From assembly GCA_038884755.1 (NCBI GenBank), contig JAWABJ010000001.1, positions 251,378-315,377 on the forward strand: 64,000 nt of DNA. Reading direction: 5' to 3'. Origin of the DNA: Candidatus Norongarragalinales archaeon (lineage in GTDB: Archaea > Micrarchaeota > Micrarchaeia > Norongarragalinales > Norongarragalinaceae). Each line of letters begins with the position of its first letter. Position 1 is the stretch's first letter. The position numbers were made by a program, and so were the translations under genes. Shown here piece by piece: positions 1 to 64,000 of the stretch. The notes under the pieces were generated by a model. That model was given only the letters and a program-made list of their open reading frames with translations. It made no database searches and was not told where the DNA came from.

Positions 1-96
1 CCTTTCACTTGTTTTAAAAATCTTATCGTGCTAACTAATTAAAGCGTTTTCCTGGAATGCTTTTTTTTTGCATCTGAAAAACGGTGGTTTTGCGAA

Positions 97-498
97 ATGA
101 GCGATGTTGTTTTCGGTCAAATGGGCGACTTGAAAATAGGCCGGTTCGTGGTCATAGAAGGCGAGCCTTGCAAGATAGTGAGCATGGACAAGAGCAAGCC
201 TGGAAAGCACGGTGCTGCTAAAGTGAATGTAGTCGCAATGTCTTTGCTGAGCGGGAATAAAAAGACCCTAATGAAAAGCAGCGATGCGGACGTCGAGATT
301 CCCGTAGTAACGCGCAAGCGCTCTCAAATCGTGAGCGTCGCGGGAACTACCGCCCAGCTCATGGATTCCGAGAGCTTCGAGGTTTTTGAAGTTGAGATTC
401 CCGAGGAAATGCGTTCTGAGGTAGAGGTAGGAAAGGAAATCCAGTACATGGACGTGATGGGAAAAAGGCTTTTGTTGAAAGTCAGCGGGGAAAGCTGA
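97..498 (+). CDS. eif5a: translation initiation factor 5A (aIF5A)
   Basis: 133 aa. Hypusine-site motif SKPGKHGAAKV, with an N-terminal SH3-like and C-terminal OB-like pattern typical of aIF5A. Confidence 0.9.
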   Translation: MSDVVFGQMGDLKIGRFVVIEGEPCKIVSMDKSKPGKHGAAKVNVVAMSLLSGNKKTLMKSSDADVEIPVVTRKRSQIVSVAGTTAQLMDSESFEVFEVEIPEEMRSEVEVGKEIQYMDVMGKRLLLKVSGES

Positions 499-697
499 TT
501 CGTTTCCTGGCGGTTTTTGGGGAGTTTCCGCGCTGTTCCGGGCCTTTTCAGGCTCTGCAGGGCCTTTTGTGATTGGAAAACTCCTTTGCCAGCGTAAGTT
601 CCGGAAAACTCTTTTAAACTCTTCTAGGCATTAGAGTAGGTGCTCTCGCGAAGGTGAGCGCGCGTTTTTTTTTTTCCATCCTTAGGCGGCTTTCGCC

Positions 698-2779
698 TTG
701 GAAGGAGAGTGGGTAGGGTTGGAGGAAGAGATTCAGCAGTTTCAGGAGTACTTTTCCACTACTCTCAAGAACCAGCTTTACGACTTGGTCGGTTCGTATC
801 CTCAAAAGAAAAGCTTGGAAGTGGACTTGACGCTTTTTTCCCGCTTCAACCTTGATTTGTCGCAGGCGATTGCCGAAAAGCCAGACCACTATTCGAAAGC
901 GGCGGGGGAAGCGCTTCGGAAAAGCGTTGAAAGCTTTGGGATAATGCCCGAAGGCTTCAAGCCGAGAGTGCGCTTTTGCAATTTGCCCGAGAAAGAAGTC
1001 CTAGTGCAGTATTTGGGTGCAGAGCATTTGAACAAGCTCGTGCAAGTGCAGGGCGTTGTCAATCTCATTACCGACATTCGCCCCAAAATGCAAGTAGCCT
1101 TGTGGGAGTGCGCTTATTGCGAACGCACTACGAAAAACTATCCCGACAAGTCTGGATTAAAACCTCCAGTTTTGTGTGGTCACTGCGGGAAGAAAGAATT
1201 CAATTTGCTGGAAGCGACCAGCGACTTCGTCAATACGCAGTACGGGCAGCTGCAGGATTTGCTCGAGCGCGTGCAAGGCTCTTCAACGCCTTCGCATGTC
1301 GACTTGTGGTTTGAAGATGAATTGACTAACGTGGTCGTGCCCGGAGAGACTGTAACGGTGACTGGCATTTTGCGTTTGATGCCTAGGCTGGAAAAAGGCA
1401 AGGGAAAGAGCGCGGTTTACGGGAAGGCATTCGACGTGGTTTTCGTGCGCAAGGAGGAAAAGGAGTTTGAGGAAATAGAGATTTCCAAGGAGGAAGAACA
1501 GAAGATAATGGAGTTTTCAAAAAACCCGCGCGTTCGCGAGCAGATTCGCGACAGCATCGCGCCGAGCATTTACGGGCATTTTGAAGTCAAGCAGGCGATT
1601 GCAATGCAGTTGTTCGGGGGGACGCCTGACAAGGTTTTGCCGGACGGCAACAAAGTGCGCAGCGACATTCACGTTCTACTCATCGGAGACCCGGGCGTTG
1701 CAAAATCGCAGTTGTTGAAGTTTACGGAAAACCTCGCGCCCAAATGCATTTACGTTGCCGGAAGGGGCGCGTCCGGAGTGGGGCTTACTGCCTCCGCGGA
1801 AAAAGACAAGGCCGGCGAAGGTTGGGTTTTGAAAGCAGGTGCTTTGGTTTTGGCGAGCGGCGGTTTGGTTGCGATCGACGAGTTCGACAAGATGCAGGAG
1901 GAAGACCGCGCCAACATTCACGAAGCTTTGGAACAGCAACAAATCAGCATCGCGAAAGCCGGTATAGTGACGCGCTTTAAGGCTAAGACTTCAGTGCTTG
2001 CGGCGGCGAACCCGAAGTTCGGGCGTTTCGACTCCAACACGCCTATCGCGGAGCAATTCGACATTCCCGTTACGCTGCTCTCTAGGTTCGACTTGATTTT
2101 CACCATTCGCGATATTATAGACGAAGGGCAGGACCGGCGCATGGCGACGCACATTCTTGGAGGTTTGAAGTACGCTGGGGAAAACAAGGCGGGCGTGAAA
2201 GCGCAAGAAAAGCAAACGCCCGCCGGCTTGATAAACACCGATTTGCTGCGAAAGTATATAGCCTACGCTAGAAGAAGCGTTTTCCCGCAATTGACTCCAG
2301 ACGCAATGGACCGAATTAAGGATTATTACGTTCAGTTGCGGGCTTTGGGCGCGAAAACCCAGACTTTCCCCGTCACTCCCCGCGACCTCGAGGGGTTAGT
2401 GCGTTTGGCTGAAGCTTCGGCTAAAATGCGGTTGAGCCAGAGCGTGGAATTGCAGGACGCGGAATACGCGATTTCCCTCAAGGATTTCGTGTTGAACCTG
2501 GTTTTCGTGGACAAAGCGACAGGCAAAATCGATGCGGACGTGATTCTCACGGGAACGTCCAAGGCGAAGCGCGACAAGATTTTCACGATTTTGAACATAG
2601 TGCGCGAATTGCAAAGAGAGTTCGACATGGTGGAAACGCAGGATGTTTTGAAGCAGGCGGCGGCGCACGCTTTGGACGAGCAGGATGCAATGCGGATTAT
2701 CGAGGAGCTTGTTACCAAAGGCGAGCTTTACAGGCCCAAGGCGGGTTTCGTGAGAATGCCTTCGAAAGAATACGGCTGA
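698..2779 (+). CDS. mcm: MCM replicative helicase
   Basis: 693 aa. Zn finger CAYC...CGHC, Walker A GDPGVAKSQ, Walker B DEFDKM, arginine finger SRFDL. No intein-sized insertion. The TTG start is uncertain; an alternative TTG lies at 719. Confidence 0.93.
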   Translation: MEGEWVGLEEEIQQFQEYFSTTLKNQLYDLVGSYPQKKSLEVDLTLFSRFNLDLSQAIAEKPDHYSKAAGEALRKSVESFGIMPEGFKPRVRFCNLPEKEVLVQYLGAEHLNKLVQVQGVVNLITDIRPKMQVALWECAYCERTTKNYPDKSGLKPPVLCGHCGKKEFNLLEATSDFVNTQYGQLQDLLERVQGSSTPSHVDLWFEDELTNVVVPGETVTVTGILRLMPRLEKGKGKSAVYGKAFDVVFVRKEEKEFEEIEISKEEEQKIMEFSKNPRVREQIRDSIAPSIYGHFEVKQAIAMQLFGGTPDKVLPDGNKVRSDIHVLLIGDPGVAKSQLLKFTENLAPKCIYVAGRGASGVGLTASAEKDKAGEGWVLKAGALVLASGGLVAIDEFDKMQEEDRANIHEALEQQQISIAKAGIVTRFKAKTSVLAAANPKFGRFDSNTPIAEQFDIPVTLLSRFDLIFTIRDIIDEGQDRRMATHILGGLKYAGENKAGVKAQEKQTPAGLINTDLLRKYIAYARRSVFPQLTPDAMDRIKDYYVQLRALGAKTQTFPVTPRDLEGLVRLAEASAKMRLSQSVELQDAEYAISLKDFVLNLVFVDKATGKIDADVILTGTSKAKRDKIFTILNIVRELQREFDMVETQDVLKQAAAHALDEQDAMRIIEELVTKGELYRPKAGFVRMPSKEYG

Positions 2780-2834
2780 AGCCACACGGTTTTTTAAGCA
2801 TCTTTCGCGTGATGTTGGAAACGGGTGTTGTTTT

Positions 2835-3815
2835 TTGAAAGGGCTTTTGGTTGTCGTCTTCGCCGCGCTGCTTGCGACCGGTTGCTTGAGCGAATCGCCC
2901 GCGCCTTCTTCCTCTGCAACGCCGACGAGCGTGGTGGTTCAAGAGCCTTCCCCTCTTCCTTCCCTTTTACCTTCCCCGACCGTAGTGGTGGAAATCCCCA
3001 CTCCTTCGCCCGAGCCGTTGAATTACTCCAAAGAAGAGGTTGTTTCGGAATACTTGAAGGCGGTAAACGCCCAGGATTTCGAGAAGGCTTACTCTCTCGT
3101 TTCCCGCGACTTCAAGGGCGAAGATCCCGACGCAGCCACCCTCGCGGCTTTCAAGGCCAGGATGGAGAAGGATTACCCGTTCGGGCTTTCGTTTTCCGGC
3201 GTCGCGGTTGTGGTGAACAACCCGCGCGAGGTCGCGGCGAACATCGTGAAAGGCGGAAGCACGACTTCGAGAACGCTGGGGTTCATCCTTTCTTTCGAAA
3301 GCGGATTTTGGAAACTGCGGGTTCCCTTCCCAACTCCCGGAAAGTATTATAACGCAAAGGCTTCGGTCCGCCTGAACCCGGTTGAAATGAGCAGGAATTT
3401 AGAGCTGGCGCTGAACGACTTTTTCTCGAGGCTCGATTCGAGAGTCAAGAACGACCCGTTTACGATAAGCGAGTACGACAAGGGCAACCACGTTTTCTAC
3501 TCTTCGAAAACCGTGCGCTTGAAGAGGACCGACGGGCTGCAGAGGGACATGGAAATCGAAGTGACTTTCGGCCCGTCTTTCCTCATAGGCGGCCTGGCGA
3601 CTACCGCGAAGTTGCTTGAAGACCGGCTATTGTACTTCCAATACCAAGACGGGATAAAACGCCAGGGCGGTCACGCGGGCTTTTACTGCTACGCTTCTTC
3701 GGTTAACTACTTCCTGAAAGTCAAGATGGACAGCAACTTCGCGGAATTCTATTCTTATGAGGAAAACATTTTCGCGCCCGTGATGAACGAGCTGAACAAA
3801 ATCTGCCCGCCTTGA
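2835..3815 (+). CDS. putative secreted lipoprotein (signal peptide with lipobox, Pro/Ser-rich linker, NTF2-like/DUF4878-like domain)
   Basis: N-terminus MKGLLVVVFAALLATGC has an LATGC lipobox. It is followed by a P/S/T-rich stalk (SPAPSSSATPTS...PTPSPEP) and then a globular part. Family assignment is by eye only. Confidence 0.6.
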   Translation: MKGLLVVVFAALLATGCLSESPAPSSSATPTSVVVQEPSPLPSLLPSPTVVVEIPTPSPEPLNYSKEEVVSEYLKAVNAQDFEKAYSLVSRDFKGEDPDAATLAAFKARMEKDYPFGLSFSGVAVVVNNPREVAANIVKGGSTTSRTLGFILSFESGFWKLRVPFPTPGKYYNAKASVRLNPVEMSRNLELALNDFFSRLDSRVKNDPFTISEYDKGNHVFYSSKTVRLKRTDGLQRDMEIEVTFGPSFLIGGLATTAKLLEDRLLYFQYQDGIKRQGGHAGFYCYASSVNYFLKVKMDSNFAEFYSYEENIFAPVMNELNKICPP

Positions 3816-3840
3816 AATGGGTTGAACGTAGAGTGTTGCC

Positions 3841-4656
3841 GTGAAATTGAAAAAAACCCATTTTCTCCTGCTTTCGTCTTTTTTCCTAGCTTTGGTCGCC
3901 GGGTTGTTCATAGGCGCGAATTTCATTTCACAACAGCTTTCGATCGTCGAGGATTCTGGCAGCGTTGAAAACGTCGGCTTTTTCTTCCTCTACATACTTT
4001 TCGCGACCGCCCTCATGCTTTTGGTTTTACATTTCTATCGCGGCAAGCGGCTGTTCTTTCTCGCCGAGGTTTTGCTCGAGTTTTCGGCGTTGCAAATATT
4101 GTTTTCGATTTTCATTGCCGAACTTCCGGCGACTTTGCTTTCGCTCTCCCTGGTTTTGCTCAGGGTTTTCTACTCCCGCCTCAAGCAGCCTTTGCTTTTT
4201 GCGGCTACGGTCGTCGTCGGCGCTTTGCTAGGAAGTTCTTTCGACTTGATTCCGGCTTTGGCGTTGAGTTTCCTTCTCGCGGCATACGACTACTTCGCGG
4301 TGTTCAAGTCCAAGCACATGGTCACGCTCGCGAAGGAATTGCAAAAGCGCGAGGCGGCTTTCGCAATCGAGTTTTCCAGCGCCCCTCCTTCCAAAGCGGC
4401 CGGGAAGCGCGTGGAAAAAACGCCGGCACGTGGGGAGAGCATTCTGCTGGGGACGGGAGATTTCGTGATTCCAGTGATGCTTTGCGTTTCCGTCCTCAAG
4501 CTCGGTGTTTTCGCCGCGCTCGCAACCGCGTTGGGCGCGTTCGTGGGGCTGAGCGCTTTGCTGTTCGTGATGCAGAAGACCCGAGGCTACTATCCCGCCT
4601 TGCCGCCAATAGTAATGTTCTCAACGCTTTTCTACGTCTCGACGCTGTTGTTTTGA
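3841..4656 (+). CDS. presenilin / signal-peptide-peptidase-like intramembrane aspartyl protease (family A22)
   Basis: 271 aa polytopic membrane protein. It has the three signature motifs in order: YD (AAYDYFAVF), GxGD (LGTGDFVIP) and PAL (YPALPPIV). Confidence 0.8.
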   Translation: MKLKKTHFLLLSSFFLALVAGLFIGANFISQQLSIVEDSGSVENVGFFFLYILFATALMLLVLHFYRGKRLFFLAEVLLEFSALQILFSIFIAELPATLLSLSLVLLRVFYSRLKQPLLFAATVVVGALLGSSFDLIPALALSFLLAAYDYFAVFKSKHMVTLAKELQKREAAFAIEFSSAPPSKAAGKRVEKTPARGESILLGTGDFVIPVMLCVSVLKLGVFAALATALGAFVGLSALLFVMQKTRGYYPALPPIVMFSTLFYVSTLLF

Positions 4657-4714
4657 CGACGTCGCCATGTATTATAAAGCGCCGGAGGCAAATAATTTTT
4701 GAAAGAGGGTTAGA

Positions 4715-5122
4715 ATGGAGTCTTACGAAGTTTTGCTCGAGCGCGTGAAACAAAAGCACGCCGTAAAAACCAGTTCGGGTGAAAGGTTTGAAACCCCAGT
4801 TTTCGTGATAAGCATAGTGGGAAGCAAGACTTACGTCAAGAATTTCGAGGACGTGGCCGAAAAACTCAGGCGCACGAAAGAAGTTCTGGCGAAGTTTTTG
4901 TTCAAGGAACTCGCGACTCCCGGCATGGTGCAGGGGCAGGAGCTCATCCTCCAGTCTAAAGTGCAGTTCCGCTTGCTTCAGGAAAAACTGCAGAGTTTCG
5001 TGGAAAGGGTTGTGCTGTGCAAGGAGTGCGGCAAGCCCGACACGCACTTGGAGCATCATGGACGCAATGTGGATTTCGTGGTTTGCGAAGCGTGCGGTGC
5101 CAAGAGGCCCGTTTTGTACTAG
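4715..5122 (+). CDS. eif2b: translation initiation factor 2 subunit beta (aIF2-beta)
   Basis: 135 aa with a C-terminal zinc ribbon CKECGKPDT...CEACGA. TATA-like ATTATAAA lies about 40 nt upstream. Confidence 0.88.
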   Translation: MESYEVLLERVKQKHAVKTSSGERFETPVFVISIVGSKTYVKNFEDVAEKLRRTKEVLAKFLFKELATPGMVQGQELILQSKVQFRLLQEKLQSFVERVVLCKECGKPDTHLEHHGRNVDFVVCEACGAKRPVLY

Positions 5123-5161
5123 CAGGATTTTTTGCTTTCTAGAAAAAAATCGTGAGGTGTT

Positions 5162-5500
5162 TTGTTGCCGTTTTACAAAGACCACTCCCGTCGTGCTAAG
5201 TCGTCGGGACAGCCGAATTTCGAAGAGCGCTTGAGGTTGCCTCGCAAGGGAGAGATTTTTGGGATTGTCGTTGCTTTGCAAGGCGGCGCTCGCATGATAG
5301 TGCAGTGCGAGGACGGGAAGGAACGAATGTGCCGCGTTCCCGGAAGCATAAAAAGGCAAGTGTGGGTTAAGGAAGGCGACGTCGTTTTGATAGAACCGTG
5401 GACCGTGCAGGGCGACGAAAAGGCCGACATCACGTACCGTTATACTCGGCTGCAGGTGGAAAAGCTGAGGCAGCGCGGCATTCTCAAGATGGAGTTTTAA
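5162..5500 (+). CDS. eif1a: translation initiation factor 1A (aIF1A)
   Basis: 112 aa with an S1-like OB core: GEIFGIVVALQGGARMIVQCEDGKERMCRVPGSIKRQVWVKEGDVVLIEPW. GAGGTG lies just upstream of the TTG start. Confidence 0.9.
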   Translation: MLPFYKDHSRRAKSSGQPNFEERLRLPRKGEIFGIVVALQGGARMIVQCEDGKERMCRVPGSIKRQVWVKEGDVVLIEPWTVQGDEKADITYRYTRLQVEKLRQRGILKMEF

Positions 5501-5545
5501 CTGCGAAAAGAAGCTTTTTTCTTTTGCCTTTTTCTTATACCGTTT

Positions 5546-6349
5546 ATGTCACTTAAGGTAAGCAAGCGCAAGCAGCCGAGGCGCGAAGACAAGCAGATAA
5601 AATACGCTTTGAAGATTACTGACAAGGTTTTGGACGACCAGACCACCCGCACGCTCGCGCAACTCATGAACGCAAAAGAATTCAAGACTTTGGACTACGC
5701 GATTGCGGCGGGCAAGGAAGCAGTAGTGTTTCGCGCTACGCGTTACGACGGTTCTTTCTGCGCTGTGAAAGTGTTCAAGTTCGAAACCACAGCATTCCGC
5801 AAAATGGTTCCCTACATAGAAGGCGACCCGCGGTTCAGTGTAGACGCAGTAAAGCATTCGAAACGCGCTTTGGTGAAAGTTTGGGCGAGGAAAGAGTACG
5901 CGAACCTGAAGGCTTGTTTTGAGGCTAAAGTAAGCGTGCCGAAGCCCTTTGCTTTGAAGGAAAACGTCATCGTGATGGAGTTCATCGGGGTCGGGGGAAA
6001 GCCTTGCGCTTTGCTTACGCAAGTCGTGGTGCAAAACCCCCGTGCTGTGTTCAAGCAACTGCTGGGCGTAATTCGGAAAATGCACGCGGCGGGAATAGTG
6101 CATTCTGATTTGAGCCCTTACAACATCATGCTCATGCAGACGCAAAACGCCGACGGTTCTTTCGACGAAAAGGCCGTCGTAATCGATTTGGCGCAGGGCG
6201 TTTCCTTAAAGCATCCGAAGGCAAAAGAGTTTTTGGCTCGGGATGTTTCCAACGTCGTGAATTTCTTTTCCAAACTCGGCGTGGAAAGCGAATTGTGCGA
6301 TAGCGCGAAAGCGCTGGAGTTCGTTTTGAAAAAAGCGGATTTAAAATAG
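5546..6349 (+). CDS. rio1: RIO-type serine/threonine protein kinase (Rio1-like)
   Basis: 267 aa. ATP-binding Lys in AVKVFK, catalytic loop HSDLSPYNIM, metal-binding IDLAQG. The eIF1A-Rio synteny is typical of archaea. Confidence 0.88.
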   Translation: MSLKVSKRKQPRREDKQIKYALKITDKVLDDQTTRTLAQLMNAKEFKTLDYAIAAGKEAVVFRATRYDGSFCAVKVFKFETTAFRKMVPYIEGDPRFSVDAVKHSKRALVKVWARKEYANLKACFEAKVSVPKPFALKENVIVMEFIGVGGKPCALLTQVVVQNPRAVFKQLLGVIRKMHAAGIVHSDLSPYNIMLMQTQNADGSFDEKAVVIDLAQGVSLKHPKAKEFLARDVSNVVNFFSKLGVESELCDSAKALEFVLKKADLK

Positions 6350-6382
6350 CGCGCTGAGTGGTTTTTAACAAAGGGTGGTGCA

Positions 6383-6694
6383 GTGGCACGCGGAATTGTT
6401 GATAAGAGCATTGATTTGGACGAGCTGCTGAAGAAAGAGTCTTCGGGCGGCGCGCAGGGGGATTTCGCGCAAAAGCTTTCAGACGCTTACGCGCTGGTTT
6501 TCAACACTCTGCAGGAGTTGAAGGAAATGAAAGCGCGCGGGGATTTCAAAACTCTCAAGGAAACGAAGCGGGAACTTTACGATTCGGTCATGAAGTGCAA
6601 GGTCACCGTGGACGAATTGAAGGAGTTTCTTGACTTCCTCGGGGAAGGCGGCGAAGCCGGTGAAAAGCCCGAACGCCGCCGTTACAGGCGGTGA
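6383..6694 (+). CDS. hypothetical coiled-coil protein
   Basis: 103-aa ORF, charged and helical, with no recognisable motif. The GTG start follows rio1 closely. Confidence 0.35.
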   Translation: MARGIVDKSIDLDELLKKESSGGAQGDFAQKLSDAYALVFNTLQELKEMKARGDFKTLKETKRELYDSVMKCKVTVDELKEFLDFLGEGGEAGEKPERRRYRR

Positions 6695-6710
6695 AAAGGG
6701 TGCTTTCGAT

Positions 6711-7376
6711 TTGATCGTCTTGAACTTGAAGGCTTACGCCGAGTCTTCCGGCGAAAACGGGTTGAATCTCATTAGAACGGCGCACGCGGTTTCAAAAAAA
6801 ACGAAAAAGAAAATAATAGTGTGCCCCCAGCCGACGCAGTTGCACTACGCCCGGAAAAATTCCACTTCCAACTTTTGGTTTTTCGCCCAGCACGTCGATG
6901 CGAACGCGCAAGGCGCTTTTACCGGCACGCTTACGCTCGAGGCTGTTGCAGAAGAAGGGTGCAAGGGCACGCTGATAAACCATTCGGAAAAGAAAGTTTC
7001 GTACGACCACGCGCGAATAGTTGTTGAAAAGGCGAAAAGACTCGGCTTGAAAACGGTAATCTGCGCCGACACGGTGGAGAAAGGCGTTTTGTTTTCGCAG
7101 CTCAAGCCTTGGGCCATTGCAGTAGAGCCGCCCGAGCTCATTGGAAGCGGCATAAGCGTTTCGAAGGCTAGGCCGCAGGTTGTTGAGAATGCAGTGCGCA
7201 GTATAAAGTCTTTCGACAAGCGAATAATCGTGCTGGTGGGCGCCGGCGTTTCAAACGCCGAAGATTACTCCAAATGCCTTGCGCTCGGCGCTGAAGGCGT
7301 TTTGCTCGCGAGCGCTTTCGTGAAAGCGCAAAACCCGCGCGAGTGGCTCGAGTCGCTCGTCAAAGTGAAGGCTTGA
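6711..7376 (+). CDS. tpiA: triosephosphate isomerase, archaeal type
   Basis: Motifs IVLNLKAY, INHSEKK (catalytic His) and AVEPPELIGSG (catalytic Glu). The track ORF starts at 6630 and overlaps the upstream ORF by 65 nt. A TTG at 6711 gives the ~221 aa typical of archaeal TIM. The start is uncertain. Confidence 0.85.
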   Translation: MIVLNLKAYAESSGENGLNLIRTAHAVSKKTKKKIIVCPQPTQLHYARKNSTSNFWFFAQHVDANAQGAFTGTLTLEAVAEEGCKGTLINHSEKKVSYDHARIVVEKAKRLGLKTVICADTVEKGVLFSQLKPWAIAVEPPELIGSGISVSKARPQVVENAVRSIKSFDKRIIVLVGAGVSNAEDYSKCLALGAEGVLLASAFVKAQNPREWLESLVKVKA

Positions 7377-7514
7377 AAGCGCTTTCGGGCAAAGTTTTTA
7401 ACTTTTCGCCATCGCGTTATTTAATTTTATCACGCTTTTTGAGTTTGGCGAGAGTTTTTTTTTCCTTAGACTCTCTACTATCGAACCGAAAACCAGACGG
7501 TTGCGTGGAAGAAA

Positions 7515-7652
7515 ATGGACTTGGGACAGGCACTGTTGGGATTAGCAGTGTTCTATTTCCTCGTGTTTTTCGGCGGAGGGCTGTTGGAAAACGACGCTTT
7601 GCTGTTGATGGCTTTGGGCATAGGCGTTTACTACTGGATTACCAACCAGTGA
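7515..7652 (+). CDS. possible small membrane protein (45 aa, two hydrophobic segments)
   Basis: ATG..TGA ORF below the track cutoff, read by hand: MDLGQALLGLAVFYFLVFFGGGLLENDALLLMALGIGVYYWITNQ. It lies in an otherwise empty 290-nt gap. Confidence 0.3.
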   Translation: MDLGQALLGLAVFYFLVFFGGGLLENDALLLMALGIGVYYWITNQ

Positions 7653-7670
7653 AGCTTCGGCTTGCGCAGC

Positions 7671-9359
7671 CTACATTTTTTCCGGAATTTTTATTCCCAA
7701 GAGAGAAAGTCCTTTTTCAATCACGTTGAGCGTTGCCGCAACAATCGCGATGCGCTTTGCTTTCTCCTCGCCTTTGCTCTGCACCACCGGGCATTTTTCG
7801 TAGAATTCGCTGAACGTTGCGGATAGCTTGAGCAAGTAATCGCATATAGCGTGCGGTTCGAAATTTCTTGAAGTTTGCTCTACAACTCGCGGGTATAGCG
7901 AAAGCTGGAACGCGATTTTGCGTTCGGTGTCGTTAAAGCATGCTTTTTCCGGGATTGCTTTTGCTTTCGCTTCCGCCTTGCGCAAGATGTTTTTGGCCCT
8001 GACTGCGGTGTATTGCACGTACGCTCCAGTATCCCCTTCGAAACTCACGGCTTTGGAAGGGTTGAACGTTATGTTTTTTTGATTGCTTACCCTCAGGAAG
8101 CCGAATTTCACGCTTCCAACGCCGATGGTGTTGGCTATCTCGCCGAGGGTTTTTTCCGGAATTCTTTCCTTTTCCCGTATTTCCTCCCTTGCGGCGCGCG
8201 TCGCCTCGTCGAGCAAATCTTTGAGGAACAGCACGTTGCCTTTTCTCGAAGAGAGTTTTCCGCTTTCCAGGTAAATCAGCCCGAAACCAACGTGCCTGAA
8301 GCGGTCGGTGTAACCGCGCCCCAACAACTCCAGTATCTTGTACACTTGCTTGAAATGCATGCTTTGGTCGCTTCCTGTTACTATTATTGAAAGCGCCGGG
8401 TTGTAGTTTTTGAAGCGGCTGTCGGCGAGCGACAAGTCACGCGTGGAGTAAAGCGTGGTTCCGTTCGAACGTAGGATTACCAGGTTGGGAAGGCCGTGTT
8501 CTTCCAAAAACGCGACGAGCTCCCCGTCTTTTTCTACCCGCGCGATGCCTTTTTGTTTGGCTTCCATCGCGAGCTTTTTCCCTTCGATTACGAAGTCGCT
8601 GTCGAAAATTTCTTCGGTGAACGAAACGCCGAGTTTCTCGTAATTCTCTTGCAAAGGCTTTACGCTCAAGTCCCTCACCGCACGGAGTTGTTTCAGTATA
8701 GCTGGGTTGCCGTCTTCCATGCCTTCGAGGATTTCGTGCACTCCCTTGGAGAGGCTTTCGTCTTTTTCTATCTCTTCGTTTATCTTCACGTAGTAGTTCA
8801 AAAGCTGTTTTTCGTCCTTGATTTCGCCGATTTTGTATTTCTTCAATCCCAACAGTAGTTTCGCCACTTGAGTTCCAGCTTCGCACAAGTAGTTGGACGC
8901 GATGACTTCATACCCGCGCTCGCGAAGCACGCGGGCTATCGAATCTCCCAGTATCGTCGAGCGGATGTGCCCCACGTGCATGGGCTTTCCGACATTGGGG
9001 GAGGAGAATTCAACAACCACTTTTTTTCCCTTGCCTTCGGTTCCCTTGCCGAAGTTTTCCCCCAACGCTTCCGCAATCGCACGGGAGTGGTAGTCGTCGT
9101 TCAAGAAAAAGTTGACGTAGCCGTCGACCGCCTCGGTTTTCTCCACGAACTCAATTCCCTTGAGTTCAGCTGCCAGGGTTTTCGCGATTTCGGCCGGACT
9201 TTTCTTCGTCTTTGCCGCCAGGGGAAAGCAGGCGAAAGACAAGTCGCCGTACTCGCGCGAAACTTCTATTTTCACCGCCGTGCTTTCGCCGTAGAGTTTT
9301 TTCACCGCAGCGGCGGCTTTCTTTTCGCACTCCCTGATGGCTTTTTCGAGCAGGAACAT
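7671..9359 (-). CDS. argS: arginine--tRNA ligase
   Basis: HIGH-type motif HVGHIRSTILGD plus a DALR-like C-terminal anticodon-binding region. The ATG at 9359 (MFLLEKAIREC...) is preferred over the upstream track start at 9416. Confidence 0.9.
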   Translation of the reverse strand: MFLLEKAIRECEKKAAAAVKKLYGESTAVKIEVSREYGDLSFACFPLAAKTKKSPAEIAKTLAAELKGIEFVEKTEAVDGYVNFFLNDDYHSRAIAEALGENFGKGTEGKGKKVVVEFSSPNVGKPMHVGHIRSTILGDSIARVLRERGYEVIASNYLCEAGTQVAKLLLGLKKYKIGEIKDEKQLLNYYVKINEEIEKDESLSKGVHEILEGMEDGNPAILKQLRAVRDLSVKPLQENYEKLGVSFTEEIFDSDFVIEGKKLAMEAKQKGIARVEKDGELVAFLEEHGLPNLVILRSNGTTLYSTRDLSLADSRFKNYNPALSIIVTGSDQSMHFKQVYKILELLGRGYTDRFRHVGFGLIYLESGKLSSRKGNVLFLKDLLDEATRAAREEIREKERIPEKTLGEIANTIGVGSVKFGFLRVSNQKNITFNPSKAVSFEGDTGAYVQYTAVRAKNILRKAEAKAKAIPEKACFNDTERKIAFQLSLYPRVVEQTSRNFEPHAICDYLLKLSATFSEFYEKCPVVQSKGEEKAKRIAIVAATLNVIEKGLSLLGIKIPEKM

Positions 9360-9423
9360 GTTTGAAATTATCCGCTCCCACAACTTAAAACAATAGCGTT
9401 CGCACAACCCACTCAAAAAAAGC

Positions 9424-9431
9424 TTATTTAA
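9424..9431 (+). promoter_or_regulatory. candidate TATA box (TTATTTAA) with an A-rich BRE-like tract upstream, for giant gene 1
   Basis: Centred about 34 nt upstream of the ATG at 9462, in the divergent argS / giant-gene intergenic region. Confidence 0.4.
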
Positions 9432-9461
9432 GGACGTTTTACAAAGAAAGTTGATATCTTC

Positions 9462-12400
9462 ATGTACGACGGAAAGGAAAAAGGCGGGGGCAAGACTTTC
9501 TTCGAAAGCGTTGAAGAGTCCTACTATTCATTTTGCGATTCGTTGCAGGAGAAAGGCATTAAGGTTTACGACTGGTTCGTCGACCCTCTCGAGAAAAACG
9601 GCATTCCCTCGCTTCCGGTAATGCTGCTCATTCTGTTGGCAGTGCTTTTGGGCGCAGGGTGGCTTTTGTTTAATCCCGCGCAGGGCTCGGGCGCGTATTC
9701 CTTGAGTGTGAGCATAACCACGGAAAAAGGTCCGGTCGACGACGCGTTTGTTTCTCTTTTCAAAGGCAGTTCGCTCGTGGCGAAGGAAAAAACGCAGGCC
9801 GGGGTGGCTTTGTTCGAAGGGATTGAAGGCGGGGAGTACTCGATTGAAGTTGAGAAAGAGGGTTTCGAGAAAACCGCGCAAAACGTTCTCGTGCCCGACC
9901 AGGATTACGTTGAAATAACGCTTAAGCCCGGAGTTCAAACGCGCACGCAGCCGAACGGCAAAACCACGCCCAATTCCGTGAGTTTCAACAACCTCGACTT
10001 TCCGTCGGGAAGCGGAAAATTGGTTTTGCATATATTCGTAAATAGTCCCGGCGGGCAGAGCTTGAACGCTATTGCAACAGTGTACGACAAGCGCTCGATG
10101 GCTTCGCTTGGAACCGTGAACGTGAAAGACGGGTGGGGCACTTTCGACAGTCTTGAGGAAGGAATGCTGGTTTACGCCGACGTGAGCGCAGAAGGCTTTG
10201 CGCCTTACTCGGGTTCGGAAAACGCCATTACAATTTCCAAAAGCGGAATCAACTCTCTTACCGTAACACTTTCGGCCTTGACCGGCGATTTCGTTGAAAC
10301 TCTTGTTCGCGTGAGCGACTTGCAGGACGCGCCTGTTGCAGGAGCTTCAATCCAAGTTTTTCCCGCTGGCTCTGCAACTCCCTTGACTTTGTCCAATTCG
10401 CTTACTGATTCCAAGGGAATGCTCAAGCTTTTTTTGAATTCTAAAAACGAGTCTAGGTACAAGCTTCTTGCGGGCAAAACCGGTTTCGACGACACGGAAA
10501 GCGAGTGGTTCAAGGCAGGCGAGCCTGTCGCAGTGCGCTTGCACAAGCCCGGAGAATATACCGAAGACGAGAAAAGCCGCTCTTCGGCTTTGAACGCGCT
10601 TGTCACGCAAGAAGGAACGCCGGTGAAAGGGGCGGTAGTAACAATCGCGGGCGAAGGGCTTGTAACGCGCACGAGAGCCACAGACGCGCAGGGCAAGGCT
10701 TCGTTTTTCCTTTTCAACAAGCGCGGGTTGAACGTGGTTGCAAGCGCGGTGAAGGGAAACAGGGCTGCTTCCAAAGAGTTGGCTTTGGACGCTGCCGAAG
10801 TTTCGGTTGAATTGCCTTTGCAGAAAGCTTCGGGAATAGTAACGGTTAAAGCGGTGCGGTATTCCAACCAACAGCATTTGGACGCTTTGTTTGAAGCGCG
10901 AGAAAACAACGCGCTGCTTTCTTCTTGCGCTACCAACGGCGCAAGCCAAGAATGCGATTTGCAGGTTCCGCTCGGAACTACGGTTCAGATAACCGCTTCC
11001 TCGCAAGGCTTCGTTTCGGAAACGCACGAGGTGGTTGTGAACGCGCAGCAAATGTCTTACTCTTTCGCGTTGGTTTCGGAAAACGAAGTCCAATATTCGC
11101 AAATCAAGGACTTTCGCGTTACGCTGGAAGGAAGCAACGAAGCTGTTGAAATCCTTTATCCTGGAAAGCGTTACGAAGCTAAATTCACTTTGTTGGGCAA
11201 AACGCAAAGCACCGCAGACTCGTTCGGGTTTTACTTTTCCGTTGATGCTTCCAAAGCCGCGATAAAGAAAGTCACTCCTCCGTCTGCACCTGCGAAAACC
11301 TTGGGTTCCGCAACTGCCGCTTGCTCTCCAACCCAAATCAACTACAACAACGCTAACGCGGCGTGGGTGGATTTGACTTACCCCGGAAGCAATTCCGTTT
11401 CCAGCAAGAGCGTGAGAGTGGTTTTCGAAGTAAAGCCTTTGCCTGAAGGCGTTTTGGAGGAAAACACGATTGTGAAATACCGCAGTTTTCTCGTGCAAGG
11501 CGGGAAATACTACCGCAATCCTTTGAATGCGAACGACCCGCCTGAAAGGCGTTTTGACGCGAAAACTCCTTTGGCGTCCGGCTGCGATTCGCCGGCAATA
11601 AGCCGCACGTTCGTAATTAACGCCGCGGGCGTGTCGTGCAACAATTTTGCGTGCGTGCAAGTTGCTTTCACTCAACAGGGCGCGCAAAGCGCGAGGGACG
11701 GTTTCGTGGCTAAGGGCGGAGACAATCCCGCGCCAGTGATAATGGCTTTCGAAATTGCCATGCGCACCGCGCAGTTGCAAGGGGAGTTGGGTTTGTCTTT
11801 CAACGCGCCAGGCGGGTTTTTGGGCTTGCTTTCGCTGAAATACCCTGGAATTCCCGACGAGCAGGGCACTCCGCCCGAATTTCCGACTGTGCTCGAGTTC
11901 AACGGCAACGAAGGTTCTTTCTCCGTTTCGGTCGACCACTTGAAGTCTTACGCGAATTTCGAAGCGGGTTTCGTTTTCGGGGGGCAGGTTGCGTTGAAGC
12001 CCTTGGCGAAAACAAACCATTCTCAACTGTTTCTGCAAATTGCAGACAGCTCTAACGGGACTAGGCATACTGCGACCTATGGCGTCGTCACCAATGAAAC
12101 CATAGGCGGCGGGGGCGTTTCGAACGAAAGACTTTCGCTGCTTCCCGGCTCGCAGGATTCTTGCGGCGGCTCGCCTTTCGTAATTTACGACCCGGGCTTG
12201 AGAAACCAGATTTTGCTGAAGCAAACGCGGGATTTCCAGACGCAGTGCGGGACTGTTGAAATGCGCACCACGCCTTTGTTTCCGGCTGACGCGGTTAAAA
12301 TCACTGTCGACACCGCCGAAAGGCTTTTGGTTAACGTGACTGAAGACGACGGTTCGAGCATTTGCTTCGAATCGTGCTCTTTCGGCAGGGACGGTAAGGT

Positions 12401-14978
12401 CGACGAGTCTTCTTGCATACGCGATTTCTCTGCTTTCACTAGAAACGGGACGAGCGTCTTGCGCTACAACCCCGAGGCTTTCGCGCAATGCCGGGCTTTC
12501 CAGGCGATTGCGAACGAAGTGAAGCCCGCGAGGGTTAAGATTGAATTGGGAAGAATTGGAAGCCAATTGAAAACGCCCATAGTGATAGACGTTTCTGGCA
12601 TTTCCGCTTTCGAAGCGCCTTCGCTTTTCATAGGCCCCATCTTCTCGCCGGTTGAAGGTGGGGAGAGTGCGAAACTAGCTTACCCGCAGTTGTGGGCTGT
12701 AACGAACTTGAAGCAAATAGGGTCTAGGAACGTTCAAATGTACCTGGCGCAGCCTTCCGACATCAACCAGCCTATCGAACCGCTTTCTCTCGTCACTTTC
12801 GCGGGGCCGGGAACGCAGACGATTGCGCTGAACCCAAACCCCAAGAGCTTGGTGCTAGTTGCGAAGGAAAACGACGAGATTATTTTCGTGCAAGGCAACC
12901 CGGCCCAAAGCAGGGTAAGCGGGTTGACCGAGTACGCGCAGGAATTCTCGTTGAAAACGCGGTTTTCTGGTGAAAGCACGCAAGAACTGCAAAACCTGCT
13001 TTACTCCAACACCGGCTTCAATCCTGTTGTAGTAAAAAGGATTTTGGAAAAGGCGCTTGCGAAAGCAAAGCAAACCGCGTTCTGGAGGAGCGACGGTTCG
13101 GCGTGGTGCAAAGACACGCCTGTTTGCGTGAACAACAAGTTCCAGCCTTTCGCCGAATGCTGCCGCGCCACGCGCGAAGACTGGCTGGAGGGAAGCGTTT
13201 CTTTCGAGCAGACTACCGAGCCTTGCGCGTTTGAAGACGGAACTCCCGCTAAATTCTGCAACAACCTAGGTTATCCCCAGGAAAGCGGGAATTGGAATTC
13301 CCATCAGTCGAAGTGCGCGGTTCCCATTGATTTTGCTACTTCCGCGCCTTATTGCACGCAACCCGAAGGCTTTGCGCCGTCGACGCAAGTTTACTGCGAC
13401 TCGCGCTGCGCGCCGCGGGAAATAGTAGTGGGCGTTGACGAGAACGAAGAGCCGATTACCGAATTCACCATGGGCTTGGAAGTCGCTTACGGCGATTCTT
13501 ACAAGGAATCGTTCCAGTCGCAAGCCAAATCGTGTTCGGCGGACGCGGCTGCAAAGCAAAATTCCATGAGCAATGTGGACTTTCAGTCTTGCAAGAGCAA
13601 AGGATTCTTGTGCCCGATTTTCACTAAAATCAAAAACTCGGTTGACACGCCGTTGTGCGTGCCTGCTTCGGTTCCGGATTCCCGCGGCTTGATTTCGATA
13701 GATGAGGACGGCGAGGGCCCAACGTGGGAGTACGCTTCGCTTGCAGACGGGAGTTGGAAGTGCCCAGCGCAACACGTTTTTGCGGTCGCCGACGCCTGCT
13801 TCCAGGAGGCTTGCACTACCTACTGCAGCACTTACGGACTTGAAGGCCTTGCGCCCCGATGCGACGAGAGCGGGTACTGCGCGCCCGACGGCACGCGCAC
13901 CGTTCCAAAAGTGATTTACGACGAGGAGGAAGTGGGGCCGCTGGTGGAAGTGCCATTTTCTTCACTGGCAGGCAACGAAACCGACTCTCCCTTGTCTTTC
14001 TTCCCGTCCGCTTACGACCGCGGCTTCGCGTACCGCCTGCCTTTGAACACGCTCATCCAGCCTGACGACGTTGAAATCGAAGAGGCTTTCGCCAACGCCG
14101 GCCTTCCGCTTCCAGACTCTTGCACCGCGCAAGGCAATTTCACTTACCGCGGGTTGTACGACTTGCAGTCTTTGCTTTCGAAAGGCAGCCAAGGGTTTTT
14201 CTGGAACCACGCTTTTTCCGTGTTTTCGATTCCCAACAACGCGTACCACAACGTTCCCTGCGCTTTGGGCTTGGGCGCGGGGCAGACGCAAACGTGCCAC
14301 TTGCTTTTCATCGACCAGCGCGGGCGCAACGACGCGTGCATCAAAAGCATAACTCAATTCGATTATTTTGAAGAAGCGCCGCCAATCGCTTTTGAAAAGC
14401 CGGGCTTTCCGCTTTCGCAAATGAGTTTTGCAGGGCGCACCGGCATTTTCAAGGGAACTAGGCAATTTGCAATAACGCCTACCGGATACGTAGTTGCGTT
14501 GCGCTACGGCTCGAGCACCCGCCAAGTGTTCGACTGGTGGAAGCCCGAAGGTTCTTACGCTGGAGCAATAACGTTCACTTGGTCTAAATGCAAATTCTGG
14601 TGCCAAGTGTGGAAGTTCGTCAAGAGCGTGATTAAGGTCGCGATAGTAGTAGGGCTTATTTACCTTGCAATAAACCCCGGCGCCCTGGGGCCGTTCTTTT
14701 CCAAATTCGGGATTATCAAGTTTATGAAAGCAGGAGGGAATATAGCTGCGCACTACGCTTTCACGTCCGCCGCAGCTGAAACGCTCGTGGTTACCGTGGC
14801 TGCCATGGCGTCTTCCAGCCTGGCCGGGCAAGGCTTGTCCATATACACTCCCGACTTCAGCACCGAAGGGTGCAAGACCGCGGGCGTAGACCAAGGCTGG
14901 AACGAGGCGGAAACGCAAGCGCGTTTGCTCGGGTGCAAGAAAAGCTCTTGGAAAGTCGCGAGCACCACGCCCGCGTAA
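9462..14978 (+). CDS. giant membrane-anchored surface protein, paralog 1 (1838 aa)
   Basis: Conserved N-terminal module, then a TM helix (IPSLPVMLLILLAVLLGAGWLLF). This is followed by CarboxypepD_reg-like ~80-aa repeats (..GEYSIEVEKEGFE..), a conserved core block, a Cys-rich distal half and C-terminal hydrophobic helices. Confidence 0.85.
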   Translation: MYDGKEKGGGKTFFESVEESYYSFCDSLQEKGIKVYDWFVDPLEKNGIPSLPVMLLILLAVLLGAGWLLFNPAQGSGAYSLSVSITTEKGPVDDAFVSLFKGSSLVAKEKTQAGVALFEGIEGGEYSIEVEKEGFEKTAQNVLVPDQDYVEITLKPGVQTRTQPNGKTTPNSVSFNNLDFPSGSGKLVLHIFVNSPGGQSLNAIATVYDKRSMASLGTVNVKDGWGTFDSLEEGMLVYADVSAEGFAPYSGSENAITISKSGINSLTVTLSALTGDFVETLVRVSDLQDAPVAGASIQVFPAGSATPLTLSNSLTDSKGMLKLFLNSKNESRYKLLAGKTGFDDTESEWFKAGEPVAVRLHKPGEYTEDEKSRSSALNALVTQEGTPVKGAVVTIAGEGLVTRTRATDAQGKASFFLFNKRGLNVVASAVKGNRAASKELALDAAEVSVELPLQKASGIVTVKAVRYSNQQHLDALFEARENNALLSSCATNGASQECDLQVPLGTTVQITASSQGFVSETHEVVVNAQQMSYSFALVSENEVQYSQIKDFRVTLEGSNEAVEILYPGKRYEAKFTLLGKTQSTADSFGFYFSVDASKAAIKKVTPPSAPAKTLGSATAACSPTQINYNNANAAWVDLTYPGSNSVSSKSVRVVFEVKPLPEGVLEENTIVKYRSFLVQGGKYYRNPLNANDPPERRFDAKTPLASGCDSPAISRTFVINAAGVSCNNFACVQVAFTQQGAQSARDGFVAKGGDNPAPVIMAFEIAMRTAQLQGELGLSFNAPGGFLGLLSLKYPGIPDEQGTPPEFPTVLEFNGNEGSFSVSVDHLKSYANFEAGFVFGGQVALKPLAKTNHSQLFLQIADSSNGTRHTATYGVVTNETIGGGGVSNERLSLLPGSQDSCGGSPFVIYDPGLRNQILLKQTRDFQTQCGTVEMRTTPLFPADAVKITVDTAERLLVNVTEDDGSSICFESCSFGRDGKVDESSCIRDFSAFTRNGTSVLRYNPEAFAQCRAFQAIANEVKPARVKIELGRIGSQLKTPIVIDVSGISAFEAPSLFIGPIFSPVEGGESAKLAYPQLWAVTNLKQIGSRNVQMYLAQPSDINQPIEPLSLVTFAGPGTQTIALNPNPKSLVLVAKENDEIIFVQGNPAQSRVSGLTEYAQEFSLKTRFSGESTQELQNLLYSNTGFNPVVVKRILEKALAKAKQTAFWRSDGSAWCKDTPVCVNNKFQPFAECCRATREDWLEGSVSFEQTTEPCAFEDGTPAKFCNNLGYPQESGNWNSHQSKCAVPIDFATSAPYCTQPEGFAPSTQVYCDSRCAPREIVVGVDENEEPITEFTMGLEVAYGDSYKESFQSQAKSCSADAAAKQNSMSNVDFQSCKSKGFLCPIFTKIKNSVDTPLCVPASVPDSRGLISIDEDGEGPTWEYASLADGSWKCPAQHVFAVADACFQEACTTYCSTYGLEGLAPRCDESGYCAPDGTRTVPKVIYDEEEVGPLVEVPFSSLAGNETDSPLSFFPSAYDRGFAYRLPLNTLIQPDDVEIEEAFANAGLPLPDSCTAQGNFTYRGLYDLQSLLSKGSQGFFWNHAFSVFSIPNNAYHNVPCALGLGAGQTQTCHLLFIDQRGRNDACIKSITQFDYFEEAPPIAFEKPGFPLSQMSFAGRTGIFKGTRQFAITPTGYVVALRYGSSTRQVFDWWKPEGSYAGAITFTWSKCKFWCQVWKFVKSVIKVAIVVGLIYLAINPGALGPFFSKFGIIKFMKAGGNIAAHYAFTSAAAETLVVTVAAMASSSLAGQGLSIYTPDFSTEGCKTAGVDQGWNEAETQARLLGCKKSSWKVASTTPA
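11157..11880 (+). repeat. conserved core block, copy A (dispersed direct repeat with 16761..17495)
   Basis: Protein segments YPGKRYEAKFTL...DEQGTPP are highly similar in both tandem genes. Identical nucleotide runs include a 70-nt run at 11478..11547, which equals 17082..17151. Confidence 0.8.
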
Positions 14979-14991
14979 AAAATCTTAACCC

Positions 14992-15000
14992 TTTTTTAAT
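14992..15000 (+). promoter_or_regulatory. candidate TATA box (TTTTTTAAT) for giant gene 2
   Basis: About 24 nt upstream of the ATG at 15021, which would give a leaderless or near-leaderless mRNA. Co-transcription with gene 1 is also possible. Confidence 0.3.
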
Positions 15001-15020
15001 CTCTTTTTCTAACGATTTGT

Positions 15021-18000
15021 ATGGAAAACCAGCCGACCGGAGGCGAACAACCGCCTTCCATTCCAGCTAAAAGCAATCAAAAAACTTTGTGGGACAATGT
15101 TGAGGGAAAATACTATTCTTTTTGCGATTGGCTGCAAGACCACGGGCTTCCCATTTACGATTTCTTCGTTTACCCTCTTGAAGACAGGGGCATTCCTTCG
15201 CTCCCGGCTTTCGTGATTATCCTGCTGGCTTTGCTGCTGGGCGCGGGCTGGATTGCGATGGGCGGGCTGTCAGGGCTGGGACAGCAGGCTTACGCCCTTC
15301 AAGTGAGCGTTTACAGCGAGCAAGGTCCCATCGAAGGGGCAATCCTAACGCTGTACAAGGACGGCGGGGTTGTCTCGAAAACAAAGACGAATTCCGACGG
15401 GATTTCTTCTTTTGAAGAACTGCAGGCGGGGGATTACGCGCTGGACGCGGAGAAGGAAGGTTTTGAAACCGCTTCGCTTGCCGTTTCAGTCCCGCGAGAG
15501 TCAAGCGTGGACGTTACGCTGGTTTCAAAACAAAAAATCAGTTTCGAAGGCGGAAAGCAGCCTAACGGAAAGAAAACCGAAGAAGGGCCTTTCAACGAAA
15601 TTGACTACGGCGACTTGTCCCTCAAGATTTTTGTTACTGATATAGCGGGCAACCCTCTTGACGCGACTGCGAACGTTTTCGACAAGAACGCGGGAACGAA
15701 AATAGGGACTGTTATCGTAAGGAACGGCTTCGGCTCGCTCGACGGTTTGGAAGCGGGCATGGTCGTTTACGCGGACGTTTCCGCCCAAGGCCACGTGCCT
15801 TACTTGGGCAAGAACAACGCGACCACGATTTCTGCGGAATCCCCGAATTCCATAAGCGTAAAGCTCTTCAAAATCACGAACGACACCGAGTCGAAAGCCA
15901 CGCTCGTGAAAGTGCGTGATTTGAACGGAACGCCTTTGAACCAGGTTTTGATTAAGGTGTTTCGCAAGGGCAATCCTTTTGCGTTGATCATTCCCAACCA
16001 GTACACGAACGCAACCGGCGAGCTTGCGATAGACTTGAATTCAAGCGGAAATCCCGATTACAAGATTCTCGCTTCCAAAACCCCGTATGTGGATACTGAA
16101 ACAAGCTGGTTCAAGGCCGGAACGAAAGTTGAAATCACTCTCAAGAAGCAAAGCGAAATGAACCAGTCTGACAAAGACAAGGCTTCCAACCTTACCGTGA
16201 CGGTCACGTTCAATGGGAGCGTGGTGGCGAATGCTGCGGTCGCCGTATTCCACGACGAGCTTGCGACGCGCGAAGGGTTTACTAACTCCCAAGGCAAAAT
16301 CAGCTTTTACATCTTGAATTCTCGCGGGCTTACGGTTACGGTGAACGCTTCCAAAAACAACATGGCCGGCTCGAAGCAAGTCGCTTTGGATTCCGAGCAA
16401 GTGCAGGCGAGCGTGGAGCTTGAACGGCGGAAGGCAAGCGTGCGCGTGAGGGCGTTTAACTATTCCAACGGGTTGTTGATTGAAAACGCGGCTTTCGAGG
16501 CGAAAACTGGAGGCGCAACTGTTTCTTCCTGCGCCGTTTCCGCACCCAACTTCGACTGCGTGCTGCAAATAGGCATAGGCTTGAACGCGGAAATAAACGC
16601 TTCCGCCCCCACGTTCGTTTCCGAAACGAAATACTTGTCCGTAAACAACGAAACCATGGCGTTGGACTTCAGCCTGCTTCCTGAATACGCGGTGCAGTCT
16701 TCCCTCATCAAAGATTTCGTGGTGACGCCCGAAGGAGGGAATTCCAACGTAACCACGCTATACCCGGGAAAACGGTATGAGGCTAAGTTTACTCTCATAG
16801 GAAAAACCAACAGTACGAGCGACGAGTTCGGTTTTTATTTCGGCGTTGAAACCGCCCGCGCCGTAATCAAGCGCGTGACGCCGCCTTCAACCCCCACGAA
16901 GACCCTCGGTTCTACGACCGCAGCGTGCAATCCCGTGCAGATAGACTATAATAATGCGAATGCGGCGTGGGTGGATTTGACTTATGCTGGTGCGAATGGC
17001 GTGTCGAGCAAGAGCGTGAGAGTGGTTTTCGAAGTAAAGCCGCTTGGGCAGGGCGTGCAGGAGTCGAACGTTACGCTCCGCTACCGCAGTTTTCTCGTGC
17101 AAGGCGGGAAATACTACCGCAATCCTTTGAATGCGAACGACCCGCCTGAAACGCGCTTCGAGCCGAAAAGCCCGCTTGCCTCTGGATGCAACTCGCCTAC
17201 GTTCAATGCGCTTTACGCAATCAACGGCGTGGGCGTGAGCTGCAGCGAGTACGCTTGCGTGAGCGTGTTGTTCACGCAAAACGGACAGCAGAGCGCGAAA
17301 AACAACTTTACCATGATGAATTTCGGCGAGGGCTCCACGCCTCCGGTCGTAATGCTTTACGAAATCACGTTCAAGAAAGACGTTCGCAACAATCCCGCGG
17401 ACATTTCTTTTTCCTTCAACGCACCCGGCAGTTTCATAGGCTTGGTTTCGGCGAGTTATCCCGACCAGCCCGACGAGCAGGGCACTCCGCCGCAGCCGCC
17501 GAACAAAATAGAGTTTTTGAACGGCACTCCCCAGTCTTTCTCTGCCGATTTAAGCCACTTGAAGCGTTACTCGAACATGGACGAGGGCTTCAAGTTCAAC
17601 GGCGATTTCGTCATAAAGCCCTTGTCTTCCTCGAACGTTAGCGGGGAGGGCATAACTCTGCAACTCGCGCAAGGAGTTGATGCAGTCCGGCACAACGCCC
17701 TTTACAACATTCAAGCCAACGGTTCTCAAGGCGGGTGCACCCAGAATTGTAATGAGCAGGTGGAAAACAGCGCGAAGCTGCAAATGCTTTTGCGCCAGCG
17801 CAGGGACAGCGGCAGTTACATCACCAACCCGCTTTCGCTTTACGCAATCGGCTTGTGCTCTTACGAAAGCATACTGCATTCGTTCCTGCAAGTGGGTTTG
17901 CCAAAGTGCGCCGGTTCGTTCGTGGAATTGAACTACACTGTGACGGTGAACGACACGCAAGGCGGCCGCGGCTGGGTTTTCTTCAACTCCACTGCGAACG

Positions 18001-20678
18001 GCATTACGCTAATACAAAACCTTTCGGTTTCCAAGCAACGCGGGCAGGGCATTAGTTTCGTGCAGGGCTTGGAGAACGGCGTTTACAACGGGTTTTTCAA
18101 CATCAGCCTGAACGACGTGGTTTCAGGCGACATTGTGAACGTTTCGTTCCTCGCGATTACGAGCGAGACTCCCAAGTTTTCCAACTTCAAGTTTGTTTTC
18201 CACAACGGGCTGCCGAACTGGTTCGACAACCAGACCAAGCTCAACGCCATGCCTTACGCCGGCGGGCCGCCGGCGCAGTTCGACTACTTCCCATGCGGCA
18301 AGGCGGCGATTACGCTAGACATTCCGCTGGGCGGGCAGGGGCAGATTGACTTGAACTCGTCTTGCCGGGACGTGATTTTGCAAGTAGACCCAATAATGCC
18401 TTTGGACGCGATTCCCGTGGAATTCACGCAAAGCTTCAGGAGCAACTGCGGAACCTTGCGCCTGAACCGGCTTTTCCCGCCGACCGACGGCTCGCGCGAC
18501 TTGTCGCAGAAGATTCAATTCGACATGAACCTGTACCCGCAAACGGCGTGGATTTCGTTCAACTCGCAAACCGCTGGTTTGCTTAAAGGAAATTGGTTTG
18601 ACACCGACCCGCGCTTTCCCGGGTTAAACTACCTGGGCAAAGCCACTCTTCGCTTGGACTGCTCGCGCTTGCCCAACAAGTTCGTGGACATCGCGATTAC
18701 TGCGAAAGCCGTCGACTCGCGCATTCCGCCCGTGGACGGAAGCTACATTTACTACGAAGGCATGCCCCACCAGCTGATTTATTCGCTGTACAACGGCCAG
18801 CTTCCGCGCGACTTGCTTGTAAGCCCGTCTAACGAAACCACGACGGTAAAAACCCGTACGAGGGCTTTTGACGCCAGCAACCGCGTCAATTACTTCCTCA
18901 TCAACCACCGTTCCACTCCAATCGGCATTTCCATCAAGGGCACGCCGTCGGAGGAAGGCATTGTAATAAACGAGTTCAGCAACCGCTTTGGCTCGGTGTA
19001 TTCTCACATGATTGCGGTTTCCCACTTGGACTTGATTACGCTCGGCAAGTACCTGCATTTCCTGGACTCGCTGCAGCTCTACCCGCCGTCCCAGCAAAAC
19101 GCGATTTGGAATTCCACTTGCCCGTCGATAGACTACGTGAGCGAAGTGACGCACCAGATTCCGCGCAATTTCGTGGAAGAAGTGAAACGCATTTCGCTAA
19201 TCACGGGCTTCCGCCGTTCGCCGCCCCAAAACGGGTATTGGTGCGGGCACCGCAAGGACCGCCCGCAGGGCGAGCGCACTTGCTATCCAACGATTTTGAA
19301 TTGGATGCAGCCGGGAATCAACGAGACGACGCAAACGATTCAATGCCCCGCTCCCGCGTGCTTGCAGGCAAGCGAAGCCGACCCGGACTCTTACACGGCT
19401 GACGCGATAACGCTTTCGGTTTCCCCCCAGCAGCCTTTCCCGCCTGAAGGGCAGCAGTACGCCTTTTCAATCAAGGATTCGCTCGTGTTGAGCGCTGACG
19501 CGAGCGGGCTTCCCGCGGGCACGAACGTTACGGCCGCGAGCGTGGAATTCAAGAGCAAGGAAAGCGTGGACTGCCCGATTGCCGGCGCAAGCTGGTGTTC
19601 GACGACTTTCTTGAACGACGGAGTGGATTTGCAGAAGGACGCGGGCGGGTTGTGGAACATTTCTTACGCCGGCATTTCAAACGCGCAAAACGGCGAGTAC
19701 GCCGTGCGCATCAAAGCGGCAAACGAAACCGGCGGTGTTTTCTTCTACTCGCCTTGGGTTAGGATAATAGTGGAGAACAATGCCGCCGCTTGCTTTGCGT
19801 TGGGCACCCAGCGCGAGAACGTGCCGTTGTGCGCCGAGCCCGTGTGCGACCCGTTCTGCAGGCCGGATGGGACTAAGGAAATCGTGACCAACGCGGGTCC
19901 CGCCTTGAACGACCCGCAATCGTGGTGGCTGAACGACACTGTCCTGGAGTTCGTGCCTGCGGCGGAAGTGGAAGGGATTGAGAATTACGCGGGAATGCCT
20001 TTCGCTTACTTCAGGCAAAAGGGCATTCTGCAAAACGACTTTTCTTTATCCAGTCCGCTAATGCAGTGGAACTGGAACATTGACGACGTTGCAAACGCAG
20101 GATTTACGATTGAAAACGACGCGAAATGCGTGGCTGGAACAGGGTTTTACGAGCTCAAGGCGTCTAGCGCGGACGGCGAGGAATGGAGTTTCAGCGTGGC
20201 GCTTAAGAAACTGCCTTTGAGCGGGTATTTCCTGAACAACGAGCCTTCCGACTCCGACGCGGCGAGGGAAGGGTATATAGACGATTTGCCTCCAAACCCG
20301 CGTTCTGCCGTTTTCGCCAAAGGCCGGGGTTGTGGAATAGGAACAGACCCGGGTTTTGATGATGAAAAGTTTTTGTGCAACGCCAAAAACCTGGTGGTTG
20401 GAAAGCACACGCACCACGCTAGAAACAGCCAAATTCTCGATTGCTTTATCCCGTGCAAGTACAACAACTGCGGGTATTGCATCAACTTCAACCTGCCTTT
20501 CGAGCAGTACGAGTGGCAAGCTTGCCTTCCGCCGGCGAACAGGAACGACTTTTCCAGCTTCCAGGCTTTGAGGCAGGCGTCGACCAACCCCAACCTGCCT
20601 CCTGAATTGCGTTGGGCTTACGGCGTGGGGCAAGAACTGGGCGGCTGTCCGAACGAAGCGACGCGCATTTCCGATTGA
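15021..20678 (+). CDS. giant membrane-anchored surface protein, paralog 2 (1885 aa)
   Basis: Same N-terminal module and TM (IPSLPAFVIILLALLLGAGWIAM), CarboxypepD_reg-like repeats and conserved core block. Many N-x-S/T sequons and a Cys-rich distal half. No C-terminal TM. Confidence 0.85.
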   Translation: MENQPTGGEQPPSIPAKSNQKTLWDNVEGKYYSFCDWLQDHGLPIYDFFVYPLEDRGIPSLPAFVIILLALLLGAGWIAMGGLSGLGQQAYALQVSVYSEQGPIEGAILTLYKDGGVVSKTKTNSDGISSFEELQAGDYALDAEKEGFETASLAVSVPRESSVDVTLVSKQKISFEGGKQPNGKKTEEGPFNEIDYGDLSLKIFVTDIAGNPLDATANVFDKNAGTKIGTVIVRNGFGSLDGLEAGMVVYADVSAQGHVPYLGKNNATTISAESPNSISVKLFKITNDTESKATLVKVRDLNGTPLNQVLIKVFRKGNPFALIIPNQYTNATGELAIDLNSSGNPDYKILASKTPYVDTETSWFKAGTKVEITLKKQSEMNQSDKDKASNLTVTVTFNGSVVANAAVAVFHDELATREGFTNSQGKISFYILNSRGLTVTVNASKNNMAGSKQVALDSEQVQASVELERRKASVRVRAFNYSNGLLIENAAFEAKTGGATVSSCAVSAPNFDCVLQIGIGLNAEINASAPTFVSETKYLSVNNETMALDFSLLPEYAVQSSLIKDFVVTPEGGNSNVTTLYPGKRYEAKFTLIGKTNSTSDEFGFYFGVETARAVIKRVTPPSTPTKTLGSTTAACNPVQIDYNNANAAWVDLTYAGANGVSSKSVRVVFEVKPLGQGVQESNVTLRYRSFLVQGGKYYRNPLNANDPPETRFEPKSPLASGCNSPTFNALYAINGVGVSCSEYACVSVLFTQNGQQSAKNNFTMMNFGEGSTPPVVMLYEITFKKDVRNNPADISFSFNAPGSFIGLVSASYPDQPDEQGTPPQPPNKIEFLNGTPQSFSADLSHLKRYSNMDEGFKFNGDFVIKPLSSSNVSGEGITLQLAQGVDAVRHNALYNIQANGSQGGCTQNCNEQVENSAKLQMLLRQRRDSGSYITNPLSLYAIGLCSYESILHSFLQVGLPKCAGSFVELNYTVTVNDTQGGRGWVFFNSTANGITLIQNLSVSKQRGQGISFVQGLENGVYNGFFNISLNDVVSGDIVNVSFLAITSETPKFSNFKFVFHNGLPNWFDNQTKLNAMPYAGGPPAQFDYFPCGKAAITLDIPLGGQGQIDLNSSCRDVILQVDPIMPLDAIPVEFTQSFRSNCGTLRLNRLFPPTDGSRDLSQKIQFDMNLYPQTAWISFNSQTAGLLKGNWFDTDPRFPGLNYLGKATLRLDCSRLPNKFVDIAITAKAVDSRIPPVDGSYIYYEGMPHQLIYSLYNGQLPRDLLVSPSNETTTVKTRTRAFDASNRVNYFLINHRSTPIGISIKGTPSEEGIVINEFSNRFGSVYSHMIAVSHLDLITLGKYLHFLDSLQLYPPSQQNAIWNSTCPSIDYVSEVTHQIPRNFVEEVKRISLITGFRRSPPQNGYWCGHRKDRPQGERTCYPTILNWMQPGINETTQTIQCPAPACLQASEADPDSYTADAITLSVSPQQPFPPEGQQYAFSIKDSLVLSADASGLPAGTNVTAASVEFKSKESVDCPIAGASWCSTTFLNDGVDLQKDAGGLWNISYAGISNAQNGEYAVRIKAANETGGVFFYSPWVRIIVENNAAACFALGTQRENVPLCAEPVCDPFCRPDGTKEIVTNAGPALNDPQSWWLNDTVLEFVPAAEVEGIENYAGMPFAYFRQKGILQNDFSLSSPLMQWNWNIDDVANAGFTIENDAKCVAGTGFYELKASSADGEEWSFSVALKKLPLSGYFLNNEPSDSDAAREGYIDDLPPNPRSAVFAKGRGCGIGTDPGFDDEKFLCNAKNLVVGKHTHHARNSQILDCFIPCKYNNCGYCINFNLPFEQYEWQACLPPANRNDFSSFQALRQASTNPNLPPELRWAYGVGQELGGCPNEATRISD
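16761..17495 (+). repeat. conserved core block, copy B (pairs with 11157..11880)
   Basis: See copy A. Shared identical runs include AGCAAGAGCGTGAGAGTGGTTTTCGAAGTAAAGCC and CCCGACGAGCAGGGCACTCCGCC. Confidence 0.8.
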
Positions 20679-20699
20679 GCTCGCGCTATTCGATAGAAC

Positions 20700-20713
20700 T
20701 TTTTTGTTTTTTT
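20700..20713 (+). terminator. oligo-T terminator candidate (T6 G T7)
   Basis: Lies 22 nt after the stop of giant gene 2. Archaeal termination typically occurs at oligo-T tracts. Confidence 0.5.
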
Positions 20714-20787
20714 AGTCAGAAGCTACCTCGGTCATCACAAGTCAGACTGGGACGGTGTCATCACGAAATAGGATTTGTGCAAAGCGC

Positions 20788-20796
20788 TTTTATTAA
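20788..20796 (+). promoter_or_regulatory. candidate TATA box (TTTTATTAA) for the RelA/SpoT-like gene
   Basis: About 35 nt upstream of the ATG at 20829, which supports that start over the track start at 20775. Confidence 0.35.
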
Positions 20797-20828
20797 GATT
20801 GAGTTCAATTGTTTTTATAGCTGGTTTA

Positions 20829-22376
20829 ATGGAAGAAGCTGCTGTTTCGAAAAGGTTTTCACAGAAGTTCGGCGCGCAAATTAGCTTTGCTAGAACGCTT
20901 TATGCCGGCCTCAAAGGAGAAAAGAATTTTGATTTCAACCTTGCCCTTGCGAATTACTTGCATTCCCACCAAGCGGACGATCAGCTTGTTTTAAGCGCTT
21001 TACTAGCCGGTCTGAGTAAAAAAGAGCTGGAGGAAATCAAAAAAAAAGGTGTGGCCAAGCACGTGTTGGAGCAGCACGAGAAAGAATGGGGTTTGGACAG
21101 GAAAGCAGTTAAAGATTTCAGTGAAAACTTGAAAGAGGCTTTAGAGATTATTGCAAGCTATATACAGTTGAAAGCAAATCCGGAAATGGATGCAAACGCG
21201 CATTTTGCAGCCGCGCTTGAAGCCCCCAAGCTACGCGCTTCGTTGTTGCGCGCTGCGGTATTGAACTTCGAACTGGAAAAACCATCAAAACAATCTGCTT
21301 TGCACGTGGAAGTGGCTGAACACGTTTACATTCCGTGGTTGAACCTCTTGGGTTTGGTTGACATGAGCAACGAACTCGGAGAAAAAGTTTTGAAAATCAA
21401 AGACCCTTTAGCATACGAAAAACTCTTTCAACACTTGGAAACAATGCCTGTCAGTAAACGTCCGTTCGGCAAAATGATTGCCTCCTTGAAAAAGAAAATC
21501 AGTAGGCTGGGGTTGGAGATTGAAGACGTTCAGTTCAGGAGAAAATCGATTTACAGCATTTACCAAAAACTCAAGGCTTACGGCTGTCCCGTTGGAAATC
21601 CAGCCTACGACCACGACCCTCGACTTTTAGACGATTTGTATGGGTTGAGGGTTGTTTTGAAGGCTGACGAGACTGAAAGCGAAAGCGAACAAGTTGCAAA
21701 GGCAAGACGAGTGTTGGATGTAGTACGCTCTTCATTCGAAATGCCTAAGGAGGCAAGGATAGACGAGTATGTCGCTGAAAAAGCAAAACCAAGCGGCTAT
21801 AAGGCTATTCACACGCCGGTTATTGGACCGCAGAATTTGCCGATAGAAATTCAAACAGTAACCAAACCATGGCACGCTGCGAACGAAGCTGGTCTTTCTT
21901 CCCATTTTTTCTACAAACTTTCTAAAGCTGTTAGCAGTCCTTTGAGGCAGGTGTTGGTTCGCATTCAAGAAGAGTTGAAGCGGGGCGTGCCGATAGAACG
22001 AGTTTTCAGGAGCATAGGCAAGCCGTTGATTTACGTGACAACCGACCGGTTTGGTCCGCAAGACCACGCTCTTCCTGCAGGTTCTACTCCCTTGGACTTG
22101 TGGTACGCGCATGGTTTCCGCAAGAAGTACGAAGAAAAAATGAAGGGAAAAATATTTTTCGAAACCGTAATGGTAAACGGTGAAACCGTTCCACTAACTA
22201 CTATCCTGAAGCCAGGCGATCACGTGCGTTTTGACGTGAGCGGAAGCCCGCCGAAAGTAGAGCTTATTGACCGGTTTGCGAACGAAGTAGCAACGCCTGA
22301 AGCGAGGGAAGGGTTGTGGAAGTTGAGGAGAAAACTGGGAAAATGGCGTTGGCTCAGGCGAAAGGAAGAGAGCTAA
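20829..22376 (+). CDS. RelA/SpoT homolog (RSH): degenerate HD domain, (p)ppGpp-synthetase domain and TGS domain
   Basis: Synthetase motifs RRKSIYSIYQKL, DDLYGLRVVL, SGYKAIHT, IEIQTVT and HFFYK. TGS-like region IYVTTDRFG...ALPAGSTPLDLWYA...VNGETVPLTTILKPGDHVRF. The N-terminal HD-domain remnant has LLAGL where the HD dyad is expected. Confidence 0.8.
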   Translation: MEEAAVSKRFSQKFGAQISFARTLYAGLKGEKNFDFNLALANYLHSHQADDQLVLSALLAGLSKKELEEIKKKGVAKHVLEQHEKEWGLDRKAVKDFSENLKEALEIIASYIQLKANPEMDANAHFAAALEAPKLRASLLRAAVLNFELEKPSKQSALHVEVAEHVYIPWLNLLGLVDMSNELGEKVLKIKDPLAYEKLFQHLETMPVSKRPFGKMIASLKKKISRLGLEIEDVQFRRKSIYSIYQKLKAYGCPVGNPAYDHDPRLLDDLYGLRVVLKADETESESEQVAKARRVLDVVRSSFEMPKEARIDEYVAEKAKPSGYKAIHTPVIGPQNLPIEIQTVTKPWHAANEAGLSSHFFYKLSKAVSSPLRQVLVRIQEELKRGVPIERVFRSIGKPLIYVTTDRFGPQDHALPAGSTPLDLWYAHGFRKKYEEKMKGKIFFETVMVNGETVPLTTILKPGDHVRFDVSGSPPKVELIDRFANEVATPEAREGLWKLRRKLGKWRWLRRKEES

Positions 22377-22436
22377 CTAAAGCTTATTAAAGCTGTTTTT
22401 ATAAACTTCTTTTTAGTAAAACAAGCGAGTATAATT

Positions 22437-23006
22437 TTGCAAAAAGGTGGTTTGTTGGCTTTAGCGTGGATTTTGGTCGGAATAATCGCGATAATCCTGG
22501 TTTTCGTCGTTTTGCTTTACAACGGGCTTGTCCGTGCGAGGAACATGGTGGACAACGCGTGGTCGCAAATCGACGTGCAACTGAAGAAAAGAAGCGACTT
22601 GATTCCCAACCTCGTCGAGACAGTGAAAGGCTACGCCAAGCACGAGCGCGAAGCGTTCAAGGAAGTTACCGAAGCGAGAACGAAGTTTTTGAATGCGAAA
22701 ACAATCGGAGAGAAAGCGAGGGCGAGCAACATGATTACCGACGCTTTGAAAAGCATTTTTGCTGTCGCAGAAGCCTATCCGCAATTGCGCGCGAGCGAAA
22801 ACTTCAAGCACTTGCAGGAAGAGTTGAGCGACATCGAGGGGAAAATAGCTTACGCCAGGCAATTCTACAACGACTCCGTTCTCGAGTACAACAATTCCAT
22901 CCAAGTGTTCCCCAACAGTCTTGTGGCTGGACCGTTCGGCTTTTCCAAGCGCGAGTTTTTCGAAGTCAGCGTGGAAGAGCGCAAGAGCGTCAAGGTAAAA
23001 TTTTGA
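22437..23006 (+). CDS. lemA: LemA family protein
   Basis: 189 aa with an N-terminal TM, then LYNGLVRARNMVDNAWSQIDVQLKKRSDLIPNLVETVKGYAKHE, the typical LemA signature. Confidence 0.88.
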   Translation: MQKGGLLALAWILVGIIAIILVFVVLLYNGLVRARNMVDNAWSQIDVQLKKRSDLIPNLVETVKGYAKHEREAFKEVTEARTKFLNAKTIGEKARASNMITDALKSIFAVAEAYPQLRASENFKHLQEELSDIEGKIAYARQFYNDSVLEYNNSIQVFPNSLVAGPFGFSKREFFEVSVEERKSVKVKF

Positions 23007-23071
23007 ACTTTTTATTTTGTAGGAAAAAGGGTAGAGGGGAGAAACGCAGTTTCTTCCTCTGGTGATTTTCA

Positions 23072-23956
23072 ATGCCTGAGCTTTACAACCAGATTGCCGA
23101 CAACAAGCGCAAGTCTTGGCTTTTCGTGGTGTTCTTGTTCGTTCTCGTGGCGCTGGCGGTGCTGTTTTTCTCGCTCATCACGGGTTTCGGCAAAGCCGGC
23201 TTCATAATCGCGTTTTTCATCGCTTTGCTTACGACCGTCGGCTCTTACTACTGGAGTGATTCCATCGTCATAGCTTCGACTGGCGCAAAGCCCGCGGAGG
23301 GTGTGGCGTTCCGCAAATACCATTCTCTTGTGGAAGGGTTGTGCATCGCAAGCGGGCTACCCAAGCCCAGGCTTTACTATCTTGAAGATAACGCGATTAA
23401 TGCGTTTGCGACAGGGCGCGATCCCAAGCACGCGGTTGTTTGCGTTACCACTGGTGCAATGCAAAAGCTCGACAAGAGCGAGTTGGAAGGCGTGATAGCG
23501 CACGAGCTTTCGCACGTCAAGAACTATGACGTGCGCTTCATCACTTTCGCAGTCGTGATGGTCGGGTTGGTGAGCATTCTTGCCGACATGGCTTTCAGGA
23601 CCATGTTTTACGGAAGGGGGGACAGGAAGATTGAAGGGAGAGCGGGCGCGGCTTTGCTAGTAATAGGGCTGTTGTTCATGATTCTCGCACCTATTTTCGC
23701 GAAGCTAGTGCAACTCGCGGTTTCGAGAAAGCGCGAGTATCTTGCTGATGCTACCGGCGCTTCGCTCACGCGTTATCCTGAAGGGCTTGCCAAAGCTTTA
23801 GAGAAAATAAAGGCGGAGGCGCAGCCGGTGAAAAACGCCAACTCGGCCACTGCCAGCTTGTTTTTCGCAAACCCCCTGAAAGGCGTTTCCCTCTCCGGGC
23901 TGTTCGCCACGCACCCTCCGGTGGAAGAACGCATAAAGCGCTTGCGGAGTATGTAA
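23072..23956 (+). CDS. htpX: HtpX-like M48 zinc metalloprotease
   Basis: 294 aa, HEXXH (HELSHV), four TM segments, and the typical lemA-htpX pairing. Confidence 0.88.
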   Translation: MPELYNQIADNKRKSWLFVVFLFVLVALAVLFFSLITGFGKAGFIIAFFIALLTTVGSYYWSDSIVIASTGAKPAEGVAFRKYHSLVEGLCIASGLPKPRLYYLEDNAINAFATGRDPKHAVVCVTTGAMQKLDKSELEGVIAHELSHVKNYDVRFITFAVVMVGLVSILADMAFRTMFYGRGDRKIEGRAGAALLVIGLLFMILAPIFAKLVQLAVSRKREYLADATGASLTRYPEGLAKALEKIKAEAQPVKNANSATASLFFANPLKGVSLSGLFATHPPVEERIKRLRSM

Positions 23957-23989
23957 AAGCTTAAGAGTTTCTTTTTCTTTCGTTTTTTC

Positions 23990-24556
23990 ATGCAACCTTT
24001 GCTCAAGTGGTTTGCCGGGCACAGGCGCTTGCTGTTTTACTCCGCCAGGGTAATAGTAGTAGCCTTCTTTGCTTCAATCCTGTTTTTCGACTCGGTCTTG
24101 AAGTTCATCCTCTCAAACTTCTACGCCTTGGACGCTGTCGTCCTTGCGTTAGTAATTCTCGCCTTGACGCATTTGTACGACTTGATTTACGAGGAAAAGA
24201 AGAGCTTTAGCGCGTTGATATGGAAATACTTTTTCCTTACCCTGTCGGTGATACTGCTTTTCGGGATTCTCTATTACGTGAATGCAGTCGTGTTCGACCC
24301 TCCTGGTTTGGTTTCCACTTACGAAATGCAGTTGGAGAAAGACGTTTTTTACTTCAGCGCCGTAACCTATTTCACTGTCGGGTACGGCGAGATAGTGCCT
24401 TGGGGCGTTAATGCAAAAACGCTTTCGGTGTTCGAAGCGTTTTTCGGGAACGTAATCAACCTCGCGGTTTTGGCTTTGGCATTCCGCACCCTAAATTTGC
24501 AGAGAAACCTCGAGGAAAAAAAGGCGTTCGGCAGGATAGTCAAGCACGTGCGTTGA
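23990..24556 (+). CDS. potassium channel pore-domain protein
   Basis: 188 aa membrane protein with the selectivity filter TVGYG (YFTVGYGEIVP) between two hydrophobic helices. Confidence 0.75.
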   Translation: MQPLLKWFAGHRRLLFYSARVIVVAFFASILFFDSVLKFILSNFYALDAVVLALVILALTHLYDLIYEEKKSFSALIWKYFFLTLSVILLFGILYYVNAVVFDPPGLVSTYEMQLEKDVFYFSAVTYFTVGYGEIVPWGVNAKTLSVFEAFFGNVINLAVLALAFRTLNLQRNLEEKKAFGRIVKHVR

Positions 24557-24566
24557 ACGGTGGGGG

Positions 24567-25469
24567 TTGCAAATGATAGTCTGCGCAGGAAGCATAGCTT
24601 TGGATACGACGCACACGCCGTTCAAGAGCGCAAAGCGCATAATGGGTGGTAGCGCCTCGTATTTCGGCGTTTCCGCGTCTTTCTTCACGAAAACCGCGCT
24701 GGTGAGCGCGGTCGGAAGCGATTTTCCAGAAGATTATTGGCGGGCGTTGGCGAAACACTGCGATTTGACGGGCGTGGAGAAAGCCAAGGGAAAAACCTTC
24801 TTTTTCGAGTCGAAGTTTGACTTCGATTTGCGCAACCGCACCGCGCTCAAAGTAGTGGAAGGCGTTTTACCGCAAGCACGCTGGGCGGTTCCGGAATACC
24901 TGCAAAACCCCGACGTTCTTTTCCTCAACTCGCACCATCCTGCCGTCGACGCCAAGGTAATGAAGCAAACGCGTCCGACAATGGTTTTCGGCGACACTAT
25001 AGAATACTTGACGCGAAAGCAAAAGCCTTTGCTCCTCGAGTTTTTGAAGAAGACCGACGGTTACGTGTTGAACGAAGTGGAAGCCAGGATTTTGAGCGGC
25101 GCGTCCAACCTAATCAAAGCTGGAAAGAAACTCCAGGAAAAAGGCCCGGAAATCGTGGTGGTGAAGAAAGGCGAGCACGGCGGGTTGTTGTTTTATAACC
25201 GCGAGGTGTTTCCTTTTCCGGCTTTCCCGTTGGAAAACATCGTCGACCCGACTGGGGCTGGCGACGCTTTTGCTGGAGGTTTTTTGGGATGGCTGGACCG
25301 GCAAAAGAAAACAAGCGAAGCCACCTTGCGGCAGGCGTGTTATTACGGAACGGTAATGGCGAGCTTTTGCGTCGAGGCGTTCGGCTTGAACAATTTGCTG
25401 GTGCTTGATGAAAAGAAAATCGCGCGGCGCCTCACGGAATACCAGCGGCTTGCAGTTTGCGCTATTTGA
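24567..25469 (+). CDS. PfkB-family carbohydrate/nucleoside kinase
   Basis: 300 aa with the ribokinase-family signature DPTGAGDAFAGGFLG. Substrate not determinable. Confidence 0.8.
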   Translation: MQMIVCAGSIALDTTHTPFKSAKRIMGGSASYFGVSASFFTKTALVSAVGSDFPEDYWRALAKHCDLTGVEKAKGKTFFFESKFDFDLRNRTALKVVEGVLPQARWAVPEYLQNPDVLFLNSHHPAVDAKVMKQTRPTMVFGDTIEYLTRKQKPLLLEFLKKTDGYVLNEVEARILSGASNLIKAGKKLQEKGPEIVVVKKGEHGGLLFYNREVFPFPAFPLENIVDPTGAGDAFAGGFLGWLDRQKKTSEATLRQACYYGTVMASFCVEAFGLNNLLVLDEKKIARRLTEYQRLAVCAI

Positions 25470-26709
25470 CCAGCCTTCGTGAGGCTTTGACTGCGTTTTC
25501 TATAACGCCGTCCTTGTTCAAAGTCAAAATCTTTCGGTCGCGCATTACGACGCTGCCGTCAACCACCACGTCTGCGACGGCGTGGGGGGAAGACGAAAAA
25601 ACGATTGACGCGAGCGGGTCTATTGCAGGCGCTGTTCCCAGCGCGTTTGCGTCGAAAAGCACGAAGTCCGCGAGCTTTCCTTGCTCGATGCTTCCTGCGT
25701 TCAAGCGAAGGGCTTTCGCGCCTCCGATTGTTGCCAAATCCAACGCCTCTTGCGCGCTCAAGCCGTACACCAACGCAGCGAATTTCATCGTTTCGAGCAT
25801 GGACAGCGAGTTGTTCGACGCAGCTCCGTCTGTTCCCAGTGAAACGCCAACGCCGTTTTCCATCATGCGCCTTGCGGGCGCGATTCCGCTTCCAAGCTTG
25901 AGGTTGCTTACGGGGTTGAGAGATACGGACGCGCGTTTTTGCTTGAACAACTCTATTTCCGTTGCGTCCAGCCAAACGCAGTGCGCGGCCAGCAGCCGCT
26001 CATTAAGCAGCCCAGTCGAGTTCAGGTAAAACGCCGGCTTTTGCCCGCTCCTGTGCAGGCAATCGGAAACTTCCCCCTTGTGCTCGCTCAAATGGATTTG
26101 CACCATCGCCCCGCATTCTCCAGCGGCGCGCGCGGTTTCTTCAAGCAACTGCCTCGAGCAGGAGTAAATCGAATGGGGGCCCACGCTCAATTCAATCCTC
26201 CCGCTCCGAAAGTGGTGGCGCAAAAACTTTTTCGCGCGCAAAAACTGCTTCCTGCCTTCGCCCAGGAAGTCGAGAACGGGAAAAGAAACGTTCGCCCTCA
26301 ACCCGCTTGCTACGGCCGCTTTTGCAGTTTCGTCGGGGTGGTAGTACATGTCCGCAAAAGCTGTCGTGCCAGTGCAGATCATTTCCGCGCACCCCAGAAT
26401 CGCCCCGGCGCGCACGTCCGAAGGCTTGAGCTTTTTTTCGACGGGCCAGATTTTTTCCTTCAGCCACTCGTTAAGCGCCAAGCCTTCGCCATAGCCGCGC
26501 AAGAGGGTCATGGCCAAGTGAGTGTGGGTGTTTATGAGCCCGGGAACGAGGATTTTTCCCTTGCCATCGATTTTCGCCGTGTTTTCGCGCAAATTGCGCC
26601 CGACTTTCGCTATGGAATTGCCTTGCACCAGGACGTCGCAGTCGCGAAGTATCCTTCGCTGCGAGTCTTGCGTTACGACCAAAGCGTTTTTGACCAGCAG
26701 AGAACCCAT
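25462..26709 (-). CDS. mtaD: amidohydrolase, 5'-methylthioadenosine / S-adenosylhomocysteine deaminase-like
   Basis: HxH metal site LINTHTHLAM, plus GTDGAASNNSL and HCVWL, typical of the MtaD/DadD subgroup. The ATG at 26709 is preferred over the track start at 26730. Confidence 0.8.
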   Translation of the reverse strand: MGSLLVKNALVVTQDSQRRILRDCDVLVQGNSIAKVGRNLRENTAKIDGKGKILVPGLINTHTHLAMTLLRGYGEGLALNEWLKEKIWPVEKKLKPSDVRAGAILGCAEMICTGTTAFADMYYHPDETAKAAVASGLRANVSFPVLDFLGEGRKQFLRAKKFLRHHFRSGRIELSVGPHSIYSCSRQLLEETARAAGECGAMVQIHLSEHKGEVSDCLHRSGQKPAFYLNSTGLLNERLLAAHCVWLDATEIELFKQKRASVSLNPVSNLKLGSGIAPARRMMENGVGVSLGTDGAASNNSLSMLETMKFAALVYGLSAQEALDLATIGGAKALRLNAGSIEQGKLADFVLFDANALGTAPAIDPLASIVFSSSPHAVADVVVDGSVVMRDRKILTLNKDGVIENAVKASRRLVK

Positions 26710-26938
26710 GAAAACCCTTATAGCTTGCAAGCGTTAAAAGCTTTTTATCGTGAACTCGACGGAGGGGTTTTCAAAAATGGCTTTGAAAAACAAGTCCAGG
26801 CGCAAGCACATTCGCATTTCTTTTCTCAAGCGCAGGAACAAGTCCAAAATGAAGGGCAAGTCGCGAAGCAGGAAGAAAGTCCGCTGAAATCGTGGCAAGA
26901 AAAGGCTTTTTTTTAAACGCTCTTTCGGTTATCATTAA

Positions 26939-28267
26939 ATGCGCCGCATTCGCCTTGCGCGGGATTTGGGTTTTTGGGATTCCGTGCTTTTGGGCATAGG
27001 CTTTATAGTAGGCTCGGGAATTTTCATAATGCCCGTAGTCGCGGCGCAGACTGCAGGCTCTTGGTCTATTTTCGCTTGGTTTGCCGCGGGATTGTACACC
27101 ATACTTACTGGATTGTGCTTCGCGGAGTTGGCGGTGCGCAGTCCAAAAGCAGGCGGGTTGTACGCGTATGCTCACGATGTTTTCGGGGATTTCCTCGGCT
27201 TTTTCACCGGCTACTCGTTTTGGTTGGGGTATTGGATTACTATTGCAGTGGAAATGCTCGCGTTGGCGTGGTATTTGAGTTTTTTCACGGGCCTTTCGTT
27301 CGAACTGCGCCTTGCTATTGCCGTTTTCATCGGGTTCGTTTTCACGCTAATAAACTACAAGGGCGTGAGGCTGGGAAGCAGCACTGAAGACGTTCTTACC
27401 GTAGGAAAACTCGTTCCACTGGGAATTCTTGTAGTCGCTGGCTTGGCTTCGTTCAACCCCAGCGTTTTTTCCGCAGGCTTCGCAGCCGTGAATGCTGGAC
27501 ACATCGCTTTAGCATTCCTTTCTTCGTTCATTCTCGTGCTGTGGGCTTTTCAAGGAGTGGAAATAATAACCGTTCCGCAAGAGGAAATCAAGAACGCCAA
27601 GAAAACCGTGCCTAAAGCCATAATCGTTTCAGTCTTGAGCGTAATGGCTTTGTACCTGCTCATTGCGCTTGTCGTGCTGGGCAGCGTGGACTGGAAGAAT
27701 TTCGCCGCTTCGGAATCAGCGTTGGCCGACATAAGCGAAGTTTTGATAGGAGGTTGGGGCGGGGCGCTTTTGGCAATAGGCGGCTTGGTTTCGATCCTCG
27801 GTGCTTTGAATGCGGTAATCCTCGCTTCCGCACGCATAAGCTTTGCAATGGCTCGAGACGGGCTTTTCCCGAGGCTTTTCGAGCACTTGCACGGCAGGCA
27901 TGCGACGCCCGACTACGCCTTGATTTTGCAGTTTGTTTTCGCTGCTTTGCTCGTGTGGTTGTACCGTGACTTCATTTTCTTGGCTTCGCTTGCGGTGTTC
28001 TTCACGCTCATACCTTGGTTTTTGAGCTGCCTGGCTGCGTGGAGAGTGCAATTGCGGGAGCACAAGCACAGCATTCTCAACCACGTCGCTGTCCCGACTC
28101 TCGCGACGGTTTTCACTGCCCTTCTCATAGTATACCTGCTTCCACAATACTGGCCGTTCGCCTTGCTGAGCGGAATCCTTGGTTTGGCTTACTTTTCAGT
28201 CAAAAAACGAGAGCACAGAACGCGCTTTCACGTGCGGGGGGAGGAAAGCAAAACGCTCAAGCCCTAA
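26939..28267 (+). CDS. APC-superfamily amino acid permease
   Basis: 442 aa, about 12 TM, N-terminal GSGIFIMP motif. TATA-like TTTTTTAAAC lies about 28 nt upstream. Confidence 0.85.
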   Translation: MRRIRLARDLGFWDSVLLGIGFIVGSGIFIMPVVAAQTAGSWSIFAWFAAGLYTILTGLCFAELAVRSPKAGGLYAYAHDVFGDFLGFFTGYSFWLGYWITIAVEMLALAWYLSFFTGLSFELRLAIAVFIGFVFTLINYKGVRLGSSTEDVLTVGKLVPLGILVVAGLASFNPSVFSAGFAAVNAGHIALAFLSSFILVLWAFQGVEIITVPQEEIKNAKKTVPKAIIVSVLSVMALYLLIALVVLGSVDWKNFAASESALADISEVLIGGWGGALLAIGGLVSILGALNAVILASARISFAMARDGLFPRLFEHLHGRHATPDYALILQFVFAALLVWLYRDFIFLASLAVFFTLIPWFLSCLAAWRVQLREHKHSILNHVAVPTLATVFTALLIVYLLPQYWPFALLSGILGLAYFSVKKREHRTRFHVRGEESKTLKP

Positions 28268-29183
28268 ACCGCAAAGGAAATTTTGAAGCGTGAAAGCCGA
28301 TTTTTTCCCAAACCCTTTCCGGTGTCAAAGCCTTTAGTTCTTGAACGAGGCTTTCATCTTCCAAGTCTTTGTAGCCCAAAGGCACGTCCACGCCGTCTAT
28401 GCGCTTTCCGTCTTTCGAAACGTGCAGCGAGAACGGCGCACGGCATAGTTTTCCAGAAGGCGTTTGTGAAGGGTCGAGCACGAGCATTCGGTTTTTTTTC
28501 TCGTGCCCTCCGCTAACTTTGAACGAAACTTGCTTTTGCACTTCGGCCGCCCATTTGCCTGTGAACGTAGAGAGAGGATTTTTCTCTGAATACTGCACTG
28601 TCTTCGCATAATCGCTTGCCGGCATTTGCTTTTGCAAAAGCAAGAAAACGTGGAACGAACTTCCAGTCCAGCAAACCAGCAAATCGTGTTTTAGTGGAAA
28701 GTCTTTGTCGTCTTGAATTGCGTTCACGAAATGCAATGCTGCTTGTTGCGCCTGTTCTTGCGTAATCCCCTCGCCCCTGTCTAAATCAAAGAAAATTCGT
28801 TCGATGGGCTTGCCTGGGTTCTCGTTGTTCGTGGCGTAAAGCAATTCGCTTAGCTTTCGCGGAACGAAATAACGCCACGCGAGTTCTTGTTTTTTCGAAA
28901 GCCAGCCGGTTTTTCTGACGTCCGCCAAATGCCCTTTGCGCAATTCGAGAAGCTCGGAGGTTATAACGCTTTCGTCGGCCAGGTTTTCAACCCACAGCGG
29001 CGGCAGTTCGCTGCCGCGCTTGAGCAAAGGGCGGTATGACGGAATCCAGTTTTTGGCCGCGAGTTCTTTTCCCTTCAAAAACTTGCGGAGTTTGCGGGCG
29101 ACGAGCGAATAGTAAAGCAATACGTCCAAATCGCCGTAAGGCTCTAGAAGGCTTTTCGAAGCGAGCTTTTCAAGCTTGTTCAC
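28257..29183 (-). CDS. archaeo-eukaryotic primase (AEP) superfamily protein, LigD-polymerase-domain-like
   Basis: 308 aa. Motif I DxD (IFFDLDRGEG), motif II (CWTGSSFHVFL), motif III (LVLDPSQTPSGKLCRAPFSLHV). The N-terminal YYSLVARKLRKFLKGKEL resembles the LigD-Pol N-terminus. Confidence 0.6.
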   Translation of the reverse strand: MNKLEKLASKSLLEPYGDLDVLLYYSLVARKLRKFLKGKELAAKNWIPSYRPLLKRGSELPPLWVENLADESVITSELLELRKGHLADVRKTGWLSKKQELAWRYFVPRKLSELLYATNNENPGKPIERIFFDLDRGEGITQEQAQQAALHFVNAIQDDKDFPLKHDLLVCWTGSSFHVFLLLQKQMPASDYAKTVQYSEKNPLSTFTGKWAAEVQKQVSFKVSGGHEKKNRMLVLDPSQTPSGKLCRAPFSLHVSKDGKRIDGVDVPLGYKDLEDESLVQELKALTPERVWEKIGFHASKFPLRFRA

Positions 29184-29201
29184 AAAACGAACAAGAAAAA
29201 C

Positions 29202-31241
29202 TCAAATTAAAAGCAGCGAGTTGGCGACTATCGCGCTTGCGAAGACCAGCGAAACGGTATTGACGACTTTAATCAACGCGTTGAGCGAAGGGCCGGCAGT
29301 GTCTTTGAACGGGTCTCCCACAGTGTCGCCTACGACTGCGGCTTTGTGCGCGTCGCTTCCCTTGCCGCCGTAGGCTCCTTCTTCAATATACTTTTTCGAG
29401 TTATCCCAAGCCGCTCCGCTGGTTGTCATGAAAATCGCGAGCAAAAAGCCCGATGCGATTGCCCCTGCAAGAAACCCGCCTAAAGCTTGCGCTCCGAACA
29501 AAAACCCTATGGTTAAGGGAGTAAACACAGCAATCGCGCCGGGAACCATCAACTCGCGCAAAGCGCTTGCAGTGGCTATATCCACCGCCTTCGCGTAATC
29601 TGGTTTGGCTTTTCCAGCCATCAGGCTCTTGATTTGCCTGAATTGCCTTCGCACTTCCTCGACGATTTCAAACGCAGCTTTTCCTACTGCTTTCATCAAG
29701 AACGAAGAGAACACGAAAGGCATCAACGCGCCGATGAACAAGCCTACGACAACAGACGGGTTGAGAAGGTTTATTGCTGCAACGCCGGTTGACTCGGCGA
29801 AAGCCGCGAACAACGCTAATGCACCGAGGGCAGCGCCTGCAATCGCAAATCCCTTCGTTGTCGCTTTCGTAGTATTTCCAACAGCATCCAACGGGTCTGT
29901 CACGCGCCTTACGCTTGGCGGCATTCCGCTCATTTCAGCAATTCCGCCAGCGTTATCCGTGATGGGACCGTAAGCGTCTAGGGTGATGATTATGCCAGTA
30001 AGCGAAAGCATTGTCGTAGCCGCCAACGCCACGAGGTAAACTCCCATTGCAGGGTTGCCGCCGCCGAGCGAATAGGACAAGGCGATTGCCGAGACTATGA
30101 CCAACGCAGGCAAGGCGGTGCTTTCTAGGCCCACGGCCAGCCCTTGGATCAAGTTCGTTCCCGCACCGGTTTTAGCCGCAATCGCGATTTCCTTGACTGG
30201 CCTGTATTCCTTTGCCGTGTAGTATTCCGTAATCAAGCCTATGAGCATCGTTACGGCAACGCCGATGAGCGAAGCGTAGAACAACTGCGTGTTGTTTTGC
30301 GTGAAAAACCAAAACCCGATTATTGCAAAAACAGCCGTCGCAATAACCCCTTTGTACAGCGCGTGCATGATGTTTTTGCTTTTGCCTAGGGAAACAAACC
30401 ATACGCCCAACGCCGAAGCAATCGCTCCAACCGCGCCTATCAAAAGCGGGAGAGTGACGTAATCGGGGCCTAACGCGACGCCCAAAAGCATGGAAGCGAT
30501 TATCGTAACAGTGTAAGATTCGAACAAATCTGCAGCCATTCCGGCGCAGTCGCCAACGTTGTCCCCGACGTTGTCGGCGATGACCGCGGGATTGCGCGGG
30601 TCGTCTTCGGGAATGCCTTTCTCGACTTTCCCGACCAAATCCGCCCCAACGTCCGCGGCTTTAGTGTATATGCCGCCGCCAACCCTTGCGAACAGCGAAA
30701 TGAGCGAAGCTCCGAATCCGAAGCCGATCAAAACCGCCAGGTCTTTGAAGAGGACGTATATTCCTGCAACGCCTATAAGCCCCAACCCTACGAGCGCCAT
30801 TCCCGTGACGCTTCCGCCTTTCACTGCGACGTTCAACGCCTTGTCAAGGCCTTGTTCGGCAGCTTGTGCCGCGCGCACGTTGGCGCGCACGCTTACCATC
30901 ATTCCTATATACCCTGCTAGAGCAGATGCGATTACTCCGACGAAAAACGCTATTGCCGCGTTCCATCCTGAGAAAAAGCCTATCAACGCGAACAAAACCA
31001 CGACGAAAAACACTAGCGTTTTGTATTGCCTGAAGAGGTAGGCTTGCGCGCCTTCCTGGATGGCGGAAGCGATTTCCTGCATTTTGCGGTTGCCGGCGTT
31101 CTGCTGCAAAACCCACCAAACCAAGTACGCGGCAAAAAGAAGGACTATCACTCCTGCTGCCAAAGCGATTTCCAAAACCACTCTAAACCACCCCAAGAAT
31201 TCCCCCGCATAGCGTGAGAAAAGAACAATATATAATTGCAT
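29202..31241 (-). CDS. hppA: membrane-bound proton-translocating pyrophosphatase, K+-independent type
   Basis: 679 aa with GGIYTKAADVGADLVGK and DNVGDNVGDCAGM. The GNTTKA motif has Lys rather than Ala, which marks K+-independent enzymes. Confidence 0.92.
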   Translation of the reverse strand: MQLYIVLFSRYAGEFLGWFRVVLEIALAAGVIVLLFAAYLVWWVLQQNAGNRKMQEIASAIQEGAQAYLFRQYKTLVFFVVVLFALIGFFSGWNAAIAFFVGVIASALAGYIGMMVSVRANVRAAQAAEQGLDKALNVAVKGGSVTGMALVGLGLIGVAGIYVLFKDLAVLIGFGFGASLISLFARVGGGIYTKAADVGADLVGKVEKGIPEDDPRNPAVIADNVGDNVGDCAGMAADLFESYTVTIIASMLLGVALGPDYVTLPLLIGAVGAIASALGVWFVSLGKSKNIMHALYKGVIATAVFAIIGFWFFTQNNTQLFYASLIGVAVTMLIGLITEYYTAKEYRPVKEIAIAAKTGAGTNLIQGLAVGLESTALPALVIVSAIALSYSLGGGNPAMGVYLVALAATTMLSLTGIIITLDAYGPITDNAGGIAEMSGMPPSVRRVTDPLDAVGNTTKATTKGFAIAGAALGALALFAAFAESTGVAAINLLNPSVVVGLFIGALMPFVFSSFLMKAVGKAAFEIVEEVRRQFRQIKSLMAGKAKPDYAKAVDIATASALRELMVPGAIAVFTPLTIGFLFGAQALGGFLAGAIASGFLLAIFMTTSGAAWDNSKKYIEEGAYGGKGSDAHKAAVVGDTVGDPFKDTAGPSLNALIKVVNTVSLVFASAIVANSLLLI

Positions 31242-31288
31242 TTCGTCTTTTAAACTTGATATTCGAGTTTGAATCAGGGTGAAATAAA

Positions 31289-32140
31289 GTGAATTTTGCC
31301 GACCAGCTTATAAAAACCGTTGAAAAAAAGAATTCGCGCGTTTGCGTCGGGCTCGATCCTGTTTTCGAAGTCTTGCCCTCGCAATTTCGCTCTTTCCCGG
31401 ACAAAGGCAAGGCCGTTTTCGAATTCAACAAGCGCATCATACACGAAGTGAAGGGGCATTGCGTTTGCGTCAAGCCTAACCTAGCGTTCTATCTTGCGTT
31501 GGGCGAAGGCGGGTGGACTGCGTTGAAAAAAACGGTCGATTGCGCGAAAAGCGAAGGGCTTCTCGTAGTCTTGGACGCTAAGGCGAACGACATAGGAAAT
31601 ACGGCGCAGGCTTACGCCGACGCTTTTTTCGACGGACTCAATGCCGACGCGGTTACGATAAACCCGTTTTTGGGGAGCGACGCTTTGTTGCCTTTCTTAA
31701 AGGATTGCGGGAGGGACAAGGGCGTTTTCGTTTTGGTCAAGACTTCCAACGATTCTTCAAGCGAATTCCAGGGTTTGAAAGTGAGCGAGAGGAAAACTTT
31801 GAGTGAAGAAATCGCACGAAAGGTTGTCGAGTGGGAGGAGTACGGTTTGGGAAGCGAAGGGTACTCGAGCATAGGCGCTGTCGTGGGCGCGACTTTTCCC
31901 GAGCAGGCGAAGAAACTGCGCAGGATAATGAAAAAACAGTTTTTTCTCGTTCCCGGCTACGGCGCGCAAGGCGCGAGCGCGAAAAGCGTCAAAAACTTTT
32001 TCGACGACGAAGGTCTGGGGGCGATAGTGAATTCTTCCCGTGGTATAATCTACGCTTCGGGGGGAAGTGATTTCGCGGAAGCAGCGGACAAAGCCGCCGA
32101 GAAAATGAAGAACGAGATTAACGAGGCTTTGGGCGTTTAA
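31289..32140 (+). CDS. pyrF: orotidine-5'-phosphate decarboxylase, type 2
   Basis: 283 aa with VCVGLDP, VKPNLAFY and DAKANDIGNT motifs. Confidence 0.88.
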   Translation: MNFADQLIKTVEKKNSRVCVGLDPVFEVLPSQFRSFPDKGKAVFEFNKRIIHEVKGHCVCVKPNLAFYLALGEGGWTALKKTVDCAKSEGLLVVLDAKANDIGNTAQAYADAFFDGLNADAVTINPFLGSDALLPFLKDCGRDKGVFVLVKTSNDSSSEFQGLKVSERKTLSEEIARKVVEWEEYGLGSEGYSSIGAVVGATFPEQAKKLRRIMKKQFFLVPGYGAQGASAKSVKNFFDDEGLGAIVNSSRGIIYASGGSDFAEAADKAAEKMKNEINEALGV

Positions 32141-32145
32141 GCAAC

Positions 32146-33141
32146 GTGGTTTTTTTGAAGGAAATAGGCGATTTGCAGCATCCAGTCAAAGCTTGGACTG
32201 CTTTAACCAGGGTTATAGCACACTTGGGGGAAATTCCACAAGAGGATTACTTGCGTAGAAACTATCCCGTCTTGGCTGAAGCGGTTGATTACCACGGCGG
32301 TTTGCATTCTTTGGTCGAAGCAAACAAGCAAGATCTTTCAATTCTTTTGCAAAACGCCTCCGAGCGGCACGAAACTTCCTTGTTGCATTGGAGTCGTGCG
32401 ATGGACGGTAACGAGCACGCGCGGGAAAAGTTAGTTGGTCTTTACAAGCGGCAGGCGGAAAGACTGGCATCAAAGCTTTATTCTCACAAGCTCCGAGGGA
32501 CTTGGAAGGATTGGGTTAGAGTGGACGTTGAAGACTTGGTTCAAGAAGGGCTAGTTTCCCTTGTGCAAGCCCTTCCCCGATACGATCCTTCAAAATCCAA
32601 GTTTCCTAAGTTTGCCCACTTGGTGATGGAGGGCGCTATGAAGCACTACTTGCGCGATAAAGCGCAAGTAATCCGCAAGCCGGCATGGGTTCAAGAGCTT
32701 AGGTCTAAAATGTCCAAGGCTTTCTTCGACTACCAGTCTAGGCACGGCATGAAGCCTACTTTTGAGCAACTGGCAAAACAAGCGAACGTTCCCGTGGAGC
32801 ACGTGATAGAAGCTTTCACTCACTACCAGCCCGTTTCCTTGCAAGCGGCTTTAGATTTTGAAGGCACGGGAAAGGAAGGACGGTTTTTTCAGGAGCCGGC
32901 GGCCCGGGACGAGTTGGAGCCGCTTGCTTTGAAAATGATTTTCTACAAGGCTTTGCGTGACCACGTGAAACTGTCGAAAATGCAGGCTGTGGCGTTAGGC
33001 ATGTCTGCAGATGGGCATTCTCTCGAGGAGATTGCAACGCACTTAGGAGTTTCACCCGACTCTGCAGGGCAGTTGGTTTACCAGGCGAAAAAGAAAATAA
33101 GGGAAAACCTGCTGTTCAAGCGCGAGCTTGGTATAAACTGA
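32146..33141 (+). CDS. sigma-70 family RNA polymerase sigma factor homolog
   Basis: Region 1.2/2: GNEHAREKLVGLYKRQAERLASKL...VEDLVQEGLVSLVQALPRYDPSKSKFPKFAHLVMEGAMKHYLRD..IRKP. Region 3: KPTFEQLAKQANVPVEHV. Region 4 HTH: LSKMQAVALGMSADGHSLEEIATHLGVSPDSAGQLVYQAKKKIRENL. Confidence 0.75.
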   Translation: MVFLKEIGDLQHPVKAWTALTRVIAHLGEIPQEDYLRRNYPVLAEAVDYHGGLHSLVEANKQDLSILLQNASERHETSLLHWSRAMDGNEHAREKLVGLYKRQAERLASKLYSHKLRGTWKDWVRVDVEDLVQEGLVSLVQALPRYDPSKSKFPKFAHLVMEGAMKHYLRDKAQVIRKPAWVQELRSKMSKAFFDYQSRHGMKPTFEQLAKQANVPVEHVIEAFTHYQPVSLQAALDFEGTGKEGRFFQEPAARDELEPLALKMIFYKALRDHVKLSKMQAVALGMSADGHSLEEIATHLGVSPDSAGQLVYQAKKKIRENLLFKRELGIN

Positions 33142-33193
33142 AAACGCCTTTGAAGAAACGCTTGAAATATTTTCGTATAAAAAATTATTGTTT

Positions 33194-33871
33194 TTAAGCT
33201 TGTTTTGACTTTCTTTGCTTGTCTTCCTCTTCCTGCTTTCGCGAAAGCCTGCGTTTCGTAACTTTCAACGCAAAACGCAGTTCCGCCTCCAGAAGCGCGA
33301 GGTATTGAGAAATGTCTTTTATCGTTTGCTTTATGTCCGGCTGGATGTTGAACTCCAGCGCGTTGACTCGGCGGTTGGTTTTTTCGATTTCCTTCAACAA
33401 ACGCTTCAAAGCCGCTTCGGTCTGCGCGAGTTTTATCGCGTATTCAAGCGAAAGCTCGAAGTCGGAAACGGCTTCGTCGAACTTGGCGCTCGAGCCCACT
33501 ATGGGGTAGCCCCTTTGTTCCAAGCTCCTGTGCACGTACTCACCTTCTATCGCCGGAATCCTGACTCCCATGATGTTTTTGGTGTAAACGCTGATTTGAG
33601 GCGCGCGTTCCGACGCCAATGCCGCAGTCTGCAAAAACACGGTTCCATGAAAGGCTTCGGCGACGGCAAGACTCTTGTATGACTTTAAAACTTGGTTGTC
33701 CAACTGCGTGCGCAAGTCTTGCGCTTTCTTTATGATGGCGAAAAACTCGAGCACTAGCGCATCGCGCTTTTGCTTGAGAATCGTGTGCCCTTTCTGGGCC
33801 AGCGCGAGCTTTTGCTTTGTGTTAAGCAATTCCATTCGCGTCGGCTTGATGCCTTCCTTCATTTTTTTCAC
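33194..33871 (-). CDS. atpD: A-type ATP synthase subunit D
   Basis: 225 aa with TRMELLNTKQKLALAQKGHTILKQKRDALVLEF. Last gene of the atp operon. Confidence 0.9.
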   Translation of the reverse strand: MKKMKEGIKPTRMELLNTKQKLALAQKGHTILKQKRDALVLEFFAIIKKAQDLRTQLDNQVLKSYKSLAVAEAFHGTVFLQTAALASERAPQISVYTKNIMGVRIPAIEGEYVHRSLEQRGYPIVGSSAKFDEAVSDFELSLEYAIKLAQTEAALKRLLKEIEKTNRRVNALEFNIQPDIKQTIKDISQYLALLEAELRFALKVTKRRLSRKQEEEDKQRKSKQA

Positions 33872-33882
33872 TTTTGCAAAAA

Positions 33883-35262
33883 CTATTTCCGGTATTTCTT
33901 TCCGTACTTTTGCAGGTGCTCGGGTTTCACCCTCTTCAACTCGCCTTCCGGAATCATGGAAAGCAAATCCCAGCCTAGCTCGAGCGACTGTTCAATGGTT
34001 CGGTTTTCGTGGTATCCTTGCTGGACGAAACGCTTTTCGAAAGCGTCGGCGAAATTCAAGAATTTCTTGTCCCTTTCCGTCAGTGCTTCCTCGCCGACTA
34101 CCGCGACGAGGTTGCGCAAATCGCGTCCTTCGGCGTAGCCGGCGTAAAGCTGGTTGCTCACGCCCGAGTGGTCTTCTCGCGTGTGGCCCTCGCCAATGCC
34201 CAGGCTCATCAATCGCGACAGCGAAGGCAGGACGTCAATTGGAGGGTAGGTGTTCTTGCGGTGCAAATCACGACTCAACACTATTTGCCCTTCGGTAATA
34301 TAGCCAGTAAGGTCTGGAATTGGGTGGGTGATGTCTTCCTCGGGCATGGTGAGAATGGGGATTTGCGTTACCGTTCCTTTCTTTCCATGCACCGTTCCAG
34401 CGCGCTCGTAAAGAGACGCAAGGTCGGTGTACATGTAACCAGGGTATCCGCGTCGGCCGGGCACTTCCTGGCGCGCGGCGGCGATTTCTCGCAGTGCGTC
34501 GCAGTAGTTCGTCATATCCGTGAGAATAACGAGCACCTGCATTCCCTTCTCGAAAGCAAGGTATTCTGCAGTGGTTAGGGCAAGGCGCGGCGTGATGATT
34601 CTTTCGATGCTGGGGTCGTTAGCCAAATTCAAAAACAAAACGGCTTTTTCCAATGCTCCCGTTTTTTCGAAATCGCGCATGAAGAACTGTGCTTCGGCGT
34701 TGGTGATTCCCATTGCGGCGAACACCACTACGAACGATTCTTCCTTGCCCAACACTGTGGCTTGCCGTGCGATTTGCACTGCCAGTTCGTTGTGAGGCAA
34801 TCCTGCGGTGGAGAAAATCGGGAGTTTTTGTCCCCTGACGAGGGTGTTGAGCGCGTCAATAGTTGAAATGCCTGTTTGGATGAAGTCGTGCGGCTCTTGC
34901 CTTGAGTAAGGATTTATGGCCGCCCCGGTAACGTCAATTTTTTCTTTAGAAAGTATCGGTGAACCTCGGTCGATTGGCTCTCCGCTTCCGTTGAACACGC
35001 GCCCGAGCATTTCGCCGCTCACTGCCAATCGCAGGGTGTCTCCACTGAAGCGGATGCGCGTTTCTTTCGTGTCCAAGCCCGTAGTTACCCCGAATATTTG
35101 CACTGCGGCAAGCCCTTTAGACGATTCCAAAACTTGTCCTTTCTTGCGCTCGCCGTCGGGAAGGATTACTTCCACCGTTTCGTTGTAAGCAGCGTCGGCA
35201 ACGCCTTCGACTAAAACTATCGGCCCGAAAACTTCCCTTACGGTCTGGTATTCCTTAATCAT
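33883..35262 (-). CDS. atpB: A-type ATP synthase subunit B
   Basis: 459 aa, the non-catalytic B-subunit pattern, adjacent to atpA. Confidence 0.93.
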
Positions 35263-35274
35263 CCAAAACCACCT

Positions 35275-37008
35275 TTATTTTGCCATCAAGCTCTTGTCCA
35301 TCGAGTGCGTTATTTCAGCGCACTTTTTTTCTATCTCGTTTTCAGGAACGCGCTTCAACTGCGCGATAGCTTCCTTTTCTTTTATGCCTACGATTTTGTC
35401 GTAAGGCATTTCGCCCGCCAGTGCAACCGCCGCCTTGTCGTAATAATGCAAAATCAGTTTGAGCATCAAATACTGTTTTTTGAGGCTGTTTGACGCGTCG
35501 ACGGGGTCGAACGCGAATTGCTGCAGGAAGTCTTCGCGAATCATTTTCGCTGCATCCAAAACCAAGCGTTCTTTTTCGGGAATTGCGTCTGGCCCGATCA
35601 ACTGCACGATGTTCTGGAGTTCGGCTTCCTTTTGCAGGAGCTCCATCGCCCTCATGCGTACGGACGAAAAGTCTTGCGAAACTTTTTCCGCGTACCATTC
35701 TTCGAAGTACGGGAGGTATAGCGAGTAGGATTTCAGCCAGTTGATTGCCGGAAAATGACGGCGTCTTGCCAGCGAAGCGTCGAGGGCCCAGAACGATTTC
35801 GTGATGCGCAGCGTGCCTTGGGAAACTGGCTCGCTGATGTCTCCTCCCGGCGGGGAAACAGCGCCTACGACCGTGACGCTTCCCTCGCGGTTTTTCGAGC
35901 CTATGCACTCGACGCGCCCGGAACGTTCGTAAAACTCTGCGAGTTTTCTGGAAAGATATGCAGGATATCCTTCTTCTCCCGGCATTTCTTCCAGGCGCCC
36001 TCCTATTTCCCTCAAGGCTTCAGCCCAACGCGACGTCGAGTCGGCCATGAGCGCGACATCGAAGCCCATGTCGCGGAAGTATTCCGCAATCGTGATGCCC
36101 GTGTAAATGCTGGCTTCGCGCGCTGCGACAGGCATGTTTGAAGTGTTTGCTATAAGCACGGTTCGTTCCATCAACGGCCTTCCTGTCGTAGGGTCTTCGA
36201 GTTTGGGAAACGTGGCGAGCACTTCGGTCATTTCGTTTCCACGTTCGCCGCACCCCACGTAAACCACGATTTGCGCTTTCGCAAATTTGGCGAGCGATTG
36301 CTGCGTGACGGTCTTTCCGCTTCCGAACGGGCCGGGAATGGCCGCGGCCCCGCCCATCGCGACTGGAAAGAATGTGTCGATGATGCGCATTCCCGTTACA
36401 AGCGGTTGGTCGAAGGGCTTTTTGCTCTTGAATGGTCGCGCAACGCGCACGGGCCACTTTTGCATCATGCTGATTTTCTTTCCGCCAACGATTGCGATAG
36501 TTTCTTCGACAGTGTGCTTTCCGTCCTTTATTTCCTCGATTTTCCCTTCGACGCTCGGAGGCACTAGAATCTTGTGCACGATGTTTTTTTCCCGCACTTC
36601 GCCTATGCAGTCTCCGCCTTTCACGTGCTCTCCTTTTTTCGCCGTCGCCTTGAATTCCCATTTCGCTTTCCTGTCGATTGAAGGGATGTTTACGCCTCGG
36701 GCTATGAACACGCCCGTTTTCTCGCGGATGACGTCCAGCGGGCGTTGGGTTCCGTCGAAAATTCCCGCGAGCAAGCCCGGGCCTAATTCCAATTCAAGTT
36801 GTGAGCCTGTTCCTTCGACCTTGTCGCCTGGCTTGAGGCCTGAAGTTTCCTCGTAAACTTGTATCGAAGCGCGGTCTTCCTTCAAGGCGATTATTTCGCC
36901 GATTAGTTCTTGCTTTCCGACTTTCACGACTTCGTTGATTTGGCTTCCTCGCATTCCACTGGCGATGATAAGCGGCCCAGAAATTTTTGCAATTTCACCC
37001 ATTTTCAA
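35275..37008 (-). CDS. atpA: A-type ATP synthase catalytic subunit A
   Basis: 577 aa with P-loop GPFGSGKTV. No intein-sized insertion. Confidence 0.95.
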
Positions 37009-37026
37009 AACTCACCTTTTTTTTTT

Positions 37027-37344
37027 TCATTTTTCAGCTAAGTCAACGCCAATCGCGCGTTTTACCATCGCGCTTATGCTTTCCCCGCCGGCTTGCGTCT
37101 TCCCGCTTTTTCCTGGGATTGAAATCACTATGGGCTTGGTGCTGGCTTCCAATCGTTTTTTGGTTTTAAGCGCAAGGAAGGGAATCAGGTCTTCGTCCAA
37201 AATCACCAGCCCCACTTTCTCGTCGTCCATGAGCGCGTTGAGCTTCGAGTCGGCGTTTTGAGAATCGCATTCTGCCGTAATGCGTATTCCGGCAAGCTTA
37301 TACCCCACTAGCACTTCAGGAAAGCCGACTGCCGCAATCTCCAT
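37027..37344 (-). CDS. atpF: A-type ATP synthase subunit F
   Basis: 105 aa, assigned by operon position and the VGFPEVLVGYKLAGI pattern. Confidence 0.85.
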   Translation of the reverse strand: MEIAAVGFPEVLVGYKLAGIRITAECDSQNADSKLNALMDDEKVGLVILDEDLIPFLALKTKKRLEASTKPIVISIPGKSGKTQAGGESISAMVKRAIGVDLAEK

Positions 37345-37362
37345 TTTCTTTCACACAACCTT

Positions 37363-38370
37363 TCAAGCGTTTATCGCGAAAACGTACTGGCCTATTTCGC
37401 CCGTCAGGTCGAAGGCGTTGGCGTAGGCTATCTTGCGCAAGTTTGAAACTTCGACGCCCTTGAGGAAAACGAACCCGACGATGGTTGCGAAGTCCATGAC
37501 GCTTCTTTTCGACAATGCAAGCATTTTCGAGACCGTTTTCCTTTCCAGCGCGATTTCGAACAGTGGAAGCGACTGTTTGGCCTTCGCCGTTTCTTCCGTG
37601 CTAAGGCCGAAAGCTTCGACCACTTCCTTCAGCGCCGCGTCGTAGTCCTGCGCTTGCAGCATTCGCGCGACGAGCGCGTTTTTGTAGGAAACTTGTTCCT
37701 CCGCGTTCTTGACACCTTCCTTTTTCAGCCTCAGCACGGCCATGGCGTTTTCCAGGGCAAGCTGCTGCCCGATTATTTTTGCGGTAAGCGGGTCTGCTTT
37801 CGCGGCGAGCGTTTGCAACTGTCTTGCCCTCTCGCCTTCAATCTCACGTATGGCCTGCTTCAAGTCCGGATTGCGTTTCGCCATTTCCCTGATTTTGTTC
37901 TTGAACCTGCGCGAGCCCCACTTGGAGGCGATCGCCTCGAGCGCTTCAGGCAGGGTTTTGGCGGTAAGGGCGGGCGCATAAATCCTTTCGTTCTTGCCGC
38001 CTAAAGCTAAAAGCTCTTCCCTCGCGGTTTCCATTCCCAGCGCTTTCTTTGAAAGTATGAGCTTGAAGTTTTGCGCGTCCCACTCGCAGGCTAGCGCAGA
38101 GAACAGCCGCCTTCCTTCGGAAGGGAGGACTTTCCCGACTTTCGCCATGGTTTTCGCCATGTTCGCGTGCAAAGCGACGTCTATCCTCTGCACGCCGGAA
38201 TAGCTTTTTGAGGCTTCCACCAAATCCTGCTTGTACGGCGTCTGCTCGAGGATTGCGGTGATTTCGTCCATGGTTTTCACTTGCATAAGCTCGCGGAAAG
38301 CGTTTTCGTCGAGTAGGTTGCTCCTCATTCCCTTGACGCGCGCGTTTGCGTAAGCGTAACTCAAGTCCAT
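37363..38370 (-). CDS. atpC: A-type ATP synthase subunit C
   Basis: The start MDLSYAYANARVKGMRS at 38370 is typical for subunit C. The track start at 38523 would overlap atpE. Confidence 0.85.
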   Translation of the reverse strand: MDLSYAYANARVKGMRSNLLDENAFRELMQVKTMDEITAILEQTPYKQDLVEASKSYSGVQRIDVALHANMAKTMAKVGKVLPSEGRRLFSALACEWDAQNFKLILSKKALGMETAREELLALGGKNERIYAPALTAKTLPEALEAIASKWGSRRFKNKIREMAKRNPDLKQAIREIEGERARQLQTLAAKADPLTAKIIGQQLALENAMAVLRLKKEGVKNAEEQVSYKNALVARMLQAQDYDAALKEVVEAFGLSTEETAKAKQSLPLFEIALERKTVSKMLALSKRSVMDFATIVGFVFLKGVEVSNLRKIAYANAFDLTGEIGQYVFAINA

Positions 38371-38377
38371 GCGTTTT

Positions 38378-39025
38378 TCACTTTCCTCTTTTCTTTTTCT
38401 CCCGCCCGCCGGATTTTGCCTCTCGCTTCGGGGCGGAAGGAGCGTGCTTCGCACGAGTTGCGAAAAGCCCTTCGAACGCCTTTTGCTTGATTTTCTCTTG
38501 ATGTTCTTCAAGCAAGGCTTCAAACGTGTTGTTTATTTGAATGCTTCCGTCGGCCTTGGCCGCAATCAAACCTCCAGCAGTGCTTATGGTTTCTGAAACG
38601 CGCCCGTGCTTCGAGCCGAGTTTCTTGTCGCGCGCGTTGGTTTTCAGCACGAATTCTTTTTCCCCTAGCGCGCGTATGGCCTGCTTTGCGAGCGAGTCGA
38701 AAATTTTTTCGTAAGCCTTGGTTTTGGAAAAGCTTTCCAACTCCCTTTTGACTTCGCCGAGCACGCTTTCGACTACCTCTTCTTTCGCTTCGCTTTCGAC
38801 GCGTTTTGCCTGCAGCAATGCTGATGCTTTTAGTTCCGCCGCAAGTTCTTTCGCCTGCGTTTCACCCAGTTTTTGTTTTTCGGCGACGATCGCCTTGGCT
38901 TTTTCCTTGGCTTCGCCGATAATCTTGTCTCGCTCGCGCTCGGCTTCGTCCAAAATCGCCTTGGCTTGCCTTTCGGCTTGCAAAAGCACCTCGTGTTTCA
39001 GTTTTTCCAAGCTCATGCCGTTCAC
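38378..39025 (-). CDS. atpE: A-type ATP synthase subunit E
   Basis: 215 aa with a long N-terminal charged helix. Assigned by operon position. Confidence 0.85.
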   Translation of the reverse strand: MNGMSLEKLKHEVLLQAERQAKAILDEAERERDKIIGEAKEKAKAIVAEKQKLGETQAKELAAELKASALLQAKRVESEAKEEVVESVLGEVKRELESFSKTKAYEKIFDSLAKQAIRALGEKEFVLKTNARDKKLGSKHGRVSETISTAGGLIAAKADGSIQINNTFEALLEEHQEKIKQKAFEGLFATRAKHAPSAPKREAKSGGREKKKRGK

Positions 39026-39067
39026 TTTCCCCCCCGTTCCTTCGTATGCCCGGGGGTGAGCCGTGAT

Positions 39068-39298
39068 TCAGCCGCCCATCTTTCCGAGCAGAAAGAACGC
39101 TATGACGAAACCAAGGATTACGATGGTTTCGGGCAAGGCGAGCATGATTAGCACCTGTCCTTCCTTGCCTTCTTTTTCGGCCATCAAGCCGAGTCCGGCG
39201 GCTCCGATGCTCGACTGCGCCAATCCCGTGCCCAACGCTGCCAGGCCTACTGCCAATCCGGCTCCGACGGCAATCAAGCCGGGTCCAAAGTCTACCAT
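39068..39298 (-). CDS. atpK: A-type ATP synthase proteolipid subunit K (c)
   Basis: 76 aa single hairpin with a Gly-rich helix 1 and the ion-binding carboxylate in LALPETIVILGF. Confidence 0.9.
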   Translation of the reverse strand: MVDFGPGLIAVGAGLAVGLAALGTGLAQSSIGAAGLGLMAEKEGKEGQVLIMLALPETIVILGFVIAFFLLGKMGG

Positions 39299-39354
39299 TT
39301 CGTTTTACACCTCTTTTTTTCGTTAGCTTAAAATACGCGTGACGCGAGAAAACC

Positions 39355-41250
39355 TTAGTCCTCCCTCAAAGGCACGAATCGCGTGCCTCCACCCTTGTAA
39401 AACTTGGAGTAAAATTCTACGTAATGCAGCCTTAAAGACTGTATTCCTGCTTCGAGCAGGCCGAGTGCAATCGCAACCGCGTGTCCCAGCACTAGCATGA
39501 TTGCGAAGAGGATGAACGAAACTATTGCGCTTGGCTGGAGGGTTGCGAGCGAAGCGAAGTCAAGCGGTATTGTCGCCACTATGCCGGCGAGCGCGACGCC
39601 GCTCAGTCCCAAAGCCATTATTCTCAAGTATGAGAGGACGTTGGAGAAGAGCGATGGGATTTCCATGAGCTGCACCGGCCCTTCGAAGTAGACCAATCCG
39701 GCGATTCCCGCGGTGAACAGCCCCAAGTCGAAGGGCGACGGGATTATCCTCAAGAATTGCAGGTATTCCGTGAAAATCAAGTGCATGGAATTAGCGAGGA
39801 ATGCGATGAACCCGAAGAGTATGGCAAGCCACGAGATTTTCGCGTAAGCGTGGTTGTAGTGCTTTTCGCGAACGCCTTGCCACGCGCCCAAAACCAGCCC
39901 GAGCGTAATGTGCAGGAATCCGATTAGCACGCTCAACGCGAAAAGCACTTCGATTCCGTGCTCGTGGACGCGGGAAAGCAAAGGCGTGAAGTGGTATCCA
40001 AAAACCTCTTCCAGCCCGAATATTTCCGCGTAAATGAAGCCGAAAACAATTGTGGATATGGCGCTTAGCGCGAGCATTCCGCCTATGCTGTTGAAAACCC
40101 CTTTCTTGAACTTGAGCATGAAATACACGCCGAGCAAAAGCAGGATTAGGCCGTAGCCAATGTCGCCCAAAATCATGCCGAAAAACAACGGGAACGTGAT
40201 TGCCGTGAAGAACGTCGGGTCAATTTCCCTGTAGCGCGGGAGGGAAAAGAATTCCACCATGAACTCGAACGGGCGCAGGGCGAAAATGTTCTTGAGCTTC
40301 GTGGGAGGCATTTCGCGAGTTTCCACCTTCTCGACGAGCGTCCTGTTGTCCAGCCTTTCGGAAAGGGTTTTTTCCAGCTCGCGAAAGCTTTTCTCGGCCA
40401 CCCAGCCTTCGGCGCAACTCGCCATTTGCGTCTGCCCGAATTTCGAGGGAAGCTCGGCTTTCTTGAACTCCCTTTCTAAAGCCTTTCTCAAGGATACTAT
40501 CCGCGAGCCGTGTTTGGCAGAGAAAGAAGCGAGTTCATTGTTCAACGCGTAAATGCGTTTTTGCGTTTCCGCGATTTGCTTTCGGGTTTCGGCGTAATCG
40601 CGGGAGGGCAAGTCGCATTGCGGCAGGGAAACTTCCTTTGCAAAGGCCGAAAGCGCTTGCCTCGCCTTGTCTGCCTTCCTCTTGTCCCAGGCGGCGAGGA
40701 CTTTCGCGCTTTTCCCTTCGCCCAACGCTATGGCCTGCCCGAATTCGCGCGCTTTCGCAAGGGTTTTCTGCAAATCGCCGGTTTCGAACAGCGCGAACTC
40801 GAGGATTTGCGTTTGCGACTGGATTCTGCCCAAATGCAAGTCGAGGTTTTTGAAAGTCGCGAGCTCGCGCTCCTTGTTTTTCAAGTCGCTGAGCCTGCTT
40901 TCAAGCTCTTGTTTTTCCGAAACCAGCGCGTCCAGGCTTGAGAGCGGGATTGCTGCAAAACGGCTTTCGGTTTCGACGAGGTTTCCTGTAAAGGGAATAC
41001 CGTGGTTTTTCAACCCAAGCGTGCTTTCCGCAGCCCGTGCTTTCACGAGCATTTTGGAAACGGTTTCAAGCGCGTGCGAAGGCGCGCCGGGGCTGAAGGT
41101 TTTCGAGCGGGTGACGTGAATCGCTCCAAACTCGTACAAAGCCTGCACCACCGCGTCCAAGTCCTTGTTGGTGCACAGCACGCGCGCTTTCGCCATGGGT
41201 TCTACGTCAAACAATCCAAAAACCTTTTTCGCTTTTTCAGTTTTTTGCAA
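39355..41250 (-). CDS. atpI: A-type ATP synthase subunit I (a)
   Basis: 631 aa with a soluble N-terminal half and a polytopic C-terminal half. Assigned by operon position. Confidence 0.9.
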   Translation of the reverse strand: MQKTEKAKKVFGLFDVEPMAKARVLCTNKDLDAVVQALYEFGAIHVTRSKTFSPGAPSHALETVSKMLVKARAAESTLGLKNHGIPFTGNLVETESRFAAIPLSSLDALVSEKQELESRLSDLKNKERELATFKNLDLHLGRIQSQTQILEFALFETGDLQKTLAKAREFGQAIALGEGKSAKVLAAWDKRKADKARQALSAFAKEVSLPQCDLPSRDYAETRKQIAETQKRIYALNNELASFSAKHGSRIVSLRKALEREFKKAELPSKFGQTQMASCAEGWVAEKSFRELEKTLSERLDNRTLVEKVETREMPPTKLKNIFALRPFEFMVEFFSLPRYREIDPTFFTAITFPLFFGMILGDIGYGLILLLLGVYFMLKFKKGVFNSIGGMLALSAISTIVFGFIYAEIFGLEEVFGYHFTPLLSRVHEHGIEVLFALSVLIGFLHITLGLVLGAWQGVREKHYNHAYAKISWLAILFGFIAFLANSMHLIFTEYLQFLRIIPSPFDLGLFTAGIAGLVYFEGPVQLMEIPSLFSNVLSYLRIMALGLSGVALAGIVATIPLDFASLATLQPSAIVSFILFAIMLVLGHAVAIALGLLEAGIQSLRLHYVEFYSKFYKGGGTRFVPLRED

Positions 41251-41265
41251 CGCGCGAGAAAAGCG

Positions 41266-41634
41266 TCAGTGGGGCGGGAGGATTTCTTTCGCAAGCTTCG
41301 AGGCGAGCTGCTTGAACCCTTTTTTCTTGATTTCCGCAGCTTTGGTGTGTGCTTCCGCCAGGATTTTACTGTTTTCAGCCTCGACCTCTGCTTTCTTCGC
41401 GTTCACTATCGCCTCGCGCTTTTCCTCCGCTTCCAGCTCGGCGTTTGAAACAATTTCGCTCGCCTTTTGCCTGGCTTTCGCGACCGTTTCCGACGCCTGC
41501 TCCTGAGCTTTCGCAAGGATTTTTTTCGCGTGCTCTTCCGCGCCGGCGACTTCCTCGACGCTCTTGCTGAAAGCCGCCGGTTCATCGCGTGGATGGCCGT
41601 GTTCGGACAACGTAACCCCTCTTTTTTTTTCCAT
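41266..41634 (-). CDS. atpH: A-type ATP synthase subunit H
   Basis: 122 aa, Ala/Glu/Lys-rich helix. First gene of the operon. Confidence 0.75.
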   Translation of the reverse strand: MEKKRGVTLSEHGHPRDEPAAFSKSVEEVAGAEEHAKKILAKAQEQASETVAKARQKASEIVSNAELEAEEKREAIVNAKKAEVEAENSKILAEAHTKAAEIKKKGFKQLASKLAKEILPPH

Positions 41635-41805
41635 AGGAAAAAGCGTTTCAACTAAGGACGCTTTTCAAATAGAATTTAAAGCACGTATGTATTTAAACAT
41701 TATTTAGCATCGGGACTATTGGATTGCCGTTCCAAGAAAATACCCGGAAAATATTTTCCCGTATTGTCTGTAATGTTTTTTAGCGCCGCGCGCATGGGTG
41801 TTGTG

Positions 41806-43062
41806 ATGGTTGAACACAAGGTGAAGGACGCGTTCCTGAAAGACGCGGGCTTGAAGAAAATAAACTGGGCGAGGAAGCACATGCCCGTGCTGGAAGGCAT
41901 AAAGGCGGATTTCGAAAAGCGCAAGCCTTTGAAGGGGCAGCGTATCGCCTGCTGCCTGCACGTTACAAAGGAAACTGCCGTTTTGATGGAAACGCTCAAG
42001 GCAGGCGGGGCGCAAGTGGCCCTATGCCAATCCAACCCGCTGAGCACGCAGGACGACGTTGCAGCCTCTCTTGTCGCGGAAGGCATAAGCGTTTTCGCCT
42101 GGCGGGGTGTGGACAAGGAAGGTTATTACTGGTCGCTCAACAAAGTTCTCGACATCAAACCCACGATTACCATCGACGACGGGGCGGACTTGATTACGGA
42201 AATCCACACCAAACGCACTGCGTTGGTGAAAGGCGTTTTGGGCGGGCAGGAGGAGACCACCACCGGCGTAATACGCTTGCGTGCTTTGGCCAAGGACGGG
42301 AAGCTCTTGTACCCCGTCATTGCAGTGAACGACACGCCCACGAAGCACTTGTTCGACAATTACTACGGCACTTCACAGTCCACCATAGACGGGATACTGC
42401 GCGCGACGAACGTTTTGATTGCGGGAACTACGTTCGTAATCGCGGGGTACGGCGATTGCGGAAAGGGACTGGCGGAAAGAGCGAAAGGCATGGGCGCGAG
42501 CGTGGTAGTCGTCGAGCCGAGGCCAGTCGAGGCTTTGCGGGCGCATTTGAACGGGTTCAGGGTGATGCCCATGCGCGAGGCTGCAAAGCTCGCGGACATA
42601 ATAGTTACCGTCACGGGCAACAAGCACGTGATTCGCGAAGAGCACTTCAAGAACTTGAAAGACGGGACGATAATCGCGAACTCGGGGCATTTCAACGTTG
42701 AAATAGACGTTGCCGCGCTGGAAAAAACGAGCAAATCCAAAAGCGAAATTCGCGACAACGTGGTTGAGTATGAGCTGAAGGACGGGCGGAAGGTTTTCGT
42801 GCTTGCGGAAGGGCGTTTGGTGAACTTGAGCGCTGCCGAAGGGCATCCGAGCGAAGTGATGGACTTGAGCTTTTCAAACCAGGCTTTGTGTTCTGCGTAT
42901 CTTGCAGAGCATTCTAAGCTTTTGGAAAAAAAGGTTTACGACGTGCCGCACGAGATCGACGAGAGGATAGCACGGTTGAAGCTCAAGTCTCTTGGTGTGG
43001 AAACCGAAAAACTGACTCCAGAACAGGAAAAGTACCTGCAATCTTGGCTCGAAGGAACTTGA
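41806..43062 (+). CDS. ahcY: adenosylhomocysteinase family (SAH or S-inosylhomocysteine hydrolase)
   Basis: The ATG at 41806 gives MVEHKVKDAFLKDAGLKKINWARKHMPVL. NAD-binding GYGDCGKG is present, and the 418 aa length is typical of archaeal enzymes. The track start at 41719 adds a non-homologous extension. Confidence 0.9.
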   Translation: MVEHKVKDAFLKDAGLKKINWARKHMPVLEGIKADFEKRKPLKGQRIACCLHVTKETAVLMETLKAGGAQVALCQSNPLSTQDDVAASLVAEGISVFAWRGVDKEGYYWSLNKVLDIKPTITIDDGADLITEIHTKRTALVKGVLGGQEETTTGVIRLRALAKDGKLLYPVIAVNDTPTKHLFDNYYGTSQSTIDGILRATNVLIAGTTFVIAGYGDCGKGLAERAKGMGASVVVVEPRPVEALRAHLNGFRVMPMREAAKLADIIVTVTGNKHVIREEHFKNLKDGTIIANSGHFNVEIDVAALEKTSKSKSEIRDNVVEYELKDGRKVFVLAEGRLVNLSAAEGHPSEVMDLSFSNQALCSAYLAEHSKLLEKKVYDVPHEIDERIARLKLKSLGVETEKLTPEQEKYLQSWLEGT

Positions 43063-43072
43063 GCTTTTTTTT

Positions 43073-43912
43073 TTACTTTCTTTTTCCCGTTTTTTCCTGC
43101 TTGCGGTTTTTCGGAGGAATCCACACCGCGGTTTGCGTTTTTGAGTAGAGGAAGTAAACCGCGCCCAGGCCGATTGCGAGGTAACCCGCGTAGTAGAGGA
43201 AGTCCACCTGATGCCCGGTTTGGTACAAGTCTTTTTCAACCAAGTATCCAAAGATGATGTCGAATATCGAGCGGGCGGCAAAAGCGAAAGCCAACAACAT
43301 CCAGTACCAGCGCGTTTGCTTATAGCCGAACTGCGTCGCCTCTTCGGAAAGTATGAGCGCTATTGAAAGTGAAACGACGAACAAGAGAAAGTCCCCAGCT
43401 ATGTAAGTGAGGTTGATCGTCCGTTCCAAACCCGTCGTCCCTGCCGTGAAAATCGATGGGGCGCTGAAAACCAGAATTGCGCTGATTATCGACGCGCCGA
43501 TTCCTGCTATGACGTTGAATTGCGACAAGCGGGTTTCGCCCAAAACGAATTTTCCGAACCACTTGACTAGCGCGAAAATCAAGAGCGGGTATCCCAAAAC
43601 CCAAAAAACGTCTGAAACGGAAGGAAACGGCGCCGGAATGTGCAGGAGGACTTCCTGGACGAGCCAGGCGACGTCGCCGAAAAACCACGCGAGAATGCCC
43701 ATGTGCACGAAAAGCCAAAAGCGCCTGTTCTCCTTGTCGTACTGCGAGGCTACGAACGCGGCGAGAGTGTAGTATACGGCGTAAAACGAAAATGCGACGT
43801 TCAGGACGTTTCCCGCGATGAAAACCGATCCGGCGTCAAGCGTTTTTATGAACGCGTGGAACAAGACAGCAAGCGCTACGAGCAAAACCCCGATTTTCTC
43901 TTCAAAACGCAT
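43073..43912 (-). CDS. polytopic membrane protein, function unknown
   Basis: 279 aa, about 7-8 hydrophobic helices, Lys-rich C-terminal tail. No catalytic motif recognised. Confidence 0.6.
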   Translation of the reverse strand: MRFEEKIGVLLVALAVLFHAFIKTLDAGSVFIAGNVLNVAFSFYAVYYTLAAFVASQYDKENRRFWLFVHMGILAWFFGDVAWLVQEVLLHIPAPFPSVSDVFWVLGYPLLIFALVKWFGKFVLGETRLSQFNVIAGIGASIISAILVFSAPSIFTAGTTGLERTINLTYIAGDFLLFVVSLSIALILSEEATQFGYKQTRWYWMLLAFAFAARSIFDIIFGYLVEKDLYQTGHQVDFLYYAGYLAIGLGAVYFLYSKTQTAVWIPPKNRKQEKTGKRK

Positions 43913-43921
43913 TTTCGGTTG

Positions 43922-44956
43922 TTACCTCGTTATTTGGAACGATTGGACTTCGCTCAAGTGCTCTTTCGCCTTCCCGCTTTCAAAGTGCTTTCTCGCCGGC
44001 GCCACGAGACCGTCGACTTCTGAAGCTACGGCGTTTTTAAAGTCCGCAGGATGCAATTCGCCTTTGGCGAAAGCCTCTTCGACTTGGGCGTAGGAGGAAA
44101 ACTCAGCGTCCCCGCCGAACTTCACCGGCCTTTCCACCTTGAAAGAATCCTTGCACACGAAAATCAAGTCGCGAGCGTAAGCAAGAACTGCATTCCCTTC
44201 GACGGTTTTCTCGGGGCAGAACGCTTTCGACAGCTTTCTTTTTATCTCATCGTGCGAGTCGTGGATGAATATTGCCGAATCGGGCTTGCTCTTGCTCATC
44301 TTGATTTCCTCTCCCGAAAGCGAGGAAAGCAATTTGTGGTGCAATGCAACAGGCGCGATCCACCCCATTTTCGGGAATACCTCGCGTGCGAGCATGTGCA
44401 CTTTCCGCTGGTCCATTCCCGCGTGCGCAATGTCCGCGCCCAAAAACTTGATGTCGACGCTTTGCATGGACGGGTAGATGTACTTCGCAACGTCCAGCGT
44501 CTCGCTTTCACTGCGCCCGAGTATTTGCATGGTGCGCGTGGCGCGCGCAAGCGTGACGTGAGTGGAAAAGCGCAGGACGCTCTGCCAGTATTCGTCGTTG
44601 TGGCGGTAAAGCTCGGTGCCGCGCACGATTTTCGCCTTGGGGCAGTAAAAGCGGAATGCTTCCTCGTAGTATTTCGAGGCGCTTTGGATTTTTCCGATGT
44701 CGCCGCCTAGCTTGCCGTTGATTACGGAATGCCAGTCGGCAAGGAAAACGGTGGTCTCGACGCCGGCTTTGGAAAGGTTGTTTATCACGCTTCCGCTCAC
44801 GAGCAGGGAGCCCACGTGCAACAACCCGGATATTTCAAAACCAATGTAGTGCTTCGGGTGCGCGTTGGTTTCGAAAAGCTGCTTCAGCTCGTCTTGCGTG
44901 ACGACTTCTTGAACAGGCGGCTTGAGCGCGAGGTCGAGTTTCGAATGCAAGTCCAT
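43922..44956 (-). CDS. tyrS: tyrosine--tRNA ligase (long archaeal type)
   Basis: Class I motifs GFEISGLLHVGS (HIGH-like) and KMSKSKP, plus LADWHSVINGKLGGD, GMDQRKVHMLARE and a C-terminal GELHPADFK. Confidence 0.8.
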   Translation of the reverse strand: MDLHSKLDLALKPPVQEVVTQDELKQLFETNAHPKHYIGFEISGLLHVGSLLVSGSVINNLSKAGVETTVFLADWHSVINGKLGGDIGKIQSASKYYEEAFRFYCPKAKIVRGTELYRHNDEYWQSVLRFSTHVTLARATRTMQILGRSESETLDVAKYIYPSMQSVDIKFLGADIAHAGMDQRKVHMLAREVFPKMGWIAPVALHHKLLSSLSGEEIKMSKSKPDSAIFIHDSHDEIKRKLSKAFCPEKTVEGNAVLAYARDLIFVCKDSFKVERPVKFGGDAEFSSYAQVEEAFAKGELHPADFKNAVASEVDGLVAPARKHFESGKAKEHLSEVQSFQITR

Positions 44957-44996
44957 GAAAAACCAGTTTTTATTATTTCACCGAGTAATAAAAACC

Positions 44997-45380
44997 ATGC
45001 TTAAAATCAGGCGCAACGCGCTGGAAAGCGCGCTGCAAGGCGCGCGCGAGACGCACCCCGACGAGTTCATTTGCCTGCTGCGCGGGGATAAAGTTAAAGA
45101 CAGCAAGGACGATTGGCTCGTCACGGAAGTAATCATACCGCCTTTCGCTTCCTACGAGCTCAACGCTTCGAGCTTTTCCCCGTGGTTTATTCCCGCAAAC
45201 TCGAAAGAGCTTGCCACATTCCACTCGCACCCTTCGCCGAGTTCTGCATACCCGTCGCGCCAGGATTTGAAAATGTTTTCCAACAGCCTTTTCAATCTAA
45301 TCGCCTGCTTTCCCTATAGAATTCAAGACACTAACTCTTTCGACTCCAAGGGAAAGAAAATTTCTTTCAAGATAGTGTAA
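44997..45380 (+). CDS. JAMM/MPN-family metalloprotease
   Basis: 127 aa from the ATG at 44997. JAMM motif FHSHPSPSSAYPSRQD (HxHx7Sx2D) with an upstream Glu in PDEFICLL. Confidence 0.8.
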   Translation: MLKIRRNALESALQGARETHPDEFICLLRGDKVKDSKDDWLVTEVIIPPFASYELNASSFSPWFIPANSKELATFHSHPSPSSAYPSRQDLKMFSNSLFNLIACFPYRIQDTNSFDSKGKKISFKIV

Positions 45381-45387
45381 ATTTTTT

Positions 45388-45903
45388 TCATCCCGGTGGC
45401 GTTGGAACTTCATAGTCTATTTCCGGAGATGGTTCCAGCGAAGGCTGTGGTTGTGTGTCTTCCACTAACTCTTCTTCGCTATTTTCAACAAAAACATCTT
45501 CCGGCGTTTCTTCCTGTTGTTGTCCGCTTTCACTTTCTTCTGACGATTGAATGTTTTCATTATCTTCTGACGATTGAATGTTTTCATTAACGGTTTTTTC
45601 TACCGTATTTTTTAAAGTTTGTGGGGAAGGGTTCAATTCCAAGTTTTTTTCAATAGAACTACTAACCTCTCTTGAAGGTAATGGCGGGTGCAAGAAGAAC
45701 GCGGAAGTCAAAACCAAACCCAAAAATAAGATTATCGCCGCGTTTAAGGACGGAATTCCCCTGTCTTCCAGCGGGTATATGAACCACTCGTAAACCCTCA
45801 ACCCCTTGTTTTCAAGCCAATCGCAAACTCCGTAATAATAGTTTTCAAGCTTTTCCCAAAAAGTAGGAGTTTTTGAATCCCCTTGTCCCTTCTCTCCGTA
45901 CAT
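45388..45903 (-). CDS. short paralog carrying only the giant-protein N-terminal module, a TM helix and an acidic tail
   Basis: 171 aa. FWEKLENYYYGVCDWLENKGLRVYEWFIYPLEDRGIPSLN aligns to the N-termini of the giant proteins. It is followed by a TM helix and a tail with an acidic 9-aa tandem repeat. Confidence 0.75.
   Translation of the reverse strand: MYGEKGQGDSKTPTFWEKLENYYYGVCDWLENKGLRVYEWFIYPLEDRGIPSLNAAIILFLGLVLTSAFFLHPPLPSREVSSSIEKNLELNPSPQTLKNTVEKTVNENIQSSEDNENIQSSEESESGQQQEETPEDVFVENSEEELVEDTQPQPSLEPSPEIDYEVPTPPG
45535..45588. repeat. 2 x 27-nt tandem repeat (encodes NENIQSSED / NENIQSSEE)
   Basis: 45535..45561 and 45562..45588 differ at one position, and the repeat is in frame within the 171-aa ORF. 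Confidence 0.9.
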
Positions 45904-45918
45904 GTTAATTCCGTTTTT

Positions 45919-46950
45919 TCAACTCTTCATTACGGTTGCGTACTCTATGACCACTAGGTTGGGGGTGTATTCTTGTGCTTTGCTTCCTCTGGGTGACGTG
46001 TATCCTGTTGGGTTGTCTGCGAATGCTACTCTGGGGTAGTTGTTTGTTACTGCTCCGTATAGTGGGTTTCCGTATTGGTTTGGTTTTTGGTTTTGCCAGC
46101 GGACTTCGTATCCGAAGGGTTTGTCTGATATCGTGTTGCTCCAAATGGGGTTGTAGTTGGAGTCCCATTTGGGTGCTGTGAATTGTCGGTTTTTTTGGTC
46201 GTAGGTTATCGTCCAGTATGGGTCGCAGTTTAGGGTGTTGCATACTCTTGGGTTTTTGGATCCGGAGTATGGTGTTTTTTCTGGAATGGCTATTATGAGT
46301 ATTCCGTCGTTTTTGAGTGGTCCGGCTGTGGGTTCGTTTGAGTCCATTATAATGATTGTTGCTTGTTCCTGGGAGTTGTAGTTGTAGTATAGTGGGTTGA
46401 CTGCTACTTTTCCTCCTAGTTCTTGGGATGCGTTGCCGTAGCCTACGGGTTTGTATCTGTCGATTTGTGGGCTTATTTTTTGGAAGATTGTGCCTGCTGT
46501 GAATGTTTCTTTTGAGTCTGCGGTTGTGGCTTGTGGAGTGGTTAGAATCAGTACTTCGTTTGTTGCTGTGAATGCGCCGGGTATTTGCGAGGATATTCGA
46601 ATGAAATCTCCCCTAAGAAGAGTTCCATCCCTTTCGAGTATTATTCCCGTTTGAGGGAGAGACATTAAAGTCAGCGTGTCTTCCTTGTTAGTAAACTTTG
46701 AACCTCCCGAGTTTGAATCGGAAAACTTTAGAGTGCATTTGTCTGCTACCGTCAAGGAATACCCGCTTCCCGGTTCAAATGTTGTCGCCAAAGTGAAATT
46801 TTTGTAATAGTTGTAGTTGTCGATGATTTCGTACTTCCAAGGGCCGCTTTCAACAACGCAGTTGTTTTTGATTGACTCGAAGTCGATGGTTTGACTCCAG
46901 CCTATTTGATTCTTGCCTTCAAACAATTCAATGCTGTAAACTCCGCGCAT
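45919..46950 (-). CDS. N/Y/T-rich beta-type extracellular-looking protein without signal peptide (possible 5'-truncated S-layer-like gene)
   Basis: 343 aa in a lower-GC region with no N-terminal hydrophobic segment. The C-terminal ...TSPRGSKAQEYTPNLVVIEYA is reminiscent of archaeal S-layer C-terminal domains, but this is from memory and is weak. It abuts the transposase fragment. Confidence 0.5.
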   Translation of the reverse strand: MRGVYSIELFEGKNQIGWSQTIDFESIKNNCVVESGPWKYEIIDNYNYYKNFTLATTFEPGSGYSLTVADKCTLKFSDSNSGGSKFTNKEDTLTLMSLPQTGIILERDGTLLRGDFIRISSQIPGAFTATNEVLILTTPQATTADSKETFTAGTIFQKISPQIDRYKPVGYGNASQELGGKVAVNPLYYNYNSQEQATIIIMDSNEPTAGPLKNDGILIIAIPEKTPYSGSKNPRVCNTLNCDPYWTITYDQKNRQFTAPKWDSNYNPIWSNTISDKPFGYEVRWQNQKPNQYGNPLYGAVTNNYPRVAFADNPTGYTSPRGSKAQEYTPNLVVIEYATVMKS

Positions 46951-46987
46951 GCTGTTATAAATTCTTTCTTTAAAAGCACGAGGCTCT

Positions 46988-47242
46988 TTGCTATGGAAGA
47001 AAATGTTTCACTTTTTCCAGCTAAACCAAGAAGAGTTTTACCGCCATTACCACTTACGAAGCAACGTGGAAAGCACGTTTAACATGATTAAAGCCAAGTT
47101 CGGCGATGTTTTGAAAAGCAAGACGAAAACGGCGCAGGAGAACGAGTTGTTGCTGAAAATCTTGTGCCACAACCTCGTGGTAGTAATTCACGAAACAAAC
47201 GAGTTAGGCATTACCGCCGATTTTCTGTGTAAAAAGGTTTGA
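46988..47242 (+). mobile_element. C-terminal fragment of a DDE (IS4/IS5-type) transposase; IS remnant
   Basis: An 84-aa ORF holding only the C-terminal signature region Y-x2-R-x3-E-x6-K (YHLRSNVESTFNMIKAKFG). No N-terminal part is present upstream. Nested inverted repeats lie directly downstream. Confidence 0.65.
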
Positions 47243-47332
47243 GGGTGTGTGAAATGTAGGCATTTACACAAGGCTTTTACACAAAGCTCTTAGAGGTGGA
47301 ACGGCTGTTGCCAGCTTTTTTCCGCGAGAGGT

Positions 47333-47791
47333 CTATGGCTTGTAAAGATTTTTTTCGTAAAGCAAAACCGTCTTTCCTCCGAGTTGTTTTTCCAAAACGC
47401 CTTTCTTCGCGAAGCCGAATTCCCCGTAAAGCTTTATTGCGACAGCGTTGTCTTCGGCTACGAGCAAAAACGCCTTGGGACAGTTTTTGGCTTTAGCGAA
47501 TTCGATGCAGTGCTGCAGCAGTCTTCGCCCTATGCCCTTGCCTTGAAGCTCTTTGAGCACGGCAAGGCCTAGGATTTTGGCGTTGCCGTCGTCCTGGATT
47601 TCTATATCCGCAAAACCCACCGTATGCCCTCCGCTCAAGGCGATGAAATAGAAAACTTTGTTGCTAGCAATCCGTTCCCTGATGGTTTGGAAAGTAAAGC
47701 CTGTATAAGGAAAGAAGTGGCGCGTGATTTGCGTTATCGCGTAAAGGTGCTTTTCTTCAGCTGGAACTATGTTAATTTCAACTTGCTCCAT
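47333..47791 (-). CDS. GNAT family N-acetyltransferase (RimI-like)
   Basis: 152 aa from the ATG at 47791, with the acetyl-CoA motif LAVLKELQGKGIGRRLL. Confidence 0.8.
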   Translation of the reverse strand: MEQVEINIVPAEEKHLYAITQITRHFFPYTGFTFQTIRERIASNKVFYFIALSGGHTVGFADIEIQDDGNAKILGLAVLKELQGKGIGRRLLQHCIEFAKAKNCPKAFLLVAEDNAVAIKLYGEFGFAKKGVLEKQLGGKTVLLYEKNLYKP

Positions 47792-47796
47792 GTTAT

Positions 47797-48372
47797 TTAT
47801 CCTGCTGTTGAGGGAACAAAATCTTTTGCCTTTGTCCAATCGCCTTCAAAAACCTTTTCGAACTCTTGAGCCAGAGAAACGCTTTCGACCACCACGCTGC
47901 TTTCGCGGTTGGAGCGCATTGCTTGCCTGCTCCAGTTGGTGCTTCCAACCAAAACCTTTCTTCCATCAACAACCGCAGTTTTCGAATGTGTGTTAGTGTA
48001 TTCTTTGGAGGCGAATCGAACTTGCACGCCTTTGTTTGCGAGAAACTCGGCGGTCGCGTAGTTCGATTCAACCCGCGGTTCGAGCAATACCCTAACTTTA
48101 ACTCCCTTGCCTGCAGCTTGCGCGAGCGTTTCCATCATTCCGGGGTTGGAAAACTGGTAGAGCATGGCGTCGAGAGTGCGTTCGGCCGAAAGGGCGAATG
48201 ATTCGAAATCGCCTTGCGAGCCGGGCGAGAATATGGCTTGCACGCTTGCAGCGCAGTATTGCGTTTGCATGATGGGGCGGTGGAGCGCCTGTACTGCGTA
48301 GAGGGATGCGATGGCGCAGAAAAAGCCTAGGGTGAAAACGAGTGCGAGCTCGAGCCTGCCGTGCGATTCCAT
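47797..48372 (-). CDS. phospholipase D / Nuc-like single-HKD protein, membrane-anchored or secreted
   Basis: HKD motif HSKTAVVDGRKVLVGSTNWS and an N-terminal hydrophobic helix. The start at 48372 (MESHGRLELALV...) is preferred, because the track start at 48435 overlaps the upstream gene. Confidence 0.75.
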   Translation of the reverse strand: MESHGRLELALVFTLGFFCAIASLYAVQALHRPIMQTQYCAASVQAIFSPGSQGDFESFALSAERTLDAMLYQFSNPGMMETLAQAAGKGVKVRVLLEPRVESNYATAEFLANKGVQVRFASKEYTNTHSKTAVVDGRKVLVGSTNWSRQAMRSNRESSVVVESVSLAQEFEKVFEGDWTKAKDFVPSTAG

Positions 48373-48409
48373 GCTTCTGTTCTTTATTTGATGACGCCTG
48401 CCTTGTTTT

Positions 48410-49285
48410 TTAATAGTATGCTTCGACGACTGCACCTATCGCGAGAAGCGCGAGCGAAAGGATTGTGAGAAATGCCACGTCTTCAATCAGGTATTTGAAA
48501 AACGGCTTTTTGTTTGAAGAACGGAGTATAGCTATGGACAACACGCCTCCAGCTAGCGCCGCCACCAAGTAAGAAGTTATTTCGAAAATGCCGTGGGGAA
48601 TCAGGCTCAGGAACCCCACTAGAACTCCTAGCATTCCTTGTTGCACGAGCTTTTCGCCAAGAATCACCCCTATTATAGACGCATTCCACAAGAGCAAATA
48701 CAACGCCCCTATGCCGTACAACAGAGAGAACAGGAACATCAGCGCCAAAACCTGGACGTTGTGCGTAAGCAAAAACTCGAATTTTTCGGCGCTGAAAACC
48801 TGGGCGGTTATTACCGCCCTTAACGTGCGGATTTCTTGGAGTTGCGAGTAGAACAGGTCGTAAGACTGCTGCTGGGGCAGTATACTGAACCAGAAAGTGT
48901 ACGCCAAAATCGCGCCGAGAAACACGAACCCGAAGAGTTCTATCATGGTCTTGTGCACGTTTATTATTCGCTTGAACCGCTGAAGCAGCGCGAATCTCGA
49001 AAGGTGCGAGAGCTGCTCGTCCTTCAATTCCTTCAGGACTTTCTTCCACTCGTCGATTTCCTCTTTCATGGTGTCGAAATGCTCTTCTTCCGCCTCGTCT
49101 CGCAAAAGGATGAAGAAAAACAGCGGAATCAATGGAATGAGGGCGAAAATGATGACCGAGCCTTGCAGCGAGGGGATGAGCATTTGCGTCAAAACGCCAA
49201 ACGAAACGAAGAGGAACGAAACGACGGCAAGCTCCCAAGGCTTGCGTTTTGCTTCTGAAGGCGAAACTATGTACTCCAAGACCAT
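48410..49285 (-). CDS. SpoIIM/DUF95-family integral membrane protein
   Basis: The start at 49285 gives MVLEYIVSPSEAKRKPWE.... The C-terminal LLWNASIIGV...LIPHGIFEITSYLVAALAG is typical of the family. The upstream part of the track ORF overlaps the tRNA gene. Confidence 0.7.
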   Translation of the reverse strand: MVLEYIVSPSEAKRKPWELAVVSFLFVSFGVLTQMLIPSLQGSVIIFALIPLIPLFFFILLRDEAEEEHFDTMKEEIDEWKKVLKELKDEQLSHLSRFALLQRFKRIINVHKTMIELFGFVFLGAILAYTFWFSILPQQQSYDLFYSQLQEIRTLRAVITAQVFSAEKFEFLLTHNVQVLALMFLFSLLYGIGALYLLLWNASIIGVILGEKLVQQGMLGVLVGFLSLIPHGIFEITSYLVAALAGGVLSIAILRSSNKKPFFKYLIEDVAFLTILSLALLAIGAVVEAYY

Positions 49286-49389
49286 TTTTTTATCGAAAAC
49301 GCTTACGGAAAAAGAAATTAAAACGCTTTTGTTGCACATACTACCCTGCAGTTGCGGCGATGGTCTAGTGGCATGATGCGACCTTCCCA

Positions 49390-49429
49390 ATGAATTTTTC
49401 TTCAAGAAAGAAAAGTTCAGTAAAGAAAA
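49390..49429 (+). other. tRNA intron 1 (canonical 37/38 position, about 40 nt)
   Basis: It separates the anticodon loop from the 3' half of the anticodon stem. It contains an 11-bp hairpin, GAATTTTTCTT/AAGAAAAGTTC. The boundary is ambiguous by 1 nt because of an A-run. Confidence 0.65.
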
Positions 49430-49450
49430 AGGTCGCGGCCCGGGTCCGAT

Positions 49451-49507
49451 AGGTGGGAGAAACACAGTTTCTCTTTCTGCCCTCTTCCTTGCGGTGGAGT
49501 ACGGAAA
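49451..49507 (+). other. tRNA intron 2 (T-loop, about position 59/60, about 57 nt)
   Basis: It separates the T-stem halves. TCCG (49445-48) can pair with CGGA (49502-05), flanked by 3-nt bulges ATA and AAT, giving a bulge-helix-bulge-like geometry. An internal hairpin is GGGAGAAAC-ACA-GTTTCTCTT. Confidence 0.5.
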
Positions 49508-49525
49508 TCCCGGTCGCCGCACTCC

Positions 49526-49530
49526 GTTTT
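49526..49530 (+). terminator. oligo-T tract after the tRNA
   Basis: T5 lies 5 nt after the discriminator base. A T10 run follows at 49549-49558. Confidence 0.4.
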
Positions 49531-49787
49531 TCAGAAACGATTTAAATCTTTTTTTTTTCCATATTTCGTTCGTATGCCGGCAAAACCCACGCCGCGCGCA
49601 ATCGGAGTTTCGCTCTTGCGCGTCGCAGTCCACGAAGATGTTTTACACTTTTTTTTTCACGAAGAGCATTCGAAGCCCAAGCCGATTCGCTGGGCTTTGC
49701 AATTCGCGCTTTGAGGACGTACCCCGCGTGGAGGGTGAAGCTCCCTCCTCAAACCCAGCACCAGCCTAAGCTACAATAGCACGGGTT

Positions 49788-50342
49788 TTAGCACTTGAAC
49801 GTCGAAGCCATGTAGTTTACCATTTTCAAGTCTTGCTTGAGCGAAACGGGTATTAGCGAAGTGAGTATTGCGTTGTAGGAAGGGCATTCGAAGTAATGCA
49901 GCCTTACCGTGATTTTTTCTCCCGCGATTTCTTTTTCGAAGGAAATTACCGTCGCCTTGCCGAACGCTTTTCCTTGCGAAAGGGTTTTCCTTTCCTGCGA
50001 ATCGAGCGAATCTATAGTATCCGCGGTCAGGGACTGCACGTTTTCGCTTGCAACAGTTATTTCAACCACTTCCGCAATTCCGCGTCCGGATGCGCTGAAA
50101 CTCACGCGGATTGGGCTGGAAGGATCGGGCGATTCGACGGCCCTGAACGACTGCGGATAGCTTATCTCGAATCCAAGCTCGTTCCTGTAAGCAAGGAAAT
50201 CGTCTTGGCTTACGCCCGAGTAGTCTTCAAACGCATTTGCCCCGAAGAAGGGCTGAACGTAACCCAGTCCCACGAGAATGCCTACCGCTAGGATTACCGC
50301 CGTGACAATCGATATTACCGTTTTGTTCATGTGTTTCATCAC
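49788..50342 (-). CDS. small membrane-anchored/secreted protein coupled to giant gene 3
   Basis: 184 aa with the N-terminal anchor KTVISIVTAVILAVGILVGLGYV. Its start codon overlaps the stop of the 3040-aa gene (GTGATGA). Confidence 0.65.
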   Translation of the reverse strand: MMKHMNKTVISIVTAVILAVGILVGLGYVQPFFGANAFEDYSGVSQDDFLAYRNELGFEISYPQSFRAVESPDPSSPIRVSFSASGRGIAEVVEITVASENVQSLTADTIDSLDSQERKTLSQGKAFGKATVISFEKEIAGEKITVRLHYFECPSYNAILTSLIPVSLKQDLKMVNYMASTFKC

Positions 50343-53300
50343 GCGTTTCGTTCTCTCATCTGGTTCGCGGTGTTTTCCAACGCGATTTTGGCTTTGGAAG
50401 CGGCTTCCTCTTCCTTTCCTTCCACCACTTGCACGCTCAAAATTTCTTCGCCCGACGGGGTTTTTTCTACTATCACGAGTCCTTGAGACTGCATTTCGTC
50501 GAGCGTTTGCCTGGCGTTTTTGACCGCGTCGAAGCTTGCGTCTCCGTTCGCTATTGCCGCGAGCGTTTCGACGCTACCCTGCGCTTGCTCCCTCGCGTCT
50601 CCCGCGGCGGTTTCTTCGGAATCCCCTTCTTGGGAGTAATCGCAAGGCGCGCCTATTTCTTTTTCAGTCAATTCTGCTTCAACGTTTCCTTGGAACGTGG
50701 GTTCGACGTCGGGCGCGAACAGGGAATCAAACAATTCAATGTAGTCATAAGAACCTCCGCTGGCGTCGATGAAGAACATGGCGTACGCAGGAATCTTCTC
50801 TCCCTTTTGCACTACGCCACTGTAGGGAATGTCGAGTTTCTTTACGTACAGGCATGCTTCCTTCCCTTCGCAAGCCTGTTGGGTGAAGCAAAGCCTTTTT
50901 TCCTTGTCGCACTTTTTGGTGGCAGGGTCGTAGTAGCAATACGCTACCGTGGAAGGATTGCCGTTTTCGGCGAAATGCATTGAAACCAAATAGTTCGTGA
51001 CTCGTTCGGCCAAAGGCGCTTCGACAGGCTCGCTTTGCACGTTGGTAATCAAGCTGAGCAACGCGGTGGGCGCGTATTGCGCTAGCAGCCTTCCGATTCT
51101 CGCTATTCCCCTTGGCTTCTGCACTTGGGGGGTTGAAACCGGTTGCGTAGGCGCCCCGCCTGTTTCTACTTGCTGCGGCGTTCCTCCTGTTGCAGGCGCA
51201 GCTCCGCCTGCTCCTGCCCCGCCGCCCGTAGGCCCGCCGATATTTTGCCCTCCGTGAACCGTTCCGAAGTTTTGGTTTCCGTAATTGATATTGAAGAAGT
51301 TGTTGTTTATCCGCTCGTAAGCGTTTTTGGTTGTGGAAAAAACTCCGCCGGGATTTGTCGCCGCCCTGTAGTAGGAGTAATAGGACGCCCTGGCGCTTGT
51401 AGCTGCTTGTCCTGCAGCCGACGACGCGCCTGCAGCGGGAATTTCTTGGGGCAGGAACGGGACAGGAAGATAGCGTTGGTATGGCACGGGCAGCATGTTA
51501 GGGCGCCTTACTATGGCTCGGTACGGCACTAGCGCAGTTCCTTCTTGCGTTATTCTTGCTGTTGCCTTTCGTTCGACGTCGGACAAAATCCTGTTTTTCA
51601 CGTCCGGAGTGATTTCTCCGAAGTTGAACTGGTGGCTTTGCCTTCCCGAACGGAAGAATTCGTTGTACAAATAACGCATTTCTTCGGATTCGGAGCCTGT
51701 GAGCGTGCTTTTAGCGACGAGTTCGTCGAGCCTTTGCGCCGCGAAGTAATCGCTGGCGTAGCCTTCAATCACCGCGCCTGTGACTGGCGAGAGTGCAACT
51801 GCAGTGAACGCGCCTGTTTGCCTTCCGAAGCTTCCGCCCGTGACAGCCGCAATGTTGCTTCCTCCGTAAACCGCAGTCGGGTCTTCAACCGAACCGGTTA
51901 TTGCCGAGCTTACGTAAGTGAACGTGGCGCTTCCCAAAGCGCGCAAGGCGATTTGCCTGAATGCGGCTGAAGCCGGCCCGCCGAAGCCGGCGTCTATGAA
52001 CGCCTGGGGGTACATCACGAAACGCAAGTGAGTGCAGAAGTCTGTTCCGGTGCAGGCGTTTGAAGCTGAAACTCCTTTCACGATTCCGCACGAAGAGAGG
52101 GTTTCAACGTTGTACAAAATGAGGTTGGCGCACAACCTTGCTATAAACCCTTGCTGGGGGCCGGGAATGAACGCGCTCGCGCAAGCTGCTGCAGTCCCTC
52201 CGTGCCAGCCTATTGCCAACGCATTTTTCATTCCCTGCACGTTGGCTTCGCACAACGCGCCGTCGTCGAAAAACGGTTTGGAACTGTCGACGAAACCGTT
52301 GGTGTTGAGGTTGTCAAACACTTGCGGGGAGAGCGAGTACATCGAACTCACGATTTGCCCGGCCATCTTGTAGTCGTTCGCGTCGGCTTTCTCCGAGTAC
52401 TTGCCTATTTCAATGAAGTCAGGCAAGCCGTTGAAGCGCATGTTCACCGGGCTTTCGATTATTTCATTGCCGGTATACACGAACAAGTCGTCAGCGGGCA
52501 TGAGCAAAGGCGCGTTGGCGAGGGTTTCCTCGCAGCTCATGAGTTTTTGCGAGCGGAATTCGATTTGCAGCGGCTTTTTGCCGCCCTCGATTTTCTTTGG
52601 GTCGAACTCGCAGAACCCTCCGCTTGCGGCGGGGTTCAAGTGCGCTTCGACCAAGTACGCGCCGCATCCCGTGAAGTCGATTTTAGCCTGTTCCGAAACC
52701 TTGAACTCCTTGAATTTCGACTGCCTTCCGATTTGCTCGGCCATTTGCTTCATGGCGTCGTCCAAATCGGCGGCAGCGCGCGTGTTGGACAAGTGCAGGA
52801 CGAAGCTCATTTTCCACGGGAGGTTGGTGCAAACCGTCTTCACGCTTGAAGTGTCGTTGGTTTCGGCGTCGAATTTCATGGACGCCACGCTCATGAAGTT
52901 GCAAATCGCGTTTATCGCCGAATCGTAAGTGCAGAAGTTGTTTTGGCAGTACGCGTAGTTGAAGCCCGGGTCGCACTGCACTTGCTTTTTCTTCAGCTGC
53001 GCGCCTGCGACGGGCGAGGGAGTGGGCGTGGGTTTTTCTCCCGTCGCTCCAACCCAAAGCGTTCCTATTGGCGTGGACGGGTAGAGCGACTCGCTTCCTG
53101 CGGGGGGAGTAAACACTTGCACTTTCAAGGTTTTAACTCTCTCTTCGCCGGTTCTCGCGCCTTTCGCTATGATTTTATAGTCGCTTGCGCTGGCGTGCTT
53201 GGCTTCGCATTCGAGGAAGATGCTTTCGCCTTTCGCAAGGATTTTTCCTCCGGCCACGCTTGCGCCGCGCGCGTTGTCGTAGTAGAAGCAGGATATCTGC

Positions 53301-62500: not shown

Positions 62501-64000
62501 ACGTCCGTCGGCTCGACGTTCAAAAAGTTCGTTGAAACTACTGGCACGTCGCGCGACTGGGCTTTGGCGAATTCAACTCCCGCGTCTGCTTCGACTGCGA
62601 AAGTCCCTACAGTTCTCGGGAAAACGCTTTTGAAGACGTAAATGCCGTTCTTGCCCGAGTCTTTCTGCCCGTCTCCAGCAAGAGTGTTTCCGCCGTTGGG
62701 AAATCCCAAGAACGGGTGGGTTTCGCCAGTTTCTATGATAGTGAGCACCGCGTTTTCAATTGGCCTTCCTTGCGCTGTAGTGAGCGTGACACGAAGGGGC
62801 TGGAATTCAGGGTCGTTCGGGGGAACGTTCGCTTCCATGACTTGAGGCGTTACGGTCAAAACCATTTGTCCAGTTCCAGTAAACTCGAGCACCGCGTCTG
62901 TTGCTGCAATCGGCCCGCCGTCGTCGGCAAACTCGGCTTTCACTGGCATGTAGTTTCCAGGAGCGCGTGCGTTCGCGATTGTCGAAACAGTTGCTTCCCC
63001 ATCCACAAGAGCAGGCTGGTGCAACTGTTTTTCTATTTCAAGCTTGTTCGACGTTGTGGAAAACCTTGCGATGGGGTTTTCTACCGTTTCGGGCGCGAAG
63101 GCTTTGACTTTCGCTTCGAGCAAAACCTGCTTTCCGAATTCCACGCTCAAAAACCGCGAGGACGTTTTGTTGTCGCTTTTCAGCGTAAGCGTAATGCAGC
63201 CTTTGTCGGTGCACTTTTGAAACCCTTGCGTAACCTTGTATTCGGAGCTTAGGGTTTCAGCAAAACAATGTTCTTTTGCCGGAACGTTTTCTTTAGTCCC
63301 AAGCTCTGCGTCTTCAGGCACTCTCGCCCACAAGCCGTTCTTGACTGCGAAAGCGCGGTAGCGAAAGTCTATCTTTTCGTTCGCTATTGCCGTGGGGCGA
63401 ATGCGTATTTTGGCGGAAAGCGTTTTCACGCCGACTTTTCCAGACGGGTATGAAAACGAAACCCATTTTCTTTCCGAACCGCTTTGCTGTTGCGCCTCTT
63501 GCAGGCAAGTGTTTTCTTGGTTGAAAGTGTTTCCAAAGTCTATTTGCGCGCGGTCTTCCTGCGGCGGCCTGTCGAACGAAGCGATGAACGCCTTTTCTTC
63601 GGCAATCGCCTGCTTGTCGCCCACCCGCAAGTAAAACCCTGTCTTCTGGGCTTGCGGGAAGCTCACGACGAGCGAAGCCTTGTACCATCCTCCCCTTTCC
63701 AGTTCTGTTGCAGAGTGTTCGGCGTCCAAAACCCCGCTTCCGGTGGAATCCATCTTGTACAAGGAAAAGTTGAGTATTTGCACGTCTTTCGCAAGGTTGG
63801 AAGGAAGCATGAGAATGGTTTTCGCCAGCTCTTGGCCTGTTGCGAGCGTAAGCTCTTCGCTTTGCGTGACTGCATAGCCGTCCGCTTCGGCTTTCAAGAG
63901 GACGGGAACGTTGGCGTAGACCGAGAGGTTGCAGTAAGAACCGTTGGAAGGAGTGTTGCATGACGCTATAGCCTGGTCTTTGTAGAACGCGGTTATGGTT
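59515..64000 (-). CDS. giant surface protein, paralog 4 (partial; N-terminus beyond the window edge)
   Basis: The reading frame stays open from 63897 to 64000; I translated it by hand and found no stop. The protein is therefore at least 1495 aa. It has a CarboxypepD_reg-like repeat (KAEADGYAVTQSEE), a divergent core block, Cys-rich segments and a P/S/T linker near the C-terminus. Confidence 0.85.
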   Translation of the reverse strand, partial: TITAFYKDQAIASCNTPSNGSYCNLSVYANVPVLLKAEADGYAVTQSEELTLATGQELAKTILMLPSNLAKDVQILNFSLYKMDSTGSGVLDAEHSATELERGGWYKASLVVSFPQAQKTGFYLRVGDKQAIAEEKAFIASFDRPPQEDRAQIDFGNTFNQENTCLQEAQQQSGSERKWVSFSYPSGKVGVKTLSAKIRIRPTAIANEKIDFRYRAFAVKNGLWARVPEDAELGTKENVPAKEHCFAETLSSEYKVTQGFQKCTDKGCITLTLKSDNKTSSRFLSVEFGKQVLLEAKVKAFAPETVENPIARFSTTSNKLEIEKQLHQPALVDGEATVSTIANARAPGNYMPVKAEFADDGGPIAATDAVLEFTGTGQMVLTVTPQVMEANVPPNDPEFQPLRVTLTTAQGRPIENAVLTIIETGETHPFLGFPNGGNTLAGDGQKDSGKNGIYVFKSVFPRTVGTFAVEADAGVEFAKAQSRDVPVVSTNFLNVEPTDVFVSGATACNSGVQLLLTKTIPVEAQVHYQVSGGSNESQCVEVLQPPRSPFTMKKGKAGQNEKTQVRVRPIKNTDCSLAFNSVLEGSGSAGFAETNFVVDCASLGEPSPTPSPGACSKENCTACNEGQCINLQNQGACKAVYENNQFKRCEQRKTQENKTADFCAAQRFDLGSLLASRLGFMSAQRIFNPNRNDRALAASATNRIVRIPRPPFFQIERASPDCEIQNGKLVCTKKVSPLVPSNGIALSLKNALGFNTQIATETKKPQCFSIRKVENIGLAKIGDFARKTISGAFRLPGGQYATLVVLFEPDQPGCAEYSYDQEKGVTLTPAQGRNELTLTIRDASNLGQAVKLDIVLKIEGESSKYAIASAPNFQSLNGIATRVNNAVEPAVIANNLQFESVEVGDAKIPAKDIASVAVGFPAEGYEFKIGTKTQPNIKTIQNNIEKASFDAVGNARTGVDAVSACTGQEFCFIENNKDFEQALKEEISEDLRKITGTMDSVSFTQAFDYDRVMLETAMTSALQDYLAGLIAYEACKKAGEDPIGDLRQRCASNRLSPQELPLNMGDAFASGFLAATCDSEVLNLASYATSGSVGLPGGYLNTLARRLVTQYILPGRAPIQVNHRIFRNLDTLINVPVKIAGEKGGFVVYSFQPSESIGLHQSGGYPDDFFGMQGFGSQCVPGDQSTCPFPNQCQFDPSVGMGRCVPGALYNNPFQFGPGFDAGNPFDYSYSDAQFQTPLNDDAVIVELKGTYGFGTQDYKRTDKSSSGFAASGMPYLKAGNPAELKGDGGSPNLLTMNKYGFADEIDTKDFLSVFSNAQQAQLAEFFKQELSKEALSAQVKEAIKSNALATEKTVKVVLKAGNESSISIKPIAPPAPSPSATPLPSPSPSPLPSPRPTPTPKAYEGFQYVQPKLSPNLVEKKLDEKPSATPEFELTVMFKVDADNPVKLDAQNSLKSVLAALKYLLDEKAPPLTCQLQASESSVSNAEACAVGR

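Follow-up and report, generated by a model that had tools for sequence, protein, structure and literature searches.

A tandem pair of giant, probably membrane-anchored stalked proteins from a Micrarchaeota superfamily as candidates for a role in cell contact

The molecular basis of host recognition and attachment in DPANN archaea is largely unknown, and in the literature examined no symbiont-side contact protein of Micrarchaeota has been identified. The window analysed here, 64,000 nt on a 714-kb contig of a Candidatus Norongarragalinales archaeon, carries two adjacent giant genes. Both same-strand reading frames of the original prediction (1838 and 1885 aa, 42 nt apart; here called types A and B) were re-found at the exact coordinates, and the four peptide strings quoted for them were all located in their translations. 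The positions of all features are compiled in Table 1. Going by their coordinates, the four giant ORFs together take up 38.6% of the window, in line with the approximately 39% predicted.

Table 1. Features of the A-B locus and further giant genes of the window; positions are counted from the first base of the window.
Feature	Position	Strand	Basis or remark
TTATTTAA	9424..9431	+	~34 nt 5' of type A start codon; sequence inspection
Type A giant protein gene	9462..14978	+	1838 aa, ATG; ORF and translation
A N-terminal module, aa 11-50, ..FFESVEESYYSFCDSLQEKGIKVYDWFVDPLEKNGIPS	9492..9611	+	family-invariant columns
A N-terminal hydrophobic helix, aa 51-70	9612..9671	+	Kyte-Doolittle 2.59 at 51-69; predicted signal-anchor
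A stalk, five prealbumin-like beta-sandwich domains, aa 77-540	9690..11081	+	CarboxypepD_reg
A conserved core, aa 541-880	11082..12101	+	59% identity to B core
A-core tract	11478..11593	+	repeat family D2; 87% nt identity to B 17082-17197
A Cys-rich type A distal module, aa 881-1715	12102..14606	+	Cys distribution, distal HMM
A C-terminal hydrophobic hairpin region, aa 1716-1788	14607..14825	+	after conserved DWWxPEG motif
A C-terminal tail with Cys pair (GQGLSIY..GCKTAGVDQGWNEAETQARLLGCK)	14826..14975	+	near-identical in four orthologs
42-nt A-B intergenic spacer	14979..15020	+	T-runs and TTTTTTAA at 14992-14999; sequence inspection
Type B giant protein gene	15021..20678	+	1885 aa, ATG; ORF and translation
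B N-terminal module (aa 21-60) and hydrophobic helix (aa 61-80)	15081..15260	+	
B stalk, prealbumin-like beta-sandwich domains, aa 89-555	15285..16685	+	CarboxypepD_reg, SpaA
B conserved core, aa 556-902	16686..17726	+	AF2; hmmsearch with core profile
B-specific insertion past core, about aa 903-1077	17727..18251	+	absent from A
B Cys-rich, sequon-rich type B distal module, about aa 1078-1885	18252..20675	+	
Third superfamily member, 3040 aa	50339..59461	-	
Fourth superfamily member, at least 1494 aa, N-terminus cut by window edge	59515..64000	-	frame open to base 64000

The window is a housekeeping region of a DPANN genome. Since the pair and its ArgRS flank recur in independent assemblies (ENA, Logan and NCBI), with conserved flanks, an assembly artefact is ruled out and the tandem arrangement is genuine. 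The same ArgRS flank lies beside the A-B tandem in the loci L001, L002 and L003. At the distant locus L007, the ArgRS-adjacent position is held by a 3689-aa type B protein and a 2307-aa giant, and P0123, the first giant gene of this locus, adjoins ArgRS. The giants of L004 and L005 are likewise arranged in tandem or triple. The conservation of A and B as a pair beside ArgRS fits a joint role in cell contact. Horizontal acquisition is unsupported: the GC content of the giants is 0.53-0.57 versus 0.50-0.53 in the flanks, which consist of housekeeping genes. Upstream of type A, TTATTTAA is a possible archaeal TATA-like box, and the T-runs and TTTTTTAA of the spacer may represent a terminator and/or a TATA-like box for type B.

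A and B are true paralogs, as had been claimed, and both exhibit the proposed order of a hydrophilic N-terminal module, one helix, prealbumin-like repeats, a conserved core and a Cys-rich distal half. BLASTP aligns their N-terminal halves with 47% identity over 935 positions (A 7-924, B 17-929) and finds no significant match beyond A 924/B 929. Within the aligned part, the core (A 541-880) is more similar than the stalk, with 59% versus 42% identity. Type A has orthologs in P0002 (68% identity) as well as P0003 and P0004 (44%), and type B in P0006 (78%), P0007 and P0008 (72%) and L002 3629-9238 (50%). The two types represent separate lineages of orthologs. The distal halves, here also called heads, are conserved between orthologs and different between paralogs. 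They had been described as divergent, which holds between the paralogs but not in the sense of fast evolution: among distant orthologs the distal half of B is the most conserved part, with 59% identity versus approximately 40% in the stalk. A comparison of the A and B head profiles by hhalign was not significant (P = 0.021). Three colinear weak matches, together with bridging by P0009 and P0010, make it probable that the heads are homologous; P0009 aligns to B 21-1133 as well as to A 1-875 and A 891-1415 and thus bridges both types.

All four giant ORFs of the window belong to one superfamily. In the 3040-aa member, a shortened N-terminal module with a TM segment is accompanied by CarboxypepD_reg repeats; its core-like motifs contain a cupredoxin-like insert, and its C-terminal region is hydrophobic and rich in Gly and Ala. 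The fourth includes the final domain of the stalk as well as the core typical of the family (core HMM, E = 8e-19). It had been listed as a 1460-aa ORF of a second locus; the ORF stands, but this is not its full length, since the window edge cuts it. In total, the superfamily amounts to approximately 400 clusters (398 at E <= 1e-30). All 12 named clusters that were looked up and all 11 loci of a GTDB scan are of Micrarchaeota origin, and the superfamily appears confined to this phylum. Named members are annotated only as hypothetical or as carboxypeptidase-regulatory-like domain protein, and our literature searches found no description of the family.

Members range from 1300 to 3700 aa in total length. 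The stalk measures 450-600 aa in 97 of 102 members, a statistic biased by the ranking of matches with a profile that itself holds a stalk of that length. The core follows 450-600 aa past the helix in A and B too, starting at residue 541 in A (471 aa past the helix) and at 556 in B. Directly before the helix, A, B and P0002-P0011 carry the motif GIPS(F/L)P, and its strict form G[IVL]P[SA]xP is present in 94 of 160 retrieved proteins. An N-terminal TM segment was found in 131 of 139 long members and a C-terminal one in 24 of the 139, while some members show 4-5 C-terminal hydrophobic peaks. One member carries Kazal inhibitor domains and another a cupredoxin domain, which indicates that the heads are able to host functional modules.

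Seven columns of the N-terminal module (E18, Y22, E44, G47, P49, S50 and P52) are invariant across 10-28 family members, and R46, preceding the invariant G47, is present in at least 90% of the sequences. The module has no match in Pfam or NCBIfam. It is followed in B, as in A, by a TM-like peak (61-79, Kyte-Doolittle 2.48, 19-residue windows). The hydrophobic helix of the originally predicted type II anchoring is present and may be a surface anchor of the kind expected of a fibrillar adhesin; the proposed orientation gains no support from charge bias, since the N-terminal region is net acidic and the positive-inside rule is of no help, and signal peptidase might cleave. Small residues follow the helix (e.g., GSGA before Y in A), and cleavage behind it is possible. 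Cys content, sequons and beta-sandwich content suggest that the C-terminal part lies outside the cell.

For the stalk, the predicted prealbumin-like repeats were recovered by Pfam, with CarboxypepD_reg (PF13620) above the gathering cut-off of 32.3 bits in both proteins: A reaches 51.5 bits over 3 stretches, B 56.2 bits over 2. The domain also occurs in 20 of 20 distant family members; it names the stalk domain only, not the protein. In the translation of A, a hairpin signature of the GEYSIEVEKEGF type repeats near residues 124, 234, 331, 422 and 505. SpaA is matched in B (25.3 bits, cut-off 23.1), Big_1 and PEGA fall below threshold in the A stalk, and SdrD_B, SpaA and Big_1 match the stalk weakly in Pfam. 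Searches of the PDB with core and heads, as single sequences and as profiles, yielded stalk-domain matches only, all sequence matches being transthyretin- or CarboxypepD_reg-like domains in the stalk region. NCBIfam, PADLOC and PHROGs gave no match for A or B. Beyond the stalk domains, no characterised family in these five collections thus takes in the full-length proteins, and none of the outcomes named as refuting the original prediction was observed. Its statement that no catalytic motif is recognisable agrees with scans of A and B for HExxH, GxSxG, Walker A and thioester motifs, which were negative, as were those for LPxTG and RGD. Weak bMG3 or MG4 beta-sandwich matches occur in the stalks of 8 out of 20 relatives; a bacterial alpha-2-macroglobulin is rejected, with neither C[GLAS]EQ in A and B nor an A2M/TED match in Pfam.

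The core of B, modelled by AF2 together with its head from a shallow alignment, is all-beta with about three sub-domains (pLDDT ~60-88). Only the core of this model is usable, the head reaching a pLDDT of ~30; the type A head, modelled from a 6-sequence alignment, is unusable (pLDDT 38). In the PDB, Foldseek matches the core only to generic Ig-like modules in tandem, such as occur in adhesins, pilins, cohesins and integrin legs, with RMSD 13-20 A and TM 0.25-0.3, values that mark the likeness of fold as generic only. Against BFVD the matches are meaningless (RMSD 30-50 A).

The distal halves had been described as rich in Cys and N-x-S/T sequons. This is right for Cys, most of which lie past position 900 (A, 34 of 41; B, 28 of 35). 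For the sequons it does not hold in A (8 versus 12.4 expected), and in B the enrichment (34 observed versus 19.3 +/- 3.9 in shuffles) is scattered over the whole protein with no distal concentration. Many distal Cys of A are invariant across 6 sequences. Cys concentrated past residue 900 with invariant positions and the sequon enrichment of B are extracellular features and fit a cell-contact role. The type A distal HMM matches approximately 25 other superfamily members, that of type B matches P0026, P0156 and P0123. As proposed, the C-terminal hydrophobic extra is specific to A, with a further Kyte-Doolittle peak of 2.25 at 1719-1737 (19-residue windows) and no further peak in B. A low-confidence AF2 model of A places helices at 1711-1737 and 1761-1787. 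The region is kept in orthologs, and distant members show Gly/Ala-rich segments there. PGF tripeptides occur singly and internally (A 1647, B 1777), outside any C-terminal tripartite signal; a PGF-CTERM substrate of archaeosortase is rejected, as the extreme C-terminus shows no order of sorting motif, TM and basic tail and A continues for approximately 100 aa past its C-terminal helix, and with LPxTG absent from A and B there is no sortase signal either.

From these data we consider it probable, with considerable room for doubt, that A and B are two specialised representatives of a superfamily of giant envelope proteins, stalked and anchored in the membrane, that is specific to Micrarchaeota, and that they form a surface cell-contact pair. 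The N-terminal module of ~45 residues would stay in, or act from, the cytoplasm, and the helix would anchor the protein in the cell's own membrane. Five prealbumin-like domains would build a fixed-length stalk of roughly 20 nm. The S-layer study reports a pseudoperiplasm of 20-25 nm in Ca. Micrarchaeum harzensis; as the presumed stalk length approximates this width, the all-beta Ig-like core and the disulfide-rich head of ~950 residues would be held at or past the S-layer. A and B would expose different heads, each conserved, with A additionally fastened by its C-terminal hairpin. Most likely they would act together at the surface in contacting or recognising another cell, presumably the host of the reduced-genome symbiont. 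A and B are good candidates for host-contact machinery. Gene structure, paralogy, domain order, hydrophobic segments, the pattern of conservation, synteny and the distribution of the family are established here, whereas topology, stalk length in nm, the pairing of A with B and the contact function, host attachment included, are inferred. Some Norongarragalinales may be less host-dependent, which would count against a host-contact role: PMC12892359 speaks in general terms of certain lineages.

Among known systems, bacterial fibrillar adhesins (MSCRAMMs such as SdrD/SdrE, Gram-positive pilins, Bap/SiiE-like proteins) share with A and B a long Ig-like or prealbumin-like beta-sandwich stalk, here of five units, a separate head at the distal end and, putatively in A and B, only one anchor in membrane or wall. 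The best Foldseek matches of the core are SdrE, SdrD, cohesin dyads, integrin legs and pilins. They differ in using LPXTG or T1SS/T5SS signals, whereas A and B are archaeal with N-module and N-terminal helix, and in their variable stalk length, which is fixed in the A/B family. Moreover, the A/B heads contain no recognisable adhesive or ligand-binding domain: core and heads lack matches in Pfam, NCBIfam and PDB, and the AF2 models of the heads are poor. Giant surface proteins of other DPANN archaea and of CPR bacteria (for example SPEARE of Ca. Nanohaloarchaeum antarcticus) likewise occupy a large share of a reduced genome and were proposed to act in host interaction. SPEARE proteins comprise protease, adhesion and nuclease-type domains; none of these is detectable in A and B, no sequence relationship to such giants was detected, and the A/B family is apparently restricted to Micrarchaeota.

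The conservation of orthologous heads, which are not hypervariable, is no less compatible with a conserved housekeeping function in the envelope than with recognition of a host. The pair could instead be an envelope scaffold of SlaB-like membrane pillars that space the S-layer, with no part in host contact. The Sulfolobales SlaA/SlaB system offers the model, as two co-encoded envelope proteins of which one is a membrane-anchored stalk spanning the pseudoperiplasm. The tightly conserved stalk length and the ArgRS synteny of the pair over deep Micrarchaeota divergence are in favour of this role as well. Further support comes from the S-layer study, in which SLP_Mh (Micr_00292; S_layer_N, PF05123), the demonstrated S-layer protein of Micrarchaeota, has no clear anchor and might need a second, TM-containing stalk protein. 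However, a Cys-rich head of 950 aa is far bigger than an anchor requires, and at least 4 paralogs in 64 kb, with heads very different across the superfamily, speak against it. SlaB is C-terminally anchored and has only ~400-475 aa, and SlaA and SlaB are not paralogs, whereas A and B have their N-terminal anchor, stalk and core in common. No similarity of A and B to SlaA/SlaB was found, nor any to S_layer_N or S_layer_C at E <= 1 in Pfam or E <= 0.1 in NCBIfam. We therefore regard a scaffold as possible but unlikely.

A surface lattice formed by A and B themselves, the other role that had been proposed, is weakened, as the known S-layer protein belongs to a different family. SLP_Mh resembles A and B in belonging to the Micrarchaeota envelope and in having a hydrophobic segment at its N-terminus, whose fate is uncertain according to the S-layer study; it is probably glycosylated. 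It differs in size (101 kDa versus ~200 kDa), in its PF05123-type domain, absent from A and B, and in its low Cys content as compared to 35-41 Cys.

Rather improbable is a second alternative, by which N-module and helix form an extended cleavable signal peptide. A would then be a C-terminally anchored type I protein, similar to classical archaeal surface glycoproteins, and B would be released or held via A. Bacterial ESPR (PF13018), YSIRK (PF04650) and KxYKxGKxW (PF19258) provide the analogy, each a conserved module N-terminal to the export segment of very large surface proteins. A conserved module immediately before the only hydrophobic segment in giant proteins, the short linkers rich in small residues behind it and a C-terminal anchor in A only are what such a signal would predict. 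On the other hand, an n-region of 45-60 aa far exceeds known archaeal Sec signals, an AxA-like site is not consistent across family members, and with a C-terminal TM in so few of the long members, all others would be released upon cleavage. The bacterial modules also differ in sequence, belong to another domain of life, have no Pfam match in A and B, and are shorter than the A/B module (~45 aa). If the N-module turned out to serve specifically in export or assembly, archaea would have their own equivalent of the special signal peptides that giant adhesins use in bacteria.

The membrane-anchored cell-contact pair can be extended to a more ambitious model, for which we see little likelihood at present. 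The pair would be the envelope-spanning core of a host-contact apparatus, with the N-module as a new archaeal targeting or assembly signal, the stalk carrying the heads through the S-layer, and the hairpin of A engaging the own or the host membrane at the junction. It could then be the large complex at which host nanotubes dock in the Micrarchaeon ARM-1, where cryo-ET revealed a 21-nm envelope barrel of unknown composition.

The same barrel can be taken as support for an inter-membrane tether, in which the Gly/Ala-rich hairpin of A enters the host membrane or the pair is part of a junctional envelope complex. A Gly/Ala-rich hydrophobic segment between a conserved DWWxPDG motif and the Cys-pair tail recurs in distant A-type heads, and both flanks of the hairpin look extracellular because they contain conserved Cys. 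The tether is very unlikely, though, as the first helix of A (FVKSVIKVAIVVGLIYLAI, KD 2.25) is hydrophobic enough to integrate into the cell's own membrane during export, and the multiple C-terminal peaks of some members are typical of a resident membrane domain. Known fusogens show no likeness in fold or sequence; HAP2 is matched with a probability of no more than 0.30, in a part of the model that has low confidence.

An enzymatic or toxic action of secreted or displayed distal halves on the host envelope, with the remainder as delivery stalk, is highly improbable; the heads are large, conserved and unannotated and the Kazal and cupredoxin members might point this way, but neither the database searches nor the catalytic motif scans described above returned anything for them. 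In an archaeal class III signal (FlaFind pattern), the leader is short and basic and ends in a [KR]-[GA] cleavage site, and positions +1 to +3 ahead of the hydrophobic stretch are small or hydrophobic. A type IV pilin-like N-terminus, cut by prepilin peptidase between RG and IPSxP, is scarcely credible when judged against this pattern: the nearly constant Arg and invariant Gly directly ahead of the hydrophobic stretch would suit it, but not the invariant Pro at +2, the long conserved leader of 45-60 aa, N in place of R/K at position -2 in A, and the absence of pilus genes near the locus.

From a practical point of view, an odd locus has become a defined phylum-specific family. Its members can be recognised by an N-terminal motif and combine a stalk of fixed length with a new all-beta core; the heads are of two or more conserved types, and the A/B pair is syntenic beside ArgRS. 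It offers concrete targets for antibodies, proteomics, assignment of cryo-ET density and structure prediction in cultured Micrarchaeota.

Finally, the cores of giants in one genome have been homogenised, a pattern suggestive of gene conversion that also speaks for the conservation of A and B as a pair. Between residues 661 and 720, 75% of the identical amino acids of A and B use the same codon, compared to 41% expected from codon usage, and the D2 repeat in the A core and its counterpart in B are a candidate gene-conversion tract.

Two same-strand open reading frames of the predicted lengths, 42 nt apart, were confirmed from the sequence, and all peptide strings quoted in the original prediction were found in the translations. 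We refer to the products as types A and B (see table). Both are regarded as real genes, since their lengths are beyond chance and the products are conserved in other genomes. In a BLASTP alignment of 935 positions (A 7-924, B 17-929) the two proteins are 47% identical; beyond A 924 / B 929 nothing reaches significance. According to hydropathy, each carries a single strong N-terminal hydrophobic helix, at 51-69 in A and 61-79 in B; a further helix, 1719-1737, occurs in A only. This is in good agreement with the proposed C-terminal anchor candidate in the first paralog and its absence from the second.

Table. Open reading frames and genes of the window discussed in the text
Feature	Position	Strand	Length (aa)	Match
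Type A ORF	9462-14978	+	1838	
Type B ORF	15021-20678	+	1885	
RelA_SpoT-domain ORF	20775-22376	+	533	4.5e-17
LemA gene	22437-23006	+		clear, 5.7e-61
ORF overlapping LemA	22461-23072	-	203	none; probably spurious
LigD primase-polymerase-like ORF	28257-29183	-	308	weak, 1.1e-4, below cut-off
Sigma-70-like ORF	32146-33141	+		Sigma70_r2 1.7e-12; r3 and r4 also match
SpoIIM-domain membrane protein	48410-49633	-		
Short ORF abutting the 3040-aa giant	49788-50342	-	184	no Pfam match
Giant ORF, second locus	50339-59461	-	3040	
Truncated giant ORF, second locus	59515-64000	-	'1460'; open to window edge	core HMM E = 8e-19

Behind the helix lies a stalk of five prealbumin-like units, counted from the sequence between residues ~77 and 540, with a hairpin signature near aa 124, 234, 331, 422 and 505. 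CarboxypepD_reg (PF13620) scores 51.5 and 56.2 bits in the two giants, both exceeding the Pfam cut-off of 32.3, and weaker matches to Big_1, SpaA, SdrD_B and PEGA fall into the same region. The stalk is followed by a core (A 541-880, B 556-902) and a Cys-rich distal half, the head. Past residue 900 we find 34 of the 41 Cys residues of A and 28 of the 35 of B, many of them invariant among relatives. N-x-S/T sequons are enriched in B (34 versus 19.3 +/- 3.9 expected) and in B-type proteins, but not in A (8 versus 12.4 expected) or the A-type proteins of this lineage. The original description of sequon richness as a feature of both proteins is thereby corrected. The Cys concentration and the B-type sequon enrichment may be taken as indicators of an extracellular location.

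An assembly artefact is excluded as the source of the tandem arrangement, because the pair recurs in ENA, Logan and NCBI assemblies and a distant locus shows the same ArgRS position. In the ENA assembly (locus L001) and the Logan assembly (L002), a divergent upstream ArgRS gene is followed by two giants, as in the window; the order in L002 is B, a sigma-70-like gene on the opposite strand (9243-9890, -), then A. The contig of an NCBI MAG (locus L003) is short and comprises just the two giants. At the far more distant locus L007, two giants stand in the same place after TIM/ArgRS: first one of 3689 aa, with a distal part that matches the type B head HMM, and next one of 2307 aa. All-against-all BLAST yields two orthologous lineages, with a C-terminal hydrophobic region in type A and none in type B.

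Identity between A and B amounts to ~51% in the anchor region, ~42% in the stalk and 59% in the core, while the heads are unalignable. Between orthologs of the most distant genome pair, the B heads share 59% identity, the A heads 49% and the stalks 39-46%. The distal half is therefore divergent between paralogs, as originally described, but not between orthologs, where the heads are better conserved than the stalks; the distal halves are thus specialised rather than hypervariable. The two heads are probably very old homologs. They share three weak, colinear matches, and the retrieved proteins P0009 and P0010 bridge both types, with a B-type insertion of ~175 aa after the core and then an A-type head. 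A comparison of the A head profile with the B head profile was not significant (P = 0.021).

Identity of the core is 54-59% between A and B of one genome, and 41-44% between the lineage of the window and L001 and that of L002, regardless of the types compared. In nucleotide sequence, A and B agree to 87% over a tract of 116 nt (11478-11593 in A, 17082-17197 in B) and to 75% over a second tract (11792-11875 and 17408-17491). Identical amino acids are encoded by identical codons in 75% and 71% of cases in two core bins, compared with 41% expected from codon usage. The homogeneity within genomes, the similar tracts and the excess of identical codons suggest that gene conversion has acted between A and B. 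It may be maintained because the two cores have to fit one common partner.

Word-based searches recovered only about ten relatives. An exhaustive search with a profile of the N-terminal half returned 3948 proteins with E <= 1e-3, and 398 cluster representatives passed E <= 1e-30. The 150 best matches are mostly 1200-3700 aa long, with alignments that run from residue ~5 up to profile position ~750. The superfamily appears to be specific to Micrarchaeota: all 12 named clusters looked up and all 11 loci of a GTDB species scan originate from this phylum. Members are annotated as 'hypothetical protein' or 'carboxypeptidase regulatory-like domain protein', with one exception named after a Kazal domain, and a literature search found no description of the superfamily. 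An N-terminal TM-like helix is present in 131 of 139 long members and C-terminal TM-like segments in 24; their median Cys count is 41, with only 9 in the first half. The N-terminal module is highly conserved (..FYxxLEDKYYxFxDxLxxKGIPVYxFFVxPIExRGIPSFP, helix next), with E18, E44, G47, P49, S50 and P52 invariant across 28 diverse sequences, and has no match in Pfam or NCBIfam. In 97 of 102 members, which were ascertained by a profile that itself contains such a stalk, the core begins 450-600 aa after the helix, although the proteins differ nearly threefold in total length. A-type heads are found in ~25 other clusters, among them Ca. Norongarragalina meridionalis; B-type heads are rarer. In 20 distant members Pfam detects stalk-type domains only, apart from one cupredoxin and one Kazal domain.

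The second giant locus belongs here as well. Its '1460-aa' ORF is open to the window edge, hence an N-terminally truncated rather than a complete gene; the final stalk domain and the core typical of the family are still encoded. The 3040-aa ORF combines a shortened N-module with a TM helix, CarboxypepD_reg repeats and core-like motifs, the latter region being interrupted by a cupredoxin-like domain at aa 656-739 (Cupredoxin_1 0.001; halocyanin 0.0019). All four giants of the window thus make up two tandem pairs of one superfamily. Towards the C-terminus of the 3040-aa protein, aa ~2400-2800 form a long hydrophobic region rich in Gly, Ala and Pro. The 184-aa ORF overlaps the gene of this giant by 4 nt; likewise, a 202-aa ORF without Pfam match (L005 9342-9950) abuts a ~3000-aa giant with a 4-nt overlap. 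Loci L004, L005, L012, L014 and L016 likewise contain two or three members in a cluster. In L004, from Ca. Norongarragalina meridionalis, three consecutive giants are preceded immediately upstream by a NosD/beta-helix repeat protein of 1949 aa (3586-9435), which suggests a larger island of surface-protein genes.

At the C-terminus of A, a conserved DWWxPEG motif is followed by a strongly hydrophobic helix, a variable hydrophobic stretch and a tail of 50 aa, almost invariant, that contains two Cys. Distant A-type heads carry Gly/Ala-rich hydrophobic segments at the equivalent place. Both flanks of the hydrophobic region look extracellular, which suggests a hairpin. Since the helix is sufficiently hydrophobic, it is most simply read as inserted into the membrane of the cell itself.

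AF2 with shallow alignments gave no usable model for either head. For the B core (556-900) it predicts about three all-beta sub-domains (pLDDT 60-88), which Foldseek matches to tandem Ig-like modules in the PDB at an RMSD of 13-20 A. The likeness of this model to SdrE, SdrD, cohesin dyads, integrin legs and Gram-positive pilins is a generic one to modules of fibrillar adhesins. Foldseek matches against BFVD were meaningless, and PDB sequence and profile searches returned transthyretin- or CarboxypepD_reg-like domains only.

Overall, the original observation stands with three corrections, on the sequons, on the distal halves and on the truncated ORF. Of the original view of paralogous, membrane-anchored surface proteins, the architecture (paralogy, helix and domain order) is well supported, and topology and function stay predicted. 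The pseudoperiplasm beneath the layer of SLP_Mh, the demonstrated Micrarchaeota S-layer protein, is 20-25 nm wide, and five beta-sandwich domains at ~4 nm each, by our own estimate, would span about this width. SLP_Mh itself differs from A and B, being a separate 101-kDa, low-Cys protein of the PF05123 type. Most likely, A and B form an envelope-spanning pair for cell contact: anchored in the cell's own membrane, a stalk of fixed length would carry the heads outward across the envelope, where two different conserved, disulfide-rich heads would be displayed. The main alternative sees A and B as structural S-layer pillars. Cryo-ET of another Micrarchaeon revealed envelope complexes of unassigned composition at host junctions. 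Giant surface proteins with stalks are known from other symbionts with reduced genomes; here they make up a defined, uncharacterised Micrarchaeota-specific family, whose N-terminal module and core are new.

The giants are flanked by archaeal housekeeping genes (MCM, RIO kinase, TIM, ArgRS, H+-PPase, A-type ATPase subunits, a TyrRS/TrpRS-type synthetase, AdoHcy hydrolase and aIF5A) and only slightly exceed their flanks in GC. The window giant lies on a 714-kb contig, and its nearest named relative comes from Ca. Norongarragalinales, Micrarchaeota (DPANN). No tRNA genes or Rfam families at gathering threshold were detected in the whole window (1-64000). Directly downstream of type B lies the RelA_SpoT-domain ORF, unusual for an archaeon, and such a gene also comes next after the giant pair in L001. 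It is followed in the window by the LemA gene and an M48 peptidase. The sigma-70-like and LigD-like ORFs lie further downstream. The SpoIIM gene is close to the second giant locus, and in Ca. Norongarragalina meridionalis the cluster of giants is adjoined by a SpoIIM gene as well (L004 2708-3544), which may indicate a conserved association.

Follow-up and report, generated by a model that had tools for sequence, protein, structure and literature searches.

An RSH gene in a symbiotic archaeon

Can a tiny symbiotic archaeon run a stringent-response-like signal with a RelA/SpoT homolog (RSH) of its own? To our knowledge such a signal has never been measured in archaea. A census published in 2011 reported no long RSH in archaea (PMC3153485), and in later surveys RelA/SpoT appears only as annotations listed for some DPANN phyla. 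The gene that raises the question, P0001, lies at 20829..22376 on the + strand of the window, by which we mean the whole stretch of 64,000 nucleotides that was analysed, and encodes a protein of 515 aa with a pseudo-HD domain, a SYNTH domain, a TGS domain and a basic tail. The open reading frame runs from an ATG at 20829 to a stop codon at 22374-22376, and this start is backed by two positional orthologs, whose N-termini likewise read M-P/E-E-...-S-K/A-R/E-F. A putative TATA box, TTTTATTAA, can be read at 20788..20796 (+ strand), ~37 nt upstream of the ATG, and its surroundings, gcttttattaagattg, are identical at the ortholog locus L007.

The assembly is a 0.93-Mb genome of Micrarchaeota (DPANN), and the host is therefore archaeal. 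The window itself encodes MCM, RIO1, an A-type ATPase and a presenilin-type SPP, and the best named relatives of its MCM are all Candidatus Micrarchaeota. The RSH gene is carried on a 714-kb contig amid archaeal genes, in an assembly with an estimated contamination of 0.3%. In a scan of this 93%-complete genome, P0001 was the sole SYNTH gene (RelA_SpoT score of 65.8 bits).

P0001 is related to bacterial long RSHs

The similarity of P0001 to the RSH family is far beyond chance. The Pfam model RelA_SpoT (PF04607) matches aa 237-365 with 62.9 bits (E 4e-17, cut-off 27), and TIGR00691 matches aa 154-503, reaching up to profile position 452, with 93.1 bits, which is below the NCBIfam trusted cut-off of 499.2. 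With phmmer the best PDB sequence match is E. coli RelA (E 2e-17, RelA residues 163-465), and hhalign aligns aa 12-507 with bacterial long RSHs at a probability of 100% (E 4.8e-40). In agreement with these alignments, the top Foldseek matches of the AF2 model (pLDDT 82, pTM 0.76) are Rel, RelA and SpoT structures, led by B. subtilis Rel (6yxa) and E. coli RelA (5iqr). The Pfam models HD_4 and TGS gave no match to P0001 at E < 1, so both of these domains rest on profile alignments and on the fold.

Within the family, P0001 is isolated. In a search of 1.84 billion representatives, only two other clusters match it at E <= 1e-30, and the closest relatives beyond this subfamily are bacterial. A search for related loci with the three-sequence alignment returned only ordinary bacterial Rel genes, and a PHROGs search gave nothing useful for P0001. 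PADLOC returned a weak match (24 bits) to PDC-S33, a candidate defence family. We rejected a single-domain SAS or toxSAS, since the protein is multi-domain, the Foldseek matches to SAS structures span the SYNTH part only, an antitoxin neighbour is absent and the PADLOC score is low. Membership of the RelA clade was likewise rejected, since in the tree P0001 falls outside the bacterial clade holding E. coli RelA; its score against the RelA model NF008124 is 72 bits (cut-off 728). We hold with moderate confidence, as part of the explanation that fits best as a whole, that P0001 derives from a long RSH enzyme, having diverged strongly and been truncated at the C-terminus.

The N-terminal helical domain (20829..21278, + strand, aa 1-150) is HD-like, and multiple alignment and hhalign agree that its catalytic residues have all been replaced. 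In Rel_Seq numbering, H53 has become F36, H77-D78 has become A60-G61, D144 has become V144 and N148 has become E148, while the E81/D82 acid pair is missing and an insertion of ~20 aa follows the former HD motif. The predicted fold is that of the family: hhalign places aa 12-230 on the HD region of long RSHs, and the N-terminal part superposes on the N-terminal region of S. aureus Rel with a TM of 0.77 (Foldseek). The initial annotation had proposed a degenerate hydrolase from the motif LLAGL (aa 58-62), and this is borne out by the profile-profile alignment, in which A60-G61 occupy the position of the dyad; as the other hydrolase residues are lost too, a bifunctional SpoT-type enzyme is excluded. 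The C-terminal helices of the HD region and the central helix bundle that leads to SYNTH (AEHVYIPWLNLLGL..., 21279..21518, + strand, aa 151-230) are where the HMMER matches to TIGR00691 and RelA begin.

The SYNTH (nucleotide pyrophosphokinase) domain, supported by Pfam RelA_SpoT and the alignments, extends over 21519..21938 (+ strand, aa 231-370). Downstream of it, at 22023..22244 (+ strand, aa 399-472), is a beta-grasp domain that is TGS-like and contains an inserted helix; we call it divergent because Pfam TGS gives no match. It aligns with RelA residues 404-465 and with the TGS columns of bacterial RSHs, and Foldseek relates it to 7doj and 3hvz (TM 0.72-0.75, with weak E-values of 0.03-0.06). 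The TGS-like stretch that was noted initially is present at aa 414-468. Bacterial RelA/Rel are reported to need a TGS His for sensing deacylated tRNA; the residue at this position differs among the orthologs of P0001. The protein closes with one or two helices and a basic tail (22245..22373, + strand, aa 473-515, pI 10.5), where the alignment and the secondary structure of the model point to the beginning of the helical domain found in long RSHs. In the alignments P0001 ends ~40 residues after TGS, so that the zinc-finger (CC) and ACT/RRM domains are absent, and the aligned bacterial RSHs extend 200-250 aa beyond its C-terminus. The description of P0001 as a full long RSH therefore does not hold.

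The synthetase active site is largely conserved

Most residues expected of a synthetase are kept in P0001, namely R237, K239, S243, K247, D269, R274, K320, Y324 and H328, and further E340, Q342, H349, E353, G355, H359, Y362 and K363. The motifs on which the initial annotation relied are all there: RRKSIYSIYQKL at aa 237-248, DDLYGLRVVL at aa 268-277, GYKAIHT at aa 323-329, IEIQTVT at aa 339-345 and HFFYK at aa 359-363. Alignments made with MAFFT, HMMER and hhalign equate D269 and E340 with the catalytic D264 and E323 of Rel_Seq; the counterparts of R237 and R274 are R241 and R269, and that of Y324 is Y308. In Rel_Seq, D264 and E323 are catalytic, R241 and R269 sandwich the ATP adenine and Y308 stacks on the guanine (PMC7983052). 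D269 also aligns with D275 of E. coli RelA, and RelA D275G is an inactive control mutant (PMC8252717). Across 65 aligned RSHs, K239, K247, D269, R274, Y324, E340 and Y362 are invariant.

P0001 departs from the usual residue at three sites whose conservation in RSHs is at least 90%: F236, S322 and V344. S322 replaces N306 of the guanine-binding loop, and V344 replaces the Arg of EIQIRT. F236 replaces the Gly preceding R-x-K, which we take to be G251 of E. coli RelA, where G251E inactivates the enzyme. At the RXKD/EXDD site, for which a role in specificity has been described (PMC3153485), P0001 has R-I-D-E. The orthologs vary as well, with His at the position of Q342 in P0002 and P0125 and Asp at that of the catalytic Glu in the G004 ortholog; P0001, P0002 and P0125 all retain the two metal-binding acids, the Arg pair and the Tyr. 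The claim of an RSH with a conserved synthetase core in an archaeon is thus upheld, with both catalytic acids in place and three other positions changed, and, judged from its sequence, the synthetase half is apparently working. The label RelA-like stands in part: the dead hydrolase next to an active-looking synthetase fits it, but R-I-D-E instead of EXDD and the placement outside the RelA clade do not.

A conserved locus with a fast-diverging RSH gene

The gene order C/D-box sRNA, RSH, lemA, htpX establishes positional orthology in four lineages, being found in the window and also at L007/L008, L145 and G004. The upstream neighbour is a candidate C/D-box sRNA at 20714..20768 on the - strand, in which two 12-nt guides can be read alongside the boxes C, D', C' and D; a near-identical copy immediately precedes the RSH gene in L007, G004 and L145. 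Rfam gave 17 sub-threshold matches to it, all to C/D-box families and on the minus strand, and no targets of the guides were found in the assembly. Downstream, Pfam identifies lemA (22437-23006, + strand) and htpX, an M48 peptidase (23072-23956, + strand), which we treat as genomic context of the RSH gene.

Within this block P0001 is the fastest-evolving protein, with a dN 1.5-5 times that of its neighbours. Identities between the RSH orthologs are 57, 32 and 22%, compared with 62-89% for neighbouring genes. The open reading frames at the locus are intact (515, 515, 526 and 534 aa) and synonymous divergence is saturated. Overall dN/dS is ~0.1, and ~0.06 in SYNTH, the domain most conserved between orthologs (67% identity). 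The extreme rate of divergence, like the partner hydrolase described below, had been missed by the initial annotation. The G004 copy, from the same genus, retains H-D at the dyad position, has the same sRNA and lemA flanks, and its grouping with the window's subfamily is not rejected by an AU test (p 0.62); a non-orthologous replacement at the locus may have taken place but need not be invoked. In G003 the RSH gene is absent from the locus and an integrase occupies the site, and the gene was not found in two further genomes of the genus. In G036 a related protein has clearly degenerated (only 17 bits for RelA_SpoT, without TGS).

A sigma-70 homolog elsewhere in the window had initially been noted, beside the RSH, as a second pillar of bacterial global regulation. 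This gene lies 9.8 kb away, outside the conserved gene block, and the co-occurrence of sigma-70 with RelA_SpoT genes is modest (20/36 versus 65/265, p 3e-4, phylogeny ignored). The gene order at L007 departs from that of the window after the H+-PPase gene, and the genes read on this contig do not include the sigma gene. For these reasons we rejected a functional link.

A stand-alone hydrolase and the spread of RSH genes in the phylum

The initial annotation had pointed to alarmone hydrolases as worth looking for in this genome, and we found an intact RSH-type HD hydrolase encoded by a stand-alone gene, P0394 (contig C1:98299-99444, HD_4 43.7 bits). Its catalytic residues are all intact, and R50, H59, H83-D84, E87, D187 and N191 are invariant in the nine members of its family. 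The fold of the N-terminal 235 residues matches the HD domains of SpoT/Rel and of Mesh1/SAH with a TM of 0.75. In addition, P0394 has an insertion of ~60 aa and an extra C-terminal alpha/beta domain of ~140 aa, to which no match was found. The gene sits within a core replication/translation cluster with PCNA, primase, GINS, L44e, S27e and aIF2-alpha. An ortholog of P0394 occurs in the same four samples as the RSH ortholog P0002; groundwater samples containing the RSH ortholog are ERR2108712 and JGI 3300027835. In the phylum, a SYNTH gene is present in 28/45 genomes with a stand-alone hydrolase and in 53/252 without one (odds ratio 6.2, Fisher p 8e-8, a statistic that ignores phylogeny).

RelA_SpoT-domain genes occur in 85/301 sampled genomes of the phylum and are therefore not rare there, in contrast to the initial remark that such enzymes are rare in archaea. 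For other DPANN phyla they had already been reported: Li et al. (2021, PMC8407392) inferred a bacterial origin for RelA/SpoT genes in DPANN genomes and list Diapherotrites, Woesearchaeota, Pacearchaeota and Nanoarchaeota, not Micrarchaeota, without analysis of domains or active sites. Some Micrarchaeota (family f23) and the Nanoarchaeia protein P0078 have near-canonical versions of 630-650 aa that are nested among bacterial Rel in the tree. What is new here is the fast-diverging positional ortholog in four lineages, the intact stand-alone hydrolase that co-occurs with synthetases, and the spread over 85 of the 301 genomes.

Proposed function and alternative explanations

We propose that P0001 and P0394 form a split alarmone pair, a proposal that, taken as a whole, we consider somewhat probable. 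The HD-type domain of P0001 would be kept as a structural pseudo-hydrolase, and the SYNTH domain most likely still takes the beta,gamma-pyrophosphate from ATP and places it on the 3'-OH of a purine nucleotide, the acceptor being most probably GDP or GTP and the product (p)ppGpp. The TGS-like domain together with the basic tail probably gives RNA-dependent (tRNA or ribosome) control, which would operate without the zinc-finger and ACT/RRM anchors used by bacterial RelA. P0394 would degrade the alarmone in trans, so that the two genes would make up a split synthetase/hydrolase cycle. Catalysis, the identity of the product and RNA-dependent regulation are predicted from sequence and models, and that both proteins act on the same molecule is our inference. 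Counting against the proposal are the three deviating SYNTH positions, the substitutions in the orthologs, the fast divergence, the variable TGS His and the loss of the domains that anchor RelA to the ribosome. Since the genome holds a separate intact hydrolase gene, a stringent-response-like signal may run in this archaeon.

One alternative, which we consider unlikely, is that P0001 is active on another acceptor, producing (p)ppApp or pyrophosphorylating the 3' CCA end of tRNA like toxSAS/CapRel-type RSHs, in which case it could serve a conflict (virus or host) system and not housekeeping starvation signalling. In all three members of the subfamily Ser takes the place of the Asn that contacts the base in the G-loop, the Arg of EIQIRT is lost and the specificity motif is the hybrid R-I-D-E, which would all fit such a change, as would the very fast and uneven divergence between well-conserved flanks, the integrase at the G003 site and the PDC-S33 match. 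Binding of tRNA would suit the TGS-like domain and the basic tail, and 10.1101/2021.04.30.441581 reports that tRNA pyrophosphorylation can be reversed by some SAHs. On the other hand, the guanine-stacking Tyr (Y324) is retained, matches to long RSHs (93 bits for TIGR00691, hhalign E 5e-40) far exceed the 24 bits reached with defence SAS models, no antitoxin-like small gene is adjacent, the neighbours lemA and htpX are of housekeeping type, and P0394 lies in its core cluster and not in an island.

The rate of divergence is also compatible with relaxed constraint, and P0001 could be a dead or decaying relic, either a structural or RNA-binding pseudoenzyme or a gene being lost. The deviations at F236, S322 and V344, the variation among orthologs, which affects Q342 and extends to the catalytic Glu, the degenerate G036 relative and the absences in G003 and in two other genomes of the genus are in line with this reading, as is the atypically low GC3 of the window copy (0.49, versus 0.55-0.69 in its neighbours). 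We nevertheless judge it quite improbable, given that the metal-binding acids, both Arg and the Tyr persist in three orthologs, that SYNTH is the best conserved domain under a low dN/dS, that the reading frames have stayed intact despite saturated dS, and that the gene is co-distributed with an intact hydrolase family. A bifunctional SpoT/Rel-type enzyme with a misaligned HD motif, or a bacterial contaminant, could be suspected from the H-D of the G004 ortholog and from the bacterial affinity of the closest relatives outside the subfamily. Both are effectively refuted: profile-profile and multiple alignments show that the dyad is gone and, with it, the His, the Glu/Asp acids, the second Asp and the Asn, and the gene is syntenic in four archaeal lineages, on a contig of 714 kb with archaeal genes in an assembly of low estimated contamination.

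For the question of archaeal alarmones the locus offers a defined, assayable pair of genes, a dead-hydrolase synthetase and a separate live-looking hydrolase. Furthermore, a core-signalling enzyme at 22-57% identity between such conserved flanks raises the question of what drives turnover in genome-reduced symbionts. More tentatively, Micrarchaeota could possess a self-contained archaeal alarmone circuit, made of a truncated (hS)-TGS synthetase and an HD hydrolase with a new C-terminal domain, both derived from a bacterial long RSH and both fast-evolving. Such a circuit would be the first concrete, testable enzyme pair of (p)ppGpp type in Archaea, working without the bacterial RNA polymerase as target. 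Its fast evolution may stem from its use, in an obligate symbiont, to sense tRNA charging or nutrient supply, or from its being a target in virus or host conflicts.

Comparison with known systems

The best structural match of P0001 is the bacterial long RSH Rel (B. subtilis 6yxa; the N-terminal regions of S. aureus and S. equisimilis Rel), with which it shares the catalytic residues of the synthetase and the domain order (HD-type domain, central helix bundle, SYNTH, TGS, first part of the helical domain). It differs from Rel in the loss of the hydrolase residues, in lacking the zinc-finger and ACT/RRM domains, in its archaeal host and in an identity of only about 20-30%. Like the monofunctional (hS) RelA of E. 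coli, P0001 combines an inactive hydrolase scaffold with an active-looking synthetase followed by TGS, but it has R-I-D-E and not EXDD, falls outside its clade, is 230 aa shorter and lacks the ribosome-docking domains. The loss of the hydrolase in P0001 is independent of that in RelA, making it an independent case of the RelA-style retention of a dead hydrolase as a scaffold.

Compared with the RelA/SpoT genes reported in DPANN genomes (PMC8407392), the P0001 subfamily is far more diverged. Short HD-SYNTH-TGS RSHs of about 460-510 aa among the database matches (P0150, P0200 and P0249, for example) have the same end point, after TGS and the first helix, but unlike in P0001 their HD...ED hydrolase motif is intact and their synthetase motifs are canonical, and they group with bacterial Rel. 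The division of synthesis and hydrolysis over two genes recalls the pairs of RelQ/RelP with SAH/Mesh1, although here, unlike in SAS and SAH pairs, the synthetase is multi-domain (pseudo-HD, TGS) and the hydrolase P0394 has an insertion and an extra C-terminal domain. Finally, the synthetase fold is shared with the toxSAS/CapRel-type RSH toxins, and fast evolution and a variable locus are compatible with a role in conflict; P0001, however, keeps the architecture of a long RSH, with no antitoxin neighbour and only a 24-bit defence match.

The RSH gene and its domain architecture

The RelA/SpoT homolog (RSH) of the window, P0001, is encoded by an unbroken open reading frame of 515 codons (20829-22376, forward strand) and is the sole synthetase-domain gene of the genome. 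The motifs read from it in the initial annotation were located in the translated protein, with RRKSIYSIYQKL at aa 237-248, DDLYGLRVVL at aa 268-277, GYKAIHT at aa 323-329, IEIQTVT at aa 339-345, HFFYK at aa 359-363, the TGS-like stretch at aa 414-468 and LLAGL at aa 58-62. The Pfam RelA_SpoT model matched aa 237-365 (62.9 bits, cut-off 27) and the Pfam HD_4 and TGS models gave no match at E < 1. The NCBIfam model TIGR00691 scored 93 bits, well short of its 499-bit cut-off, over aa 154-503 (profile positions 129-452), and the top match among PDB sequences was E. coli RelA (phmmer, E 2e-17, RelA residues 163-465).

We compared the protein with known RSHs in an alignment of 65 sequences and in a profile-profile comparison of its three-member subfamily with 12 bacterial long RSHs (hhalign, probability 100%, E 4.8e-40, aa 12-507 against template positions 20-478), and both agree. 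Its collinearity with long RSHs extends from the HD domain to the first post-TGS helix, taking in the linking helices, the synthetase domain and the TGS. The chain ends in a basic helix about 40 residues past the TGS (pI 10.5) and lacks any equivalent of the bacterial zinc-finger and ACT/RRM domains. AlphaFold2 gave a confident model from the alignment (pLDDT 82, pTM 0.76), and its leading Foldseek matches in the PDB were B. subtilis Rel (6yxa), ribosome-bound E. coli RelA and SpoT; the N-terminal two domains matched S. aureus Rel at TM 0.77, and isolated TGS structures matched the model at TM 0.72-0.75.

For the active sites, we relied on the alignments. In both, Rel_Seq H53 is replaced by F36, H77-D78 by A60-G61, D144 by V144 and N148 by E148, the acidic pair E81-D82 is absent, and an insertion of about 20 aa follows the former HD motif. 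On proper alignment the HD dyad is therefore not intact, in line with the degenerate hydrolase domain claimed earlier. Judged by these residues, the N-terminal HD-type domain is a pseudo-hydrolase, and a bifunctional synthetase/hydrolase reading was rejected. The claim that the synthetase residues are well preserved stood for R237, K239, S243, K247, D269, R274, K320, Y324, H328, E340, Q342, H349, E353, G355, H359, Y362 and K363, and failed at three positions at least 90% conserved in the 65-sequence alignment, namely F236 (normally Gly), S322 (normally Asn) and V344 (normally the Arg of EIQIRT). D269 and E340 correspond to the catalytic, Mg-binding acids D264 and E323 of Rel_Seq, R237 and R274 to R241 and R269, which sandwich the adenine of ATP, Y324 to Y308, which stacks on guanine, and S322 to N306 of the guanine-binding loop (PMC7983052). 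D269 also aligns with E. coli RelA D275, and D275G is an inactive control mutant (PMC8252717). At the site of the RXKD/EXDD specificity motif of RSHs (PMC3153485), the protein has R-I-D-E. Overall it looks catalytically competent, with an acceptor preference that cannot be read from sequence.

A separate hydrolase in the same genome

The check for alarmone hydrolases proposed earlier turned up five Nudix genes and one further RSH-type gene, P0394, which lies outside the window (C1:98299-99444, forward strand, locus L091/L131) and encodes 382 aa. It matches HD_4 at 43.7 bits, and both halves of its HD domain match the hydrolase domains of Rel and SpoT. Invariant in nine family members are R50, G53, H59, H83-D84, E87, K184, D187 and N191, among which the alignment places the R, H, HD, E, D and N of RSH hydrolase sites, and by this measure the catalytic site is intact. 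In its model (pLDDT 81, pTM 0.83) the first ~235 residues match the HD domains of SpoT and Rel as well as Mesh1/SAH (TM 0.75); structural comparison gave no match for the C-terminal alpha/beta domain (~140 aa), and the protein carries an insertion of ~60 aa.

Homologs of P0394 occur in 49 of 301 phylum genomes. Leaving out four genomes with the hydrolase match inside the same long-RSH ORF, a synthetase gene is present in 28/45 hydrolase-positive versus 53/252 other genomes (odds ratio 6.2, Fisher p 8e-8, ignoring phylogeny). The four samples that contain P0002, the closest relative of the window RSH, also contain an ortholog of P0394 (39% identity), and both hydrolase genes come after PCNA within a cluster of core replication and translation genes that includes primase, GINS, L44e, S27e and aIF2-alpha. 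P0394 is fast-evolving too, with 37-42% identity to its nearest relatives.

A divergent gene at a conserved locus

A search of 5.8 billion clustered proteins yielded a single close relative of the window RSH, P0002 (57% identity, likewise 515 aa). HMMER over all 1.84 billion representatives returned E <= 1e-30 only for P0002 and P0125 (526 aa), other matches reaching at most 99 bits and resembling ordinary long RSHs. The window, P0002 and P0125 loci have in common the gene order RSH, lemA, htpX (M48), K channel, pfkB and amino-acid permease, and the same-genus genome G004 has at the same place (L126, G004:C7, 3309-4913) an RSH that is 22% identical and keeps the H-D dyad. Directly upstream of the RSH, on the opposite strand, all four lineages carry a near-identical C/D-box sRNA candidate (20714-20768, reverse strand, 55 nt). 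Its four boxes (C, D', C' and D) are all perfect and, with two guides, follow the textbook archaeal layout of GUGAUGA, 12-nt guide, CUGA, CUUG, UGAUGA, 12-nt guide, CUGA. In these same lineages the proteins on either side of it are only 22-89% identical. Rfam gave no family at threshold, and its sub-threshold matches were all (17/17) C/D-box families; no complementary target of the guides was found in the assembly outside its rRNA genes. Given the shared gene order and the sRNA upstream, conserved elements flank the RSH genes on both sides and make them positional orthologs.

Relative to the window copy, identity is 57% for the RSH and 69-89% for its neighbours at the P0002 locus (L007), 32% and 62-77% at the P0125 locus (L145), and 22% and 68-79% in G004, with non-synonymous divergence of the RSH 1.5-5 times that of flanking genes. 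Its dN/dS is ~0.11 overall and ~0.06 in the synthetase domain; with dS saturated everywhere, these values indicate purifying selection only roughly. GC3 is unusually low in the window copy alone (0.49 against 0.55-0.69 in neighbours), the L007 and G004 copies being normal for their own loci; rather low values are also found for the sigma-70 gene (0.55) and an AEP primase-like gene (0.56). In same-genus G003 the position upstream of lemA is occupied by a tyrosine-recombinase (integrase) gene, with the RSH missing (L143, G003:C74, 3894-5204), and in another genus of the family by DNA polymerase B. By its behaviour, the site is a variable spot beside a conserved block. Grouping of the G004 copy with the window's subfamily was not rejected (AU test, p 0.62), and therefore hyper-divergence in place suffices to account for it; allele exchange at the locus may also have played a part.

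Archaeal host and distribution in the phylum

The window contains genes for MCM, RIO1 kinase, archaeal-type TIM and a presenilin-type SPP, together with an A-type ATPase operon, and every one of the best named relatives of the MCM (50-75% identity) belongs to Candidatus Micrarchaeota or Micrarchaeia. The RSH gene lies on a 714 kb contig of a 0.93 Mb assembly (9 contigs, 93% complete, 0.3% contamination). The host is archaeal, and bacterial contamination was rejected as the source.

Stringent-response enzymes had been called rare in archaea, which does not hold within Micrarchaeota, where 85 of 301 sampled genomes and 39 of 129 genera carry a RelA_SpoT-domain gene. Their frames are mostly 350-690 aa, and the majority have a degenerate HD motif (HG, NG, YG, KN) and a retained synthetase core. 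Several adjoin PEP synthase (ppsA), not lemA (L003, L005 and L127, in G059, G033 and G007), a second recurring context of a divergent RSH gene, in other Micrarchaeota families. A 2011 census found no long RSH in archaea (PMC3153485), and a 2021 survey reported RelA/SpoT as bacterial acquisitions in Diapherotrites, Woesearchaeota, Pacearchaeota and Nanoarchaeota, Micrarchaeota not being listed (PMC8407392).

In our trees, the window RSH groups with P0002, P0125, a degenerate protein of G036 and P0140 with good support. This group lies outside the clade of all included bacterial sequences, E. coli RelA and SpoT among them. With their long branches and unresolved backbone, the trees point to no particular donor or number of acquisitions. 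Four genomes of the Micrarchaeota family f23 (G108, G147, G207 and G304; loci L097-L100) have near-canonical 650-aa long RSHs (RelA_SpoT ~138 bits, HD intact), and their nesting among bacterial Rel, alongside a Nanoarchaeia protein, indicates that they were acquired from bacteria separately and more recently.

The sigma-70 homolog paired with the RSH in the initial annotation (32146-33141, forward strand, Sigma70_r2) falls outside the stretch of genes read on the orthologous contig L007, where gene order diverges from the window past the H+-PPase gene. Sigma70_r2 homologs occur in 36/301 phylum genomes, and a RelA_SpoT gene is present in 20 of these 36 versus 65 of the other 265 (Fisher p 3e-4, ignoring phylogeny), a modest co-occurrence that may merely reflect lineages rich in bacterial genes.

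A putative split alarmone system

Two main rivals have to be weighed. The window RSH could be an active enzyme that uses a different acceptor (making ppApp or modifying the tRNA 3' end) and that may serve in conflict, as suggested by the Ser in its G-loop, its hybrid specificity motif and the hypervariable locus. It could also be a pseudoenzyme or relic, a possibility to be set beside its retained catalytic residues. The evidence best supports a split alarmone system, for which we infer activity, product and regulation. The window RSH would be a truncated [hS]-TGS synthetase, and P0394 would be its partner, an HD hydrolase acting in trans.

What the first reader, a model, noticed from the sequence alone, without database searches (positions are those of the whole stretch)
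32146..33141. Full-length bacterial-type sigma-70 family factor encoded between pyrF and the A-ATPase operon of an archaeon
The 331-aa ORF has recognisable sigma regions:
- Region 1.2/2: GNEHAREKLVGLYKRQAERLASKLY...VEDLVQEGLVSLVQALPRYDPSKSKFPKFAHLVMEGAMKHYLRDKAQVIRKP
- Region 3: KPTFEQLAKQANVPVEHVIEAF
- Region 4 HTH: LSKMQAVALGMSADGHSLEEIATHLGVSPDSAGQLVYQAKKKIRENL

The flanking genes are typical archaeal chromosome genes and the composition looks native. This argues against a contaminating bacterial fragment.

Archaea use TBP/TFB and have no bacterial core RNAP for sigma to bind, so the function is an open question. Possibilities include a repurposed DNA-binding regulator, interaction with a bacterial host or partner polymerase, or a relic.

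From memory, sigma-like genes have been noted in some single-cell DPANN genomes. I cannot verify that here.

The ~85-aa N-terminal extension has no motif I recognise.
Basis: partly seen in the sequence, partly recalled or inferred. Interest (0 to 1): 0.7.

Follow-up and report, generated by a model that had tools for sequence, protein, structure and literature searches.

The report
Bacterial-type sigma factor in a Micrarchaeota archaeon
A tiny DPANN archaeon (Micrarchaeota) carries an intact, selectively maintained copy of a bacterial-type sigma transcription factor, although archaea have no bacterial RNA polymerase for it to bind. Such genes have been reported in DPANN archaea since 2013, so this is a well-documented new family rather than a new phenomenon.

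Summary
Window 32146-33141 (+) encodes a 331-aa sigma-70 family protein. Sigma70_r2 scores 47 bits (cut-off 24) and TIGR02937 scores 73 bits (cut-off 43). It aligns end to end with the SigB/F/G model, and the AlphaFold model matches sigma factors in solved holoenzymes.

The context is archaeal: MCM, aIF5A, RIO1 and the A-ATPase operon, with close relatives labelled Micrarchaeota/Norongarragalinales. The gene is native. The contig is 714 kb. The order pyrF-sigma(-NUDIX), convergent with atpD, recurs in ten contigs from other assemblies. dN/dS is about 0.2. One close relative (L013) has the same block with pyrF abutting atpD and no sigma gene.

Family-specific features:
- Only two 50%-identity clusters among about 15 billion proteins.
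- An orphan helical N-terminal domain of about 89 aa.
- A 10-aa Trp/Arg insertion in the 2.1/2.2 loop.
- Conserved sigma-2 motifs (DLVQEG, HYLRD, PAWVQE).
- A sigma-4 recognition helix that lacks the usual basic and aromatic residues.

Function is untested. My inference is a domesticated sigma-derived regulator that acts through its sigma-2/3 module. Sigma-70 genes in DPANN archaea are already published (Rinke 2013; Castelle 2021), so I rate this a new variant of a known kind, of moderate interest.

The parts
31244..31257 (+). Putative archaeal BRE/TATA promoter (CGTCTTTTAAACTT, with TATA at 31248-31254) for the pyrF-sigma operon
   Evidence: The motif is identical in the window and in L002, although the sigma proteins are only 58% identical. 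It lies about 35 nt upstream of the pyrF GTG. Promoter function is inferred, not shown.
31277..31282 (+). Shine-Dalgarno-like GGGTGA ahead of the pyrF start
   Evidence: Read from the sequence. The GGGTG core is conserved in L002.
31289..32140 (+). pyrF (orotidine-5'-phosphate decarboxylase), first gene of the operon
   Evidence: Pfam OMPdecase, 96.9 bits. It lies directly upstream of the sigma gene in L002, L003, L004, L005, L007, L008 and L009.
32146..33141 (+). Sigma-70 family gene, 331 aa (whole ORF including the stop codon)
   Evidence: dN/dS is 0.12-0.20.
32146..32412 (+). Residues 1-89: family-specific all-helical N-terminal domain (six helices; invariant H26-L27-G28, P31, Y35-L36, H50-G51-G52, H75)
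   Evidence: It is conserved in all six family members and the model has pLDDT above 85 here. It has no Pfam hit at E<=10, no homologue outside the family, and no fold match in the PDB or BFVD.
32413..32697 (+). Residues 90-184: sigma-2 plus region 3.0 (DLVQEG at 130-135, F153/F156, HYLRD at 167-171, PAWVQE at 179-184)
   Evidence: Pfam Sigma70_r2. These residues are shared with the 148 nearest bacterial sigmas. This is the most conserved segment within the family.
32485..32514 (+). Residues 114-123 (HKLRGTWKDW): family-specific insertion in the loop between regions 2.1 and 2.2
   Evidence: Eight of the ten columns are gaps in at least 96% of the 148 nearest bacterial sigmas. L116, R117 and W123 are invariant in the family, and W120 is present in five of six members.
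32698..32823 (+). Residues 185-226: sigma-3
   Evidence: Pfam Sigma70_r3 at 20.4 bits, below its cut-off. Helices 180-200, 206-213 and 217-225 in the model. Aligned to sigma-3 of SigB and SigA.
32824..32910 (+). Residues 227-255: disordered linker, equivalent to region 3.2
   Evidence: pLDDT below 50. Its length varies: it is shorter by 10 aa in P0004 and by 13 aa in P0005.
32911..33111 (+). Residues 256-322: sigma-4 helix-turn-helix with a divergent recognition helix (SPDSAGQLVYQAKKKIR)
   Evidence: Pfam r4_2 at 23.3 bits and r4 at 17.8 bits, both below cut-off. It is covered by the full-length TIGR models. The bacterial consensus residues Y/H306, S308, R/Y/H309, R/K312 and R/Q313, and the aromatic pair at 287-288, are all replaced.
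33142..33193 (.). Convergent intergenic spacer with oligo-T tracts on both strands (TTTT 33170-33173 and T5 33191-33195 on the + strand; A6 33179-33184, which reads as T6 on the - strand). Probable archaeal terminators.
   Evidence: Read from the sequence. Terminator function is inferred. In most relatives this position holds a NUDIX gene.
33194..33871 (-). atpD (A-ATPase subunit D), the conserved convergent neighbour
   Evidence: Pfam ATP-synt_D, 167.6 bits. It is 90-92% identical in L001, L002 and L007.

Best explanation
SHOWN. The ORF encodes a genuine three-domain sigma-70 family protein of the group 3 type. It is nearest to SigB/SigF/SigG-like bacterial sigmas and to bacterial sigma-GGDEF fusions.

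It is a resident gene of a narrow clade of Micrarchaeota (order Norongarragalinales, DPANN). It sits as the second gene of a pyrF-sigma(-NUDIX) unit, convergent with the A-ATPase operon. It is inherited vertically and kept under purifying selection, yet it evolves faster than every syntenic neighbour. A close relative (L013) has the same block without it.

The family added an orphan N-terminal helical domain of about 89 aa and a 10-aa Trp/Arg insertion in the 2.1/2.2 loop. It kept the sigma-2 and region 3.0 signature residues. It replaced the usual DNA-contacting and aromatic residues of sigma-4.

INFERRED.
- The gene came from a bacterium by horizontal transfer into the ancestor of this clade. 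Loss in L013 is the alternative to a later gain.
- It is transcribed with pyrF from an archaeal BRE/TATA promoter.
- It no longer works as a classical bacterial initiation factor. It is a domesticated sigma-derived regulator.
- Its conserved sigma-2/3 module binds promoter-like DNA and/or the clamp coiled-coil of the resident archaeal RNA polymerase. That coiled-coil is the universally conserved element which sigma-2 binds in bacteria.
- The new N-terminal domain and the insertion provide partner binding or autoinhibition.
- The regulon is probably small and may include its own nucleotide-metabolism operon.

My confidence is about 0.9 for the identity and evolutionary part and about 0.3 for the mechanism.
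For: Identity:
- Sigma70_r2 scores 47.4 bits against a cut-off of 24.
- TIGR02937 scores 73.1 bits against 42.9, and the protein aligns end to end with TIGR02980.
- 59 PDB sigma chains match; the best is sigma-B, 8x6g_H.
- The model matches sigma factors in holoenzymes with Foldseek probability 1.0.

Archaeal host:
- MCM, RIO1, SPP, aIF5A and the A-ATPase operon are in the window.
- Relatives are named Micrarchaeota and Norongarragalinales.

Native and vertically inherited:
- The contig is 714 kb.
- The same gene order occurs in L001-L010.
- pyrF and sigma are 5 nt apart in the window, abut in L002, and overlap by 8 nt in L007.
- The TATA motif upstream of pyrF is conserved.

Selection:
- dN/dS is 0.20 at unsaturated dS (0.18), and 0.12-0.17 for the more distant pairs.
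- The sigma proteins of the window and L007 are 45% identical, against 60-94% for seven neighbouring genes.

Narrow family:
- Only 2 representative clusters reach E<1e-30 in 1.84 billion representatives. All other hits score <=102 bits and cover only residues ~74-330 (mostly ~129-322), none reaching the first ~73 residues.

Conserved sigma-2 and changed sigma-4.

Orphan N-terminal domain.

Empty site in L013.
Against: - There is no expression, binding or regulon evidence of any kind. The mechanism is inference from conservation patterns.
- Only 64 kb of the genome could be read. I could not confirm that bacterial RNAP subunits and anti-sigma factors are absent, or that TBP and TFB are present.
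- Conservation of DLVQEG and HYLRD would equally fit a protein that still binds a bacterial core enzyme.
- Q133 is N, and V132 is E, in the most divergent member (P0072), so even the core-binding motif is not invariant.
- Fast evolution and a variable 3.2 linker could mean partly relaxed constraint.
- The direction of the L013 difference (gain or loss) is unresolved, because the three lineages are nearly equidistant.
- The donor lineage is not identified. Four of the five organism-named hits are Armatimonadota, but identity is only about 25-30%.
Confidence: 0.5

Rival explanations
1. It is an RNAP-independent DNA-binding regulator. The protein acts like an ordinary helix-turn-helix repressor or activator, using sigma-4 and/or sigma-2/3 to bind duplex DNA without touching any polymerase.
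For: The HTH is present and its scaffold residues (EIA at 295-297, L300, G301, S303) are invariant. There is an invariant basic cluster, K315, K317 and R319. The operon link with nucleotide-metabolism genes (pyrF, NUDIX) suggests a local regulator.
Against: The recognition helix has lost the basic and aromatic residues that contact DNA in the nearest bacterial sigmas. The strongest conservation is in sigma-2 regions 2.2-2.4 and 3.0, including the core-binding DLVQEG motif, which a simple HTH regulator would not need.
Confidence: 0.2
2. It is a true sigma factor that works with a bacterial-type RNA polymerase, either one encoded elsewhere in this genome or that of a bacterial partner cell.
For: Residues conserved in bacterial sigma-2 for core binding and promoter melting are largely kept. 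All three domains and a 3.2-type linker are present.
Against: Nothing bacterial-RNAP-like, and no anti-sigma or STAS gene, was found in the 64-kb window. The published DPANN survey found the archaeal factors TBP, TFB and TFE and no anti-sigma factors (PMC8204110). The putative hosts cited for Micrarchaeota in PMC12892359 are archaea, and Norongarragalinales may be host-independent. I noted no export signal in the sequence, but none was searched for. The aromatic pair in sigma-4.1 and the recognition-helix residues are replaced.
Confidence: 0.05
3. It is a decaying relic of an old transfer with no present function.
For: It is the fastest-evolving gene in its syntenic block. The linker length is variable. 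It is absent from a close relative. Its GC3 is the lowest of the 12 genes compared.
Against: The reading frame is intact and full-length in all six family proteins (window, P0002-P0005, P0072), in every contig whose gene was translated, and in the full-length matches in L008 and L009. dN/dS is 0.12-0.20. 88 residues are invariant across proteins only 45% identical, concentrated in the functional motifs. Translational coupling to pyrF is conserved.
Confidence: 0.05
4. It is cargo of a virus, provirus or other mobile element. DPANN viruses with rpoS-like genes have been reported.
For: PMC12647753 reports rpoS-like sigma genes on DPANN viral and prophage contigs. There is presence/absence polymorphism between close relatives.
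Against: No relative was found in 2.9 million viral contigs. No integrase, repeat or viral gene lies next to it. Its position between pyrF and atpD is fixed across lineages whose sigma proteins differ by 55%. The N-terminal domain has no match among viral structures.
Confidence: 0.04
5. It is an assembly or binning artefact, that is, a bacterial fragment joined to archaeal DNA.
For: None beyond the bacterial affinity of the protein itself.
Against: The contig is 714 kb. The same archaeal neighbours occur in ten contigs from ENA, Logan, JGI and GTDB assemblies. The tetranucleotide signature is within the window's range. No bacterial sigma is more than about 40% identical even locally, or about 30% over most of its length.
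Confidence: 0.01

Closest known systems
Bacterial group 3 sigma factors of the SigB/SigF/SigG type (NCBIfam TIGR02980; solved example: S. aureus sigma-B in 8x6g)
   Same: The sigma-2, sigma-3, linker, sigma-4 architecture is the same, and region 1.1 is absent. They share the signature G-x-(I/M)-(K/R)-H-Y-L-R-D-K...P-x-W-x-Q-E and the DLVQEG motif. TIGR02980 is the best-scoring NCBIfam model and 8x6g_H is the best PDB sequence match.
   Different: It scores 76 bits against a cut-off of 234, so it is not a member. It has an extra 89-aa N-terminal domain and a 10-aa insertion in the 2.1/2.2 loop. The sigma-4 recognition helix and the aromatic pair in 4.1 are replaced. No RsbW/SpoIIAB-type anti-sigma or STAS partner is nearby. 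The host is an archaeon.
Bacterial sigma-GGDEF fusion proteins and related stand-alone sigmas (nearest sequences, e.g. P0006-P0012 and P0073-P0081; the named one is from Armatimonadota)
   Same: These are the highest-scoring non-family relatives (84-102 bits). They share HYLRDK..II.EPAW.QEL almost exactly.
   Different: Identity is only about 25-33% over sigma-2 to sigma-4. They lack the N-terminal domain and the insertion. Many carry a C-terminal GGDEF domain (PF00990) that the archaeal protein lacks. They score 158-179 bits on TIGR02980 against 76-79 for the archaeal family.
Sigma-70 genes previously reported in DPANN archaea (Rinke et al. 2013; Castelle et al. 2021, family fam00359, prevalent in Woesearchaeota)
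   Same: It is the same phenomenon: sigma-70 family genes on confidently archaeal DPANN contigs, with no anti-sigma factor found and function unknown.
   Different: Those reports emphasise Woesearchaeota and single-cell genomes of other DPANN phyla. The two Micrarchaeota/Norongarragalinales genome papers I checked do not mention a sigma factor. An exhaustive profile search finds no full-length relative outside this small family, so it may be a separate acquisition.
rpoS-like sigma genes on DPANN viruses and prophages (PMC12647753)
   Same: They are sigma-family genes associated with DPANN archaea and divergent from known sigmas.
   Different: This gene is chromosomal, syntenic across lineages and not near viral genes. 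No relative was found in the viral contig collection.
Archaeal TFB / eukaryotic TFIIB (functional analogue, not a sequence relative)
   Same: From general knowledge, sigma and TFB occupy topologically similar positions on their polymerases (clamp coiled-coil, dock, RNA exit and active-site cleft). A sigma-derived protein could therefore in principle contact the archaeal enzyme.
   Different: No sequence or fold similarity was detected here. The protein is clearly of the sigma-70 family. Any contact with archaeal RNAP is untested.

Membership tests
Sigma-70 family (superfamily level) | Sigma-2 domain (region 2) detected above the curated threshold | tested here: met
   PF04542 scores 47.4 bits against 24. 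TIGR02937 scores 73.1 bits against 42.9, covering the full model length.
Sigma-70 family (superfamily level) | Sigma-4 helix-turn-helix domain | tested here: inconclusive
   PF08281 scores 23.3 against 25.7 and PF04545 scores 17.8 against 24.1, both below cut-off. However, the full-length models align through residue 322, the helices are predicted, and the scaffold residues EIA, L, G and S are conserved. DNA-contact residues are replaced.
Sigma-70 family (superfamily level) | Three-dimensional fold of sigma domains as in solved holoenzymes | tested here: met
   All of the top 50 Foldseek PDB hits listed are sigma factors, at probability 1.00, with a best E-value of 5e-8. The model has a mean pLDDT of 79.
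Sigma-70 family (superfamily level) | Binds bacterial core RNA polymerase and directs promoter-specific initiation | not testable with these tools
   This needs biochemistry. Only residue conservation (DLVQEG, F153/F156, HYLRD) could be examined.
SigB/SigF/SigG subfamily (TIGR02980) | Score at or above the curated subfamily cut-off | tested here: not met
   76.2 bits against a cut-off of 234.35. P0072 scores 79 bits.
SigB/SigF/SigG subfamily (TIGR02980) | Partner-switching anti-sigma kinase (RsbW/SpoIIAB) and STAS antagonist encoded nearby | tested here: not met
   None was found among the ORFs of the 64-kb window that I scanned, nor in relatives' contigs. The rest of the genome could not be searched.
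Group 1/2 (primary-like) sigma factors | Regions 1.1 and 1.2 (PF03979, PF00140) | tested here: not met
   Neither profile hits at E<=0.1. The N-terminal 89 aa match nothing.
Group 4 (ECF) sigma factors | Two-domain architecture without sigma-3 | tested here: not met
   A sigma-3 segment is present: PF04539 at residues 185-250, below its cut-off, three helices in the model, and alignment to sigma-3 of SigA and SigB.
DPANN archaeal sigma-70-like genes (Rinke 2013; Castelle 2021) | Sigma-70 family gene on a contig whose other genes are archaeal (DPANN) | tested here: met
DPANN archaeal sigma-70-like genes (Rinke 2013; Castelle 2021) | Sequence relatedness to the published DPANN sigma family (fam00359) | not tested
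   The published sequences were not obtainable. Indirectly, no full-length relative exists outside the six-member family.

The most novel reading that the evidence does not exclude
A bacterial sigma factor has been re-tooled to work on an archaeal (eukaryote-like) RNA polymerase. Its conserved sigma-2 surface, with the lineage-specific Trp/Arg insertion beside it and the new N-terminal domain, would dock on the Rpo1 clamp coiled-coil. There it would compete or cooperate with TFE, Spt5 or TFB to reprogramme initiation at a set of promoters. This would be the first cross-domain transplant of a core initiation factor. It might be part of an imported bacterial-style circuit, together with the RelA/SpoT-family gene 11 kb away and the NUDIX gene that follows sigma in relatives.
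Probability: 0.15. Interest if true: 0.9.

Novelty: new variant of a known kind. Interest (0 to 1): 0.5.

Why it matters
Sigma factors and TBP/TFB are the textbook dividing line between bacterial and archaeal/eukaryotic transcription initiation. Sigma-70 genes in DPANN archaea have been recorded since 2013, but I found no tested function for them in the held literature.

This locus is a clean case for such a test:
- It is a small, well-bounded family in a clearly native and syntenic position.
- There is measurable purifying selection.
- An empty-site relative exists for comparison.
- The pattern of retained residues (sigma-2 and region 3.0) and rewritten residues (sigma-4, plus two lineage-specific additions) says where to look for the new partner.

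If the protein contacts the archaeal polymerase, that would show that a core initiation factor can cross the domain boundary. It would also bear on the proposed deep relationship between sigma and TFB/TFIIB. If it is merely a DNA-binding regulator, it is an example of domain recycling after horizontal transfer into a lineage (Norongarragalinales) whose genome is already thought to have expanded by HGT (PMC12892359).

Tried and rejected
- **N-terminal motif as a homing-endonuclease-associated repeat.** I suspected that HLGxxPxxxYLxxxxPxLxxAxxxHGG was such a repeat. No Pfam hit appeared even at E<=10, and there was no fold match in the PDB or BFVD. Rejected.
- **Homologues of the N-terminal domain alone.** The search returned only a truncated family member, P0221.
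- **Viral origin.** No relative was found in the viral contigs.
- **P0061 as a possible DPANN sigma.** It looked AT-rich, but its neighbours are bacterial (MlaE, a bacterial-type prepilin peptidase). Rejected.
- **Named archaeal sigmas outside the family.** None turned up in the profile search. Cluster look-ups of the nearest hits gave almost no names.
- **Published sequences.** Rinke 2013 is not held. The held supplements of Castelle 2021 contain neither fam00359 nor "sigma".
- **RNA features.** No tRNA or Rfam match anywhere in the window.
- **Sigma-70-type promoter scan around the locus.** 2 sites against 1.1 expected, which is uninformative.
- **Anti-sigma or STAS genes.** None among the large or gap ORFs of the window.
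- **Phylogeny.** I did not build a tree. No ML tool or named reference set was at hand, and the long archaeal branch would make a neighbour-joining placement unreliable.
- **Failed scripts.** One search failed on a file-layout error and one search returned no answer. Both were rerun.
Full report
**1. The observation**

Window 32146-33141 (+) is an open reading frame of 331 codons. It starts at a GTG, 5 nt after the stop codon of the upstream gene.

Pfam gives these results:
- Sigma70_r2 scores 47.4 bits (cut-off 24, E 1.7e-12, residues 100-173).
- Sigma70_r3 scores 20.4 (cut-off 25.3).
- Sigma70_r4_2 scores 23.3 (cut-off 25.7).
- Sigma70_r4 scores 17.8 (cut-off 24.1).

The last three fall at the expected places but are below threshold.

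Full-length models settle the matter. NCBIfam TIGR02937, the sigma-70 superfamily model, scores 73.1 bits against a cut-off of 42.9 and is matched over all 165 positions. The SigB/F/G model TIGR02980 aligns residues 90-322 to positions 2-226 of 227. It scores only 76 bits against a cut-off of 234, so this is resemblance and not membership.

phmmer against all PDB sequences returns 59 distinct sigma chains. The best is S. aureus sigma-B (8x6g_H, E 2e-11, residues 87-320).

An AlphaFold2 model built on a 59-sequence alignment has a mean pLDDT of 79. The only long disordered stretch is the linker at 227-255. All of the top 50 Foldseek hits listed from the PDB are sigma factors, nearly all of them in holoenzyme or initiation complexes, at probability 1.00.

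**2. The host is an archaeon and the gene is native**

The 64-kb window encodes the following:
- MCM (698-2779)
- aIF5A (97-498)
- a presenilin-type signal-peptide peptidase (3841-4656)
- RIO1 kinase (5546-6349)
- an H+-pyrophosphatase (29202-31241)
- pyrF (31289-32140)
- a complete A-type ATPase operon, subunits D, B, A, F, C, E, K and I (33194-41250, minus strand)

The exact sigma protein is recorded on a contig of 714,187 bp.

A cluster mate of the window's atpB, at 90% identity or more, is named [quoted passage not shown]. The only species-representative genome that holds a close sigma relative is titled "Candidatus Norongarragalinales archaeon", an order of the Micrarchaeia.

Composition is close to native. 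The tetranucleotide correlation of the gene with the whole window is 0.744. All 996-bp windows give a mean of 0.824 with SD 0.078, which puts the gene at the 9.5th percentile. Its GC3 is 0.55 against 0.61-0.70 for eleven other genes. That is slightly atypical but not an outlier.

**3. Synteny and inheritance**

Relatives of the gene were recovered on ten other contigs from ENA, Logan, JGI and GTDB assemblies (L001-L010).
- Wherever enough flank exists, the order is H+-PPase (divergent), then pyrF, sigma and usually a NUDIX hydrolase gene, then the convergent atpD-atpB-atpA genes.
- The most divergent member (P0072 on L007, 45% identical) sits in exactly this block, with pyrF and sigma overlapping by 8 nt.
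- In L002 the two genes abut. In the window they are 5 nt apart.
- The 47-bp region upstream of pyrF carries CGTCTTTTAAACTT, identical in the window and L002, followed by a GGGTG Shine-Dalgarno-like motif.

I read this as an archaeal BRE/TATA promoter driving a pyrF-sigma transcript. That is inference.

The spacer between the sigma and atpD stop codons holds oligo-T runs on both strands. This fits archaeal terminators, again as inference.

**4. Selection**

Nei-Gojobori estimates give dN/dS = 0.20 for the one unsaturated pair (L001 against L002, dS 0.18). The more distant pairs give 0.12-0.17, and there dS is saturated.

Between the window and L007 the sigma proteins are 45% identical. The neighbours are 94% (atpB), 92% (atpD), 85% (atpA), 82% (PPase), 74% (atpF), 69% (pyrF) and 60% (atpC) identical.

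The gene is thus constrained, but it is the fastest-evolving member of its block.

**5. An empty site**

A Micrarchaeota MAG contig (L013; GCA_043805205.1) carries the same block, from the JAB-domain gene through TyrRS/TrpRS, AdoHcy hydrolase and the ATPase operon to pyrF and the PPase. In it the 3' end of atpD abuts the 3' end of pyrF with a 7-bp spacer. Neither sigma nor NUDIX is present. tblastn finds no remnant; the best E-value is 0.047.

By four ATPase genes L013 is slightly more distant from the window and from L007 than those two are from each other. By PPase and pyrF the three are about equidistant.

The simplest reading is a gain at the base of the sigma-bearing clade. Loss in L013 is not excluded.

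**6. How isolated the family is**

I ran a filter-only HMMER search, using the family profile, against 1.84 billion representatives of about 15 billion proteins.
- 12,282 proteins reach E<=0.001.
- Only two clusters reach E<1e-30: P0004 (628 bits) and P0072 (353 bits). Both are full-length.
- Every other hit scores 102 bits or less and aligns only from about residue 74-129 onward to about 330 (most start at ~129); none reaches the first ~73 residues.

The nearest non-family proteins are bacterial. Many are 410-470 aa sigma-GGDEF fusions (PF00990). Four of the five organism-named hits in the first search are Armatimonadota.

These bacterial proteins score 158-179 bits on the SigB/F/G model, against 76-79 bits for the archaeal family. 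The archaeal proteins are therefore a strongly diverged offshoot of group 3-like sigmas.

No relative was found among 2.9 million viral contigs. No archaeon-named protein outside the family appeared in the profile searches.

**7. What was kept and what was changed**

I aligned the six family members with the 148 nearest bacterial sigmas.

Kept: most positions that are strongly conserved in bacteria:
- D130, Q133 (five of six members), E134 and G135. These form the DLVQEG motif, which corresponds to E. coli sigma-70 D403-G408, the region 2.2 core-binding segment. That correspondence comes from my reading of the collinear SigA alignment plus general knowledge.
- D147-P148, F153, F156 (Y in most bacteria) and A157.
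- H167-Y168-L169-R170-D171, I176, P179, W181, Q183 and E184.
- P204, and the HTH scaffold E295-I296-A297, L300, G301 and S303.

Within the family, residues 130-184 hold about half of their positions invariant, against 27% for the whole protein.

Changed, in three ways:
- (a) Residues 1-89 form a six-helix domain that is conserved in all members and is predicted with pLDDT of roughly 85-97 in the two models. It has no Pfam hit at E<=10, no homologue outside the family, and no structural match in the PDB (best E = 5) or BFVD.
- (b) Residues 114-123 (HKLRGTWKDW) are an insertion in the loop between regions 2.1 and 2.2. Eight of the ten columns are gaps in at least 96% of the bacterial sequences. 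L116, R117 and W123 are invariant in the family.
- (c) In sigma-4, the aromatic pair of region 4.1 (F/Y-F/Y in bacteria) is S-A. The recognition helix reads S-(P/Y)-(D/A)-(S/A)-A-G-(Q/S)-x-V-Y-Q-A-K-K-K-I-R, where the bacteria have S-x-x-(Y/H)-V-S-(R/Y/H)-L-L-(R/K)-(R/Q). Only the most divergent member, P0072, keeps S-R at positions 308-309.

In addition, the 3.2-type linker is shorter by 10 and 13 residues in two members.

**8. Mechanism**

Nothing here measures function, so what follows is inference.

The conservation pattern argues that the selected activity resides in the sigma-2 and region 3.0 module. In bacteria this module binds the beta-prime clamp coiled-coil and the -10 element. The sigma-4 domain appears to have been re-specified.

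Archaea lack the bacterial core enzyme. Their RNAP does retain the clamp coiled-coil, which serves as the docking site for TFE and Spt5 (general knowledge).

My preferred model is a domesticated sigma-derived regulator. It would use sigma-2/3 to bind promoter-like DNA and/or the archaeal clamp. The new N-terminal domain and the insertion next to region 2.2 would serve as adaptations for partner binding or autoinhibition.

Rivals, in order of my confidence:
- a plain DNA-binding regulator (0.2)
- a real sigma for a bacterial-type polymerase (0.05)
- a decaying relic (0.05)
- mobile-element cargo (0.04)
- an assembly artefact (0.01)

**9. Comparison with the literature**

Rinke et al. 2013 are credited with first describing archaeal sigma factors (PMC6126073). 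The paper itself is not held.

Castelle et al. 2021 report sigma-70 genes (fam00359) in many DPANN genomes, especially Woesearchaeota. They ruled out mis-binning, found no anti-sigma factors, and called the controlling mechanism unclear (PMC8204110).

A 2025 study reports rpoS-like genes on DPANN viral and prophage contigs (PMC12647753).

Two genome papers on Micrarchaeota and Norongarragalinales do not mention sigma factors (PMC12892359 and PMC8561730). The first argues that this order expanded its gene content by horizontal transfer and may be host-independent.

The phenomenon is therefore known. What is new here is a separate, very small family in Micrarchaeota with its own domain additions, documented synteny, evidence of selection and an empty site.

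**10. Verdict**

- Novelty: new variant of a known kind.
- Interest: 0.5. The biological question is real and long-standing, and this locus makes it testable, but a specialist would not be surprised that the gene exists.

Noticed in passing
window 20775-22376 (+): A 533-aa RelA/SpoT-family protein. Pfam RelA_SpoT scores 62.8 bits. TIGR00691 is matched over positions 129-452 only, so there is no evident HD hydrolase domain. It lies in a low-GC stretch (0.47) with an atypical tetranucleotide signature. This is a second bacterial-style regulatory gene in the same archaeal window. Together with the NUDIX gene that follows sigma in relatives, it hints at an imported alarmone circuit.
   Followed up: partly
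L013 11680-13189, compared with window 31289-33871: A close Micrarchaeota relative has the same gene block, but atpD and pyrF are end to end (7-bp spacer), with no sigma and no NUDIX gene. This serves as an empty site for the insertion.
   Followed up: yes
L002 2093-2605; L007 7214-7795; L001 42-545: In most relatives a NUDIX hydrolase gene follows sigma (upstream of it in L001). It is absent from the window and from L010. The gene order pyrF-sigma-NUDIX suggests a link with nucleotide metabolism.
   Followed up: partly
window 9462-14978 (+), 15021-20678 (+), 50339-59461 (-), 59515-63897 (-): Four giant ORFs of 1838, 1885, 3040 and 1460 aa. Three have only CarboxypepD_reg, Big_1 or SpaA-type Ig-like domains, and the 1460-aa one has no Pfam hit. 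They are probably surface or adhesion proteins of the kind common in DPANN genomes, and they occupy about 38% of the window.
   Followed up: partly
window 44922-47332: The lowest-GC (0.446) and most atypical tetranucleotide region of the window. It holds a Prok-JAB domain ORF (44922-45380), two ORFs with no Pfam hit (45388-45903 and 45919-46950) and a DDE transposase fragment (46988-47242). It is probably a recently acquired island.
   Followed up: partly
P0006-P0012 and P0073-P0081 (bacterial proteins, not in the window): The nearest bacterial relatives include many sigma factors fused to a C-terminal GGDEF (diguanylate cyclase) domain, 410-470 aa long. This is an unusual architecture in its own right.
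   Followed up: no
window 28257-29183 (-): A 308-aa ORF with a weak LigD primase-polymerase domain match (22.3 bits, below the cut-off of 27.4), lying between the amino-acid permease and the H+-PPase genes.
   Followed up: no
window 47797-49633 (-): A PLD-like domain protein (47797-48435) and a 407-aa protein with a SpoIIM domain (48410-49633), next to a GNAT acetyltransferase (47333-47839).
   Followed up: no
L007 2412-3003 and 7921-8477: Small PIN-domain and MazE-like genes (probable toxin-antitoxin modules) lie near the sigma locus in this relative. The MazE-like pair is inserted between NUDIX and atpD.
   Followed up: no
P0003, residue equivalent to window L131: P0003 reads DPVQEG, whereas the L001 copy (its GTDB near-twin) and all other members read DL(V/I/E)(Q/N)EG. 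This is either a real substitution in the core-binding motif or a sequencing error in one assembly.
   Followed up: no

What the first reader, a model, noticed from the sequence alone, without database searches (positions are those of the whole stretch)
45388..45903. Conserved N-terminal cytoplasmic module plus G-I-P-S-L junction shared by the giant proteins and a 171-aa module-only gene
Aligned by eye:
- P1: FFESVEESYYSFCDSLQEKGIKVYDWFVDPLEKNGIPSLP
- P2: LWDNVEGKYYSFCDWLQDHGLPIYDFFVYPLEDRGIPSLP
- 171-aa ORF: FWEKLENYYYGVCDWLENKGLRVYEWFIYPLEDRGIPSLN
- P3, short form: WWENFSYSLEEKGIPPWAIP

In every case a hydrophobic helix follows immediately.

I do not recognise the ~40-aa motif (W/F-x2-[VL]-E-x2-YY-x2-CD-W-L-x3-G-x2-[VI]-Y-[DE]-[WF]-F-x2-PLE-x2-GIPSL) as any named signal or domain.

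The junction [KRN]-G-|-I-P followed by a hydrophobic stretch resembles a class III (prepilin-like) cleavage site. However, it is preceded by a long conserved domain rather than a short leader.

The module could be one of the following:
- a dedicated sorting or secretion tag;
- a cytoplasmic docking domain;
- a cleavable pro-region.

The 171-aa gene carries only the module, the TM helix and an acidic repeat tail. It could be a decoy, a regulator, or the stump of a deleted giant gene.
Basis: partly seen in the sequence, partly recalled or inferred. Interest (0 to 1): 0.7.

Follow-up and report, generated by a model that had tools for sequence, protein, structure and literature searches.

The report
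Conserved N-terminal anchor of archaeal giant proteins
A roughly 45-residue, two-helix module followed directly by a membrane helix heads hundreds of giant surface proteins of tiny DPANN archaea (Micrarchaeota, Iainarchaeota); it is real, strongly conserved and absent from the domain libraries searched, and it looks like a cytoplasmic cap on a permanent membrane anchor rather than a pilin-type cleavage site.

Summary
The 171-aa ORF (45388..45903, minus strand) and the N-termini of three giant ORFs (1838, 1885 and 3040 aa) carry the motif. A six-frame scan finds exactly these four copies.

An exhaustive profile search finds 624 protein clusters (167 at E<=1e-10). The match always lies in the first ~100 residues, mostly of 1,600-4,800-aa proteins. 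The few members with organism names are Micrarchaeota or Iainarchaeum.

No Pfam, NCBIfam, PDB or Foldseek match explains the module.

Anatomy:
- It is a tandem duplication of a 15-residue unit (F-x-D/N-x-L/I-E-x-K/R-G-I/V-P).
- AlphaFold models it with high confidence (pLDDT 95) as two helices followed by a ~21-residue membrane helix.
- A transthyretin/CnaB-like beta-sandwich follows within about 10 residues.

Best reading: an uncleaved N-in signal-anchor whose folded, acidic cytoplasmic hairpin fixes topology and/or docks partners.

- Only 63% of members satisfy the -1/-2 rule.
- One conserved paralogue group lacks the R-G dipeptide altogether.
- The same K/R-G-I-P turn occurs in the first repeat, away from any membrane helix.
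- The leader is long, acidic and folded.
- However, in other clades a pilin-like gene sits directly upstream of the giants (22 of 48 sources), usually beside a pilus-type assembly ATPase and platform protein and an exosortase-family gene (about 14 loci).

The 171-aa gene is a singleton, an old paralogue, and not a demonstrable stump.

The parts
45388..45903 (-). 171-aa gene: N-terminal module, one membrane helix, acidic low-complexity tail
   Evidence: ORF. Module HMM E = 1.3e-26. It is its own 50%-identity cluster representative (P0005).
45742..45870 (-). Module of the 171-aa protein (residues 12-54, TPTFWEKLENYYYGVCDWLENKGLRVYEWFIYPLEDRGIPSLN)
   Evidence: Coordinates. Column conservation. 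N54 replaces the otherwise 143/150 conserved Pro.
45808..45861 (-). Helix 1 (residues 15-32), ending in the first repeat unit VCDWLENKGLR (45796..45828)
   Evidence: AlphaFold2 model, pLDDT 94.9, helix at segment residues 8-25. Repeat at offset 15.
45763..45795 (-). Helix 2 (residues 37-47), ending in the second repeat unit FIYPLEDRGIP (45751..45783)
   Evidence: AlphaFold2 helix at segment residues 30-40. Repeat analysis.
45691..45750 (-). Membrane helix of the 171-aa protein (residues 52-71)
   Evidence: AlphaFold2 helix at segment residues 45-64. Hydropathy.
45391..45687 (-). Acidic, Ser/Glu/Pro/Gln-rich tail (residues 73-171), including a 27-nt x 2.3 tandem repeat at 45528..45589
   Evidence: Tandem repeat. 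No homology to the giants in any frame.
9462..14978 (+). Giant protein A (1838 aa). Module at 9495..9617, membrane helix at 9618..9677, then CarboxypepD_reg/Ig-like domains. A further hydrophobic, Cys-containing region lies near the C-terminus.
   Evidence: Orthologues in L003, L004, L009 and L013.
15021..20678 (+). Giant protein B (1885 aa), tandem paralogue of A. Module at 15084..15206, membrane helix at 15207..15266, first beta-sandwich immediately after.
   Evidence: A and B are 47% identical over 935 aa. Module HMM E = 5.7e-29. AlphaFold2 model of residues 58-182 has pLDDT 91.7.
50339..59461 (-). Giant protein C (3040 aa) with a one-repeat short module (59384..59440, VREWWENFSYSLEEKGIPP) and a membrane helix (59324..59383). 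The likely start is the ATG at 59450..59452.
59515..64000 (-). 3' part of a fourth giant gene, whose reading frame is open to the right end of the window, so its N-terminus (and any module) lies outside
   Evidence: Frame open to position 64000. Homologous to the interior of module-bearing giants in L005 and L006.

Best explanation
The module is the cytoplasmic head of a lineage-specific N-terminal signal-anchor used by DPANN archaea (Micrarchaeota, Iainarchaeota) for very large adhesin- or stalk-like surface proteins.

Shown:
- About 45 residues form two helices built from a duplicated 15-residue unit (F-x-D/N-x-L/I-E-x-K/R-G-I/V-P).
- The second unit runs through a near-invariant I/V-P-S-F/L-P into a ~21-residue apolar helix.
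- A transthyretin/CnaB-like beta-sandwich begins about 10 residues later, followed by thousands of residues of ectodomain.

Inferred:
- The apolar helix is not removed. It inserts N-in/C-out through the Sec route and stays as the anchor.
- The hairpin folds as it leaves the ribosome and cannot cross the membrane. It therefore fixes the orientation of an anchor whose flanking charges give no positive-inside signal.
- The hairpin then remains as an acidic, aromatic-rich platform at the inner membrane face, for docking or clustering. Partners could be the other module-bearing proteins, which are usually encoded in tandem.
- The K/R-G-I/V-P elements are helix-capping turns of the repeat, not protease sites.
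- The 171-aa protein is a minimal, old paralogue that displays only a disordered acidic tail. Its hairpin is better preserved than its membrane helix, which suggests that the hairpin itself is the part under selection.
For: Family and position:
- 624 clusters at E<=1e-3 and 167 at E<=1e-10. In all 150 listed the match lies within the first ~100 residues. Median length of the 151 proteins then held is 1452 aa, maximum 4792 aa.
- In 47 loci plus the window there are 61 module hits, 60 of them full-length and all of those N-terminal. 29 of 36 complete ORFs are 1634-2671 aa.

Conservation:
- E46 150/150, P51 148, S52 142, P54 143, G49 138, E20 140, Y24 135.
- The module is more conserved than the rest of the protein: 79-84% identity between orthologues, against 69-71% overall.

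Structure:
- Internal repeat at offset 15: 17.9 bits, against -25 +/- 12 for all positions and offsets tested. The ten best windows all have offset 15.
- AlphaFold2 model of the module: pLDDT 94.9, pTM 0.72, three helices.
- Uninterrupted apolar stretch: median 21 residues, 10th-90th percentile 18-25. N-terminal part: median 49 aa, net charge -2.3. Flank charges -0.76 and -0.32, so charge gives no orientation signal.
- AlphaFold2 model of the helix plus first domain: pLDDT 91.7. Foldseek top matches are transthyretin-like, CnaB and SdrD stalk domains and the S-layer stalk protein SlaB. Pfam finds CarboxypepD_reg, Big_1 and SpaA.

Context:
- Another membrane protein in the window (49788..50342) has an ordinary short N-terminus, so the module is not the general export signal.
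- The principle that folding of the N-terminal domain influences signal-anchor orientation is established for the ER (abstract of PMC2139883, listed).
- The 171-aa module is 53-67% identical to the giants' modules, but its membrane helix is only 18-41% identical.
Against: - No experiment. Topology is inferred only from domain content, and the flanks do not obey the positive-inside rule.
- Small residues after the helix mean that signal peptidase I cleavage cannot be excluded from sequence.
- The strongest conservation is at E-x-K/R-G-I/V-P-S-F/L-P, exactly at the membrane interface. That is what a recognition site for a membrane enzyme would look like.
- In 22 of 48 sources a class III pilin-like gene sits directly upstream of the giant. 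About 14 loci also hold a T2SSE ATPase, a T2SSF-like protein and an exosortase-family gene. This hints at a dedicated pathway that this explanation does not use.
- No partner of the hairpin has been identified. Oligomerisation is suggested only by tandem gene arrangement and by small residues (G/A, then G) in the middle of the membrane helix.
Confidence: 0.5

Rival explanations
1. Class III-type (prepilin-like) leader. The hairpin is an unusually long leader removed at K/R-G|I/V-P on the cytoplasmic face by a GxGD aspartyl protease (PibD/FlaK-type, or the presenilin/SPP homologue). The freed hydrophobic helix then lets the giant protein join or cap a type IV pilus-like structure.
For: - G at -1 in 138/150 and R/K at -2 in 102/150. 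A hydrophobic helix follows at once.
- In 22 of 48 sources a gene with a textbook class III N-terminus (..KG|FSLFTPL..) lies directly upstream of the giant, often overlapping it. About 14 loci also carry T2SSE (PF00437, E = 3.7e-17), a weak T2SSF-like match and 4-5 small pilin-like genes.
- The window encodes a presenilin/SPP homologue at 3841..4656.
Against: - Only 94/150 meet the archaeal rule of G/A/S at -1 plus a charged -2 (rule from PMC4371748). Giant A in the window has N at -2.
- A paralogue group conserved in six loci reads IDKVMPSF, with no R-G.
- The same K/R-G-I/V-P turn is repeated 15 residues upstream, with no membrane helix after it.
- The leader has a median of 49 aa, is acidic and folds at pLDDT 95.
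- Pro occupies +2 (148/150) and +5 (143/150), positions inside what would be the pilin core helix.
- The domain after the helix matches transthyretin/CnaB folds, with no archaeal pilin or archaellin in the top 50.
- There are no pilus genes next to the giants in the window or in its clade, L001-L016.
Confidence: 0.13
2. Extended cleavable Sec signal peptide. This would be the archaeal counterpart in function of ESPR, YSIRK or KxYKxGKxW leaders of very large bacterial surface proteins. The hairpin tunes targeting or the pace of translocation, and the whole 70-residue leader is removed by signal peptidase I after the apolar helix.
For: - Exclusive association with very large secreted-type proteins.
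- A G/S/P/A-rich linker after the apolar stretch.
- The analogy with ESPR-type leaders rests on my own knowledge.
Against: - The apolar stretch has a median of 21 residues (18-25), which is long for a cleaved h-region.
- No conserved small-x-small motif appears in the aligned columns after it.
- There are no Pfam or NCBIfam matches to ESPR, YSIRK or KxYKxGKxW models.
- If the leader were cleaved, most giants would have no anchor at all, because they have no C-terminal membrane helix or sorting signal.
Confidence: 0.12
3. The 171-aa gene is a decaying stump of a giant gene (by deletion or partial duplication) with no function of its own.
For: - It is a singleton: no orthologue in 1.84 billion representatives other than itself, none in metagenome contigs, and not on record elsewhere.
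- P54 is replaced by N, unique among the 150. Its membrane helix is divergent.
- A 5'-truncated DDE transposase remnant lies 1.1 kb away at 46988..47242.
- In L007/L008 a 282-aa short form sits where giant B would be, after the giant A orthologue.
Against: - No trace of ectodomain sequence in any frame between 44000 and 47400.
- The reading frame is intact and all other conserved module positions are kept.
- The module is as distant from type A as from type B (53-67%), so it is not a recent copy.
- Other short, complete module proteins exist (282, 395, 526 and 926 aa).
Confidence: 0.35

Closest known systems
Uncleaved type II signal-anchor with a folded cytoplasmic N-domain (ER and bacterial membrane-protein topogenesis)
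   Same: - A single long apolar helix near the N-terminus.
- A large C-terminal part of extracellular type.
- An N-terminal domain that would be retained in the cytoplasm by folding.
   Different: - Here the N-domain is a conserved family of its own, built from a 15-residue duplication.
- It is restricted to one archaeal group and almost always attached to giant proteins.
- No positive-inside charge bias.
Extended signal peptides of very large bacterial surface proteins: ESPR (PF13018), YSIRK (PF04650), KxYKxGKxW (TIGR03715)
   Same: A conserved sequence block ahead of the hydrophobic core, found specifically on very large surface proteins. This may be the same kind of solution.
   Different: - No sequence relationship (no hits).
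- Archaeal rather than bacterial.
- The block is a confidently folded two-helix hairpin.
- The apolar segment has membrane-anchor length.
- Cleavage is not indicated.
Archaeal class III (type IV prepilin-like) signal peptides processed by PibD/FlaK/EppA
   Same: - K/R-G followed by a hydrophobic helix at the cytoplasmic face.
- Pilin-like and pilus-assembly genes lie next to the giants in some clades.
   Different: - The leader is about 49 aa, acidic and folded, instead of short and charged.
- The -1/-2 rule is met in only 63% of members.
- Pro at +2 and +5.
- The motif is duplicated internally.
- The fold after the helix is not pilin-like.
Exosortase/archaeosortase sorting signals (PEP-CTERM, PGF-CTERM, PEF-CTERM, Loki-CTERM)
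   Same: - A short Pro-containing motif abutting a membrane helix on surface proteins.
- A small exosortase-family gene sits next to the giants in about 14 related loci.
- 3 of 77 modules give faint Loki-CTERM hits (E = 0.04).
   Different: - Those signals are C-terminal, with the motif on the outer face and a basic tail.
- This one is N-terminal, with the motif on the presumed inner face.
- The hits are not significant.
Helix-extension-helix motifs (SAP/LEM/Ish1, PF10281)
   Same: The first repeat (L-D-W-L-x-x-H/K-G-I/V-P-V) resembles the L-x-x-W-L-x-x-x-G-I core. 6 of 77 members hit Ish1 below threshold.
   Different: - The best hit is 22.4 bits against a cut-off of 26.6, and covers only 11-15 residues.
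- The module is net acidic, unlike nucleic-acid-binding HeH domains.
- No Foldseek support.

Membership tests
Class III (prepilin-type) signal peptide, archaeal | G/A/S at -1 and a charged residue at -2 (PMC4371748) | tested here: not met
   94 of 150 representatives meet both. At -1: G 138, N 7, R 3, K 2. At -2: R 75, K 27, and uncharged in 48. Window giant A has N-G. The third-paralogue group reads K-V-M-P-S-F.
Class III (prepilin-type) signal peptide, archaeal | Short charged N-region immediately before the processing site | tested here: not met
   Median 49 aa before the helix (range 36-79), net charge -2.3. It folds as two helices at pLDDT 94.9.
Class III (prepilin-type) signal peptide, archaeal | Hydrophobic H-domain directly after the site | tested here: met
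   Apolar stretch with a median of 21 residues, but with Pro at +2 (148/150) and +5 (143/150).
Class III (prepilin-type) signal peptide, archaeal | Prepilin peptidase and type IV pilus assembly genes present or linked | tested here: inconclusive
   None among the window ORFs scanned with Pfam, and no class III-like N-terminus was seen in the window. In related loci: an upstream pilin-like gene in 22 of 48 sources, and T2SSE, a T2SSF-like protein and small pilin-like genes in about 14. No peptidase A24 was identified, and whole genomes were not available.
Class III (prepilin-type) signal peptide, archaeal | Pilin- or archaellin-type globular domain after the N-terminal helix | tested here: not met
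   Foldseek on the model of helix plus first domain (pLDDT 91.7) gives transthyretin-like, CnaB, SdrD and SlaB. No archaeal pilin or archaellin appears among the 50 best.
ESPR / YSIRK / KxYKxGKxW extended signal peptides | Match to the family model (PF13018, PF04650, TIGR03715) | tested here: not met
   No such hit for the window proteins or for 77 family members, in Pfam at E<=1 and in NCBIfam at E<=1 (window proteins) or E<=0.1 (family members).
ESPR / YSIRK / KxYKxGKxW extended signal peptides | Leader removed by signal peptidase I after a short h-region | not testable with these tools
   The apolar stretch of 18-25 residues argues against it. Proteomics is needed.
Uncleaved type II signal-anchor | One apolar helix of membrane-spanning length near the N-terminus, with extracellular-type domains C-terminal to it | tested here: met
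   (helix). (CarboxypepD_reg, Big_1, SpaA, transthyretin/CnaB-like).
Uncleaved type II signal-anchor | Positive-inside charge bias | tested here: not met
   Mean net charge is -0.76 in the 15 residues before the helix and -0.32 in the 15 after it.
Uncleaved type II signal-anchor | N-terminus in the cytoplasm and anchor retained in the mature protein | not testable with these tools
   Needs protease protection, reporter fusions or N-terminomics.
HeH / Ish1 (PF10281) | Score at or above the Pfam gathering threshold over the motif | tested here: not met
   6 of 77 members hit, all below threshold. The best is 22.4 bits against 26.6, covering 11 residues.
Exosortase/archaeosortase C-terminal sorting domains | Motif, membrane helix and basic cluster at the extreme C-terminus | tested here: not met
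   The module is N-terminal. The C-termini of complete giants have no membrane helix or basic tail. Only faint Loki-CTERM and PEF-CTERM hits (E = 0.04).

The most novel reading that the evidence does not exclude
The near-invariant E-x-K/R-G-I/V-P-S-F/L-P junction plus the membrane helix is a new, N-terminal protein-sorting signal. A dedicated membrane enzyme would recognise it at the inner membrane face. Candidates are a GxGD protease such as the presenilin/SPP homologue or a prepilin peptidase, or the small exosortase-family protein encoded beside the giants in other clades. That enzyme would process the giant host-attachment proteins or hand them to the neighbouring type IV pilus-like machine. 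The folded hairpin would be the recognition handle. This would be a mirror image of the PEP-CTERM/PGF-CTERM systems and the first sorting system known for DPANN giant surface proteins.
Probability: 0.12. Interest if true: 0.85.

Novelty: new variant of a known kind. Interest (0 to 1): 0.6.

Why it matters
DPANN archaea are ultrasmall and largely host-dependent. They spend a remarkable share of their roughly 1-Mb genomes on giant surface proteins that are thought to mediate attachment to hosts. How these proteins are targeted, oriented and anchored is unknown.

A single, easily recognised 45-residue N-terminal module marks hundreds of them. That gives:
- a sequence handle for cataloguing this class of proteins in metagenomes;
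- a compact, well-folded target for structural and binding studies;
- a concrete, testable question, namely whether the module is kept as a cytoplasmic platform or removed, that bears on how a 2,000-4,800-residue ectodomain is exported by a minimal cell.

The link in some clades to pilin-like genes, a pilus-type assembly ATPase and an exosortase-family gene suggests a composite surface apparatus worth imaging in the few cultivated Micrarchaeota.

Tried and rejected
- Word-indexed homologue search with two alignments gave only 4 hits each. The exhaustive representative search was needed.
- Foldseek of the module model found 0 matches in PDB and nothing meaningful in BFVD. PDB sequence search with the profile gave nothing below E = 0.15.
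- HeH/Ish1 resemblance: followed up and found sub-threshold and very short. Also rejected on charge, because the module is acidic.
- Viral contigs: no relatives.
- Orthologues of the 171-aa gene: none in metagenome contigs and no exact record.
- Remnants of a giant ectodomain around the 171-aa gene, in all frames: none.
- The upstream 343-aa ORF has no Pfam or NCBIfam family and no relative in the held loci.
- Micrarchaeota S-layer protein (bioRxiv 10.1101/2021.04.28.441871): a different, 101-kDa protein with a short N-terminal signal or anchor, not this module.
- Literature searches for the motif or for DPANN giant-protein N-termini found no description.
- One-repeat short forms other than the window's 3040-aa protein: none in the 47 loci.
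- A linker-fused 'dimer' AlphaFold run was considered and dropped. The tool returns no coordinates or contacts, so the result could not be interpreted.
- The alignment A3 was too diverse for the locus finder, so A2 was used instead.
Full report
**1. Observation**

The ORF at 45388..45903 (minus strand, ATG, 171 aa) is present as described.
- at the N-terminus of ORF 9462..14978 (+, 1838 aa, 'A');
- at the N-terminus of ORF 15021..20678 (+, 1885 aa, 'B');
- at the N-terminus of ORF 50339..59461 (-, 3040 aa, 'C', short form);
- in the 171-aa ORF.

A six-frame scan for an acidic/basic-x-G-[IVL]-P junction followed by a hydrophobic stretch returns exactly these four sites in 64 kb. Each is followed by a segment of membrane-spanning hydropathy. 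The tail of the 171-aa protein contains a 27-nt x 2.3 tandem repeat (45528..45589).

The window is archaeal: MCM, RIO kinase, archaeal-type aminoacyl-tRNA synthetases, an A-type ATPase operon and an H+-pyrophosphatase. It has 52% G+C. Its closest relatives are Candidatus Micrarchaeota / Norongarragalinales assemblies.

**2. It is a large, unnamed family**

The module gives no hit in Pfam-A or NCBIfam. This holds for the window proteins and for 77 diverse members scanned one by one. The only matches in those N-terminal regions are to the beta-sandwich domains that follow the membrane helix.

A profile of six modules was scored against 1.84 billion representative proteins:
- 624 clusters at E<=1e-3 and 167 at E<=1e-10.
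- In all 150 listed, the match lies within the first ~100 residues.
- The median length of the 151 proteins then held is 1452 aa and the maximum 4792 aa. Many of the short entries are contig-truncated fragments.

Members that carry source names are Candidatus Micrarchaeota or Candidatus Iainarchaeum. They are annotated 'hypothetical' or 'carboxypeptidase regulatory-like domain-containing'.

In 47 fetched loci plus the window, a module HMM finds 61 hits. Sixty are full-length and all of those are N-terminal; the 61st is a partial second match inside an L018 giant. Of 36 ORFs complete at the 3' end, 29 are 1634-2671 aa. The short complete ones are 171 aa (window), 282, 395, 526 and 926 aa.

Module-bearing genes commonly occur as tandem pairs or triples: the window's A/B, and L005, L006, L009, L022, L032, L033, L040 and L045. 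The block RIO - TIM - ArgRS(-) - giant A, extended by giant B wherever the contig continues, is syntenic in the window's clade; MCM lies upstream in the window and L004.

I found no description of the module in the literature that could be searched. The published Micrarchaeota S-layer protein is a different, 101-kDa protein.

**3. Anatomy**

Column statistics on 150 representatives (numbering of the 171-aa protein): E46 150/150, P51 148, P54 143, S52 142, E20 140, G49 138, P44 138, Y24 135, D28 133, L30 131, Y38 130.

The module is an internal duplication. Comparing profile columns at all offsets, the ten best 12-column windows all have offset 15, with a top score of 17.9 bits against -25 +/- 12 for all windows. 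This aligns F26-x-D-x-L-E-x-K-G-I-P36 with F41-x-N-x-I-E-x-R-G-I-P51. Protein C's short form has one unit instead of two. No other one-unit form exists in the held loci.

AlphaFold2, using 77 sequences, models residues 8-73 of the 171-aa protein with mean pLDDT 94.9 and pTM 0.72. It gives helix 15-32, turn K-G-L-R, helix 37-47, turn R-G-I-P, and helix 52-71. Foldseek finds nothing similar in the PDB (0 matches) or in BFVD. The profile finds nothing significant among PDB sequences.

Six of 77 members touch Pfam Ish1, a helix-extension-helix motif. The hits are below threshold (best 22.4 against 26.6 bits) and cover only 11-15 residues. This is a motif-level resemblance, not membership.

The stretch before the membrane helix has a median of 49 aa (range 36-79) and a net charge of -2.3. 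The uninterrupted apolar stretch has a median of 21 residues (10th-90th percentile 18-25). The 15-residue flanks carry -0.76 and -0.32, so there is no positive-inside signal.

A second model covers B residues 58-182 (pLDDT 91.7). It shows the helix, a short linker and a seven-stranded beta-sandwich. The best structural matches are transthyretin-like domains of carboxypeptidases, CnaB/SdrD stalk domains of Gram-positive adhesins, and the Sulfolobus S-layer stalk protein SlaB. The full giants carry CarboxypepD_reg, Big_1 and SpaA-type domains, then long stretches without a Pfam match. Most have no C-terminal membrane helix or sorting signal.

**4. Mechanism**

The best-supported reading is an uncleaved, N-in/C-out signal-anchor with a folded cytoplasmic cap.

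Shown:
- the conserved duplicated hairpin;
- the anchor-length helix;
- the extracellular-type domains that follow immediately;
- the restriction to this class of proteins. A neighbouring membrane protein (49788..50342) has an ordinary short N-terminus.

Inferred:
- The helix is retained. Its length fits an anchor, no conserved small-x-small site follows it, and most giants would otherwise have no anchor.
- The hairpin stays in the cytoplasm. Because the flanking charges are uninformative, its rapid folding is a plausible determinant of orientation. This principle is established for ER signal-anchors (abstract of PMC2139883, listed).
- The hairpin may be a docking or clustering surface. Its aromatic and acidic faces are conserved, the middle of the membrane helix has conserved small residues (position 65 G/A/S, position 66 G in 79 of 147 occupied), and the genes are arranged in tandem.

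Between orthologues the module is more conserved (79-84%) than the whole protein (69-71%).

**5. The class III idea**

For:
- G at -1 in 92% and R/K at -2 in 68% of members.
- A hydrophobic helix follows immediately.
- An unexpected genomic context in other clades. In 22 of 48 sources a 280-610-aa gene with a textbook class III N-terminus (M..KG|F[STN]LFT[PA]L...) lies directly upstream of the giant and often overlaps it.
- About 14 loci also hold, divergently transcribed, a T2SSE ATPase (PF00437, E = 3.7e-17), a T2SSF-like polytopic protein (weak), four to five small pilin-like genes, and a small exosortase/archaeosortase-family protein (TIGR04178 46 bits against a cut-off of 23; PF09721 32.6 against 25.7).

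Against:
- Only 94 of 150 members satisfy the archaeal requirement of G/A/S at -1 plus a charged -2 (rule quoted from PMC4371748). Giant A in the window has N at -2.
- A third tandem paralogue, conserved in six loci, reads I-D-K-V-M-P-S-F: the R-G is gone and P-S-F is kept.
- The K/R-G-I/V-P turn also occurs in the first repeat, away from any membrane helix.
- The 'leader' is long, acidic and folded.
- Pro at +2 and +5 is nearly invariant.
- The domain after the helix is not pilin-like.
- The window and its clade have no pilus genes beside the giants.

I rate processing before the helix at about 0.13. The neighbourhood is better read as functional association: adhesin-like giants encoded next to an adhesion-pilus locus. 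It does keep open a more novel possibility, that the invariant junction is a recognition site for a membrane enzyme.

**6. The 171-aa gene**

- It is intact and keeps all conserved module positions except P54 (N instead, unique among 150).
- Its tail has no similarity to any giant. No frame between 44000 and 47400 holds ectodomain remnants.
- Its module is 53-67% identical to both A-type and B-type modules, which are 51-72% identical to each other. Its membrane helix is only 18-41% identical, against 29-76% between the giants of the two types. It is therefore an old, separate paralogue in which the hairpin is the best-kept part.
- It has no orthologue. It is its own 50% cluster representative, is not on record elsewhere, and has no relative in metagenome contigs.
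- A comparable short form, P0014 (282 aa), is complete in two contigs. It consists of module, helix, a small Cys-rich region and a Pro/Thr/Ser tail, and it sits after the giant A orthologue where giant B would be.
- The 171-aa gene starts 15 nt after an orphan 343-aa ORF, and a 5'-truncated DDE transposase remnant lies at 46988..47242, so the region has been rearranged.

Whether the small protein is a functional minimal member (a partner, spacer or competitor for whatever binds the hairpin) or a slowly decaying relic cannot be decided here. I put the relic reading at about 0.35.

**7. Comparison, novelty and verdict**

In function the module most resembles two known things: the conserved leaders that bacteria place ahead of the hydrophobic core of very large surface proteins (ESPR, YSIRK, KxYKxGKxW), and type II signal-anchors with a folded cytoplasmic domain. 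It is a member of none of these families by sequence. It also fails the defining tests for class III signals, HeH motifs and C-terminal sortase signals.

It is a new, lineage-restricted domain family of at least several hundred clusters. I score it as a new variant of a known kind, a specialised N-terminal leader or anchor for giant surface proteins. Interest is 0.6: a specialist in archaeal cell surfaces would find it useful and somewhat surprising, and it turns the question of how DPANN cells export and anchor their giant proteins into a set of simple experiments.

Noticed in passing
related loci L017-L047 (e.g. L035 1181..16153; L026 1318..16281; L018 8070..20199): In two clades the module-bearing giant is immediately preceded, often with overlapping stop and start, by a 280-610-aa gene with a class III pilin-type N-terminus (..KG|FSLFTPL..). 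In about 14 loci it also lies beside a divergent operon holding a T2SSE ATPase, a T2SSF-like protein, 4-5 small pilin-like genes and a small exosortase/archaeosortase-family gene. Several small polytopic membrane proteins follow the giant.
   Followed up: partly
window 32146..33141 (+): A 331-aa ORF in this archaeal contig is a bacterial-type sigma-70 family protein. Pfam finds Sigma70_r2 at E = 1.7e-12 plus region 4. It aligns over regions 2-4 with SigA structures (E = 2e-11). A sigma factor homologue in a Micrarchaeota genome is unexpected.
   Followed up: partly
window 3841..4656 (+): A presenilin/signal-peptide-peptidase homologue (PF06550 at E = 4.7e-14; PDB 4hyc PSH at E = 6.5e-8). It is conserved in the same syntenic block in L002 and L004, about 5 kb upstream of giants A and B. 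GxGD proteases of this type cut membrane helices, so it is a candidate to test on the anchor. No specific link is shown.
   Followed up: partly
window 59515..64000 (-): The 1460-aa 'ORF' is the 3' part of a fourth giant gene whose frame stays open to the end of the window. It is tandem with the 3040-aa gene and homologous to the interior of module-bearing giants in L005 and L006. Its N-terminus lies outside the window.
   Followed up: yes
window 14607..14978 (+); L003, L007, L008, L009, L013: Giant A ends in a conserved region about 190 aa long. It has at least one further strongly hydrophobic segment and a paired G-C-K..G-C-K/R motif. This region is 60-63% identical in L003, L009 and L013 and 36% in L007 and L008. 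A-type giants may therefore be tethered at both ends. B-type giants lack it.
   Followed up: partly
L018 17221.., L022 7915.., L032 17373.., L033 17088.., L040 17204.., L045 16985..: A third tandem paralogue has a degenerate module (..YYKFVERTGLYKITDKIDKVMPSFLLF..). The second R-G turn is lost but P-S-F and the membrane helix are kept.
   Followed up: partly
L014 324..1904 and L015 5752..7332: A 526-aa module-bearing protein carries, after one beta-sandwich, a domain with H-G ... D-A-C spacing that suggests a caspase/gingipain-like cysteine protease. The module therefore also anchors proteins that are not giants.
   Followed up: no
window 45919..47242: An orphan 343-aa ORF with no family, no membrane helix and no relatives in the held loci ends 15 nt before the 171-aa gene. 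Its 5' end abuts the C-terminal fragment of a DDE (IS4/IS5-type) transposase at 46988..47242 that lacks its own N-terminal part, which points to a past rearrangement.
   Followed up: partly
window 49788..50342 (-): A 184-aa ORF with an ordinary short N-terminal membrane helix overlaps the stop codon of the 3040-aa giant gene by 4 nt, which suggests translational coupling. It has no family and no relatives in the held loci.
   Followed up: no
window 20775..22376 (+); L013 8880..10391: A RelA/SpoT-domain protein (PF04607, E = 4.5e-17) directly follows giant B and keeps that position in L013 (56% identity). An alarmone synthetase-like gene is unusual in an archaeon.
   Followed up: no
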